A DNA stretch of 64,000 nt from Marsupella aquatica. Its lineage: Eukaryota > Plantae > Marchantiophyta. The notes under the pieces are model-generated. The model did no database searches and was not told the DNA's origin. It saw nothing but the letters and a program-made list of their open reading frames with translations. The stretch covers positions 19,417,869 through 19,481,868 of the forward strand of contig OZ316892.1 of NCBI GenBank assembly GCA_973895155.1, read 5' to 3'. The stretch's first letter is position 1. Each line of letters begins with the position of its first letter. Positions 1 through 64,000 of this stretch are shown piece by piece. Both the position numbers and the translations under genes were made by a program.

Positions 1-886
1 CCGCCATGCTCTGCGGCGGTAAAATGTTTATCTCTGCAGGAATATGCTTATCATACGTTATGCCTTTTAAGGGTGTAAGCGCTTTTCGGTGCGCTACAAT
101 ATGTTCATACAGGTGCTTATCTTTCAGTGCATTTATGGCATGTTCCGTATCCATCAGCTTTTCAATATCATAGAGATGCCGCGACATCCGGTTGCGGGGA
201 GGGCTTTGATCTGTTAGCAGAAACTGTTCGTGAATCAGGAATAGCTTCTCCAGGAATGTCCGTCCCGGAATTACAGTTGATACCTCAAATGGCGTTCCAG
301 CAAAATCTTCCGCTCCATATACCTCTGCTACAAAAGATCTTATCTGCCTTTTTTCCGAAGGTTCCATCAGCGACCGTGCCCCAACTTCTAAAATCACCTT
401 ATCAGCCAGGTAAGCTGAGCCGCCTGCAACGGGCTTATATTCAATATGGATAGGTAACGGGTCAGTATCCGGTTCCACCCCTAAGCTGCACTGTACTTTA
501 AATGCGGCTCCCGGAACCCCCATTTCCAGCAATTGCTCTGATAGCCGTAAAGCAAGCACCTCTTTTGCAAAAGCAGAAGAAGCTCTTCGCAGATTTTTTA
601 TTTTAGTGTTACTGAGTATATCCTCATCAAACCCGAGGAACCGTCTGTCTATTGCAAAATCAATATCTTCAGAGAACCGGTCTATCAGGTTATAACCCTT
701 ACTTAAAGATGTACCACCCCTAAATACCAGGTGATTACTTATTTCCGGAAGACTAAACAATGCCTCCAGTGCCAGCGTCACCCAGATGTCTTTTTCCACC
801 ACTTGCTCATTGAAGCCTTTCCTGTTTGCGACATTGGTAATTATCGCCTGCTTCTGGCTATTTGGTAATTTAGTCCAGGCTACCAT
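1..886 (-). CDS. Bacterial nucleotidyltransferase, AbiEii/AbiGii toxin family (runs off the left window edge)
   Basis: Manual translation from ATG 886 gives 295 codons with no stop: MVAWTKLP...VVEKDIWVTLAL...LVFRGGTSLSKGYNLIDRFSEDIDF...YLADKVILEVGARSLMEP...PGRTFLEKLFLIHE...RMSRHLYDI. EKD, GGTSL, RFSEDID, TFLEK and RHLYD are AbiEii hallmarks; the wording resembles Bacteroidetes members. Absent from the ORF track, probably because it has no stop inside the window. Confidence 0.9.
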   Translation of the reverse strand, partial: MVAWTKLPNSQKQAIITNVANRKGFNEQVVEKDIWVTLALEALFSLPEISNHLVFRGGTSLSKGYNLIDRFSEDIDFAIDRRFLGFDEDILSNTKIKNLRRASSAFAKEVLALRLSEQLLEMGVPGAAFKVQCSLGVEPDTDPLPIHIEYKPVAGGSAYLADKVILEVGARSLMEPSEKRQIRSFVAEVYGAEDFAGTPFEVSTVIPGRTFLEKLFLIHEQFLLTDQSPPRNRMSRHLYDIEKLMDTEHAINALKDKHLYEHIVAHRKALTPLKGITYDKHIPAEINILPPQSMA

Positions 887-947
887 GATTGTCGTTTTGG
901 GGTTTAAGCATGTTCATCATTATAGTGCGTACCCATGCCGGGGCCAG
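870..947 (-). CDS. C-terminal fragment of the probable cognate antitoxin (AbiEi/DUF6088-like)
   Basis: Reads LAPAWVRTIMMNMLKPQNDNHGSLD*, overlapping the toxin start as in type IV toxin-antitoxin operons. The (L)APAW(I/V)R tail is typical of the upstream gene. Cut off at 947/948 by LTR sequence. Confidence 0.55.
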   Translation of the reverse strand: MAPAWVRTIMMNMLKPQNDNHGSLD

Positions 948-1089
948 TACCTCCGGCCTCTGCCCGGGTTCCATGGTTGCCCCTAATTGTTTATATTTTC
1001 CTTGTTTTGTCACTATACTAAGGTGTTCCTAGGGTGCCTTCCTGCTTTACCCACTTAACCGGCCGAGTGATTCCTGTCTAGGCATCACA
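948..1089 (-). mobile_element. Inverted 5' end of a gypsy LTR (second copy of the same family)
   Basis: Reverse complement of 3980-4121 (142 bp, 2 mismatches). Similarity starts exactly at TGTGATGCC and has no PPT upstream, so this is the start of a 5' or solo LTR. Confidence 0.85.
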
Positions 1090-1114
1090 AGGCCTGGCCG
1101 CAAATCATAAGCTT

Positions 1115-3991
1115 TTGCCGATCAAGATCTTACCGCCAGGTACTACCCCCGAAGGAGTTCAAATCAACCACATCGAACTAGGATGGCAAGAGGATGCCGA
1201 GGCAGAGTTCGTACCATCTGCTGATGAGGCCGAAGCCCTATCAACCTGCTCAGAGGAGGATTTAGATCATGATTGCTACCGGGTCTCTACTCGATCTACC
1301 AGAAGGAAGGAAAGGTGGGATGGGCTGGCCAAAAATAAAGGGAAGGTTACGGAGGAAAGGATGAACCCGAAGTATTCCCTGCTGGTCAAAACAGAAATCG
1401 ATAAACTAGTGGAAGCTGGATTCATCACTCCAGTCCTGCATTCAGACTGGGTGTCTCCAATTGTGATAGTTCCCAAGAAAGCTGGACCCGATGGTAAACC
1501 CAAGATCCGGGTTTGTCAGGATTACAGGAAGCTGAATGAAGCAACATTAAAAGACCATTTTCCTTTACCGTTTACTGATATGGTACTAGACATGGTAGCC
1601 AGTCATGAACTATATTCATTCATGGATGGATACTCTGGTTATAACCAAATCAGGATTCGGCAGGAAGACCAAATCAAGACGGCCTTCATCACGGAATGGG
1701 GGATCTATGTCTTCAATCGTATGCCGTTTGGACTCTGCAACGCACCAGCTATGTTCCAACGATTAATGGTGAACATTTTTCATGATTACTTGAGAAAGTT
1801 CATGGAAATCTTCATTGACGACTTTGCAGTATTCGGGAAGGCATCGAAACATGCTAAATACCTCAGGAAAACCTTCATGAGATGTAGAGAGGTGGGTCTC
1901 AAGTTACACCCAGATAAATGTTTTTTTGCAGTAACCGAGGGGGTGCTACTAGGTCACAAGGTATCAAGGAAGGGCATTGAGATTGACAAAGGTAAGCTAG
2001 CAGTATGGCTAGATATCATGCAACCTAAGAACATAAAGGATGTAAGATCCTTCTTGGGATGCATTGGTTACTATCGCCGGTTCATCAAGGATTTTGCCAA
2101 GCTAGCTTTACCATTAACCAATATGCTCAAGGCAGGAGCAGACTTCGAACCCACACCCGAACGAGTCACAGCGGTGGTAGAATTGAAGCAGATGTTAGTA
2201 GAGGCCCCAGTCATGATAGCACCGGACTGGAACAAAGATTTTCATGTTTTTGTAGATGTCTCGGGCTTCTGTATTGGCTCAGTACTAAGTCAGTTGGATG
2301 AGAAAGGAAGGGACCATCCCATATACTTCGCAAGCCGTCAGCTTGCCGATGCCGAACGGAACTACTCTACCACGGAAAGAGAAGCATTAGGAGTCATTTA
2401 TTCTTGTAAAAAGTTTAGGCATTATTTACTAGGGTACAAGGTAATCTTTCATACTGATCACGAAAGTTTGAAGTACCTAGTCAATAAGCCGGACCTTACA
2501 GGCAGAGTAGCAAGATGGATTTTGCTATTACAGGAGTTTGACTATGAGCTGAGGATCAAGCCGGGAAAGTTACATGCCAATGCCGACTTCTTTTCAAGGA
2601 TCACAGGTAAACCTGCCACGGATTGCATTGATGATCAATTCCCCGACGAGGAGCTATTCGTTGTGGAAATAGCTGGTACATGGTACCCTGAGATTTTACA
2701 ATTTCTCAGCACTTCTAGATTACAGCCAGGATTAAGCCGAGAGCAAGCCGCAGTCTTTGTGTGGAAGGTTAGACAGTATCAGTGCATTAAAGGCATACTG
2801 CACAAGCATGGAATCAACGGCACGATTCAAAGATGTTTGGAAAAGAGAGAGGTAAAACGAGTCCTACGGGCCATGCATGGAGAGGAGGCCGGAGGACATT
2901 TTGCCCCAGTAACCACGTCTAAGAAGATATTAAATGCCGGTTACTGGTGGCCCACCTTGCACAAAGATGTCTATCAGTTTATCAAACAATGCGATCCTTG
3001 TCAACGAGCGGGAGGACCAAGGGCGTCCACCAGGCATCCACTGCACCCTATTCTACCTCTGGCACCATTCGAGAAGTGGGGTATTGATTACATTGGACCT
3101 CTGAAACCACTGACCCACCCTCGACGGAACAAGTACATAATCCTGGCTACGGATTATGCAACTAAATGGGTAGAGGCCAGACCAACAACGAAGGATGATG
3201 CAATTACTACGGCTAGATTCATGTATGAGCAGATCTTCACCAGGTATGGAGCACCCCTAGAATTAGTTAGTGATAGAGGAACCCATTTTTTGAATGATAT
3301 AATTAGTCGTTTAAATGAGCAGTATTTAGTTAAACATAGGCCTACTACTCCCTACCATCCAAAGGCAAACGGGTTGACAGAACGAGCAAACGGAATTATA
3401 GGAAAGATATTGAACAAGACAGTAGCTCAGAACAAACTCGATTGGGATGATAAATTGTTTGCTGCTGTTTTTGCTTACAATCTTGCCTATAAATCCACTA
3501 CCGGTCATACACCCTTCTTCTTAACCTTTGGACAAGAAGCCCTGGTACCCATGCAACTTGAGATACCGACATTTCAAGTTACAATTGAGGAAAGAGCCTC
3601 AGCGGAGGAGAGCCTAAAGGAGCGAGAATATAGGTTAGAAGCTTTAGAGGAAGCGAGAATGATTTCAGTCGAGAGAGTAGAATATAGACAGAATATCATG
3701 AAGCAGCAGTATGATAAAAGGTTAAAAGTAGTTAGTATTCATACCGGTGATCTTGTGCTACTTTATGACAGTAGGTATAGTAAGTTTCCAGGAAAGCTTT
3801 ACACTCGTTGGTTAGGACCCTTTAGAGTAACCATGATGTTCCCCAATGGCTCCGTACAATTGGCCAACATTACGGGAGAGGTATATCCAGTTCGCATCCA
3901 TTATGACCGCCTCAAGAAATACTATATGGACGAAGATGAAGTTGTTCGCGAGGACGCTTCACAATTAAGTGGGGAGCTATGTGATGCCTAG
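1115..3991 (+). CDS. pol: Gypsy Pol: reverse transcriptase, RNase H, integrase
   Basis: DYRKLNEATLKDHFPLPF, FMDGYSGYNQI, MPFGLCNAP, FIDDF; RNase H DVS..IGSVL, NYSTTEREAL, TDH; integrase H..GHF..CDPC, WGIDYIG, SDRG, NGLTER, GPF tail; no chromodomain. Confidence 0.95.
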   Translation: MPIKILPPGTTPEGVQINHIELGWQEDAEAEFVPSADEAEALSTCSEEDLDHDCYRVSTRSTRRKERWDGLAKNKGKVTEERMNPKYSLLVKTEIDKLVEAGFITPVLHSDWVSPIVIVPKKAGPDGKPKIRVCQDYRKLNEATLKDHFPLPFTDMVLDMVASHELYSFMDGYSGYNQIRIRQEDQIKTAFITEWGIYVFNRMPFGLCNAPAMFQRLMVNIFHDYLRKFMEIFIDDFAVFGKASKHAKYLRKTFMRCREVGLKLHPDKCFFAVTEGVLLGHKVSRKGIEIDKGKLAVWLDIMQPKNIKDVRSFLGCIGYYRRFIKDFAKLALPLTNMLKAGADFEPTPERVTAVVELKQMLVEAPVMIAPDWNKDFHVFVDVSGFCIGSVLSQLDEKGRDHPIYFASRQLADAERNYSTTEREALGVIYSCKKFRHYLLGYKVIFHTDHESLKYLVNKPDLTGRVARWILLLQEFDYELRIKPGKLHANADFFSRITGKPATDCIDDQFPDEELFVVEIAGTWYPEILQFLSTSRLQPGLSREQAAVFVWKVRQYQCIKGILHKHGINGTIQRCLEKREVKRVLRAMHGEEAGGHFAPVTTSKKILNAGYWWPTLHKDVYQFIKQCDPCQRAGGPRASTRHPLHPILPLAPFEKWGIDYIGPLKPLTHPRRNKYIILATDYATKWVEARPTTKDDAITTARFMYEQIFTRYGAPLELVSDRGTHFLNDIISRLNEQYLVKHRPTTPYHPKANGLTERANGIIGKILNKTVAQNKLDWDDKLFAAVFAYNLAYKSTTGHTPFFLTFGQEALVPMQLEIPTFQVTIEERASAEESLKEREYRLEALEEARMISVERVEYRQNIMKQQYDKRLKVVSIHTGDLVLLYDSRYSKFPGKLYTRWLGPFRVTMMFPNGSVQLANITGEVYPVRIHYDRLKKYYMDEDEVVREDASQLSGELCDA
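3966..3979 (+). promoter_or_regulatory. Polypurine tract
   Basis: TAAGTGGGGAGCTA immediately before TG at 3980. Confidence 0.7.
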
Positions 3992-6900
3992 ACAGGAATC
4001 ACTCGGCCGGTTAAGTGGGTAAAGCAGGAAGGCACCCTAGGAACACCTTAGTATAGGGACAAAACAAGGAAAATATAAACAATTAGGGGCAACCATGGAA
4101 CCCGGGCCGAGGCCGGAGGTAAGGCTGAGGGTGAAAACCCGATTAGGGTTAGGGCGCGTTAAGCGTCGGCGGCTAGGAAGGATCAACGGGAAGAAGGACC
4201 GGCGGAGGAGAGGGGTAAGGAGCGCTTGCAGGAGATGGTGGCTCATTTGCGAGCACGAACTAGGCAGACGACTACGAGAGGCCAACTACTGTCAGCTGCT
4301 TAGGCAAGCACTCGGGGAGAGAGTAGATACCGACGATCGACCTAAGGAGGGTATGAGCAACGTCAATCAAGCGGCACATTTCTGGGGATGCCTGTTCGAA
4401 CGGGCAACTGAGTACATCAAGACTTACGAGGACGAGGAATCAGAAAGGGCAGCTCGAGAACGGCAGGAGCTCGCTCGATTGTGGGAGCTGCAGAAGACGG
4501 CTTTCTTAGGAGGCGAACTCATCAAGGACGAGTTCCTGTGGACGCCTACTTCCAATCAACTCGACGATCTTCTGTTTTGCAAAGACAGCGTCGTCGGCAT
4601 CCGAGAGGCCATCAAGAACTGCAACGACATACACTGGGAATTAAAGGGTAGCACGGAAAGGTGGACCCAGGCAATGGTGCTAGGAGAAACCTCCACGGCA
4701 GCAGAGATGAAGAGGAAGGGAGCCGTCAACGATGAAGCCACCCCGGCAAAAAGAACGAGGTCGGCGGCACCAAAGAAGCCAGTCGAGCAGCAGAGCAGGA
4801 GGCAGGGAGAAGCCGAAGAGGAGGAGGTCGATCCCATCAAGGCCATTCCAACCAGGGATGACACCTGGAAGGGCTGGGCGGCAACCCTACCGGTGGAGGT
4901 GCAACTACATTTTGCACGGGAGGAGGATGCATGCTTTACGGCCATGCAGACCAAGAAGTACCAAGGCTTCATGGCCGGATCCGGCTTGGAGGCCTTTGTA
5001 AGATTACCATGGCTGAAGCCGGAGGTACCGGAGTCAGACCTATTAGAATTCGTGGGGTCATGGGAACCCGAGACCAATTGCACGAGGATATATGGGAAGG
5101 ATTTCTATCTTACTCCCAAGGTAATTGCCGAAGTGTTTGGCCTGCCGATAGGCAATAAGACCAAAGTTGATACCAGGAAGACCTTGCCTGACAAGGAGTT
5201 CCGGTCGTTCCCCGGGCCATCAACGAAGAATGGCTTCTTCCGGAACACCTGCACCAACCCGCACATAGGAGAGATGATCGACTTCTTGCGGGTGACCATG
5301 CATTGTAACTTGCCGAGGGCAGAGATCGGCAAGGCACAGGTCTATCTGGCAGAAAGGCCAGACCCAAGCCAGGACTACAACGGGTACCTCCTCAACCAAT
5401 TGAAGAAGATCTTAAAGGAGGATCAGCAGGTAATCGGCATGGGGAGCGTGTCGCGGCTGGGCTATCACATGCCGCTGTTGTGCCGGTATGCCAGAGGTCA
5501 GACTTTTGCCCCGGTACTTCCCCTGCAGGTAAGGGCACCCGAGGAAGCTCCAACGCCGAGGCCGTTGGCTGAGAAGCCTCAACCACCTGTTAGTCCTACT
5601 ATCGAGCAGGTGTTTAGGCCCAGGAAGGAGGACTTGCCGATGCAGCAACCAGGCATGCAGAGTCTGCTGAAACTACTGGAGAAAGAAAAGAAATCGGCAT
5701 CGGCAACAACAACGGCAACGGCAACAATGCAGGACACTACTACAGAGGTAGGCCTACACCGGCTCACAAGAGAAAACCCCTTTGCTGGAGACAAGGAGAG
5801 AATCAGGCCGGAATCCAAGCCTGGTGTTCGAATGTACGTGGGAACCTCAAGCTCCGAATCTGAGGCAGAATTGCCTGAAGCTCCTACCGACGAAGAGGAG
5901 AGGGAGAAGCCGGACGTCCAAGAGGTAGAGGAGGCAGTGAAGGACTGCAGCCATGATAATACCGGCTATGGGTCGGACCATCACGTTCCAGGAGTAAGGA
6001 CCTGTGGCCGGTTTGTCCCCACACTTCCAAGGGTAGTGCGAGGGGACCCCAACCAGCAGAGTAGCCCTGAGTCTCCCCCACCAGATGTTGCTCCCCCGAG
6101 CTTCGACGGCATAAAACAGACGGTGCAGGAATTTTAGGAGCGAATCAAGCAGGAGGAGGAGGCCGCCCTGGCTAAGGAAAAGGATTTACCAGGAGGAGAT
6201 TGGCCGGAGGACATCAGGCGGCTAGCCAAAAAAGGAAGCAAACCTCTAGCCACGATTGAAGAGATCCGCAGGACGGCTTGGGAGCAGAGGCCGCGATGGG
6301 CAATGCCGATCACTTCTACTTACTCCACCTACGCTAAGAATAGAGCCATGGAGTATGGTGAGATGTGTGGGGAACTTGCGCTCGGCATCTTTGGAGAGGA
6401 GTTGGAGGTAGGACCCTTTTTCCATAGGGAGCAGTTGGAGAAGCACCAATTAGAAGAAGCGGTGGCTTTAGAGAGAAGCAAGAAGGACGAGGTCATTCGG
6501 CGGCTTAGGAGGATGGAAGCCGAGATTGAAGATCTAGGGGCGGCCAAGAAAGCCCAAGATGAACTGCGGATTAAACGACATGAGCTGAACATCATGCAGG
6601 GGCAGTTGGACACCGCGCAGGCTGATAATCAGAATATCAAGGATAAACTGACTCAGACGCAGGAAGAGTTGGCCGACACGATCAAAGAGAGGGAGAAGTG
6701 GAAGCAAGAGCTGAAGAATACAGAGGAGGCCCACATAACAGCCAACAGCCGGGCCATGGCGGAGACCCAAAGAAAGGAATGGGCGTTGAAAGGGGAGCTC
6801 GAGAAAATCCGCGGAGCCCTTGAGCAAAAGGAGGCCGAGTTAGGGAAATCCTATCAAGGGATTATGGCGCTGCAGCAGGAGCTTGCGTCCCTGACGGCCA

Positions 6901-8648
6901 GCTTCAAGGCCGACCTAAGGGAGAAGGACGAGATGCTCGAACAGACTTACGCCAAGATGAACCAGATGGAGTCTGTCATCATTGCAGAGCTTGACAAGGA
7001 GCTAAAAGCAACCCAGGAGGAGAGGACTACCTTGAAACAAGAACGGGAGGAAGCCCAGAAGGAACTAGAGGAGGCACGCAAGGACCTGGATGAGACCCAG
7101 GAGGAGTTGGAGGAAATCACGAGGAAGATGGAGAACCTCCAGCGGCGGGCCGACAACCAAACGGAGCGGCTGAAGAAACAAGCCGCAGTATTTAGGTGCT
7201 TGTCTTCATCAGGCCCAACTCCAATTGGGGCAACCAAGTTACCAGGAGTGGTACTGGCCGAAGAAAAAGCCGCGCCAACTGCACCAGTGCCGGAGGTAAG
7301 TGGGAAGGGGAAGGGACCAGCTGCCGAACCAGAAAAGAAGAAAAAGCGGAAACCTTCAGGGTCAAGGAGTAATCCGACTCCACAAGCCGTGGTGACCAAA
7401 GAGGTAGAACCAGCACCATCCTCCGACATGAATACGGCAATAGATCCCGCTATGATCACAGGTAGGGATGGTGCGGCCCAAGCCGAACTACTCAGTAAGG
7501 AGGCCAGTATTCCAGATCCGCCTCTTGAGCAGGCCGGGGAGACCGTAGCCGAGGCTGAGGCCGTAACCGATTCTCGAGCCGATGCCGACGCCGATGGTGG
7601 ACCCAGTCAGGCCGATGGAGAGTTGACTCAGTCAAGGGCAGGTAATCTGTCAGGGAATGAGCCTACGGCAGTGGCTGAGGAGGAAGCATTGGGGGCGTCC
7701 ATTAAGGATCCACCACCGGTGTCGTGACGGTGCAAGGGCGCCGTTCCTTTTAGGGAGGGCGGACGTGGAGGGAGGAGGCGTGAGTGGGCAGGGCGGGCGC
7801 GGATCTCCACGTTTAGGATTAGGATCAGAACCAGGAGCGGCCCTGACACTTAGCTTAGTGGGATTGCGGTCCCACTGGTAGGAGCAACACTTGTGCTCCT
7901 GCCTTGCTGTACATAGGTAGATTCGGGCAAGTAGATTACTGTTAAGTAGATTAGGCTTACGATGCAAAGAATGGCGGATCCACTACCAGGATAAGTACCT
8001 GGGCAGCGGGGAGCTCAGGGCCTCTTCTTTAGCAAGTTTTTAGTTTGCACCAGCCGGGCTGGGATCAAGTAGTACGAGAAGCTCTCGGTTAGTCATACAG
8101 TGACCCTTGTGTATATTCATGTTTCCTCATGCCTAAGAGCTGAATAGAGTTGGCCTCACGGCTTAGTTCGCAGAACTTGTGTATGAGATGTACTGTTTGT
8201 ATGGCAAGTGCATGGTATGACTCAGTCAGAATGAGTCATTTTGCTATTTGTGTGTCGCATTAACTTGTGTGAAGAGTGCCCACATCAACAGAAGGAAGGA
8301 AAGTAAGCAGGGGAGTGAGAGTTGGATGTGTCGAGCTAAGAGAGGTCTTAGCGGCTTAACCAAGCCTATTGGGGATCATTCCGGCGGCGGAATCCAAACA
8401 TACCTAACAAGACGGAGGGGAAGACAGGGGAAGACAGGGGAAGGCCTATATTAGGCCGGCTACGTATCTCATGACCCGATGAAGGATCTGTCCAGTATAT
8501 GTGTGTAAAATGTTAATAGTAGTAGTAGAAGGTTAGCAGCGTCCCATGCCGCTAAGCCGCGGAAACGGCCTCGCCAAGCACGAAACCTGCGGGAATCGGC
8601 TTGAGCTGGGGGGTTTCTTGGGTGTAGGGAGCCATGGGACGCACCACA
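3980..8648 (+). repeat. Putative very long (~4.67 kb) 3' LTR
   Basis: Start is fixed by the PPT and by the boundary of the inverted copy at 1089. End is inferred from the terminal inverted repeat TGTGATGC/GCACCACA (7/8) and a composition switch. Confidence 0.62.
4095..7727 (+). pseudogene. Retrotransposon accessory ORF (~1210 codons, one in-frame TAG): plant-transposon/PMD-like domain plus long coiled coil
   Basis: ORFs 4095-6137 and 6303-7727 are in the same frame, and 6138-6302 is open. Contains LLEFVGSW...IYGKDFYLTPKVIAEVFGLP, a ~250-aa heptad coiled coil, and an NLS-like KKKKRK. Confidence 0.7.
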
Positions 8649-9351
8649 AACTTCAATGGAAGTTCCTCTAGAAATGAATGGTAGGAATTGAGATTTACCA
8701 ATCTTAGCAATTTTGTCAAACAAGAGTATTTGCAATTTATTATTGTTTGAGTTGGTGGCAAACCATAAATGTTGTGAATGATGAATTCATGAATTCATGA
8801 ATGATATTGAAAGAAGTTTGACATTTTGAGAATGTCCATCGTGTGGGCAGTCTTGTTTGAGAAATTCATAAAACAAAATATCAACTAAAAGAGGTACCTT
8901 CTAGAATCTCATATATATTTGGAAGCTTTTGATATACTCGTCATTCCCTTTGTGTGAATGATGGTTTTTCTTGGTAAATGAACCCTAGGATCCTACAAAC
9001 TGCAAAATAATTTGGAAATCTTGACCCTCTTTTAAAAACTTTACATATTTGGGATGTCAATGAACTTTAGGGTGGTGTTTCAAGGGTGAATGTGTTATTG
9101 AGCCGATTGAATGTGTGCAAGTAGTAAATTGCAACATTGAAATATGTGGTATTTGCTTATTAAATGTTTCCCACAACCAGTTTTGTGATTTTGAGTAGTC
9201 AAAATGATGCCCTATTTTGTGTTTTTTTGCAAGTTTTGAGTTCTTGCCAAAAAAAGAGCTTGTTTTTAGATGCATTTTTTGCCTTTTTCCATATTTTCAA
9301 GGTTTTTTATCATTAGTTCTTATACATTGGGCTTATTACCCATCCTTTAAG

Positions 9352-9471
9352 GCTTCGTGTTATCCAGGAAGGTTTCAGTTACTTTGATAATGAAGATAAA
9401 CTTTGGTGGATGAGTTTTTTTGAGAAACAAAAAGATATTATCAAAAACCACCTAGAGGAAGGTGAGTGGTT
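9352..9471 (+). pseudogene. 5' half of an exon split by the CACTA insertion
   Basis: After the tttaag acceptor it reads LRVIQEGFSYFDNEDKLWWMSFFEKQKDIIKNHLEEGEW, and it rejoins in frame with 26104 once the element and one GTT are removed. Confidence 0.7.
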
Positions 9472-9499
9472 CACTAGTAGAAACCGGGGGGTATTTAGA

Positions 9500-9870
9500 C
9501 CCCATTAAACGACTATTCAGTACCGTATAGGACTTGGAAACGACTGGGAAGGACTCCAGTCCTTTATAGGACTGCGAGTCGTATGTTTTGTTACTATAAT
9601 CAACTGAGTCCTTTATAGAACTGGTTTATAAGTCGTTTAATAGACTGGATTTTCAGTCTATTTTAGTCTTTGTGTGGGTAGCTTTGGTGAGTCGTTTTCA
9701 GTCTTTTATGGGCTGCGATGATGAGTCGTTGGGAACAACTAAAAAGGTTATGGAGGGTAGTCTTTAAATATACTTTGTGGGCTGCGATGATGAGTCGTTG
9801 GGAATGACTAAAAAGGTTATGGAGGGTAGTCTTTAAATATACTTTGTGGGGTATGTATAAGTCTTTCATG
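9500..9870. repeat. CACTA subterminal repeats including a ~69-bp direct duplication
   Basis: Clustered GACT/AGTC motifs; tgggctgcgatgatgagtcgttgggaa...tactttgtggg present twice (~9709 and ~9778). Confidence 0.7.
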
Positions 9871-10366
9871 TCAACTGGATATGAGTGATGAAGACCCCAC
9901 TATACTACTTGGAATGAACCCACTCTTGTGCACAAATAACATATTGCATTCATGTTTTATTGTGTACTTGGAATGAACTCACTCTATAAGTTCACCATTC
10001 ATCATGTTAACATTAGAATACATAGTTTCAGAAAGCCATCTTCTATACCATGTACACTAATATGAATTCATAGATTCAAACTTCATAGACTACAAAGAAG
10101 GTCACAAAGTATTCCTCTATACCATACACACTAATACTGAAATGATAAAATAGATTCAAGTATCATAGACAATCACCATAGAGCCATAGTTTGACATCAA
10201 TCACTTGTTTCATACATACAGAATTCAGAAATATCAATGTCACACACAACGTCTCCTTCATCCTCTTTACCAAATGGAAAAATTGGTACAGATATTTCTT
10301 GGATCTTTCCAAGGCAATGTCAAAATGTGACACAATTCACATGATTCTATCTACACTTGCATTTAG

Positions 10367-13300
10367 TCACTGCAGACTAACACACTCTGATGGCCAGAGC
10401 ACAAGAGATCCTACTGCATCTGCAATTATTTCCTGAGGTGGATCATCGTCTCTATTCGGAAATGGCAAATTACAATCAGATACAATCACTGTAGTCAACA
10501 ACACTACTACATGGTCATCCGGGACCACTTTGCCATGGAATTTTGCATGATCCGGTCGTAAAATGCCTGTACCCACACATACCTGCGAGTCATCCTCCCA
10601 TGATAGAAGATTATGGACTGGCTCTGCTGTGGCTATCACCTCCACCTTACCCTGGCTGTTTTTCTTGGCTTCTTGGGTGGCTTATACATGATATTATTCA
10701 TACCTTGGTTGCGAGTCATGACTTTGGCACGAGTGTTTTGTGCTGGTGATCGAGAATTGGCTACACTCTTCTTCAAAGAATCTGCATCCATATTTGACAC
10801 TTCTGATTGTGTAGCAGGATTTCCCTGCGACATCATCTCAGTATCTGCCAACATTGTACTTGCTTCAATTGAAGCATCTACAATCTTACTTGCATCCAAT
10901 GTTGCTCCCAAGTTTCGACGTCGCTTCACCCTGCTCCCACTTGGTTGAGAGTCTGTCAACTCTACATCAACTACAATTCAGTGTCATGTCCAACATAAGT
11001 CAATCACTCATCACATGTGCTAAATGTACATGTCACCAACCACAAAGTTGTCACTATCTCCTTACCATTATGAACAGCCTTCTTCCCCTTCTTTGCCATT
11101 GCCATATGCTCCATGTCTGCTTCTGTTGATCAATAAACACACCACAATATTCAGGTTGAATCTATTAACCACTGAATTGTTGCTCAACATTCATATAGAG
11201 GAATTTAAAGCATCAGCTTACCTGATACCTCCTTGGCTATGGTCACTGAGGCACTGGGCACATCTTCTTCATTATTGCTCTTTGAATTACTTGATACATC
11301 AATCATGATGTCACTTCAGATCCCAGTTCATCCAACCAGTTCTTACAGAAAAGATTACCTCCAACCGGCTTAAGCTTCACAAAACTCCATGCACTTTTCA
11401 AATGTAATGTACTGGATCATAGCAGGTTACCTGTCTCAGCAACCTTCTTGCCCTTCTGCTTACTGATTACAGGGTCCTTCTCTGCCTCCACTCTTCCTGC
11501 ATTCAAACCATTCACTCAATTCATGAAAACTTACTTCTAACATTTGAACATAGGACACAATGAACAATGGGCCGGTGTCATTTCCATACCTGTGTCAGAT
11601 TTGCCAATTCCCTTTTTTGTTAACAAGGGCACACTTTGTACAATGTTGCCCTCATTGTTTGGTTGGGAACCACCCAATTTTTCAATCACAAGCTTGAAAT
11701 TAGATTCCACTGATGCAAGAAGGTTTGCTACAGATGCCTCCACAATATCCAAACGATCAGCCAATTTACTTTCCACTCGAGGGAGTCCACACTCTAATGA
11801 CTTCAACCGTTCACACATCTCTGTGAGAGTTGTAACAGTTCCCTGTCATAACACAGCTTACATATCTCAGATAACTGTCCCCAAGAACTGGTTGCTTACT
11901 TCCTACTACATTTCTTTCTGATGCTCAAGGCCAAATAGTCACAGAACATACATAATTACAACATAATCACCTGTTTGGAAGTCACACTTGTCACCTCACT
12001 CCTTTGTTTCATGAACTCCTCTCTCACTTCTTGTGCTGATGGTTCTTCACCTGTCAATTTCTTCTGCAGTCCACATCAACATACATATGAATGAAACCAA
12101 GTGTTGATTGTCAATGAAAATGTAATAATGGTAGCAAGATGATAAGTTTGAGGCTTACTATCAGGCATGTCACTGCCTTACCAATTGTTCTTTCACTGGA
12201 GCATAACTTCCTCTCCCAGCCTGTGAAAGGTGTTTCACTTTGCCTTGAGCATTTGACATCAGTTCACTCTTGCTCTGTCCAGCCTCCGACATGAACCCTT
12301 TGATTAACCGTGTCCATTGATCCAGTTCCAATGATGGGGGTGGTGGCATTCTCCTGTTAGAACCATTGTCTATCCACATCCTTTTCAACCTATGTCTCTC
12401 TTGTTTCAAAATCCTCATTGCATAATCTGATATGCAATCTTCAACTGGGCCCTTACCATCATTACCAACATAGTCCCACCGTTCAAGAATGTCCTTGCAG
12501 ATAGCAGCCCAATCAGCTTTGTTCTGACTCCTAAACTCTGTAATGCTCAAATCTAACCAACGCAATACTTCTCCTCTTAGGTCAGAATGCCAACGGTTCT
12601 TACCATCACATGTGGGAGTTATCCAACCTTCGGAATTCACTTCTATTTTACCAAATTTGTTACTGTCTCCTGCCTTGGTACTCCCTGAAGCGCTACTAGG
12701 TGTCCCTCCACGGCCTGGTGTCCCCCCACGGCCTGGGGTCCCTCCACGGCCTGATCTCCCCCCACGGCCTGGATTGCATTGTCCAAACCTAGCTCCCTGG
12801 AGTCCCTGCACATTTACAGGATCCATTTACAGTCACTTACATTAGGTAAGTATGAATCATAAATCCCGCTGCCAAATATACAGTGGACTTCAGAGCAATT
12901 CTGCAATGACCAAGTTACCTCTCCCTTGGCGCATAGATGGTTCTGGACCACCTGTCCTATTGCTTTGTCTTGATGAATTAGGGGCGTTTCTCCCGCCTGT
13001 GAATGATTGCCTCCTATCTGAACGTGGATGGCCTTTGTTGTTTTCGTGATTGTCCCAATCAGAGTCTGCATACCAACAGGTACATGCCACACTCATGGAC
13101 CTGTAAGATAAACTCTTTGCCCTAGCTACACATCAGATAAGTGCATATTGAGCTAAATCTCTACTACCATCACAAAATCACTAGCACAAGGCAATTACTT
13201 GTCCAATCATCCTTCTCACCTTTCCATTGCCCTCTATACCCGTCTCTACCACGCTCTGGGTGTTCATATTCATCCCATCCATCTTCTGCTCCATCATAGT

Positions 13301-13541
13301 CATCATCATAATTATCAGGCGTCCCTTGCCAATAACTCTGGCTCCTTCTAGGGTATGGATTATGTGATTTCTCTCTAGCTGCCCACCTACCTGGGACTTG
13401 ATGAGGGCCCTGTGCATCTTGCACAGGTGCATTTTTCTGTGAGCCCCCTGCATCTGGGTCTCCATCCATATCCAATCTTTCCTCTTCACCCCACTCTCCA
13501 AGCCCCATGTCTGTCTCCATGTCATCACCCTCTTCCCCCAT
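10367..13541 (-). CDS. CACTA TnpA-like (ORF2) multi-exon gene
   Basis: Exon 12170-12826 (ERHRLKRMW...PPPSLELDQWTRLI...KSELMSNAQ) resembles TnpA/Ptta-type proteins. Last exon 10367-10645 (FHGKVVPDDHVVV..LPFP..IADAVGSLVLWP) resembles the TnpA C-terminal domain. Exon structure is approximate. Confidence 0.7.
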
Positions 13542-13718
13542 AGCTTCTACACAGCACCCACAACCAAACAGGGAGAATCAGCACACTAAATTCAAAGTAT
13601 CAATCAATTTCATGCATATCCAACTATCCTAAACATCATTCCAGGCAGCAATTCCCGTTCTGTGACTCTGTGCAGGTAGTCATCCTCAACCTCATACTTG
13701 CCAATCGCCAGCTGTTGC

Positions 13719-16700
13719 CTATTGCAAATCATCAACCTCATCATATTCCATTTGCCCAGGTTCATCATATGTCTCTCTCAATGTTAAGGGGATGTAGTCA
13801 GTCCCTGCCCGAGTTGGAAGTACAGTCTCATGACTAGGATGTTCGAATGCAGCATGGTCATCCAAACTGAACTCTACTTTACTTCCATCCATCCGCCTAT
13901 TCCGTGCTTGGCTATGGCATACCACCCTCTAGCCATGTGACTCCTCCACATCTGCAAAGAAAGCCTGTTCAACTTGGCTAGGGAAAACAAAAGGCTTAGA
14001 CCATTCTGGTACTCTGGACCTAAAATTGGCCAACAAGAACCCATCATGATCACGCTTCATGGTGGCCCTTGGTCTCTGCCACTCTGATTTCACCCATGAT
14101 CCCTTCATCAATATCACTGGGACACGTGTGTTACCATAATTCAACACCCAAATGTTGGTCAACTCCCCCACGTAACCCATCTTCATCCACCCCCTCTATT
14201 CTTCAGAGGTTCTCTGCTCAAACACAGAAATCAAACCACAATCATATGATACACAATGGTCACCCTGCTCATCCCTCACTCGATAATGATTTCCATAAGC
14301 TCTCATCCGTTTGTAGGTCAGAATAGACAATCGTGGTGGCACAGATAGAAGATACAAATCCTTCTCCATATCTGGGTGATGTCTACTATGCTCTCGAATT
14401 GTCACCCGAATCCACTGCTCGAATTGTGGGAAGGGATCCTGCTGCCCAGAGTGTGCAGCTTTTTGCATATCATATTCCCTACAATATGAGGTACAGGCAT
14501 AGTTAGGTCTAACAACACATGACAACCTAAGATCACCCTTGGAACAGACAAGAAGCATCACAACAAAGGCAAGTCAATTCAATCACTCACCTCCACCATG
14601 GTTGCATAGGCTCTGTGTTTGCCAGCACATATGAATGAGCCTTGTCTCGAATCGCAACAGGCAGCTGAACAACACGTCCCACACCTTCAACAACCTCGCC
14701 ACTCACTCCATCATCTTCACCAGATTTCCAAACTCTTGTCATAGCTTCACCAGACCCAGCCATGTACTCTGTTAGGAATCCCAACGTCTCATCCTTAATG
14801 TACCCCAATGCCATGGAAGCCTCTGGCCTGTAGTATGTTCTCACATGACCTTTCAACAACTTCATGTATCGCTCCATAGGGTACATCCATCTGGTACTGA
14901 CTGGCCCATACTGCCCTAGCTCTTCTACCACATGGATTAGGAGATGAGTCATAACATCAAAGAAAGCAGGGGGGAAGTATATCTCCAAGTCACAGAGGAC
15001 ATAAGCAGCATCCTGCTTCAACTGCTCCAATCCTTGGGGATCCCACACTTTCACACATATACGGCGAAATACATTGCACAGTCAAAGAATGACATTACGG
15101 ACTGGTTTCTGCATGAGACCTCCGAGGCATAGGGGCAGAATGTGCTGCATCAACACATGGTAGTCATGTGTTTTCATATTGCCAAGTTTATTCTTTGTAA
15201 TATGCTTCTTGAAGGCACCAGCATAGCCAGAGGGCACTTTCAGACAGCTCAATCTATACAAGAATGTCTTCCATTCATCCTGTGTGCACACATAGGGAGC
15301 TTGGAACTTGAGAAGTACATTGGGATTGCTTGCATGGGGCTTCAACCAAAGGTGAGGGCGAATCCCCTTCTGTTGCATATCAGCTCGAACTGCTCCTGTA
15401 TCTTTCTCACCCGACAAGAACTTCAGCAAGCTCTCACAAATATTTTTCTCAATGTGCATGACGTCCACATTGTGTTTGCTGGGCTCGAATTCCTGCACTC
15501 CACAAAGCAAAGAATTCAACAACAGAAACACTAATTAACCACAGAGGAGGATTGTAACCAACATCAATCCACCATTGCTCCAATCTAAAATTGCAATCAT
15601 ACAGGGGCTGGAGGCTAAGTACATTACCCTCCAGTACTCCAACTCCAAGTCCATCAAGGTCTGTCTTTTCACACCGTGTTTCACCACTGGATCCTCAGGT
15701 TCTCGATCAGTGGCACTTCTCTTGTCCCAATCAGCCTTCCTGGCTGCCCACCTCAGGACTTGCTCTCTGGTGACCCTCTGTGGTGGGCCACGAAGCTCTG
15801 TTTTGTTGTTGAAGTGTGCAATTTGAGACCGTGTGTGCCTGTAAGGATGATCAACAGGCAGATACCTTCTATGCCCCTGAAATTTCATACTGTGCAGGGC
15901 ATGCGACCACTCACTTGTCACATTTTTCCCACATGGTGTGCACCCCACATAGCCCTTTGTCACTCGTCCAGATATGATGCCATGGCCTGGGTAATCTGCT
16001 ATATCCAACAAACAAATTGCATGCAGTCTAAAGGGGCTGGGTCGAAGAAGCCCCTTCAGAACATCATGGGTTAACACCCCTTCTATCCACAAAGTCTTCC
16101 ACTCTTCCACTGTTGGAGCCAACATGATATCTATGAATTGCTCGGTCACAGAAGCTGGTCCAGGGATTAACAGCACCATCATGACAAAAAACCTCTTTGT
16201 AGTCATCCATGGGGGAAGGTTGTAATTTAGCAGCGTAACCGGCCAACATGAATAACGGTTGTTTTTGTCTCCAAATGGGTTTACTCCATCCAGTGATAGA
16301 CCAAATCAAAAGTTCCGCTTCTCTGCAGCAAATTGTGGCCACCTCTCATCAACAAATTTCCAATGGTTGGAATCTCCAATGTGACGCTGCAGGCCATCAC
16401 TGCTCTTGTTATCAGGAGTCCATGTCATCAGCTTGGAAATGGCAGGGCATCTAAACAGACGTTGTAGTCTAGGAATGAGAGGAAAATGACGAAGAACCTT
16501 GGCAGGGTGTGTACATTTCCCTACATTCTTGTACCTGTGCTTACCACAATGAGGGCATGTCAATTTATCTGCATGCTCTTTGCGAAAGAGAACACACCCA
16601 TCAGGGCATGCGTCAATAGACACATAGTTCAGCCCAAGGTTAGACATCAATTTCCTAGCCTCGTACATATTTTTTGGAATTGAATTACCATCTGGTAACA

Positions 16701-17430
16701 CATTTCGGCGCAGGAAGGTCAACAACTCTGTCACAAATATATTGGGAACATTGTGATTGCCACAGATGTTCAACAACAACACGACAAAACCCAGCTTGGA
16801 GCAGTTCGACCCCTCGTAGATAGGAATGCAAGCTTCTTTGATGTGTTTTGGGCCCCCAAACACCCACTCCCTCTCTGCTGCACCTTCCCCAATGTCAAAG
16901 TCAGGTTCAGCTTGGCCGTCGCCAATGTGTGGTTGCGGTTCATTGTCCTCTTCTGATTCCACTGTGTCATAAAAAGCATCAAGGTCTTCAAAAATCTCTT
17001 GAACCATTCTTGGGACATCCATCCCACCGTCCTCAGTGACTGCCTTTGCCTCTCCATCTTGGTCATCCACGTTCTCATGTTGGACCCCAGGACCATCCTC
17101 TGCACAGTCTATGTCCTGCTCTACGTAGTCTCTACGCTTAGCTGTATTAGAATCCACAAAGTCAGCTCTCCACTCTTCATCAGAGGAGTCTTCTTCTGCT
17201 GGTACATTCCAAACCCTCCACCGAGGGTGCCTTTCATGCCGCAGCAGGTGAAGGTGCACAGTGTTCAAACTCAACGACTTGAATCCTTGGCACTGTGTGC
17301 ATGGGCATCTCATCCTCCTACTCCTACCTTGGGCGGCCCGGGCTTGTTCACGCATCCACAATTTAGAATCATGATGCCTAATCCTAAATGGGTTGTGAAG
17401 AGGCAACCTTGGAGCCATCACTATACACAC
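13719..17430 (-). pseudogene. CACTA TnpD transposase (Transposase_21/DUF4218/DUF4216), spliced, with premature stops
   Basis: RCPCTQC, IDACPDGCVLF..CPHC, LRHFPLIPRLQRLF, LDGVNPF, DYPG, DVMHIEKN, KTHDYH, FPPAFFDVMTHL, WMYPMERYM, PFVFPSQVEQ. In-frame TGA at 16306 and 15082. Confidence 0.95.
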
Positions 17431-17744
17431 GCACTCAGCACCCTGTCATTTTATTATGCAAGTGAAAAATACACTTCCTGTTAAGGATTTCACCCCCGAC
17501 TGTACTTGCCAAAATATGTAACGTTCCAGAAAAACAAAAAAACAAAAAATATAGGTGCCTGAGTCATGTACCTATTCTCAAGTGAATGAGACAAAATTCC
17601 TAAATGTTTGAGGGTGTCAACTCCTCCGCTGTCCTCACATGTATTGCCTCTGCACGTACATCCATGACCATATCAGAGTCCAATCATGTATAGTCATAGA
17701 CACAGGTGCCAGGTGCGAGACCGGTGTGAGATGTCCTCATCTTA

Positions 17745-18314
17745 CTACCACATCAAATACGGATACCAATCCTGTTGTCGATGCCACTCAGCCCTGAGGT
17801 ACTCAGGCATGTACATTAAGTCATCAAGGTCTAAACCCTGCTCATGCCATGGTGGTCTTCGATCCGTGCCTACAAGCAGTGGCAGCAGTGCCCTCCATGG
17901 TGCACATGTTGCTACCAAGTCCCTCCACTGGGTACTAATTAGTCTAGATTTGCAGATATCTTGTGCGCCAGACACCACAAGAACCCTCGGCCAGACATGT
18001 GTAAGAACTATATCATCTGCCAAATCAGGCAACAAGGAACCACCTACAGCATCGTGCTTGTCTAACTCATCTGCTGAAAAGTAAATGTCCTCTTCCGACT
18101 GTGCATCCTCATTCACCACAGCATTCACAACACATCCAAGGTCTGCAGGCATTACCTCGGATGGAGCTACACTCTGTCTGGTTACCAATCCACACAAGTA
18201 AGCCCAAGCAGTAGCCATGCACAATGCAACCCGTAGGAGGACCCTACATAGGGCCTGACGGTCTGGAAGAGGCAGCATACCCACCAAAGTCTTCAACCAA
18301 ACAGAGCCCAGCAA
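17745..18314 (-). CDS. Small F-box-like protein (CACTA cargo)
   Basis: LLPDLADDIVLTHVWPRV...CKSRLISTQWRDLV fits the F-box pattern LP-LPDD-V...R-VS--W--L. Confidence 0.6.
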   Translation of the reverse strand: MLGSVWLKTLVGMLPLPDRQALCRVLLRVALCMATAWAYLCGLVTRQSVAPSEVMPADLGCVVNAVVNEDAQSEEDIYFSADELDKHDAVGGSLLPDLADDIVLTHVWPRVLVVSGAQDICKSRLISTQWRDLVATCAPWRALLPLLVGTDRRPPWHEQGLDLDDLMYMPEYLRAEWHRQQDWYPYLMW

Positions 18315-18454
18315 GTAGATTCATAGTCACACCCCACGCAGCAGGAAACAACAATCACTTCAACTGCGACCAACCATGACAAGATGAGTTAGTTCAAGGA
18401 TCACATTTATTACAAAATTGTGATTTATACAAAAATATGAGGGACTCCTACTCC

Positions 18455-19303
18455 TCACTCTCTCCCACCTTTGCTAAGCATACATCTCCGCTGAATCTTG
18501 GAGGGCCAGGCCTCAAAAATATCAAAGTCCCAAGCATTCTGTCGCTTCCCTCTAGCTGCTGATTCCAGAAGCCAATCAAGGGAAAGCACCCAAAGATTGT
18601 TGTTCATGACAAAATCACGCACTATTGTCTTAAAGAATTTTCTGCATATTTTCATGTATGACAGACCTACAACATGAGTGGAGGTTTCTGTTAGACTCTC
18701 CTCCACTGTCCCACCTAGCTCAACAACTATGGACTTGTACAGTCTGCACTTAGTCTCCCCAATTCCTTCTTCTACAAATACCACACTGAACCCCTTCATA
18801 ATGGTATTTCTCTCCTTGCCATGCTCATTCAATATAGCATATGCACGCATAGGATGGTGTCCTATGTTGACAACAGGTCCATATTGGACAGAAGCAAAGT
18901 TGGGTTTCTCTGCCGCTGCTTCATAGGCTTCCTTTTCAGCCAAAGCCTCTGCAGTGGCCTCCTCACTCTCCCACAACTCATATTGCTCAGTACTCTGTAC
19001 ACACCTATGTTTAACAGAATCGGTCAGCCAAGAGACTTCAACTACTTTTAGACCTTGGTTGGTAATGGCAGAATCAATGAAGGACCATGACCACTTGTTC
19101 ATCACATCCAGCCATGTCCCTGCAACAACATGTGTAGTCTGTGGAGTGATGTCCTTGACTTCAGTCCCATGGAACTCTGAGAATCATTTTTGTACGATTG
19201 GCCAACTCACTTGGGTGAACCCATAGTGGCCAGGAATCAAAATGGCTTTGATTCCAGCCAATAGAGGCGGGTGGTCAACCTTTGTACGTTTCCTAGAGGC
19301 CAT
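18455..19303 (-). pseudogene. Tandem BRCT-domain protein (CACTA cargo)
   Basis: From ATG 19303 (MASRKRTK), with one TGA at 19184-19186. Two repeats: TTHVV...KVVEVSWLTDS and LGGTVEESLTETSTHVV...WVLSLDWLLES. Confidence 0.75.
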
Positions 19304-19901
19304 GTACACACGGGCCACCTAATCACTGCAGACCAGAAGATAATGCGTTCACCTGATAATCGGAGGGCCCTTAAAATGCTGCGTTTATAACTTAGTCCAG
19401 TCCAGTCGTCTGGTGAGTCTCTGCTCCGATTCCAAACGGGAGAAATATTGGGACAAACGTACTAGACACCTGCAAGCATGCACCTCATAGTTTGAATATG
19501 TGCCTTCACAATATTGAAGGTGACAAGTGCAATTGTTTTGTGATGCCACATATAGATGTTGTAAATGGGCAGACATTCAATGAGAATACAAAATGTTGGT
19601 ACACTTTAAGGGAATTCTCGCAAATTAAATAGCCTTGTAACTTATATGCTCATAATGAGAAGTCCTGATTTAATTTAAGCAGTGTCATGTAAGTCGTGAT
19701 CAAAATGATTGCAGAGTTAAAAAAGTTCCTAGAAGGCTTAAGGGGAGTTTTTGAAGGCATGTACCCAGGAACAAGTAATGAACTTAGGGTACTTGTTGCC
19801 TAAGCATCCTCTCCTACAGAGGTCCTTCTTCTTAAAATTGGAATGTCTGCAATCTCCAAGGTATCCACATCAGGTGCACTATGCATGTACATTATTCAGG
19901 T

Positions 19902-20582
19902 TCAAAGCCAAGAAATGTGATCTCTCATGGGAGTGTGCAAAGTAGGATCTATGGCATGGCGATGACAATAGAAGATCCATCGATCAACACCATGTGCAGA
20001 GTGATCATAGATGTGTCTGTCATAAGCATAGCCTTCTGCTTGACGCTCCTTCAAACAATGAAAGTGCCACATGGTGGGACACCTAACACAGTGGACTATG
20101 TCCACCCAGAAATCTTCATCGTGCTGACCACATGCCTTGCACTTATGAAGTGGGCAAGCTGTGGCAAGATCGGGCAAACATGAAAAACAAAAGAACCTCA
20201 CACAATATCTGTCAGGGCATTTCCTAACAAGTGGTGGAGCATCAATAGAGCCCTCATAAGACCCCAACTTCCCACACTGTGCACACTTAGCCTGCTTCTC
20301 CAAACAATTAGTGCACATCCAGCCTCCCTGGTGTGCTGACGGGAGGCCCACCCCTGGACAGTTGTTTTCTGCAGCAAGGTCAGACTCCGGGTTGAGGTGG
20401 AAATGCCTCATGCAAGGGCCCTCACATATGGCTAAGCCACCACCATCGTCACAAATGGCACAACAATGAGCTGCCTTCTGGAAAATCTGACTTGCAGAGA
20501 AGTTACTACCATCTGGCCCAACTACACCTGTGTTGCTCACCTCTGTCCCCCGCTTCTTGGCTCGGATTTTAGGGTGTGCCAT
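19902..20582 (-). CDS. Stand-alone EDM2-type composite PHD finger protein (CACTA cargo)
   Basis: CAICDDGG..CEGPCMRHFH...CTNC...CAQCGKLGS...CPLHKCKAC...CVRCPTMWHFHCL...IFYCHRHAIDPTLHTPMRDH mirrors the EDM2 PHD region including its YC.H.ID..L.TP.RDH tail. Intact, with a basic N-terminus. Confidence 0.85.
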   Translation of the reverse strand: MAHPKIRAKKRGTEVSNTGVVGPDGSNFSASQIFQKAAHCCAICDDGGGLAICEGPCMRHFHLNPESDLAAENNCPGVGLPSAHQGGWMCTNCLEKQAKCAQCGKLGSYEGSIDAPPLVRKCPDRYCVRFFCFSCLPDLATACPLHKCKACGQHDEDFWVDIVHCVRCPTMWHFHCLKERQAEGYAYDRHIYDHSAHGVDRWIFYCHRHAIDPTLHTPMRDHISWL

Positions 20583-21201
20583 GCCTACGCATGAGATAGA
20601 TAGTACAATTTAGCAGAGTGCACAGACAATACAATTTAGTGCAGTGTACAAAAAGTACAGTGTAGCATATAGACTAGAGTGGCAATTGCTACTGCAATGA
20701 AATGTTCACACACATGTGCAGAGTAGACATACTTTTTGGTTTGTTGAGCCCACACTAAAAACTGATCCCCTCGTACAATAGCTCCACCTACACCTCAATT
20801 TTGTGGCTATGATTCACCAAAGGAGATCTGCAACAAGATTTAATGCATTTGAATCACATATAACAGTCGTGACATGTAAAACAGACATTTTTTGAACAGG
20901 ATTGGTATCAAGCACTCTGATCAGGGTTGTAATTTATACATCCTAAATAGGCTATGATAGTGAATGAGACAAATAAGTTAGGCATAAATCACTTTTTCCA
21001 GGTTATCACATGGCCCATTAATTCCAGTCTTTGAAAGGAGACTTTTAAGTGAGCTTGCTAGCCTCTTAAATTAGGATATTGTACTTAGTGCAGCCATAAT
21101 AGGATAAGTTATGTACTGTTGACCCTAAACCCTGGACCCAAAATTGGTCATAATTCAAAATCTTAAGTAAATATCCTCTCTGTTCAAGTCAAAGTGTTAA
21201 G

Positions 21202-21701
21202 TTATAGGTCAATGGTCTCTGGTTTGTGCATGCGGTGTGACAAGTGGTCCTCTAGAGCGTGTGATCCAAACATGTGTAGACACCAAAGTGACCGGTGGTG
21301 GGGTCTAGGAGGGCAGGACAAGTGACATCGCCAGGCACACTGCAGGATGGCGAGTGGTTCCAGATGATACATTGTGCTCTGTGAAAAAACCGACATCCAA
21401 GAGAACGGTCATCCAACTCTAGGCCAGAAGCCCTACAGGCAGGACAGTCATATTGGCAACTGTGCACACACCCTTGGGCCCTAATTTGTGGCGGGTCATG
21501 TACGAGAGATAGAAATACCAAGGATGTTGGGAAGGGTGGAGAAGCAGGTACAGGCCGGTTGTAGTTGTTCCTGGCAACAACTGGGTACTCAAAGTACCAT
21601 GCAGACTGGGCTGGAAGGATCCCAAGTCTGACATACTCAAGGCGCAACATCTCTGCCTTGCGTGCAAGCCGCACATGTTCAGCGTTGCGGGTCCTCACCA
21701 T
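21202..21701 (-). CDS. Small Cys/His-rich ORF of unknown family (CACTA cargo)
   Basis: 149-aa ATG ORF with CVHSCQYDCPAC, C..FH...C...H...C. Same orientation as the other cargo genes; possibly extends past the TAG to 21202. Confidence 0.35.
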
Positions 21702-24700
21702 AAGTGTTGCTTTTGTGGAGATGTCGTGTGTTCACGTCCTCTGATAAGCACCTTCGATCAGCAAGGTGAGCAGGAGCTGTACTTGCCTCACCAACAGCAA
21801 CCAACCTTAAATTATCAGTTCCCACTCACTGTGTCATTCCATTGGTTCCAGCTAGGGGTCACAGTGTAAACATAGCATGAAACACTCCTAATCAACTTGC
21901 TTACAAACTACAATATCCAGAAAGAGTGAAAGTCTCACCCTCCAGTGAGCAGCAGAGAGGTAGTTCACTAGATGTGTTGATGTGCAGTTAAACCTCCACT
22001 ATTGCTTACTTCTGGTGTATGCTGCTCAAAAGAAGACATATTAGTAGCAGCAAATTGCAAATAATGGCCATAAGCAAACCGTGAGAGTTTGCAGAATGCT
22101 ACGACAAATCCATCACAGCAATGCTCCACAGGAATGAAACCAAGCAAAATTTGGTGACCTCGGCCAATGACAAGGCCAATGTAGTGAACAATCCTTGACC
22201 GATCAGGATATGGATTGGAATTACAATTAGTCAGCTCTTCTTCTTTGTTTTCTAACTCTGGGGGAAATGAGCATGACCAGGGAATTCTCTGAGAAATAGA
22301 AGTGCACAGGGAAAATGAAATTGGCTCATTCAGCTGCGCAAGACCGGCCATTGCAGCATACTTGGACAGTTGTTCCGCAATACATAAAATACCCTGACTT
22401 ACATGCAATCGATACAATCTGCTTCTGTTGGCTGTCCTACAGCTCACGGCAGTGCTGTTGGGATAGGGTAAGTGAATATTGCCATAGCTGAAGCACATTG
22501 AGCTTGCAGCAAGAAGTGAAGGAGCATGGCCAAAAGCAGAAAAGACAGACAGGTTTTACAAGAAGAAACTAACAACCGCCAATCTGCTCAAATCCGCTGC
22601 ATAGATCAAACCCTCCAAACTACACAGCCCTCCTTTGAAAACAATCCAATGTGCTTTGGCTGGTGGATGACAAGGACTGGGAGAAGAGGAAACGTCTACA
22701 CAATCAATCCAAATGACGGGACACAGAGACCAGGCACAGAGAGGATTTGTGCTTAGACAAAAACCACAAATTGTAGCATGGGCGCCATAGCATTGGGCGG
22801 CAATGGGAAGAATTACATCAAATGAGTGGACAGAGAATGAACAGTCCGGTTATAGGCAAACAGCGACTGATGCCCTGATGCAATGAAACACGCATTGACA
22901 TAGCGGAGGGACATAAAAACTACATAAGCCAACTTACTGACCTTTTAAGGCCCACAATTTCAAGGGGAGGGACAAAGACAGCAGTAACAGACGCAGAGAC
23001 AAAGTTGTACTCTGTCAATTGAGTAGGCAAGTGGGTGGGTGAAGATCAACAACCAATGTAGCAGCGCAACCAGAGTAGCAACAAAGAAGCAGGTTGCCCT
23101 CAGTCTCCTATTTTTCAAGCAGCTCGTGCTCGCCCTCAATCTCCTATTCTGCAAGTAGCTCACGCTCATCCCTCTTGTTCTGCAAGCAGGTCATTCTTGT
23201 TGGCGATGGTGCAAGCTGTCCTCCTAAACTCTGACACTCAAAATGAAAAGACCAAGCACCTCCAATCTGTTTGATCCCTTCCGCAAGCAGCCGAGCGATA
23301 GACGATAATGTAGGGATCAAGAACCAAGTGCCAGGCGGACATTGCACAAAATGAGGACCGGGGGCAGAGACAAAATCTACCAAAATCTACCAAAATCTAC
23401 TTCTTGGGGTCCAGCCCACGGATGGACATCATGCAAGGTGGTCAAAAATGGTAAGTGCAATTGTTGCAGAGCTGTACTCGCGATTACTAATGGTGCATCC
23501 ACAAAACGCGTCATCAAGTTGTCAGTGTAGCCACAACAATTTTGACAGTCTTAGGATCACAGGTCCACAAACAAGTTGCAAATGAAGACACACAACGTCC
23601 AGGAGGGAAAGTCCGCAACACTAACCCTTTGTAAAGCCCCCGAGCTTACCTTCTAGCTACCGACGCAAAGAGAAAATCTACTCGGACACTGAAGCAACCC
23701 TAAACTCAAAGTCTCACCTTAGCGCAACAACTCCTGGATTGGATTCAGCTAGCTCAGGCTCAATGAAGCATGTCGCCTCGGGCTCTCCGGATCCTCCCAA
23801 GGCAGCAAACAAGTTAGGGTCCACGGTCCTTGTACCTTCACCGCACCGTTGTGTCCTTCCCAATGCCTCCTCTGTAGTTGCGTCTTGTCTGCAACTCTAC
23901 AGCTCCCCGTGTTGCTCTGCCGCACTTAGTTATATTCCAACGCCCGATCGTGACCAAAAAGAGTTTTCTCCTGCTGGACAGCACTAGGCATTTGTTCAAT
24001 CTCTTGATCACGCGTAAGCAGCTACAGGTATGAATCACTCAGTTGGCAGCTCAATACGCTTACAGCAAGAGGGCGCAATAGGTAGAAGCTCGCGCTACCT
24101 AGACCAGCACAAGGACAAAGCATTAACATTGAAACTGTACCATGGAGCTGGAGAAAACCATAGAGTAATTGAAGCCTAACAATACCCTTCTTAGCTCCCA
24201 ACTCCAAACTCTCGGCTCCCAGTTTGCAAGAACAAGCACTATGAAAATATGGATTCCCACACTGACTGTGTCCGCAGAACAGATGCAACCCGCATGCAGC
24301 TTCACCAGCTCAACGGCAGCTTGACAACTGAAGGACCTCCCAATGAGCCTCACGGCCTCCCGATGCTCGTTATGGGTGCAGCAAAAGGGTCTATACCACA
24401 ACTGTGACCGAGATTGTCACCCAAAACCTTGAAGAAACCCCAACCTCCGACTCCTCAAACTCCGACAAGCTCCTCACGAACGTTGCAGCAGCCACAACCT
24501 TCTTCGCCCTACCAGCCAAAAACTACATGTCCCTAAAGGAGATCGAGCAGGAATGTAGGCCTATGAGTAGACTGCAAGCGCAAGGTTAGATCACCGCAAC
24601 TGCCTGAACACTGCTCCTCGAGAGCATAAACAAGCACATAACGCGCAGGAAGTTCACTCCGCAATGGTCACAAAAAGTGGGCAACACTAAAAGGAAAACC

Positions 24701-26103
24701 CTACGTAAAACCCCGAACACTCCACCCCTCACGTTCTAAGTTCAATGACAATGGCGAAAACTCCAAAGAGACTCCCAAAGTGAAGTTTAGTGCCTGAAAC
24801 CGAATTAGGGGAAGCCACTCAGCCTTACCGTTTGAGTGAGCCGTTGAGTGTCACCCAAAGTGGGACAAAGCTACAAAGTGTTACTGCATGGCCAACTTAG
24901 GCAATGAATGGTCATCTTTGCACATACATGGTCGGTAGTGACATTTTATTGCACGCCGTAATCAGGATTAAGGTTGCCCAACATTATATCCGGTCCTAAA
25001 ATGCAATATTCCCGGTGCAAGAATGTGACCTAGCTCTAATGTATGAAAAAGGACCGGTACAAATCTACCTTTGTGCATCTTGACCTTTTATAGATGGATT
25101 TAGTAATGGCCAAGAATATCTTGACCATCCGTCCATGGTCCAACCTCCATGAACCCCACTTCATTAAACCCAAAACCTTTTTGGTCACAAATAAGGACAT
25201 TTAATGAGTTATGCCCCTTGCTATCACCCTCTTTATAGATTTATTTTTTTGTTTGAAATTTTACATTTATTCCGCGTGAACCCCACGGATGGGGGAACCA
25301 GCAGGCCAAATGGCATCATAAAACCTCAACACCCAAAGGAGGCAATAACAAAGAGTTACTCAACCAGGGTCATCAGATCAGGCAAAGATTGCGAAGCCGT
25401 TCTTCTAGTGGTCCATGCAACAAGTAACAACTAGGGAATAAGCACTAGAAGGCGCAGTAGGTCAGCATAGTGTAAGTGTAAAGTGTCAAAGCATTGTCTA
25501 GTACTAAATTAATCCACCTGATTAGTAAGAAGGGGGTGTATACTGTAATGGGAAAAAGAAAAAAAAAACCAAGGCATGAGCAAGGGCCACCAAGAGTGGT
25601 GCAGCTATAAGCTATAGGGATTGAACACAATGCGGGGGGGGGGCAGTGGCACTATGTATGAGGAAATCACGGGAGTATCGGTGTCAAATGAGTCGACAAA
25701 ACTCCCAGATAGCCACACAGTATAAATCAATCTCACAAAAGGCTGCCATCAATGGAGGAAACAATTTGACACGACCCACATCTGAGAGTGTGAATTCGCT
25801 CGATCTCCAGCAGTTCTTTGGCACTCGATAGATGTCGGTGCTTTCGGCTCAAAGATGAAGGAGAATTACCCCTCCTCAACATAGAGTGAACATTACCCAT
25901 GATGTGCTAGACTATTCACCCTTCACAAAGTGGCAAGGTTACTTCTCATAGTCTTTTAGTGAACCATAAAACTCTCATAGTCTTTTCTAGTCTTCAACAA
26001 AACCGGTGCAATGGGTGCGAGTCGTTTTAAGTATGGAAAAAGGACTTGGTGGGCATAGTCCTATAAGGTATGGTCTAAATTGCCCCGGTTTCTACTAGTG
26101 GTT

Positions 26104-26623
26104 ATTTGAGTGGGTTTGGCCGCAACAACTACTTCCAAGGGTGAGAAATGAACTTGTTGAAGAAGGTGTTGATCCAACTTTGGTTGACAAAGTTGCTGGA
26201 CCACAGAGAATTATGTACTCCGGACCTTGACGAAAGCAAGCTGAATTTGGAGATTTCAGAGATATGGAAGTGAACAATAAGTGGTCCATGATATGTGTAG
26301 CAGCACACAAGGATCCAGAAGGCAAGTTGTTTTGGATGGCAAAGGTGTCAAAGATTTTGACAAGAACTGCAAACATTCCTGAGAGAATCAAAATCACATG
26401 GTACACAACTGAGGCAAGTGCTGAGTCTGCTATTGATGGGAAATATTTTCCAGAGAAAGATAATATATCTAATCGACTTCTCCAAGATGAACTAGTTCTA
26501 TCATCAACAGCGGTGTATGCATACAACTTTGCGCTTTTAAGTACTAATCAAATAGCAGCAAAAACTAAAAAAATTATAGAGTCTGCTATATTAGAGAGAG
26601 GTTCTGCACACTCAGAGGATTGA
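26104..26623 (+). pseudogene. 3' half of the CACTA-split terminal exon; probable C-terminus of a transposase-like protein
   Basis: Continues LFEWVWPQQ...YSGP*RKQ...KDPEGKLFWMAKVSKI..IKITWY..GKYFPE..YNFALL. No catalytic core is visible, so the function is inferred. Confidence 0.55.
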
Positions 26624-26657
26624 GATTGATGTTCTTAAACAGGTACATGCATCAATT

Positions 26658-27545
26658 TTAGAATTTGATCTCAAATAAATTTTCTAAGGTTACATGCTCT
26701 TTTACAATTGTACCATTTTTCAGTAAATAAAGACTGTGCATCAAGGCATTGTGTAATATGCCATTGAATTTTGATTTTGTCCATATTTTGAAGAACAAAT
26801 AGACCACAATCTGAATTGTTTGGTTGTTGAGGTACCTGAGAAAGAATCTTAAAGTTAGTCCAAAGTGTTTAATAATTGAACTAAATAAAAGTTGAAATAA
26901 CTTTTCAAATCCTTACCATTGGATTGTATATCTCCACAACTCCCATTGGAACTTTTCCAAAAAATAATTCCCATTCCATTGTAAAATATCTGCAAATTAT
27001 CATTCAAAGTTCTTAGTCCAAAGTGTTTATATTTATGTACCACATAAATAAATTCAAATTGAAAAAATGTAATAGAATATATACGTACTTGCTCAGTATT
27101 GATCCAATTACATGGGTTGAGTGTAGACCGGCAAGAGAGTCTAGATGATACATTTTGATCGAAGATTCAATCCGATCCAAACATATTACAACCAGACTCC
27201 AGTGCATGCTCATGTGAATTGGCATGAGAATGACCTCAATTTGGGAAAATGGTGGCTTGTAATAATTCCGCATCTTTTGAATTGATTCCAACAAGGTCTC
27301 AACTGGTTCTGTTTCAATCCTTGAAACAAGCCAAGGGTAAAAAAAGAGGATAATGTGTTTACTGAGGGAGCCAGATCTCCATGTTCCTCGGTTATTAATT
27401 GTGGGTAAAATTCCATTATTTCATCACCCAAATATTGACCGGGTTCAAGTTGGCTCAATGTTTTATTGTCCAAAAGAAATCCACTAGAAGGATTGTGTGA
27501 GAATCTATGCAGAACATGTTTCAATACAAAATCCTCCTTTGGTTC
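26658..27545 (-). pseudogene. Ulp1/SENP (peptidase C48) SUMO-protease domain, three exons
   Basis: LEPGQYLGDEIMEFY, LSSFF, ILMPIHMSMHWSLVVI (His), YHLDSL (Asp). Exon ~26990-26918 reads YFTMEW..NPM; the exon from 26835 reads VPQQPNNSDCGLFVL (Gln/Cys). One frameshift near 27300. Confidence 0.9.
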
Positions 27546-27669
27546 CTGCAAAGACATTACTCCCGACATTACTTTGTGAAATAAGAACATAGTCCAATCA
27601 TAATCTTCCTCAATATTTTACAAGTTTGGATCAATAGATACAACATGAGAGAACTAATCAAACTTAAGT

Positions 27670-28785
27670 CTACACCTCAAGGAATGAGCCAAGATCAAGT
27701 GCCGGAGCTTCATGTTCCACTTCATCCTCTTCATCCTCATCATTGTCATTCTCCTCCGCGGTTGTAATAATGCAAGTTCTAGTGGTGAGGGTGCTCGTAG
27801 TACCACCAATAGGTGGTTGAACCTCAAAGCTCATGGGTCCTGTACCTTCCTCGGTTGCTTCATCATTCAAGTCCCACGATTCATCAAGCGTGACAAGTCG
27901 GGTCCGGATACAATCCACCTGGCTTGTACTGAGCTCCACGGCTGTCACCGGACGTTTCCCTAACAAGGCAGCGCATGAGGTCGAACCACTTCCCGCACAT
28001 AAATCAACAACCCAATCCCCTGCTTCACTAAAATGTTGAAGGAACCAATCTGCTAGAGCTATTGGTTTCTGGTAAGGGTTCACTATTTCTCCCAATGGTG
28101 TTACACATTTCTTTGTAACACAAGGGACTTTTATGATGTTTACCCTTTTCTCATCATGTTCAAAATTGTACATGTCTTTGGTCCTAATACCACTCTCGTG
28201 ATAATATCCGATTGACCAGTTTCAAAAGCCCAAGCCAATCGATTCCCGGAAGGATGAGCATGTACATTTGGCTTCTCCCAAATTCCAGCCTCTACACCTG
28301 CGTTACAAGTTTTTCCAAGAGCATTCATCACAGACCAAGTTTGCTGCAAAGAGTGAATCACAACAAACCTCCACATCTTTGAACTTGTCACCTTGGCAAA
28401 ACAATTCACCATATCCACAATATCACTCTCTGAAAATGGGACCTCATCATTTTCAGAGCCAGGCGCATTGAATCCATAAGGAATGTCTGCAATTGCAAGT
28501 GTGTAATTTCTTTTCTCTACAAACTTATCCAGCGCCCTGACATCTCCACAATGCAATGTATATCTGATAAAATTTCCGTCAGTGTTTTTCCATCGATGGT
28601 CACTTCAAGACTCTGCTTCAACCGTTTCAATCCCACGACGACAGTTGTAGTTCTCAATCACTTCTTGAACGTAATTCTTAAACCCCGGGGGAATAACACT
28701 CGAAGTTAGCTCCTCCGTAGGCTTCTCAACCGCATCGGCACCAATTGCATCCTTGTTCTTCTTCTTCTTCAAAAAAGCTTTCAAC
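27670..28785 (-). pseudogene. N6-adenine/N4-cytosine DNA methyltransferase domain, beta-class motif order
   Basis: LHCGD, LAIADIPYG (motif IV, ~28476-28487), IWEKP, PYQKPIALADWFLQHFSEAGDWVVDLCAGSGSTSCAA...AVELS (motifs X, I, II). Frameshift near 28175; acidic tail. Confidence 0.85.
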
Positions 28786-28870
28786 TGCAAACGCAAACTT
28801 GTTAAAAGAATCAAGAGGAAAGACAATGGGGAGATAACCATTTAGGAATTCAAACAATCAAATTTGGATG

Positions 28871-29272
28871 ACGAATGCGACATGGGATACTTCGTATCCT
28901 AGTTTGTATTCAACCAAGCAAAAACCATAGTCAAACATCACCACCGTCAAATAACCACAAGTGAATCCGAGATGGGATACCCCGTATCCCACTTCGCATT
29001 TGACCAAGCAAAAACCACATTGTAACATCACAAACGTCAAATAACCACATTGAATACGAGATGGGATACCGCGTATCCCACTTCGAATTCAACCAAGCAA
29101 AAACCACATTGAAACATCACAAACGTCAAATAACCACAAGTGAATACGAGATGGGATACCGCGTATCCCACTTCGCATTCAACCAAGAAAAAACCGCATT
29201 GAAACATCACCAACATCAAATAAGCACAAGTGAATCCGAGATGGGATACCCCATATCCCACTTCGCATTCCA
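28871..29272. repeat. Palindrome array A: 5 units, ~90-bp period
   Basis: TGAATnCGAGATGGGATAC-N3-GTATCCCACTTCGCATTCAA at ~28871, 28961, 29050, 29140, 29230. Confidence 0.92.
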
Positions 29273-29351
29273 ACAAGAAATCCACGAAGAAAACCTCCGA
29301 ACATGGCGAAACAAATAGAAAAGTCCAATCAGTGGAAGGGGAGAACATACC

Positions 29352-31315
29352 ACATTGGACAATTTCCCACTCCATCTTTCAAGCTCGGCAGATTCTGTTT
29401 CTTTCGGAAACATTCGTTTGCAAGTTGCCTAGTCTGGCTGCCCTAACAACTGAAAAAAAAGCTTGTTGATTTTCACAAGTTTCTTGTAACTCTCGGCTTC
29501 TTTTGCCATCTGCTCCAAAGAGATCATCCGGTCCTTCACTCGGAGAAGAAGGGACTCCAAAAATTGGTCGTGTTCAATTCCTTGGATTGCTCTCCAAGGT
29601 GTCAAGGTAAGGCCCCCTGCAAGCTTATTCAAAACTTTTGGAATCGACTGCGCTTTTCCCTTAATTTCCTTTCTTGAGTTTCTTGATTGGTGACTTCTGT
29701 TTATTCTGCCCTTTGATCTCCAACTTGTTCCACATCTCAAAGATCTGGTCTTGGAGTTCCCAGACCTTACCCGACCTAAACGCAATTTGGAAGAGAGGCT
29801 CATGCTTCTTCAAGCTTGTGGCGTCCCCCGGAAAAAACCCGTCGAGGCAAACCTCCATCGCACACGCTTCTCTAGTCTCCTTGGTTTTTGCCATTCCTCT
29901 GGCAAGGAAAATCTTATGCATTGTTCGGATTTGATCAATGTTGTTCATTTTTTCCTGTACTCCTGATTAATATTATGTTGGATGCTAAGTTTCTGAATGT
30001 CCTCCCTTGTGAGACCAGCATACACCCAAGCTTGGAGTTCATTGAAGATCTCTCTCCCATAAGCCTGATACAATTCTCTCTTAGCCTGAGCACCATGATT
30101 ACCTCCAATCACTCGATATCTCCAGCTTGTTGCCTTTTTCTGGGTCCTAGTCTGTCACTGTCGGGCAATCTTTGAGAATCACAAACAAGACAAATGGCGT
30201 CGTGAAATTTGTCGGATTCATTTTCATCAAAGTCTTGATGTTCTCCACATGCAACCAATGGACTGTTCGAACCAACGTTGAGTTCTCATCGTCAATATCG
30301 TCAACAAGAAGCAAGTTAGTTGTTTTCAGAATAACTATTGTCTTCTGAACTTGCTTAGTCTCCATCAACCGAGACACTTCTTCACGAACCACAAGTGTCT
30401 CTTCCCGCTGCAAAGCTGTGGTGATATCTATTGAATCGTTTTTCTTTTCTTTAACAGCTCCCCTAGATGATAAAGAAGGCCCACCTGACGAAGTTGAAGG
30501 AATCTGAGAAGGTGTCTGTGAATTGGTGGGACCAAAGATGAGACAACACTTCCTGGTGCAGAAGGCGCGCGCTTCTGGATGTCACGTCGATCCAATTTCT
30601 TCTTGACAATAGCTTCTCCTGACACCACTACTTTAGAACCTTCCCCGGAGAGTTGATCTGCAAGCTTCCTCTTTGCCGGTTCCTTAAAAGAAACTGTGGC
30701 AGATTTCTCCTTTGTCAAGGGTGTTCCAGACATCTCCCTTGACTTCGAAGCCGGATCGGTAGGCTTCGTCACTTTCAACTTCAAAGGCCGCTCTTTGACA
30801 CCAAAGTTGGCTCCAACAACGGACCTATACGCTACCTTCATAAAACCCTCAACAACCCTCCAAGACTTCAAGACAAATTTTAAACACCAATAAGACAAGT
30901 CCTCAATCTCCGGCACTTCCGAAATTAGCTGGCAGATCGGGTCATCAGGAAATGTGTTCATTGAGACCCGATCAAGTTTCTCATAGTTGAGGACAACTAA
31001 AGTGAAGGCATTGTTCGGAAGAATGCAAAGGTACATTGGAATCTTCTTCAGCTGTTTTGTTTTTGAGTCGGTGATATCCGCCTCCCCGGTGTCCATGACT
31101 AATCCATAATGGCAATGGTCTTTACCCTTAACTATAACCAACCACACCGCTGGACCTTCATAGGCTCTATGAATATCCATCGCCCGAGCATCCCTGAAGT
31201 ACCACCTATTCCTCACGAGTTTCTCCTCCGTGTAAAGGTCTTTCTTCCAAATCTCATCGACGATGGATGTCCGTGAAGACTGGGTCGAACCAAACGACTT
31301 TGATTTGTTTGACAT
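29352..31315 (-). pseudogene. N-terminal part of the same gene, including a ParB/Srx-like domain
   Basis: ATG 31315 (MSNKSKSF). Across frameshifts it reads LVRTVHWLHVENIKTLM...WRYRVIGGNHGAQAKRELY...WVYAGLTREDIQKLSIQHN (IGGNH at 30095-30109). GTATGT donor at ~29352 and TTTGCAG acceptor at ~28786 link it to the MTase exon. Confidence 0.65.
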
Positions 31316-31358
31316 GATCTTGAAAAATATTGACACACTTAGAACCAGACCAAAAGTA

Positions 31359-31832
31359 GTTGAATGCAAGATGGGATACGCGGTATCCCACCTCGCTTCC
31401 AACATCAACAATTGCCAAGTCTGATGCAAAGAACGAAAAAGAGGGAGTTGAATGCAAAATGGGATACGCGGTATCCCACTTCGCATCCAACAACAATAAA
31501 TGTCCAGAGTCTGATGCAATTAACGAAAAAGAGGGACTTGAATGCGAAATGGGATACGTGGTATCCCACTTTGCATCCAACCTCAACAATTGCCTCGAGT
31601 CTGATGCAAAGCACAAAAAAGAGGGAGTTGAATGCAAAATGGGATACACGGTATCCCAGTTCGTATTCAAAGTCAAGAAAGAGCGAGGAGGTTCGGATGG
31701 AAGACTAAAAAGAGGATGTTCAATGCCAGATGGGATATGCGGTATCCCATCTCGTATTCAACATTGAAAAGAAGGCCAAATAATAGAGTTGAATACAAAG
31801 GGGGATACGACGTATCCCTCTCAGGATTCAAC
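31359..31832. repeat. Palindrome array B: 6 units, mostly 88-91-bp period
   Basis: GTTGAATGCnAAATGGGATAC-N3-GTATCCCACTTCGCATCCAAC at ~31359, 31447, 31537, 31627, 31718, 31788. Confidence 0.92.
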
Positions 31833-32298
31833 AATTAACCAAACGAGGAGGGAAGAGTTTCTTTAGTTTTTACCTATTTTTTGGTTTCAATTCGAGCAAA
31901 TACGAAAAGCTATAGAGATGTTGCGGCCCGAGAAAAACGCGGAGGCAAACAAAGTTGAGAAGAAAAAGAAATGAGAGTAATTTTTCTGACCAGGCACTCC
32001 TATTTATACTTTATCACCTTCGTATCCATAGGCAATAAGGTTTCCACATGCGATAATGTGTATCCAAAAGCGTAGGGTTGGAGTCCGGATGTCTATGTAT
32101 ACTTTTTTCTCTTGATGGGACTAGAGATAAGGCATATCCCCAAGTCCTTGTATTCAACCAAATAGATTTTACGCGTAGCGAATCGGGTTGATGCAAGGGT
32201 AATCACAAAACTCTTTATTCATTCGAAATTGTGCCACAAAATAAACTAAGTTGATATTCTTAAAAAGAGTCTTTACAAAGAGCCCATTCAAGATGGCT

Positions 32299-32818
32299 CT
32301 AAACCAGACTAGAAGCTTCCCCATACATTTCCAAGAGCCTCGCTTGCTCATCTTTCTCAAGATTGTGCCAGTCTTCTTGAAATCGATTTAGGTCAGACCT
32401 TGAAAATAAACCTAAGAAATTGATTGGAGGAAGATTCGGTGTTTCCATCCTAACAAAAGCTTCAATATGAACATTCTGAAGGGGTTTTCCATCGGGAATG
32501 CTTGTCAGCATTTCATTTACTTCCTCAAGCTGGCTTTTTGCTAGTCTAAGAATACCCCAGACTCGTGTACAAATTATGAGCTGGTTCCATTTCTTGGAGG
32601 TGCATCCAAGCCACACCATGGTTTTTAATCGCATCAATCTTTCATCAGCTTGGTTCTTGGAGGAATCAAACTCATCCTCTATACAATAAACTTTCAAAAT
32701 GGGCCAAATGAACGTTTCAACAATATCGTCAGGAAGTCCATCCAAAAGCAATCCGGATTCCCTTTGGCCACTTTTTGTTGAATTTGTTTCTTCTCTTTGT
32801 CGAATGACATCGCTAACC
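32299..32818 (-). CDS. F-box-like protein, last exon
   Basis: LLDGLPDDIVETFIWPIL...LGCTSKKWNQLI. Preceded by a tttacaag acceptor; upstream exons are likely at ~33300-34030. Confidence 0.6.
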
Positions 32819-33556
32819 TTGTAAAGACAGGGTTCTCAGTGACTACCATTCCAAAATAAGAGTGGATACCTGGAGTAATAAATGAGATGGTGAGCTCTTT
32901 CTCAACAACCTACAAAACAGTGATGGAAAAACTGATTTTATTTCTTTGATCAAAAAAAATATATATTCACAAAATGTTTGACCCAAGAACGTTCACCTAA
33001 ACACTTACACACTAATCAAGAAAATTCAATGCGATAAGTTAACCCAAGGATCTTCGTTCCAAATCCGACAACAAAAATATGCCAATCGATGATATTTGTT
33101 TTGGGCATCACGACAATAGTTACAAGAAGAATTAATAGAGTGCAGACAACCACTCAAACATATCCTCGACCGAATCGAAACTCCGTCCTCATTTTTTTCA
33201 CAAAACTCTATTCAGAGTGGATTCAAACTATCATGTGGATCCACGCCTCCCGTCCATAGCGCGCCTAATCTAGGACGAAGAACTTTGAGTGCAACTAATC
33301 GCTTATACAATCGACGAGCATGTTTCTCAAGGTTTTGATTCTGGACCGCCATTAGACTCACAAGAGAAAACTTTGTTTTTCAAGGAAAGCTTAAGCTTGA
33401 GTGGGTGTCGGTCACTGAAAGGCAGCAAGAGCTTCAGTGCGTACAGTTCAGTTGAACTTCGCCTGCGAAACAATCAGTAATCCATAAGGTTTTTCCCATC
33501 ATTCAAATAAACTCTAGGTAAATACCACATGGGCAATCAAAACTGGACATTTGAAG

Positions 33557-33953
33557 AGTGAATCCCAAACAGGATACGCCGTATCCCATTTCGCATTCAA
33601 CGTTGAGGTTTTGACATTTGGAGTCTAAGATGCTTCATTTTCGCAAGTTGGATGCGACATGGGATACCCCGTATCCCACTTCGCATCCAACCTCTTTTTT
33701 TAGCTAAAGAGAAATCAAACTGGACATTTGAAGAGTGAATCCCAAACGGGATATGCCGTATCCCATTTCGCATTCAACGTTGAGGTTTTGACATTTGGAG
33801 TCTACGATACTTCATATTTGGAGGTTGGATGCGACATGGGATACCCCGTATCCCACTTCGCATCCAACCTCCTTTTTTAGCTAATGTGAAACAAAAACTT
33901 GAAATTTGAGGGTTGAATCCCAAACGGGATACGCCGTATCCCATTTGGGATTC
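33557..33953. repeat. Palindrome array C: 5 units, ~88-89-bp period, 177-bp dimer; lone copy at ~34260-34305
   Basis: Same GGGATAC-N3-GTATCCC core at ~33558, 33647, 33735, 33824, 33912, with alternating spacers. Confidence 0.9.
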
Positions 33954-34454
33954 GTCCTCGCCATTTCAGGAAGATTCTCACCTGTTCGTCAAAACTGATT
34001 TTTGGGGAATATGAGTTTGTATAGACGGTATGCATTTGTCGAGAGTAAGAGTATACAGAACGAGAAAAAATGAGCATAAAATTCTCAAGTGGTGATCTCC
34101 TATTTATAGTTTTCTCACTAACCGTGGTTAGTATTTGACTGCAGTTGCATCGCAGTCGGTTAAATGTTACCATTCAGAAGAATCGTTTTGGAATATTCTT
34201 GTCGGGTAAACCAATATTGGCACTTTTACTGCGTTTTTTTTTTGTTTTGGAATTCCGCGGTTGGATCTGAAATGGGATACGCCGTATCCCATCTTCGTAA
34301 ATTCGTGTCGATTTTTCTCATTTTTTCAATTCAAAAAACTAGTTTTTAGTGGGAATACTAATTCCGTATCCAAGACTTTTTTGCCTTAAAAACTTTTTTT
34401 GCCGCGGGCAAAACGAGAAGTGTGGTCACACTTCTCGTTTGGTCCGTCACTGTG

Positions 34455-35978
34455 TTAACATTCATTGTGCATAATTTCAGAGCACGTTGGCAGTCAAAAC
34501 AATTCAAACTTTGTTTGAAAACTTTCCCTAGAGGAACTATAGTGTCATCTATTGATTTCTCTGAAAATTACACGTTCAAAATCCAAAATGAGATACACAA
34601 TCAACACTGGGATAATAGACAGGTCACTTTGTTGATTCATGTCACTTATAGGCATAGAGAAGATTGTGTGGAATCTCTGGAGGCTGCTATTGGAAGTACG
34701 GTTTGGATGGCATTGGATGAGGAGGGTGGTCGAGACATTATTGCAGATTATCATTTTTATATCAGTGATGACAATTGTCACGACCCTCTCTTCGTCCAAC
34801 ATTGCATGGATGCTCATAACCAATGGATGAGGGAGGAAGGAATTCAGTTTGAGCAACATTGGGTCTGGTCAGATGGGGCTGCTTCACAGTTCAAGGCTTG
34901 CAGACCTTTTTATTATGTATCCAGATACTACAAAAGATTTGGTGCACGCATGAATGGTATTTCCATGCTTCAGGGCACGAAAAAGGTGTCGCTGTAAGTT
35001 GCAATATTACTTTACATGTACATCCGCTCATTCCAGATTGTGTTTTAAGCTGAAGTTCCCTATAGTAAATTTGTTGTTCTATATTGATTCATCCAAGTTT
35101 CATTTCTTGAGATGAGTACTATGGTGTGTACTTTTAGGATGCCCTTGGAGGCCACATAAAGCAAGGGATTGAGAGAGAACAGCTGAAGGAATCCATGGAC
35201 ATTGATTGGAGAATGCCCATGATTGGTTTTGTTCTGCAAGGACAAATTTGCTATGGGCCAAGAAAAGGAGTATGGAGACGTCCAACTTGTTCGACGCCTG
35301 TTTTGGGAGATTCCAATGGGAGCTGTCAATCGCAAGAAGAAATGGGACTGTGATCCTATTCTAGGTTCCCGATCCTTACACTTCTTTGATGGATTTAGTA
35401 ATCGCCTATCAACTCTCCTTCAAGTCAGAGAACTTTGTTGTTTTTGTCCTCATTGCTTAGATGATGAACCTTTGCAATGTGAGAATATAAGTTGGGCTGG
35501 ACAGTTTAAGCTCGTCATGGTGCAAGGAGTTCTGCCAAGTGACGTGAGAACTGATGTGGAAGAAATGGGAGTGGGGGAAGGACTGTACCAATGGGAGGAT
35601 GGGCTGCTGGCCGAATTGGTTCAACAAGGTGACTTCTTTGCAGTGAAGGCTGAGATAGGTAACAAGTGGAATGTGGACTTCTACATTCTTCAATGTGAGC
35701 AGACTTTGCACACCGTGAAGAAGAGTTTCAAGGACTCGTATGGAGAGGAATTTAACGAGGGTGATTTAGCTTTGAGGGCAGTGTGGTGTCAACAGGTCTC
35801 AGGGCAATATAACAAATTTGTGGTGAACGATCTAGCTGGAGTGAGCTACGCCCATGCTGAGACAGTAGTTCACCTTAGATTTGGTCTCACTCCATGTGAG
35901 GCAGGAAAGGGACGATATAGAATGTACACCCTTGAGCCCGAGACTTTGGCAGCAATATATGCATCCTTGGGTTCCTAG
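34455..35978 (+). pseudogene. Sola2-like DDD transposase, 5'-truncated, with intron and frameshifts
   Basis: FIVHNFRARWQ, IDFSENY, QVTL, ISDD..HD, WSDGAASQFK, WYFHASGHEKG, DALGGHIK, GSRSLH, CFCPHC. Confidence 0.75.
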
Positions 35979-36029
35979 CAATATGAAGGAGGATACTGAG
36001 GTGTGTTCACCATTTTTTCTCCATCACCA

Positions 36030-36780
36030 GTCCTCTGTCCTCCCCCGTGTCCTTCGTTTGAAGTCCTTTGTCTTTTGTCTCTAGTCCTTAGTTATCCGTT
36101 GCTGGTCCTTAGTCCTCGGTCACTAGTCCTCAGTTCCTCAATCCGGAGTCCTCAATCCAAACGTCCGGAGTCCTCAGTTCCTCCGTCCGGAGTCCTCAGT
36201 CCAAACGTCCGGAGTCCTCAATCCGTTGGCTTCAATCCTTAGTCTTTGCCATGAGTCCTCGATTTCTCCCGTGAGTCCTCAGTCCTTTTCCCTGAGTCCT
36301 TAGTCTGAGTCCTCTACATCAGTCTTGAGTCCTCTGCATCAGTCTTGAGTCCTCTGCCTCAGTACTCAGTCCTAAACCCTCAGTCCTCAATCCTATACCC
36401 TCAGTCTTCAATCCTAAACCCTCAATCCTCAGTCCTCAGTCCTCAGCCCAAGTCCTTAGTCCTCTGCTTGAGTCCTCAGTCCTCTGCCTGAGTCCTCAAT
36501 CCTCTGCCCTAAATCCTCAGTCCTTCATTCTGAGTCCTTAGTCCTTTTCCCCGAGCCTTCAGTCCTCCATCCTTAGTCCGCAGTCCTCTGTACCCTGAGT
36601 CATCAGTCCTCCACCGTGATTGAGTCCTCAATTTGCCATCCCTACTCAATGAGTCTTGTGGCCCAAGTCCTGAATTAGCAAACTTTTGTCAATCCTTAGT
36701 CCTAAATTCCCAGTACCCAGTCTGCCCTTATGTCCTAAACAACTGTCCTTAGGGTTTTCCTGAGTCTAGAGTTAGAGCCC
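36030..36780. repeat. GAGTCCTCA-rich subterminal repeat tract, possible element end at ...AGAGCCC
   Basis: Dozens of degenerate AGTCCT motifs directly downstream of the transposase. Confidence 0.7.
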
Positions 36781-38752
36781 TGGGAGATATTATAGCCATG
36801 TACTGCTTGCTAAAAAGACCAAAATCTATCTTACTTATATATGTGTGTTAGATATTGCTCTAGTCTTGTGACTCATGAGCTAACCACAGTTAGTCTAACT
36901 CGGGTTAGGACTTAGCTAATGTTAGCGGTAGTGCTGTTGTGTATATAGCCAGGGCTGATGCCAGACCCTGGTGGAACAAAGGCTCATTGTTACGGAGCTA
37001 GTTGAGAGATAGGGAGAGCTTGTGCTGTGGATGCTTGGTATGGCCGGTCGGCCTAGAGTGCAGTAAAGCTCTTGTATGTTCCCGTGGACGTAGCCTCATG
37101 GGAGGTGAACCACGTATCTCTCTGTGTCGACTCTTGTGCGTTGGATGGTTCATGGGCTTGCCGTTACGAATGTCGTCTATGCTCAACAAGTGGTATCAGA
37201 GCATGCCTAGGAGGTGACGAGGTTTTTTCGTGACAGGTTTTTTCCAGTGTTCATTGTCGATGGTACATTCGGAGTTTTGTCGCATGAAACTCAAATGTGT
37301 GTGGCTGTGCGGATAGGTTAGTGAGAGGGCTTTCTAACGGTGGTTAGAACTCGCTGATTGGTATCCATGGTGCGGAGGAATTGAAGTTTGCGTTGTTCAG
37401 GTTTTATTCATGTTCGACGGTTTTTCGAGGGAGAGACTAGAATTTGTGTTTTCAATGGTATGAGCTGTGCAGTGCGGGAGGCGTCGCATGTTGTAGCTCA
37501 TGTTGAAGGTTGAAGCAAGCTGGTCGTTTTGGTAGCTGGATTGTTGCCGAGTTGTTACCGAGTGCGACTTGACAAGTGACGGAGGCGTTCAGGTTATTTC
37601 ACAAGCTATGGAGCTTATTCTCATCTGAACCGGGTTTCTCTTCGTGACGTCCGACTCGGTGGAAGAAACGCGAAGTGCTACGGCTCAACGGTTTGATCGC
37701 GGCGAAGCGGTCATTTTGAGTCCGAGATTGGCACTTGACGCGGAGTGAGTGTGATGCAGCGGATTTTTTTTTCTCTACTGGAGCTGCAGACTGTGCTGGT
37801 GCAATTCAACAACATTTCCTGTCAGCGGCGTTCACTTTACTCGTGACAAGCAGCGGCGTTCAAGGTGTGTAAACGGCTTTTTTGTTTTAAAGTCAAATCT
37901 TGGCTTAGGTTAGGGCCACTTTTGGTGTGTATACACACCCTCCCGGCCCTTGGTCCCCCATCGTTTCCCCTTGTACGCCCGACCCCCCCGCACCTTGTTT
38001 TCCCCTCATCCTTCAGCCGCGGCGACGAGCTGCGCAACACCGGCCGGCACTTTTTGCGCGCTCGTACGCCCTCCGCCATACTATGTCGGTTGCTACCACG
38101 GCATCGCCCTGTCATCGTATGCCCAGCCCTTTGCGGCTCTACGCCGCTTGTACGCGGCTGTACCCTCATCCCGCCCCGACGCCGGCCATACGCCCTTCGT
38201 ACCCCCGGCCCTTTACGAGGTATTTTAGGCTTTAAGGGGCTTAAGCACCCCCTTTAGTGCCCATTTTTAGCCTTTTTTCCCTCTCATTAGTTTGTCCCAT
38301 GTGCCGGGACCTGCCGCCCTCCGTTTTAACCGCTTGGACAGGGGGAACGGCCCCAAGTGAGACCTGCTGTACTGTGCGGGAATATTCCCAGAAAACAGAG
38401 AGCTGTTTTTTGGCCGTCCGACAAAGATTCCGTCCGCCGAACGGTAACTTTTTTGGTTCTTTTTCGGTGAGGACGTTGCCACTGGAGTTAGCAACACGGT
38501 GCACCGATCATATCGCGATTCCGACGACGGGTTGTACTGGGTATTTTGGTTATTCTCCGAGGTGGTCAAAACGGGGGAGTTTCCCAAGGTTTGACCCACC
38601 CCGACCGAAATTTGAATAACTTTTCCGTCGAATTTTGATTTTGATTTTGGCTTTCAGTATTGGATTCCTAGCTTTGTGGGCTACGCGGCAGTGTTAAGTT
38701 TTGAGTTTTATGAGAAGTTTCAAAAAAAGATGTTTTTTCGTGACTGTTTCAT

Positions 38753-39808
38753 ATGAGTGACTCGGAGGATACTGGAAGAATTGGCGTCGGTGGAGCTTCA
38801 GGATCGCGACAGTCAAACGGAGAGTCTGAGGAGGAGCTGCTACCGTTTGAGGAAGAACTAGTGACACCGGTACGATCACCGGTGCGGCGTGCAGTGGAGG
38901 AAGCTATGTTACTACCAGAGCTGTCGGTAGTAGGGAAGAAGAGGGAGATGGCTAGATTTGAAGGAGTAAAGTTTGAGGTGGAGAAGTACGATGGTCGTAC
39001 TGATTACTTGCTGTGGGAGAAGCAAGTCAAGGGTGTCCTTCGGGCCATGGGCTTAGCTCATCTGCTCTCTTCGCGAGAGCATTATGATGGAGAGGAGGAG
39101 ATTTCAATGAGGCAATGGAGGCAGGAGCAGGTGATTGCTGTCAATGTAGTGATGCTATATCTCAAGCCGCACATCATCAAGCAGCTGGATGATTATACGG
39201 ATTGCGCATCATTGTTCAAGGCTCTTAGAGAGAAGTACTACCGGGAAGATGCATCAGACCGGCTGTACAAGAAGTCTCTCTTGATGAGCCTCAGGCTCAA
39301 GGAAGGGAGCAAGATGCAGGATCACCTGGATGAGTTTGACAGTCTAGCGGTGGATCTATCAAACCTGGGAAAAGGAGTTGAAGATGAGGATAAGGCCTTG
39401 CTTCTGCTGAGCTCCTTACCGTCGTCTTATCAGGGTTTGAAACAGGTTCTCTTGTACAGAGATCTGAAGTCCATTTTGTATAATGAGGTGGTGAGCTCAT
39501 TACTGTCTGATGATGCTCAGAAGAAGTTGGGTCAATCACAGACAGCATCTTCTTCTGGCACTGCGCTCAATATAAACAGGGGAAGAGCAGCGCAGTGCAC
39601 GAATAGACAGAATAGGTTTAGATCTACATCACGGGGGAGATCTAAATCCAGAGGGAAATCGCAAGAGAGGAAGCCTCTTGCATGTTGGAATTGTGGCAAG
39701 CCTGGCTACATGAAAAGGGATTGTCGAGTAAAGGTCCCTACTGCCTCTGCTAATGCGGCATCGAGCTCGCATGAGGTAGATTTACTCGATGATGATGACA
39801 TATTGTGA
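38753..39808 (+). CDS. gag: Copia Gag
   Basis: VEKYDGRTDYLLW, EDKALLLLSSLPSSY, zinc knuckle CWNCGKPGYMKRDC. Confidence 0.9.
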   Translation: MSDSEDTGRIGVGGASGSRQSNGESEEELLPFEEELVTPVRSPVRRAVEEAMLLPELSVVGKKREMARFEGVKFEVEKYDGRTDYLLWEKQVKGVLRAMGLAHLLSSREHYDGEEEISMRQWRQEQVIAVNVVMLYLKPHIIKQLDDYTDCASLFKALREKYYREDASDRLYKKSLLMSLRLKEGSKMQDHLDEFDSLAVDLSNLGKGVEDEDKALLLLSSLPSSYQGLKQVLLYRDLKSILYNEVVSSLLSDDAQKKLGQSQTASSSGTALNINRGRAAQCTNRQNRFRSTSRGRSKSRGKSQERKPLACWNCGKPGYMKRDCRVKVPTASANAASSSHEVDLLDDDDIL

Positions 39809-42800
39809 TGTCAAGGTTATGCTCTCAACGTAGTGTCAAATCCAGGTAGTGATGACTGGATTCTAGATAGTGCATGTATTTTTCACATTTGCTCTAGGAG
39901 AGATTGTTTCAGTTCTTACACGGTTTCCAACGGGTCAGTGTTGATGGGAAATGGAATCCTATGTCAAGTTGTTGGACTTGGATCTGTAAGATTTCAGATG
40001 TTTGATGGTGCTGTGAGAGCATTGAGGAATGTGAGACATATTCCCAGCATGATGAAAAATCTCATTTCACTTGGAGTTTTAGAGGCAAATGGCCATTAGT
40101 GGAGTTTTGCTAATGGTGTCCTTCAGGTTTCAACTGGTACTAAAGTTGTATTGAAGGGAAAGAGACATAGCAATCTATACGTTTTGGAGGGCAGTGTAGT
40201 TTGTGATGAAGCCAATGTAACCTTATCTCATGAGGAGACGGTCCGGCTGTGGCACTTCCGTTTGGGCCACATGAGTGAAAAAGGTTTGGTTATTTTTCAG
40301 AAGAAAGGATTACTTTCTAATTTGCAATCTTGTAAGTTGGAATTTTGTGAGCACTGTGTGCTAGGGAAGCAGCACAGGAAACCCTTCGGAGTTGGAACTC
40401 ACACCAGCAAGGAGGTACTTGAGTATGTACATAGTGATGTGTGGGGTCCAGCCCCTACTCCCTCACATTCTGGACGGTTATACTATGTCACGTTCATAGA
40501 CGATTACTCAAGGTATGTGTGGATATACTTTCTACACAATAAGTCTGATGTTTTTGCCACTTTTAAGGAGTGGAAAGCCCAAGTAGAGAATCAGACTGGT
40601 AATAAGGTGAGATATCTTCGATCGGATAACGGCGGTGAATATAGTTCTGGGGAATTTGGAACATATTATAAGGAGCAGGGGATTACCCGCCATCTCACAA
40701 CAAGTTATACTCCTCAGCAGAATGGTGTTTCTGAGAGACTCAACCGAACACTATTGGACCGCTCGAGGAGTATGTTGAGTCAATCATGCTTACCACATGA
40801 GTTTTGGGCTGAAGCTGTCAACACTGCAGCTTATTTGGTAAATTTTTCTCCATCCAGTTCTATTGGATTCAAGACGCCATTTGAAATGAGGTACGGCCGT
40901 CCAGCAGATTACTCACATCTGAGGATTTTTGGATGTGATGCTTATGTGCTTACACCTTCCCAGCTTCGATCCAAGCTGGAGACCAAGTCGAAGAAGTGCA
41001 TTTTCCTTGGCTATCAGAAAGGTGTGAAAGGTTATAGGTTATGGGATCCAGTAACCTGTAAACTAATTGTCAGTAGAGATGTGTCCTTTAATGAATCCAG
41101 ATCATCAAAGGAGGGGGAGAGTTCTCAAGACTCCCATACTGACAAGGGGAAATCTCCCATCCCGGACCGGGTTGAGGGGGAGATTAGTCATGATGCAGTT
41201 CATGACAGGAGAGATGGAGAAGCTCCAGGCTTGGAGCTGGTTCCTATGATGGAACAAGAGGAGCAGATTGTTGCTGGGGTACCTCAAATTCAACCAGGCA
41301 GCAGCAGATCAGCCTGAGTCATCTACTAGAAGAACTTCCAGTCATTCTACTAGAGCTCCTACCAGGTATGGTCAATGGGCAGACTCATCTAAGCTAGATG
41401 ATATTGACATTGCACCTGATGAAGATGATATGGCTTTGATCTTGGAAGAAGGAGAGCCTTCTTCGTATAGTGAGGCTTGTGCTTCAGAGCAGAAGCATGA
41501 GTGGAATGCAGCAATGCAGAGGGAGTTGCAATCTTTGAGTGACAACAAGACATGGGAGCTGGTGGAGCTTCCAAGAGGTCAGCAAGTGGTGGACAGCAAG
41601 TGGATTTACAAGTTGAAGGACAGTCCTTCAGAGGGTGGAGATAAGATCTACAAGGCACGGCTTGTTGCCAAGGGATTCACTCAGGAGAAAGGAGTGAATT
41701 ACAATGAGGTCTTTTCACCGGTTGCTAAGTATTCCACAATTCGGATCTTGTGTCAGCTTGTTGTGTTTTTTGGTCTGGCGATGGATCAGATGGATGTTGT
41801 TACTGTTTTTCTCTATGGCAACTTGGAAGAGTTGATCTTCATGAGACAGCCACTAGGCTTTATGAAGAAGGGCCAAGAGAACTTAGTTTGCAAATTGCTC
41901 AAGTCCTTGTATGGATTGAAGCAGTCTCCCAGACAATGGAACAAGTGGTTTGATGATTTCATGCTTGCTCAAGGTTTTACAAGGATGGTGTATGATCATT
42001 GTGTGTATACGAAATCAGTCAAGAATGATGTATTCGGTTTCATCATTCTGGTGATCTATGTGGATGACATGCTGATTGTGGCTAAAGATCAATCTGAGGT
42101 TGACAGTCTCAAGGCAAAATTGAGTGCTGAATTCAGGATGAAGGATCTTGGTAAGGCCAAGAGAATCTTAGGGATGGAGATTTTTAAGAACTCTGAGACT
42201 GGACAGTTGTGCTTGAGTCAAGGCCAGTATGCGACGAAAGTACTTGCACGATTCAACATGGAGAACTGTAAGCCAGTGAGTATTCCTTTACCTTCACATT
42301 TCAAGTTATCATCAGCTTTCTCTCCTACGGATGCTGTGGAGAAAGGTCTGATGGCTAAGATTCCTTATGAGAAGGCAGTAGGCAGTCTGATGTATTTGAT
42401 GACTTGTACTAGGCCTGACTTGGCCCTAGCGATGGGCAAGGTTAGCAAATTCATGTCAAATCCAGGGAAGGTACACTGAGAAGCTGTGAAATGGATTATC
42501 AGGTATGAGAAGGGAACACAGGACTATGGATTACTATTTGATAACAGATCAGATAGAACGTTGGTTGGCTATGTAGATTCTGACTATGGAGGCTGTGTGG
42601 ATACAAGGAGGTCTACAACTGGGTTTGTTTACACTCTTGGAGGAGGATGTATCAGTTGGAAATCTACCTTGCAGAAGTGTATATCTCAGTCTACTACAAA
42701 AGCAGAGTATGTTGCAGCAGCAGAAGCAGCAAAGGAAGCAATTTGGTTGGATAAGTTGATCGCGGAGATGGGTTTAGAGCATGGAAAAATGACTCTAAAT

Positions 42801-43010
42801 TGTGATAGTCAGAGTGCTCTTCACTTGGCTGCTAACTAGATGATGGATAGCAGGGTGAAGCACATTGATATCAGGTACCATTTTATCAGGCAAGCAGTGT
42901 CTGATAAAACTTTTGAGCTAGTCAAGATTGATGGAAAGCTCAATCCCGCTGATGCTTTTACCAAAGTGATTCCTTTGGAGAGTTTCTCAAGACACCGTGC
43001 TACTTTGTAG
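39809..43010 (+). pseudogene. pol: Copia Pol (PR-IN-RT-RH) with stops and a frameshift
   Basis: WILDSA, LWHFRLGH..CEHC, HSDVWG, RSDNGGEY, KARLVAKG, SLYGLKQSPRQW, YVDDML, YVDSDY, KHIDIRYHF. Confidence 0.93.
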
Positions 43011-43749
43011 GTTTTGCAGTTGTAGTGCAAGTAGAGTTATTTAGCAATGTGTGACTATTTGTATATGGATTACTCATTCCTGTTAGGCTACAGCTTAGTT
43101 CTAGTTAACCCTTAGTTAACCCTTGTGGTTTTTAGGGGGAGACCTGGTTTGGTGATTGTCTAGAACTTCTCGCTGAGGATTCCATATGGTAGCATTTAGT
43201 CCAGTCCCCAAGACAAGAGTCAAGGGGGAGTTTGTTAGATATTGCTCTAGTCTTGTGACTCATGAGCTAACCACAATTAGTCTAACTCGGGTTAGGACTT
43301 AGCTAATGTTAGCGGTAGTGCTGTTGTGTATATAGCCAGGGCTGATGCCAGACCCTAGTGGAACAAAGGCTCATTGTTACGGAGCTAGTTGAGAGATAGG
43401 GAGAGCTTGTGCTGTGGATGCTTGGTATGGCCGGTCGGCCTAGAGTGCAGTAAAGCTCTTGTATGTTCCCGTGGACGTAGCCTCATGTGGAGGTGAACCA
43501 CGTATCTCTCTGTGTCGACTCTTGTGTGTTGGATGGTTCATGGGCTTGCTGTTACGAATGTCGTCTATGCTCAACAATGTGCATTACAGTTGCTACAGTA
43601 GGTTGGTTGAAGTCTATCTGCTGAACTGTTCTTCTCTGCGTTGTCATGATAATTCAATTATTCATGATGAAATCATTATCACTAAGTATATTAGTAAGTA
43701 TATAGGTTATTTATATTTTGTTACAAGGTTAAATAATTTGACTATTACG

Positions 43750-44045
43750 TATGTGCATGCAAGGTAAGCAACTATGTAAACCACAAGATGCATGCACAAA
43801 TTGTTTGGATGCATGTGCAAATTATTTTATTTGTATGCAATAGTCGTTTTATGTGCATGCAAGGTGAGCAAATATGCAAGCCACAAGGTGCATGCACAAA
43901 TTGTTTTAGATGCATGCAAATGTTTTTACTTGCATGTATTAGTTATTTTATGCGCATGCAAGGTGAGCAAATATGCAAGCCACAAGATGTATGCATGCAC
44001 AAATTGTTTTAGATGCACGCATTAGTCGTTTTACTTGCATGCATC
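43750..44045. repeat. ~100-bp tandem repeat, 3 units, rich in ATGCAT
   Basis: gtgcatgcaaggtgagcaaatatgcaagccacaag..gcacaaattgtt recurs at ~43752, 43852 and 43951. Confidence 0.8.
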
Positions 44046-44207
44046 ATTTGACTTGATTGCAATAGTACTAGCACACATTTCTACGTTGGATGTGTGCCAC
44101 TTGGCTTTCATCCAAGCGTTTGGGCGTAATCTATGCCCTCTTGGATTCAATATAAATAAAGTGGTGAGGAACACTCTCTCTTCATTCCCACATTTTGATA
44201 ATTTCCG

Positions 44208-45239
44208 TGTCGAAGCGATCCTCTTTTCTTCTCTCATCTTTCTCTTCTATTCTTTGCCTTATGTACATAGTAGTGGGGCATCCTTTGGCTCGGATAGCAA
44301 ATAAATGAGTGCTAGTAGACTTATAGATGAGACCTTAGGGGTGGGGCATCCTTTGGCCCGGATAGCAAAGGAACAAGAGAGTCATTATGAATCCAAGAGG
44401 GAGAGATATCCCTAATCTTCTCCTTTGTAACCCATTTTTTGGTTAGAGTCCATCTTTTAGACAAGCCATCCATGAGACAACATTTAATTTATCACTTTGA
44501 AGCTCAATTTGCAACTGCTATTATGAGTTTTAATGAGCCAATAGTATACCCAGTAGTGTCTTACTGAGAAGAGTGGGAGTGCATTATCTTTGTTCTTTAT
44601 TGAAGTCATGGTCAATTGCAAGCTTGAGGGGGGCAAAAAAGATATCCAATTTCTTCACCAAAAGGATTCTAGTCCTTTCCAATTTACAAGGGATGAACAA
44701 GGTGTTACACCAAATGGCTAGGATTAGTTTATTGAGATTGGATGGTGAGATCTTGCATGCCAAGTCTTTGAAAGTGTGTCCAGGCTTTAGGAAGTCTCAA
44801 TCTTCTTGAAAGTGTGCACAACAATTTTGGAAGTGTGTCAAACCTTTATGGAAGTGGTATTCAATTAAATCTTTATGATCTTTGAGGACTTTACTTTTCT
44901 CTCCTTTTTGAGCTAATCTTTTTTGCATCCTTTTTCCCCCTCAATCTTGCAATTGATCTCATGGATCTAAATAGGAGTCTAGATGATATTCCTATTTTAT
45001 TTTTTCTTGGAGATATTAGGATTGTATGTCGTAGAAAAATTAGTTTTCGAGATGTGTTGATCCGCAAGTATGGTGAAGTAGGATTTAATAATATATTAGT
45101 TTCACCTGAACCTTTCTTAATACCCACCACCCTTCTTACAAGAGTTATCATTTTAGTTTTAGTGTAGAACTTATGGGCATGCAAGGTTGACTTCATAAGA
45201 GCCAACATGCTCTTACCAGAAAACACGGTCACTCGGACA
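44208..45239 (+). repeat. Putative 5' LTR of the second gypsy element
   Basis: TGTCGAAG...CTCGGACA termini followed by PBS-like TGGCGACCATATTGGGGA at 45244. No second LTR in the window to confirm. Confidence 0.5.
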
Positions 45240-45354
45240 TAAGTGGCGACCATATTGGGGAACCGCTGGATTTTGGAGTTAGCTTGTGCATGTCTAAGTT
45301 TTGGTTGATGGAGAGAGATGATTTTGGAACTATAAGTCCTTAAATTGTGAGTAT

Positions 45355-48300
45355 TGTTGTAGCTCATCAACAATCATCCTTCCATTCATTCCTCATCATA
45401 TAATATAGTCCTTTAGGTCGGTAAGGCAGTTGGGCAGTTGGTCTTAACCTAACCGTAGTAGGCTTGGTCCTAAGTAAGCTAGAGTTAACTTAGGTTACAA
45501 CACTTCCCCTTGGGTGTAACATGGTATGGGGAAATGTTGCAGCCAATTAAAGCCTACTTTAATCATTATGGGGGAATGTAATCTAATTAAAACCCCCCCT
45601 CCTTTCTTGTGGGGGGAAAGAGTATTACCATTCCCTCCATGATTTAGTTTGTAATTTAACTTAAAAGTATTGATGTATTAGGCTAATGTAACCTTATATG
45701 CTAGTATGTAAAGTTGATTCTAATGGACGTTGGTGTCCTCTGATGTTTTGTCGTGTATTGTCAATGATGGCCATTTCGATGTCGTCTCGTTGTTCTTGGT
45801 TTGGAACGCACTTTTGGCTGCAAGGCTGTTGATTTTTGTCTATGATCAGGCGGAGGTCGAGCGGCTCTCCCCCTGAATGGTGTGAGTGTATCAACTGCGA
45901 TCCCAAGTTTGGTTAGTTTATCTGCAATTGAGATAAGTTTCTTAGCCCTATCGAATGTGCATGCTTTTTGTGGAGAGTGGGTGGTAGGGCTTTCGTAAAC
46001 ATATCTGCAGAGTTTGATTCGCTTGGTATCCAGTGCACTTCAATGCTTTTGCTTTGCTGCTCCTTAGTAAAGAAGAACTTCGGGGCAATGTGCTTTGTTC
46101 AGTCACCCTTGATGAAACCTGTTTGAATTTGATCGACGCATGGTCGGTTGTCTTCGTATACATGTGTGGGTGCAGTCAGTCTTGGCGTTCCTGTGTTATA
46201 ATGTATGTGGTTGATCACGTTTCGTAACCAGATGCACTCGCGGCTGGCTTCGTATAACGCAATTATTTCGGAGTGGTTTGATGAGGTTGTGGTAAGTGTT
46301 TGCTTGTTGCTCCTCCATGAGAACGCCATTTGCCCCATCAAGAACACATACCCTATCTGTGACTTAGCGTCTTGAGGGTCAGACAGATATCCTGCATCAG
46401 CATATCCAGTTAGTAAGTAAGTAGCGTTCTTTGGGTAGAATAATCCCAGGTCTATGGTACCTCTTAGGTAGCGGAAAATTTGCTTGATGCCATTCCAGTG
46501 GCGTATTGTTGGTGCTGCACTGTGGCGGGCCAGTAAGTTCACCGAGAATGCTAGATCAGGTCTGGTCTGGTTGGCGAGAAACATTAGGACACCTGTAGCA
46601 GATAGGTATGGTTTTTCTGAGCCAAGTAGTGGCTCATTCTCGTTCCTCTTCCGGAAGATGTCCTTATCCTTATCCAAGGAGCGAATGTCCATTGGAGATT
46701 GGACTGGTTTTGCCTGCTGCATGTTAAATTGTTTCAATATCTTTCTTGTATATGTAGATTGATGCAGGAAAATTCCAGTGGGCAAGTGTTCAAATTGCAA
46801 TCCGAGGCAGAATGTAGTCTGCCCCAAGTCTCTCACCTCGAATGCCCTTTTCAGTAATTTAATGGTTTCCAGCATGATTCGGCTGGTCCCGAATAAGTTC
46901 AGATCATCCACGTATATGACGATGATTATGAGTTCTCGTCCTTCTTTCTTAATGAATATGCATGGTGTTATGTCTGCATTCGTGAATCCCATTGCTAGCA
47001 TTTCTGATTTGAATCTCTTATACCATGTCAATCCGCTCTGTTTCAGGCCATACATTGAGCGAAGTACTTGTACTGCGAAGCGAGTTAGTTTGGTGAGATT
47101 TTTCGGTTGTGTTTCTTGCTTTGAAGAAGCTCCCAATGCAATTGATTTGGCTATTTTATGTAGTACTGCAGCGTTGGTGTGGTCGAAGGTGCTCTTCTGT
47201 TGTTTATCTTGTCCTTCGTTTGTATGCTCCCCCTTGCTGTGGTGTTCCACTCGTTGTATCAATTCTGGTGGGGCCTCCATATGTATTACTGTATCCAAGT
47301 GGCCGTATAGGTAAGCCGTCACTATGTCCATTTGGTGCATAGATAGGTTGTGGTGCTGGGAGAAGGTGATCAGATAGCGGTAGGTAATTACGTCCATCAC
47401 AGGAGAGTACATGAGGTCGTAATCTCGGCCAGGGATTTGTGTAAATCCCTTTGCTACCAATCGGGCCTTGTGTCTGACCACCTCCCCCTGTGCATTTTGT
47501 TTCTTCACGAAAGTCCATCTGCATCCCGTGAGGTGAGTGCCTGGGGCTGCTGGTGTAATAGGGCCGAACACATGGCGTGATATGAGGGAGTCTAATTCCG
47601 AGTGGATTGCTTTTTCCCACTCAGGCCAGTCTGGGTGGGTTTGTGCTTCTCGGATTGTTTTTGGGTCTGGTATGTCTTCTTGTATTTGCTGAGATATGTG
47701 GAATGCAAATTGTTCGTCTATTGTTGTGTGCTTTCTGTCCCAGATGTGTCCTATGCTACCATAGTTGATAGCAATCTCCTCGTTATCATCTTGTGTAGTA
47801 GTCTGTAGGGGAGCCAAGTCCCGGTTTGGTGGTGATGGGTTTCGCAGTGGGATTCCCCTCCTCTGCTTGGGTTGTCTGTCTGCGGAGCCTAGTGGGCGGC
47901 CCCGCTTTGCTCGTGGTGCGGTTATTGTGGCAGGTTGGGTTTCCATTTGTATTCTTGATGGGGTGTTGGCCGCCGGGATATGTGATCTAGTTGTTTTTGC
48001 AGCGTCTGCAAATGAGTCTAGTAGGTGTTCTACCATTCTTGTGAGGTGGAGGAGTCTTTGAACTTCGTTGTCTGTGTGGCTGGTTCAGGGGTCATTCCAA
48101 AACGCAGATTGGGTTTGCCAGGTAAGGGACTTGTCTCTATCCATCTGCTGCTTTGTTTGTAGTTTAGGAAAGGTCTCCTCGTAGAAATGGCAGTCTACGA
48201 AGCGTGCCTTAAAGACGTCCGATGTGGTAGGTTCCAGATATCGGATAATCGATGTGGAGTCACATCCGATGTATATTCCTGGTTGCCTCTGAGGGCCCAT

Positions 48301-50977
48301 CTTGGTGCGTTTGGGGCCCAGGATTGGCACCATCACTAGGCAGCCGAAGGTCCTCAGGTGGGATATATTTGGAGTGTTGCCAAGGGCCAATGTGTGTGGC
48401 GAGCTGGAGTTGTATGCTGACGGTCTGTAACTGAGTAATGTGGCAGAGTGGAGGATGGCGTGTCCCCATGCAGTTGTGGGGAGATTACTCTGCATCAGTA
48501 GTGGTCGTGCAGTTGTTTGGGTGTGTTTTATCAAAGATTCCACAGTCCCGTTTTGGAAGTGGACATGGGGAACTGGGTACTGCACATCTATTCCTGCTGC
48601 GGTGAAAAATTCTTCAAAGGTTTTGGAGGTAAACTCCCCTGCATTGTCCACTCTGATTGTTCGGATATGGTTGTCCGGAAATTGTGCTCTTAATTTTAGA
48701 ATGTGGGCTAGTAGGCAAGGGAAGACCAAGTTCCAGGTAGATAGGAGCGAAATTTGGGACCATTTTGTGGATGCATCTATGACTGCTAAGAAAAATTGGA
48801 ATGGGCCGCTGGGGTTCAATTGGTCCGCAGACGTCTGCGTGTATACGTTCCAGGAAGTTGGGGATTCTACTTTCGGTGGTCGATGGGGAAGGCCTGGTTG
48901 TCATTTTTCCCTGTGAGCATGCGAGGCATGGCTCGTGCATGGATGTAGGGTGTACCAAAGGTGGTATTCCCTTGGTTTGTTTAATAATTCTCTGGAACAT
49001 GTTAAGGCCCGGGTGGCCGAGTCTCCTGTGCCAAAGCTCTGTGATGGTGTTTTGTTGAGGCTCGGTGTAAAAGCTTTGTATATTCGTAACATAGAAGCCG
49101 GGAGGGGTTGCTTTCAGGGTTTCTCGGATCCCATTTTTCTGTGGTGTTTTGGATGTTATATGGAGGGCTTCCAGTTCGTTGGAGGTCCCAGTCTGTATGT
49201 GTAGGTCATTGGCTCTTATGTCTCCAAAACTTAATAGATTTCTAGTTGCTTTGGGTGCGTATATGGCTGAGCTTATCTTTATCACGGTGCCATTGGGTAA
49301 TATGACGGTTGCAGGTCCGTAACCTTCCTCTAGTTGATGTTGGCCCATTATAGTTGTGACTTTCCGCTATGATGGAGTTATATGTGTGAAGTGTTCCTTA
49401 TTTTTCAGAATTGAATGTGAGGTTCTGCTATCGACTATGCAATAGGAAGGGTCCTCGGGATTTTTTGTGTAATTCCTTATGGCCATGTGTATCTCGGGGA
49501 GGATATCCATCGAGTCCATAAATGTTCCATATGTTTCAGGTTCGTTTGTGTTGATACTTTTCTTATAAAGGGCCACAAGGTGTGAAGGTGCTCGGCATAG
49601 TTTCTGAATGTGCCCTCTAGTTCCACAGCGAAAACATAGAGGAGGGTTTTCGAGTTTATCTCGTGAGTTGTGTTGCTCTTGGTTGAACTTCGTCCGGGGC
49701 TGATTGTTGTTATCTCGTTTCCAGGTGCTCCTCGAGCTCCCTCCATCGTATCGGTATCTGCCTCGACCTCGTCCACGGAAAAAGTTTCCTCTTCCTCCAC
49801 GTTGGGAGTTAGCTCCTTGGCCCCGGTAGGGGACTCGCCCTCTGTTGCCTCCTCGGCCTCGCGATAATGTCCCCTCTCCCCTGTGTGTTGCCGCGTAGTT
49901 GGTTTTTGGGGTTATTTGTGGTGGGAGGGTTCCTGGGGGACGCTTTTGTGCATTCTGTAGTAAAAGGAGCTGGTGCTTCTCAGCTAGAAGCATATGGGCA
50001 ATTAGTTTGGAGTATTTGGTAAAGGCCATGTTCCGGTATTGCGTTGAGAGTATTAGATTGGTGGAATGCAGGGTAGACAATGTCTTTTCGATCTGCTCGG
50101 CGTCGTTGACTGGTTGACCACAAATTGCCAATTGCGCCACGATCCTGAATAGCTCGCTATTATATTCTGCAATCGTCTTGTAATCTTGAACTCTCAAATT
50201 AATCCAGTCATGTCGCGCCGCTGGCAGGTAAATCATTCGAGTATGATCGAAGTGGGATTGAAGCTCGTCCCAGAGTATTCGCGGATTGAATTCGTTCATA
50301 TATTGCCTTTTCAGGGAGTCGCTTAGATGATGTCTAATTAGTATTAAGGCTTTTGCCTTTTGCTGTAGAGTTGTTCCCGCATCTGTTATGATTGTGTCCT
50401 GGAGATCCTTAGCGGCGAGGTGGGCTTCAACGTCTAAGGTCTAGGATAAGTAATTAGCGCCATCTATACTGAGAGGTTGAAATAGGAGTTTCTCAATAGA
50501 ATTAGTCGGTATTGACATCCTGGTTTGGTTAATTGTGGTCCTATTGGATTCGGGTATAAGAGCCGCAATCTATGTGTATTCTCCGTCTGGTGCAATTGCT
50601 TAATCGTTTGAGCTTTCGGTTGTTCATTGTGCTTCTGCGGGTCTGCATGTGCGGGATTGAATTTCCGCTTCTAAAATTGTTCTTGGATCCTTGATTCTCA
50701 ATGGGTGGATGTCACTTTTGCTTCCACTTCTATTCTTATCGTGTGTTTTCCCCAATTGGTCCTCTTGTAAAACAAATCCGCGGATGGGCGAACGACCAAA
50801 AAAAAAATTGAGCTTTGTGCTGATAACATGTTGTAGCTCATCAACAATCATCCTTCCATTCATTCCTCATCATATACATATAGCCCTTTAGGTCGGTAAG
50901 GCAGTTGGGCAGTTGGTCTTAACCTAACCGTAGTAGGCTTGGTCCTAGGTAAGCTAGAGTTAACTTAGGTTACAACA
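45355..50977 (-). mobile_element. Full-length Ty1/copia retrotransposon, Bianca lineage
   Basis: Short LTRs 45355-45502 and 50829-50977; TSD AGTAT; minus-strand PBS TGTTATCAGCAC; PPT AGGGGAAG; Bianca-type Gag (GANYLS.LDVEAHL, AARHDWINLRVQDYKTIAEYNS). Confidence 0.95.
45915..50518 (-). pseudogene. Bianca gag-pol, decayed
   Basis: Gag from ATG 50518, CFRCGTRGHIQKLC, LWHRRLGHPG, IHADVCGPI, RVDNAGEF, KARLVAKGF, MYGLKQSG, YVDDL, GYADAGYLSDP; several stops and frameshifts. Confidence 0.92.
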
Positions 50978-52836
50978 AGTATATCATTAGTCAAGAGAAT
51001 TTTTGCAATCATGGGAACTGAGATCAATCCAACTGACATGGAGAGGTTTTCATCTTTGGTTGCTGCATACTTACATGGAATGAAGGAGAAGGAGATGGAG
51101 GAGAACAAAAAGAAGGAGTTGCTTGGAAGGACCACAAAGTACTTGCACTCAGTTCTTACTAAGCAAGGAGAATTTGATGGGAAAAATGTGATAAGGTATC
51201 TCAAGGAATATTGGATAGAGGCTACAATTCACAAGATTGATGCCAAGATAGCAGTCAAGGAGTTTGTGTCTTTGGCGGAACCTGATCTCAAGGAAATTGT
51301 TGTTTCCTTGACATAGAAAGCTAATGGAGAAAAGGCATGGAATATTTTTGAGCTGAGAATGAAAGAAGAATTTCAGCTGAAAGATCCAGATAGGGTCACG
51401 TAGGCATCTTTCCTTGATTGGGTGATTGACAGAAGTAAGAAGTTGGGACCTCAAGAGTTGATGAGAGAGTTTGTCAAGAAGTTCAATTAACTTCCTGAGA
51501 TAGGATCTGAAGTTATCAAGGTCCAAAAGGCTACTCTACTCATCCGGGCTGCTGATGAGAAGCTTCAGGATGAGTTAGAGCTTGCTCTTGAGCTAATGAA
51601 CCCGAGTCGTGGGGCTAATCAGCCAACTTGGAAGGAGGTTGAGACTGCTATGCTAAGAGTCAGTCAAAAGCACAGAAGGAAGAAACTCAGTCATGAAGGT
51701 GTTCTGGACACAGTAGCACCTGTGACTTCTATGAGAAGAATGCAGAAGATGGAATCAACAACCGATAGGGGTGAGAAGAGTGTGGACAAGATGGATGAGT
51801 TGTCTGAACTCATGAAGAATCTTACCATTCTTGCCACCCAAGCTTTGGGACAAATTGGAGGCAACACATCGAGACCACCATCAAGAGGTAGTGGAGGAGC
51901 AGGAAGTTCTATCGGAGGACCAAGAAGTTGGAATTGCATCTGGTGTGATAGCAAAGAGCACTCTAGAAGAGAGTGTGCTGAGCTGTCTGCTGCTCTAAAG
52001 GAGAGAATGGTTAAGTTTGTTGAGCATGATGGCATAAGAAAACTTACCTATCATGATTCGGGTGAACTTATTCCAGTCAATGCCAACAAAGGTGGTATGA
52101 AGATACTAGTGGAGAAGAGAATGGTTGAACATCATAACTCAGCCATTGCTGCAGCTTATGGGGACAAGGGTGAGCATGAAGCAGATGTCTACACTATGTT
52201 TGAGGATCCTTTGTTAGCAGGATCCTCAAAGACAAAGAAGAAAAGGCTAGCAAAGTTTGTAAGGAGGAAATCAAGTTGGAATGATCCTGTTTGATCTCTG
52301 CTTTTATTGCAGAGGTAGGGTCTCTATGGGATTCTATTGTGGAGGAGAAGAGAAAGTCTGTGGAGCCTTTGGAAGACCGTGCTAAAAGAAAACAAAAAGT
52401 GGATTATGGACCTTCTATTCCTAGGCTATCATCTGATGTGCCAATGAGAAGGAGTGTTCGATTTGAGGATAGAGTAAGCACCCCTAAACCCTAAACTTTG
52501 ACCCCTTCAAAGGAGTTGGAAGTAGTAAAAAAGGAGAAGGTAGAAAAGAAAGGACCTGGTTGGATACTTGGAAGGGACGTGGAGCAACACATAGAGTATG
52601 ACCAGGTTGCTGACAAGTTTTGGAAAGCCATAGTGAGTGGAGTCACCAATGAGGAGTTTTTTGCTTGCATGAACTCCAAAGCTCAAGATGCTTTAATTGC
52701 AAAGGTGAAGCAAAAAATATTTTATAAAGAAGGACCTCATGCATTGGGAGCAGAGTTTTATTCTGAAGTTGGAGAGGATGGAGAAGGTTCATTTTCAAGA
52801 GCTAATACATAGTGTCAAGTGTATCAAGTGAATGTT

Positions 52837-53030
52837 GAGAAGATCCCTGGACCACAGATGCTAGGGTCTTCAAAGGAGAATCTTGATCCCTGGACCACAG
52901 ATGCTAGGGTCTTCAAAAGAGAAGATCCCTAGACCATAGATGCTAGGGTTTTCAAATGATGAAGTTTCTAGACCACAGATGCCAGAGTCTTCAAAGGAGG
53001 TAGTTTCTAAACCAAAGATGTTAGAAGCTA
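52837..53030 (+). repeat. ~39-bp tandem repeat in the gag-protease linker
   Basis: gatccctggaccacagatgctagggtcttcaaa repeated 4-5 times with progressive decay. Confidence 0.75.
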
Positions 53031-53389
53031 AGCTATTGGACTTGGGAAGATGGGAACCATTGATGGAAGAAAAGTTTGACAAGTCACAAGAAGTGGCAAA
53101 AATCAGTCAAGAGGAGGTACTCAAGGCTTCACAAAGTGTGTGGGTCATGTGTGCCGCTACCATGAAGAATCTTGAATTGGAGATGGCAAAGAGTCCATCT
53201 TGGAACCATTCTGGGCAAGAACTTGCTCAGTGGTGGAAATGGAGCTTGTGGGGATGGAGGGCAAAGCCCGAGCATTGATTGATACTGGATCAAAGGTAAA
53301 TCTAATGTCAAGAAGTATCTATGATCTTGGGCAATGGATGGTTGATTGTGATACCCAGTGGTCAGTGAACTCAATCAATCGTTCAAAGA

Positions 53390-56300
53390 CACTAGAAGAA
53401 GTTGAGGTGAACTGAGATCGCAATATGTGACTCATTTTGGCTCATGTGACTTCATTGTGACTCAACGTGACTTGACCCACGCTGTGACCCTTGGAGTTGC
53501 AAAAGTTGAGACCAAAAAATGGAAGTCACTATTGATACTGGGCTTTGTGACTTGCTTGAATTGAAGATTCACCTCCAAGCCGGAGACCGATCACTTCATT
53601 ACAACAGCTTCTGGACGGAACAAACTCTGCTCAGCCCCACAGAAACACAAATGTTAAGGCTCCAAGTCAGAGCTCACAAACAGAAACTCAGATAAATAAC
53701 ATTCAAAATCTGTCCAGGTTTGTGCAAAGTGTACATATTCATTCTTCTGGAATGAACATGCAATGCATACATCACCTAGACACAGTCATTATAAATCATT
53801 GGGCAAGTGTGTTCCTATTTCGAGGCTACAGGAAAGGATAGAGTGACACCAAACTCAAGAGTACACCAAAAGAAAAACAGCAGAACTAAAGTTAATCATG
53901 TGTGGATAAACTGCACATGGGAAGTTCCCTTGAAGAAGCATCAGTTGCTAACATTGTCACTCGAACCACACCCAGTTTATTACCTCAATGTCTTCAGCCT
54001 CAATATCCAATCCTCAGCCCCCTGGTGCTTACGTGTTTGTTCTGAAAATTTCTGTGATGAAATAATTATTCAATACATTCAATAGCAAAGAGAACTCGAT
54101 CACAAAAGAAAAATAGTTAGTGTGAATGCTAATTTCTCAACACTTAACTAAATTCAAACCACCAATTCAAGTAGTAAGTTTCAAAAATTTGCCTTTACAT
54201 GAAGAGAAACCAATTGGCCATGCATCTTACTAAAGCAATAAACAAATAATTAGGCTCAACACACAGGCAAACTAAGTCTCGAAACATGCTACTGAGAAGT
54301 AGCATTTTTTGAATGTCAGACTATGTGTAAGTGCCATGATCGTGCTCCTACGATTCACAAGGAGGGCTAGCCCAAAAGGGAGAAGCAACAATGTGGAGTC
54401 TATACACGTAGCACAAATCCCAGTTTAGAAGGGTGGATGAAGTTCAGAAAGAGTTCGATCAGAACTTGCCATTTGAGATTGCCAATCTGAACTTCACATT
54501 TGGCCATATAGTTATCCTTGTGGCCTTCAGCTGCGTGTCTCAGGCTGAATTTCACTTTCCAGTTTCGAGAGTTGTGAAGGTCTAGTTTTAGTAACTTCCT
54601 CCTAACTCGACTTGGGAGCATTCTCTATATTTGCTAGCTTGTAGTTAGCTTTGACTCCTGTTAGCTTAGTTGACGACCCTCTTGAGATATTAACAATTAG
54701 AACAAACACAAGTTGTCAAGATAGATTCCACCGGAGCAAAAAGTCCAAAATCAGGTGAAAGAAAACCTAAGGAAAGTCCATAAGAACGAAAGTAGGAAGG
54801 CAGGCGCACGGGCCACCGAGCAAAGTAAAGGATGCATGTGATTAGTGGGGAGGGATCTTAGCAAAAATAGGGGAAAGCAAGGGAACTTGCTACTAAAATC
54901 AGCTGAACGATTGCACAGTTCCTATAAATTTAGTGGACCTTAAGGTCGTCTGTTCACCCCCCCCACCCCACCGCCAGAGCACGGGGCACAAGGCTTGTTC
55001 TGATACAGGGAGGAGCGAAACAGTCATGTCAAGCTGCAAGAAGTGTGGAGAGACCAATCAGTAAGCAAAAATACGGGAGAACATACATACATCAGCAGCA
55101 ACAGGAAACAAGAAAGATGATTTTGGGTGGCATCTTAGGGTCGGGGACACCACTGCAACACCGGGACCTAGGATATGACTTGTTCTTAATCTGCTGATAG
55201 CATCCGGCAGGCCGGCGACCCATGGCAAAAGGGCAGAGCAGCAATCCGCTCAAAATGGAACATTCAACAGGAAATGAAGAATAGGCACCCAAGCTCAGAC
55301 TGTGTAGAAGTACAGTACCAAGGCTCAATCCCTCTCTTCATTGGGTTAGCACCTATGTAGGTGCAGGCTAAGGAGCAGTAGTGACTACGGCATCTGGGAA
55401 GGCGCAACTCAACAACAGAAATTCAGAAGCACCACTTGGCCGCTTGGGACTGTCTGTGGTAGTCAAACAGTATCATGGGTCTTGCCTGGCTGGCAAGGTG
55501 TACGCAGAGAGCGATGTTTGCCCAATAAGAGCTTATAAGAAAAGGAATGAGTGGGTCTTACCTTGTGAGGGTTTAATCAACTTTGCGCTCAATGATTGGA
55601 TATATGTTGATAGCGTGCCCAAGGTTGTAGATTAGTAACGCGTTTGCAATCCCTTCCACCTCACCAGCTGCAGCCCACAGTCATAGTCATTTTCAGAAAA
55701 ATTTGCGCTGCTGAAACTTTGAAGGAACCTAAGTAAAAAGAAACTTCGACAACACCAGTCAAGTCACGAGTTCTTACCAACATTTACAACAAATGAAGGT
55801 CACAGCTCCCTAAACCTTGCCACTCCGCTACTCGCTCTCAGCTATGACCTTCAACCCTGCCACTCCGCTATGAAATGAAACTAACAAAACCTCCCAATCC
55901 CATAAGCCCCGCGGGGACTGGCGCACCAGTGTCACTGCCAATAGCCCTCAGATCCGAGCTGTTGTTTCCGCGAGAAAAGCTGAGAGTAGAAATAATCGCA
56001 CTAGTAGTGGCAGCAAAAGACAAACCTTGATCAAGCGCTGCTGCTACGCACGCACGCCATCGCCATCTCTAGAGCTCTCGATCTTCTCACCTGACAAAAT
56101 CATTCACTGTTTGTTTTCAAGCTGGATATTGGAGTCTGCGTCTCTCGTCCAAGGCTTCCGATCATCTGCTCTGGTCCAAAGCTCCCAAACTTGCAGACTG
56201 AGAACGAGGAATAGGGTTGTGGTATGCATTGGACAAGAAGTCAGTGAGTGAGGTAGTCGACTCTCGGCCACGAAGAGCAGAAGACGAATTAGACGAGCAT

Positions 56301-57372
56301 GAAGACCCCGACAACAATGACATATCCAGACGACAAGTAGGGACTTACGCAATAAAGTCTAGCCTTGATCAAGCGTTGTTGCTGCACCTGCCTGCCATCA
56401 CCATCTCTCAAGCGGGAGTGAAGTCGATCCGTAAAGCTCCTCGCACAAAACCCTTCACAAAACCTTCAGGCACGATGAATGTCCCCGTAAGCACAATGGA
56501 CAAGCGAGTTTTTCTGAAACCGCCGAGTTCCCACGCACATTCAACTCAACTTTGCACTATACTGCCGTGTTAAACAAAACCCGCGCACCATAAACTTGTG
56601 TCCAAAGGCACACTCACGCACATTGAAGTGGAGACATTAGTTCACAAAAGAGACACAAAAGTCTATGATTTGCCTAATTAGTTTTTTCCTTTGAAACCAA
56701 AGGACTTACGTAATAGTTATATGTGGGGTGAGTGGTTAGTCACAACTTTAAACCACCCCCTTTGGTGAAAATGTGGCCAAATAGTCAGGTATATATGACC
56801 CCACATTACCATTATGAAAAGTACACTTTTTTAGGGTTGGGGTAGTGAAGAGCTGATCATATATATATTTAAGTTGGACATTTAAGTTGGACTTATATTG
56901 AACATGAACCATGCATTGGTTGTCATATATGAAGGGGGCATGGGAAACATGAAGGTTTCTAGGGCATGGGAATAAGTAAACCCAACCTACATATGTGAGG
57001 CTGAAATTGGGTGATAATTAAGCACGCCTTTGGCTCGACCAGAAGACGTCGATAGAAAAATTAGAGATTGACTACAAAAAGTATTAAGTTAGGTTAGCAA
57101 GCTTTGACAAATCCTTTTTGCAGTTGAATGGGGCTGGGGCGCGATTCATGGTGTCTAAATGGGGGCAGGAATAATGATGGAATACTCAGTAATGGTTTAA
57201 AATGGTATGACCTGACTATAAAGTTGTAAACATAACTCCTCAAAACTTCACCAAAACTCAGTCAAGAAGGTGTGACTAACATGACACCAACAACTTTGGA
57301 GTCGCTGTTTCATGAAGGTCTCGGACAAGTCACGTTCTTTGTGGTCTCAGAAAGGGTGGGTTTCTTCTAGTG
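53390..57372. mobile_element. Non-autonomous Pack-CACTA element, 3983 bp
   Basis: TIRs CACTAGAAGAA/TTCTTCTAGTG; TSD AGA (53387-53389, 57373-57375); the protease frame rejoins across it; no transposase inside. Confidence 0.93.
55134..55223 (-). pseudogene. RPL10: Captured N-terminal fragment of 60S ribosomal protein L10 (uL16)
   Basis: [30 protein letters not shown] versus canonical [30 protein letters not shown]. Confidence 0.9.
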
Positions 57373-59149
57373 AGAATACACTTTGGGGAGGATGTCCATG
57401 AGTTCCAGTGAAGGTTGGCAATGTGATTGAGCCAACTAACACTTTTGTGCATGATAGCTTATCCTATGACTTGATTTTAGGGCAGCCTTACATTACTCAA
57501 GCTCAATTGTAATACAAGGTTTTGCCAGATGATACTCATATGGCAAAGGTGAGGAGTCGAGATAATTTGCGGATTATTCAATTTCCTGTGGTGAAACCTG
57601 GACATTGGAGGAATCGAAAGGAGTTGAGAGGACCTGAATCCAAGGAAGGAAATGAGGATTTCCTGAAGGCGTCTCGTTAAATAATGCGGGATGGCGGGAC
57701 GCCGTCTCTGATGACCCGTTGATGACTTGGAATGTGAATAGTTTGTTGACAAGCTTATTTGAAGGTGAAAGCTTGCATTGTCGAATTTCTTATGTGAAAG
57801 TGTGTGAAACTACTAGAAAATTCAAAAAGAAAATTGCGAGGATTGACGATACTAAGTATGGAAATACATGCATTGCTAGAGGAATGTGAGGAGATCGAAG
57901 GCCTTCTAGATGAAGGAGTGGTAGTCTCTTTGGAAGAAATAATTGAAGATCTTTCAAAGGGAAGAACTTTTATGGAAATCAGTCATGAGTTGTATGGTGA
58001 ATTATCTCAATTTGTTGAGGTCAACACCAAGTACAAAATGGTGGACAAGAAAGTGAGACCAGCTGCACTTCCTTTGCCTTTGGATGCTAAGGAGGTTCTA
58101 GAGAAGGCAAGGAAGGAGACCAGTCTTAGAGATTGGACTAAGATTGGCCATAAATTCACAGAGGAGACCCTTAATCAACTAAGGATTGGCGATGATGGGT
58201 TGTTGACAAGGAGAGAAAGAGAGAATTTTCGACAAATGATTGGTGAACATGGTAAGGCTTTTGTTTTTTATCCTGAAGAGATGGGATGTGTAGATCCTAG
58301 TGTAGTTACTCCTATGGTGATTTTCACTGTCCCTCATATTCCTTGGGACTTGAAACCTATTCCGGTGCCCAAGGCTTTGTTGCCTAAACTTGTTGATCTC
58401 TTGAAGGAGAAACTTTCCACTAGGATCTTGGAAAGAGCAGATGCACTTTATTCTAATTGTTGGTTTACCATTTGCAAAAACAATGGTAAACTTAGATTTA
58501 TTCAGGATATGCAACCACCCAACAAGGTTACTATTTGCAACACTGGAATAGGACCTATAGTTGATGAGTTTGCAGAAGAGTTTGCCGGTAGAGCCATCTA
58601 TTCATGTGGTAACCTCTATCAGGCTATGATCAGTTTCAGTTGGCTCAAAGCTCGGGGGTCTCACTATATGGGGGACCTCCCCATCACCTGCGACGTTTTT
58701 AGGCCTCGGACCCCCTAAAATGTAAGAAAAAATTATTATTTTTTAACCCCTATAAAGTTGGAATATTTTTGGAATATTTCCAAAAATTGGATTAAAAAGA
58801 CCCTAATGTTCTTACAAGTCTCAAAATTGAATTTAAAAGACCCTATCAATTGTTCTTCTACAAAAATTCTTAAGTCTTCCCTTACAACCAATAAAATGAC
58901 CCTATTCTTTGTCGCACGTGATATGCCATTTTTGTGGAAGTGAAACCCCCAAGGTGACAAACTTCTCATTCTTGGCCATCTGCAGCAAATCAAATAGAGA
59001 GGCTAAGTATTTAGAAACTGCTAAAATCTTATGCTGCACGTATGCTATCATTGAAGTATTGAATGGCACATTCACAGTTCACTCCTTAAGGACACAGTCA
59101 AGATCCATATACTACAATTAAAGCACATACTCTACTTGACCCGGGACTT

Positions 59150-59830
59150 GACCAAGGAAAGGACTTGGTTGCAGAAGGGAGAAATTACTTGAATCACACC
59201 CACTCCTCAAAAAGGAGAATCACTCCTTCTAAAGACATGCACTCCCTGTTCAACTCCTTTTTTGAAGACGTCTACTACTTTAAGGACACACACTCCTTTC
59301 CAAAGGACAAACACTCCTAAACGAACAGTCCTTTGGAAAGGAGTAACACTCCTTTTACAAGGACCGAAAGTCCTTTCAAAAGGACTACTGCTCCTTTGTC
59401 AAGGACCAACTGTCCTTTCAAAAGGACTAGTGCTCCTTTGTCAAGGACCATCAGTCCTTTAAAAAGGACATACACTCCTTGACCAAGGACATGCACTTGC
59501 TTCAGAAGGACCTGAACTCCTTGGAAAAGGACTTAGACTCCTTGGAAAAGGAAATAGACTCCTTGCAAAAGGACTTAGACTCCTTGGCAAAGGAGTTATA
59601 CTCCTTTCACAATGGACATGGACTCCTTGAAAACTCACACCCACTCCTTCACGAAGGCCACCCAATCCTTAACAAAGAAGAACAACTAAGAGGTTAAAAA
59701 ATGGTTGACCAGGGCTCACAGTCCTTGACAGAGCAGATTTCAGAACTCGTTTAATTGACACAAGTCATGAACTAAGTGTAAAAGGACTGTACAAGACTCG
59801 CTCATGTGTACACTCCTTTCAAAAAGGACT
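59150..59830. repeat. AGGAC/ACTCCTT subterminal-type repeats (~21-bp period)
   Basis: For example aaggacttagactccttgg(c)aa repeated at 59500-59610. Confidence 0.75.
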
Positions 59831-60110
59831 AGACCCTCATCTAAGATTACTTGGATTAGAGAGTGACCGTGCTATTACCAACAAGAGATTGCTAAAGGTT
59901 CCTCATCATTTGCACATGACATTTGCCAATAGACAAATGTGAAGACTTACTTGTCAGAAACTGAGAATTGCTCAAAAATATGATTTGCGGTTGGTCTTTT
60001 GAAGCTGCACAAAGAGCATAGAGGAAGTTTTAAACACAAAAGGCATGAAAATCACGGTATGCGCATTGCAAAATGCACACCACATCTTCAACAGCCACAG
60101 AATGTACGAC

Positions 60111-62538
60111 TTAAAACGTTATCCGAGGCATATTGTAAAGCTTCTTCTTTGGCCTAGCATCTACATTATCGCAATTTGGTGGAGGTATTGTCGGTCCATA
60201 AGGGCTTGGAGTCTTCAGTGAAGCGTATGTCTTAAAGGTGACATCTGCCTCTGGGGAAAATGGGAGAGTGGCACTAGGCGTTAGCACATGTTGACTAGGC
60301 TTAGCACTCAACAACGGTATTAATTTCACCTTCCTGCTAGAATCTACATCACACTTCTGTTTTTTCCGTGAATCCTCATCCTCAACCTTTGGTGACAACA
60401 TGACCATCTTGGATGATCTGTCTTCACCACCGCAATCCTCAATAGCTGCATCCTCAACCGTGGAAGAAGGTGTTATAGAAGCCAAGCACCGCTCAACAAT
60501 CTCTTGCAGATCCTGCTCCACAACAGTAGACCATGTTCCATAAGAAGCAGTACACAGTGAACAGTGCTCAACATCCATTCGTAACCCATCCATCTCCAAA
60601 GATTGCAAATTCATCAATTGAAAGCCAACTAGCAATTAAAGTGCAGACCGATGTGGATACCTTTCCTTTGATTGAGACCATATTGTTCACCCTATCGCCT
60701 CTGGGCCAATTGCCTATAGTTCTTCCCATATAGGTCCTCCACTTCCATGGCCATTGGGTGATGCTCCAGGGCTATATGAGTGCCCTCTTTGTAGCCTTGC
60801 TCATCATCTAAACCCCAGGTTTGTAACCAGTCATTACTGAAAATTGCCCCGTATGCCTTGCATTGTGGGCCGCCCGTACATGAATGAATATAAGTAAACA
60901 AACATGCAGGATGATATGTGTGCCCACAGGATGCTGGGATCCAATTGTAGCAATGGTATCCATTGCAACAAATTGGACAACTTGATACAGAAACTCTGCT
61001 AAAACTTGTTTCAGTGGACGTAAGGGTATAACATGGCATCACTGCAGGACATGGATTGCATAAAACGTCTGCCACAATCGCAAGCTCTACTTCCTGATGC
61101 TTCAAATTAGATTCAATCTTTTGGCATTCTGCTGTTAACTTGTTAGATAAGTCAAACATCCGGGACATCATTTTAGGCACACTCTCGTCATACTCTTGTT
61201 TTCTCTGTAATCTTTCCTTCACACTATGCAAATCCCGTCGGGTGGCTTCCAACAGGCTAGAAAGCTGGATGACTGTACTCTCGTGAGTTCTCAGCGTTGT
61301 CCCCATCAAGGCCAACAAGTCGTTGTTAACCTGCAATATCAACATTTCAAACAATCACATGTCTTGCCACAAGGTCCATCGCCTAAAGCCCACATTGAAG
61401 TCCACAACTGCAAACAAACGGGTTCTGAACAGAGAAAGGACATGATCCTAGCAAGATGAAGGAGGAAATCTCAAAGTACCTCTTCAATCGCCTCTCCTTC
61501 ACCCTGCTTGTTGGATTCCAACTCAATGTCCGTTGTTAGTTCAAGATTCTACTGCAATTTCTTCTACATCAATTTTGTTGGAGATTTTATCTTCTTGAAG
61601 TCATAGTTCTCAATCTCTTGGTGTAATGAGCTCTCCACATCATCATGTCCCGACTGAATTACATTCAGTTTGTCCATGGTAGAATGGACCTTGTCGAACC
61701 TCTTGTTCACAGACACAAGTTGGCCCCTCATTTTAGATATCTTGGCTTCTATGGCAGATACCATAACGTTCTTCACTTTCAAGGGAATCTGTCTCTTCTC
61801 GGATGGACAAACACATAGAATAGGTGTGGGAGGAGGTACTGTCCTAACCTTAGTCAAGCTACAACTGCCAAGCTCCTTGGGCACGACACTTTTAGGGCTC
61901 TCAAAAAGTGCTAACTGTCCGTCACAGACGACGGGTTTAGTCTCTGACGAAGACTTTGGAGCTGAATACAGTTGAGGCTTTCTAACACAAGGAGGGCCAT
62001 CAGGCCTACCCTTCTCATCTCGTGACCACTGAGTTACCTGACCCTTCAGTTTTGTCGATGCATAAGCTGCCCAGTTTACCTTTCTATGAAGCACCCGCTT
62101 GGCATAGGCACCTTTGACAAATGTATGAGATAGAATTCCATTAACAGGCTTCTCATACCCGTCCACCACTTGAGACAGTGCTAAAATCTCATCAAGAGGA
62201 ATACCCGTGCAAGTACTTAGCTTATAGCCATTCCTTGTTACCTCACCAAAGCATGCACTCAACTGTTCCTCGGTGAGATCTAAAATCTTGTGCGGAGTTT
62301 CACCCTCATTGGGGAGACCAAAGTTTGTAGCAAACCAGGCTGCATCCTTGCAGAACTCGGTCGGAGATCAAGTTACATCAGAGCTCTGGCCTTTCACTTT
62401 CTTAGCTGCTCTTGGCATTTGAGTTTTGGTGTTTTCCTTCGTGATGCCTGTCTCTGCTTTTGCCAGGACATTGGATACTGGCTGTATCGACTTGACATCC
62501 ACCCCTCCATCAACTGTCAATGGAGAAGTGGTATCCAT
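60111..62538 (-). pseudogene. Multi-exon gene: plant-transposon-type N-terminal domain, coiled coil, RING finger
   Basis: From ATG 62538 (one TGA): FGLPNEGE..FGEVTRNGY..KVNWAAYA; coiled coil; CPICCNG..SCGHTYHPACL..PQCKAY (last Cys lost). Confidence 0.7.
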
Positions 62539-62976
62539 CGAACTCTTCCTGAATAAACAAAAAAACTGTGACTAAACACTCAATAAGACCTCTGCCCACA
62601 ATATGTAAAGGTATGCCTCACAGGATGGACTAAACTACACGGAACGATAGCCAGGAATATACATAAATTTGAAGTTTGAGCTATATTCTAGCCACGATAA
62701 CAAAATTAAGTCTCCTCTGCTTTGCAACTCACAGAGTAGTTTCCACTGAGCAGCAACCAGCTAGTAACGAGCAGTAATCCTCCACAGCAATTAAGTAGCT
62801 TGCAATCCGCCAATGCCCAGCAATCAACGATCCCCCAATGTGCATCAATCCACGATCCCCGATGCACAGCAATGACCAATCCCCCAATGCGCAACAATCA
62901 GCAACCCGTCAAGCAGCAATCCTCTATCAATTGGCAAATCCGCAATGCGCAAACCCCCATTACCACATACGTTCTG

Positions 62977-63165
62977 TGGATAGAGCTCCGCCCAGGTGAA
63001 ACTTGAGTGAGAAATGGGCGGATAGAGCTTCGCCCAGGTGAAACTTCAATGAGAAATGGACGGATAGGGCTCCGCCCGAGTGAAACAAACTGTGCAAGTG
63101 AGAAATGGGCGGATAGAGCTCCGCCCAAGTGAAACAAGTGCAAGTGAGAAATGGGCGGCCCAAGC
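62977..63165. repeat. Tandem hairpin repeat, 4-5 units of 42-49 bp
   Basis: GAGAAATGGGCGGA-TAGAGC-TCCGCCCA(G/A)GTGAAAC. Confidence 0.85.
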
Positions 63166-64000
63166 TTTCTGTGAGCGGGAAGTTTTGTGGACAGTACAAC
63201 TCTCACGTTGGCCGCACTTCTCTTCTCAAGGGATTCAAATTGGCAGAGAACTTCGCGCATTTGGAGTCCTCATAATGTCCTGGCCCCACCAATGTCGTTA
63301 TTAAGTCTTAAGTATGTTTTGTCTCAAAGTGAGTTCAAAACGTCTTCGGCGGCTCAAGATCCTTGTCATCTCAACCATTCATGTGCCAAGGATTGCGAGG
63401 ACTGCCATCCCAGAATTCCAGTCCTTTTTGCACATTTTGGTACCCCTCAATCATGGTTTCCACCTTTTGCAAGTGATCACACAATGGCCCAAAAACCCCA
63501 CTTATACCTACAAATAAACACTCCAAACAACTTATACCTACAAATGAACACTCTAAACAATGTTTGCTACCGGCCTTACGTCCAACTTTTGTTCTCGGAA
63601 GTTTAATTTGTTTTGCTCACTCTGTTGCAGTGGTGGCCACATACTAACCAAATCACTTCAAATTTTTAGTTCAAAATATCTACCACGGCTTGATCGCACC
63701 TACCTCTCCTACTAGAAGTAAAGCATATAAGACACTAAAATCAACAATCCCCTTGCAAGCAAGGGCACCTATAATTTAGGAAACCTTTGTCAAAATGTGT
63801 GTTAGGTTTATTTCACGCAAAACAAACCCAGCCGAGTGAATTGCGCTGGGATATATTGTCACATATTGACTGATGGCACCATCATCATATATACAGCCTA
63901 AGTCTTCTCGAACTGTCTACAAGCTTCCTTGGCAGCTTCCGTCCAATCCTACGCAGGTTTGTACTAAGCTTCAGCTATTAATCTATTTTAGAGCAGTCCC

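Follow-up and report, generated by a model that had tools for sequence, protein, structure and literature searches.

A stand-alone EDM2-type triple zinc-finger gene in a CACTA transposon of the liverwort Marsupella aquatica

The CACTA element, its genes and its surroundings

The stretch of the Marsupella aquatica genome analysed here (64,000 nucleotides; hereafter referred to as the window) contains a CACTA (EnSpm) element of 16,629 bp at positions 9472-26100, all the genes of which lie on the minus strand. The element is bounded by perfect CACTA/G terminal inverted repeats of 18 bp (18/18 matching), the left one at 9472..9489 on the plus strand and the right one at 26083..26100 on the minus strand, and is flanked on both sides by a 3-bp target-site duplication, GTT, at 9469-9471 and 26101-26103. 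With a Tnp2-family transposase also present, the carrier shows all three of the features by which CACTA/EnSpm elements are recognised, and its identification as a CACTA transposon in the initial annotation is confirmed. In the 5' to 3' direction of the minus strand, the genes follow in the order of a 149-aa ORF, a PHD ORF, a twin-BRCT gene, an F-box-like frame, Tnp2 and likely TnpA exons.

The PHD ORF is a stand-alone, EDM2-derived triple zinc-finger gene at 19902..20582 (minus strand), which encodes a protein of 226 aa (P0001) in an open frame running from ATG to TGA (20582 to 19902) without interruption and composed of a basic N-terminus and three Cys/His fingers. It had been described initially as intact and intronless, which is true of the coding frame; a 5' intron or an upstream exon is permitted by an AG that precedes the ATG by two bases. 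The basic N-terminal segment (residues 1-12, 20547..20582, delimited by eye and of low pLDDT) is likely to be a nuclear localisation signal. PHD finger 1 (C41-C93, 20304..20462) keeps 8/8 of the host ligand columns, finger 2 (C100-H146, 20145..20285) carries a His-to-Cys change at residue 132 and a linker of 7 residues, and finger 3 (C148-H209) together with an EDM2-type C-terminal motif extends to residue 225 (19908..20141), all on the minus strand. Of 26 Cys/His columns, defined on six EDM2-like rows that do not belong to the family, P0001 agrees with the hosts in 24, the exceptions being the substitution at 132 and a His-to-Ala change at 98.

The Tnp2/TnpD transposase (14590..17418, minus strand) matches Transposase_21 (PF02992) with an E-value of 5.5e-49 and DUF4218 (PF13960) with an E-value of 7e-28, and has a predicted intron at 15493-15627. 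It carries two in-frame TGA stops in the window's copy, at predicted codons 371 and 734, where the original residue was presumably Arg in both cases, judging from Tnp2 motifs; the stops at 15535 and 14587 were rejected as lesions since both lie within predicted introns. The twin-BRCT cargo gene (18455..19303, minus strand; 282 codons, intronless) has one premature TGA at 19184-19186 in the window's copy, a position at which an uninterrupted 294-aa homolog (P0161, 60% identical) has Arg. By sequence comparison this cargo gene is also conserved, and a link to DNA repair at excision sites is possible. The F-box-like cargo frame (17745..18320, minus strand) is weakly matched, with a Pfam F-box E-value of 0.065 that lies below the cut-off, and also resembles, weakly, a frame of the same kind at 32299-32835. 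The 149-aa Cys/His-rich cargo ORF (21252..21701, minus strand) is stop-free inside and is of unassigned family, with no Pfam match and no usable Atlas match. The likely TnpA-like exons (10367..12826, minus strand) were placed by position, the Pfam scan of this region giving no informative match.

The copy of the element differs from five long contigs of run X2 at 32 of 4728 bases and is, on this comparison, a young and lightly decayed insertion. Its strong CG depletion (o/e 0.21-0.40) points to methylation of the element in the course of its history.

Several other mobile sequences were observed in the window. A second, decayed element (26500-36000) adjoins the CACTA element and contains a Ulp1 protease (27016-27420, Pfam E-value 9e-9), a bacterial-type N6-adenine/N4-cytosine DNA methyltransferase in two frames (27670-28604, PF01555, E-value 1e-6), the above-mentioned F-box-like frame at 32299-32835 and probable DDE transposase frames recognised by eye with no Pfam match (34362-35978); within it, a palindromic motif occurs 17 times at a spacing of about 90 bp in three clusters (28857-34292). 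A 969-aa Ty3-type RT-RNase H-integrase frame (by eye) lies at 948-4121 between inverted repeats of 142 bp with 99% complementarity. Two Ty1/copia-like elements (by eye; 36843-43577 and 45403-50977) have direct repeats 98-99% identical and are therefore recent insertions. A 21-bp tandem array (59327-59620) and a RING-like frame on the minus strand (60692-61354; by eye, no matching Pfam) mark another probable element.

Ancestry of the finger module

A profile of the family to which P0001 belongs scored 143, 131, 125 and 121 bits on liverwort proteins (Calypogeia, Riccia and Marchantia), 106 bits on P0043, which is named EDM2-like by NCBI, and 42 bits on a fish NSD protein, the range over the EDM2-like proteins being 102-143 bits. 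The NSD match ends at about profile position 165, before the C-terminal motif common to P0001 and EDM2, and an NSD origin of P0001 was rejected on the grounds of this lower score and missing motif. A homologue search across 1.84 billion representatives gave 243 matches, of which 150 were listed and are covered by the counts given here. Among the matches listed, the first seven are short relatives like P0001, and 100 of the 108 longer than 450 aa have the RFD or the methyltransferase-like part of P0043. SET and PWWP domains were found in none of the 30 long matches scanned and are also absent from P0001. The RFD and the methyltransferase-like domain are absent from the 226-aa frame of P0001, which comprises the fingers only. 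Based on the domains of the long matches, the profile scores and the C-terminal motif, the module of P0001 is assigned to the EDM2 type, in agreement with the initial annotation, and the protein itself is not an EDM2, all the other domains being missing.

The PHD1-3 module of NSD1/2/3 is homologous and provides the nearest Pfam models and the nearest PDB sequences. Pfam gave only NSD-like PHD models on P0001, all of them below the cut-off, and the sequence searches of the PDB returned NSD2/3 and AIRE only, with no EDM2 chain among the results. The Atlas match for P0001 was a streptophyte PHD_NSD cluster at 0.93. A search for longer forms gave no fused one, the single match among 1194 candidates being a fish NSD protein, which is weak evidence for the absence of such forms.

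Four relatives of P0001, 217-245 aa in length, were found at 81, 74, 53 and 39% identity, and further ones were recovered in the larger search; the records examined derive from Logan, JGI or ENA contigs and carry no informative name, and their C-terminal ends are nearly identical in position. In a tree of 42 rows, from which rows with a matched region below 120 or above 300 residues, or not spanning the profile, were excluded, the nine family rows form one clade with support of 99/97 and a stem of 1.29 changes per column. A 136-row FastTree agrees with a single stand-alone clade. The comparison with host EDM2 and NSD proteins that had been suggested initially thus yielded a separate clade with EDM2-specific similarity. 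The clade falls outside all the EDM2 rows and adjoins the long NSD outgroup in the unconstrained tree; grouping it with the liverwort paralogs costs less than 1 log unit and is not rejected (p-AU 0.41), so that the trees single out no donor clade.

EDM2 and the EDM2-like proteins, known from the AAE complex, share with P0001 the composite finger block, the same Cys/His columns and the C-terminal motif. Besides the missing RFD and methyltransferase-like domain and the location of its gene inside a transposon, P0001 differs from them in characters that are shared by its family. The finger 2 ligand at 132 is Cys in 10/10 family rows and His in 80 of the 82 scorable EDM2 rows (87 examined), and the linker after this swap measures 7 residues in the family as against a host median of 27. 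The lead-in to the fingers is basic in P0001 rather than acidic, the 12 residues before the first Cys containing on average 1.2 D/E in the family and 5.4 in the hosts; Asp at -3 before PHD1 is present in 66/87 hosts and in 0/10 family rows. The Asp/Glu that follows the third Cys, a residue with a predicted role in the binding of H3 Arg2, is kept in 10/10 family rows.

The deep clade, the range of identities (39-81%) and the shared derived traits support an old rather than a recent capture of the EDM2 block by the CACTA lineage, as had been proposed. The accompanying claim that the block was precisely trimmed in the transposon could not be upheld, since the Marchantia host has a 280-aa PHD-only paralog (Mp4g03050, P0067) and the trimming need not have occurred in the transposon. 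Another short host-side protein is P0057, a PHD-only EDM2-like protein of 287 aa from Miscanthus. The unnamed records P0032, P0042 and P0079, which are short and consist mostly of the PHD block, fall in the same flowering-plant branch of the tree as P0057.

Conservation across copies and relatives

Five relatives with 40-75% identity match P0001 at 25-26 of the 26 ligand columns, as compared to 34-77% of the other domain columns; the binomial p-values for this excess range from 1e-3 to 1e-11 in a sample drawn by homology search, which favours motif-keeping copies, and the relatives recovered also retain open frames and the same C-terminal end. The retention of Cys/His residues under strong divergence, pointed out initially, is thereby borne out. 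The conserved ligand columns, the shared His-to-Cys swap and the shortened linker at 39-81% identity argue for long selection on the protein.

The initial annotation had also contrasted the intact ORF with the broken transposase beside it. The contrast is real, and as evidence of selection it fails: at a stop density of 0.85 per kb (two TGA stops in Tnp2 and one in the BRCT gene), a frame of 678 bp escapes interruption with P 0.56, and the count of CGA codons gives an escape probability of 0.53. The intactness of the window's copy, expected by chance in about 55% of cases, was accordingly rejected as evidence for selection.

At the DNA level, the test for selection is weak. Variants within the ORF fall at third positions in 19 of 38 rows. 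In one contig of X11, with 45 S and 180 N sites, 9 codons differ synonymously and 14 non-synonymously (a ratio of about 0.4-0.5); the respective numbers are 3 and 10 with one stop in X9 and 2 and 4 in X6, these being counts from single contigs that include decayed copies as well as the mutations of the window's own copy. At least 7 of the 23 family proteins apparently run out of frame, as judged by eye, which is expected since multi-copy transposon genes decay.

Among the sequencing runs, which had themselves been selected through this region, X1, X2 and X5 (with three organism codes) have contigs over 30/30 bins of the CACTA element, including the ORF and the transposase. The cover by X6 at 80% identity or above consists almost only of patches inside the ORF with loose ends, X6 also covering parts of the transposase in a patchy manner; elsewhere, the ORF is covered by a few contigs in X9 and X11 and by no contig of X10, which is no proof of absence. 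Physical linkage of the ORF and the transposase is seen only in the window's copy, and in the near family the two are co-covered by separate contigs, with none joining them among the contigs listed. The candidate related loci from metagenome contigs (0/475) and viral contigs (0/160) were not confirmed, and a DNA-pattern search gave two loci, both of them chance matches. Overall, it appears quite probable that selection acts at the level of the transposon.

Predicted fold and probable role of the product

The AlphaFold2 model of P0001, built with 14 sequences, has a mean pLDDT of 70, with residues 1-38 and 215-226 below 50. The best Foldseek matches are H3-binding PZP domains (E-value 2e-4, TM-scores about 0.2), and the top match of a wide structural search is the tandem PHD of Ehd3 with a VIA-align Z of 4.4, no match reaching a Z of 5. 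RING-type folds were matched by the third finger as well, with low Z values that tie with those for PHD and are no better. The model is thus compatible with a PHD-type fold and silent on the ligand.

EDM2 fingers bind H3K9me2 and other marks (PMC7472560, PMC9910501, PMC7529245, PMC3632883). It is fairly likely that P0001 too recognises the tail of histone H3, not necessarily with H3K9me2 as its mark; the loss of the acidic patch before PHD1 counts against such binding. As predicted from its fingers-only composition, the protein can read and has no effector.

The tentatively preferred explanation, to which we assign somewhat less than even chances, is that the zinc-finger block of a plant EDM2-like protein became an old accessory gene of a CACTA lineage and was kept across divergent relatives, its product binding H3 tails and, instead of acting as a decoy, tethering the TnpA/TnpD transposition machinery to chromatin that bears the mark, either where the element excises or at its targets. 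Such a tether is favoured because the PHD-bearing Ginger1 and Mutator transposases, and RAG2, are analogous and because the twin-BRCT gene travels alongside. However, P0001 has no evident transposase-binding or DNA-binding part, and the structural matches are weak. In Ginger1-9_HM and Mutator (PMC2836005), the PHD finger of a DNA transposon is a C-terminal domain fused to the transposase, whereas P0001 is the product of a separate gene and contains a whole EDM2-type block.

An anti-silencing decoy, the chief alternative, is rather unlikely by comparison. Here, fingers devoid of an effector would occupy the H3 tails at copies of the element, or the host's writers and readers of H3K9/H3K4 would be titrated by an H3-like N-terminus, and silencing would be weakened. 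The absence from P0001 of all the effector parts of EDM2 is in line with this explanation, as are the family N-termini. In 10 of 20 of these, by eye, Arg, Lys and Ala stand at the distances of residues 2, 4 and 7 in the histone H3 tail (13 of 20 if Ser is counted for Ala), often with Lys/Arg at 8 and 9, in a sample with the start visible that includes 8 truncated proteins assigned to the family by eye. In the window's copy, His replaces the Arg of this pattern. The pattern was noticed after the fact in a by-eye count, and a nuclear localisation signal, being equally rich in Lys/Arg, could look alike; the basic N-terminus of P0001 is possibly a mimic of the H3 tail. Reader sites created by mimicry of histones have been described, as in G9a (PMC9768651). 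Precedents for transposon-encoded anti-silencing are provided by VANC of VANDAL (PMC5735166) and TET/JBP of fungal EnSpm (PMC12730594), which are likewise stand-alone accessory genes of DNA transposons acting on chromatin; P0001, predicted to read histones, showed no resemblance to these two in the Pfam scan, VANC being a binder of DNA motifs and TET/JBP an enzyme. On the other hand, in the absence of a DNA-binding part the effect of a decoy would extend over the whole genome, with possible damage to the host, and the CG depletion of the window's copy indicates an element that was methylated over its history. A more elaborate proposal, which we regard as doubtful, is that in a non-seed-plant CACTA lineage the stolen EDM2 finger block serves as a histone reader with an N-terminal H3 tail mimic, the mimic gating the reader or baiting host H3K9 writers and readers, within a cassette of PHD, twin-BRCT and F-box-like genes that manipulates both chromatin and repair during transposition.

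The fingers could alternatively form a non-histone scaffold that binds a factor of the host or another cargo protein (twin BRCT or F-box-like) and might serve, for instance, repair or ubiquitination where the element excises. The BRCT and F-box-like frames carried together with P0001, the alterations of the PHD1 surface and of finger 2, and the alignment of the third finger to RING-type folds would be in keeping with this role; it is nevertheless improbable, as the module descends by sequence from a histone-binding one and the matches to RING do not surpass those to PHD.

It is still more improbable that the gene is passive cargo, a short EDM2 paralog that was captured, travels along and decays while contributing nothing to the element. 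The PHD-only host paralogs of Marchantia and Miscanthus, the out-of-frame family proteins, a DNA-level ratio only mildly below 1 and the preference of homology searches for motif-keeping copies would all agree with passive carriage; against it stand ligand columns kept at 40% overall identity, the shared derived changes and a stem that separates the family from all the hosts sampled, and decayed copies are expected for any transposon gene.

Least probable of all is the assistance envisaged initially, in which P0001 recruits the host ASI1-AIPP1-EDM2 machinery for full-length transcription of the element, since every part of EDM2 outside the fingers is missing, the AIPP1 contact of EDM2 lies outside the finger block (a paper confirming this was not found in the literature search), the host linker inside the block is deleted and host EDM2 could do the job unaided. 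The idea draws on the binding of H3K9me2 by EDM2 and on the promotion of distal polyadenylation by the AAE complex, both described in PMC7472560, PMC9910501 and PMC7529245.

The capture of host-derived coding sequence by CACTA elements is also known from Pack-CACTA (PMC13317346), from which the present case differs in that the element has its own transposase, the gene is far from every host gene sampled and there are signs of constraint at the protein level. No report of a CACTA-borne EDM2-type PHD gene was found in a literature search conducted mostly over titles and the beginnings of abstracts, with subscription journals, Repbase and supplements outside its scope; the term PHD is absent from PMC13547354 and PMC13317346, and in PMC13621724 it is confined to the reference list. 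Transposon-borne chromatin factors are already known, and what is new is that a CACTA element carries among its cargo genes a distinct one for an EDM2-derived putative reader that has been conserved for long.

Accessory genes with an effect on chromatin are known from few DNA transposons of plants. Since EDM2 reads silenced transposon chromatin for the host, the long retention of its finger module by a transposon would directly exemplify the takeover of a host sensor by a mobile element. P0001 represents the EDM2 finger block in a naturally minimal form and a small, testable protein for the study of target choice by CACTA elements and of their survival of silencing.
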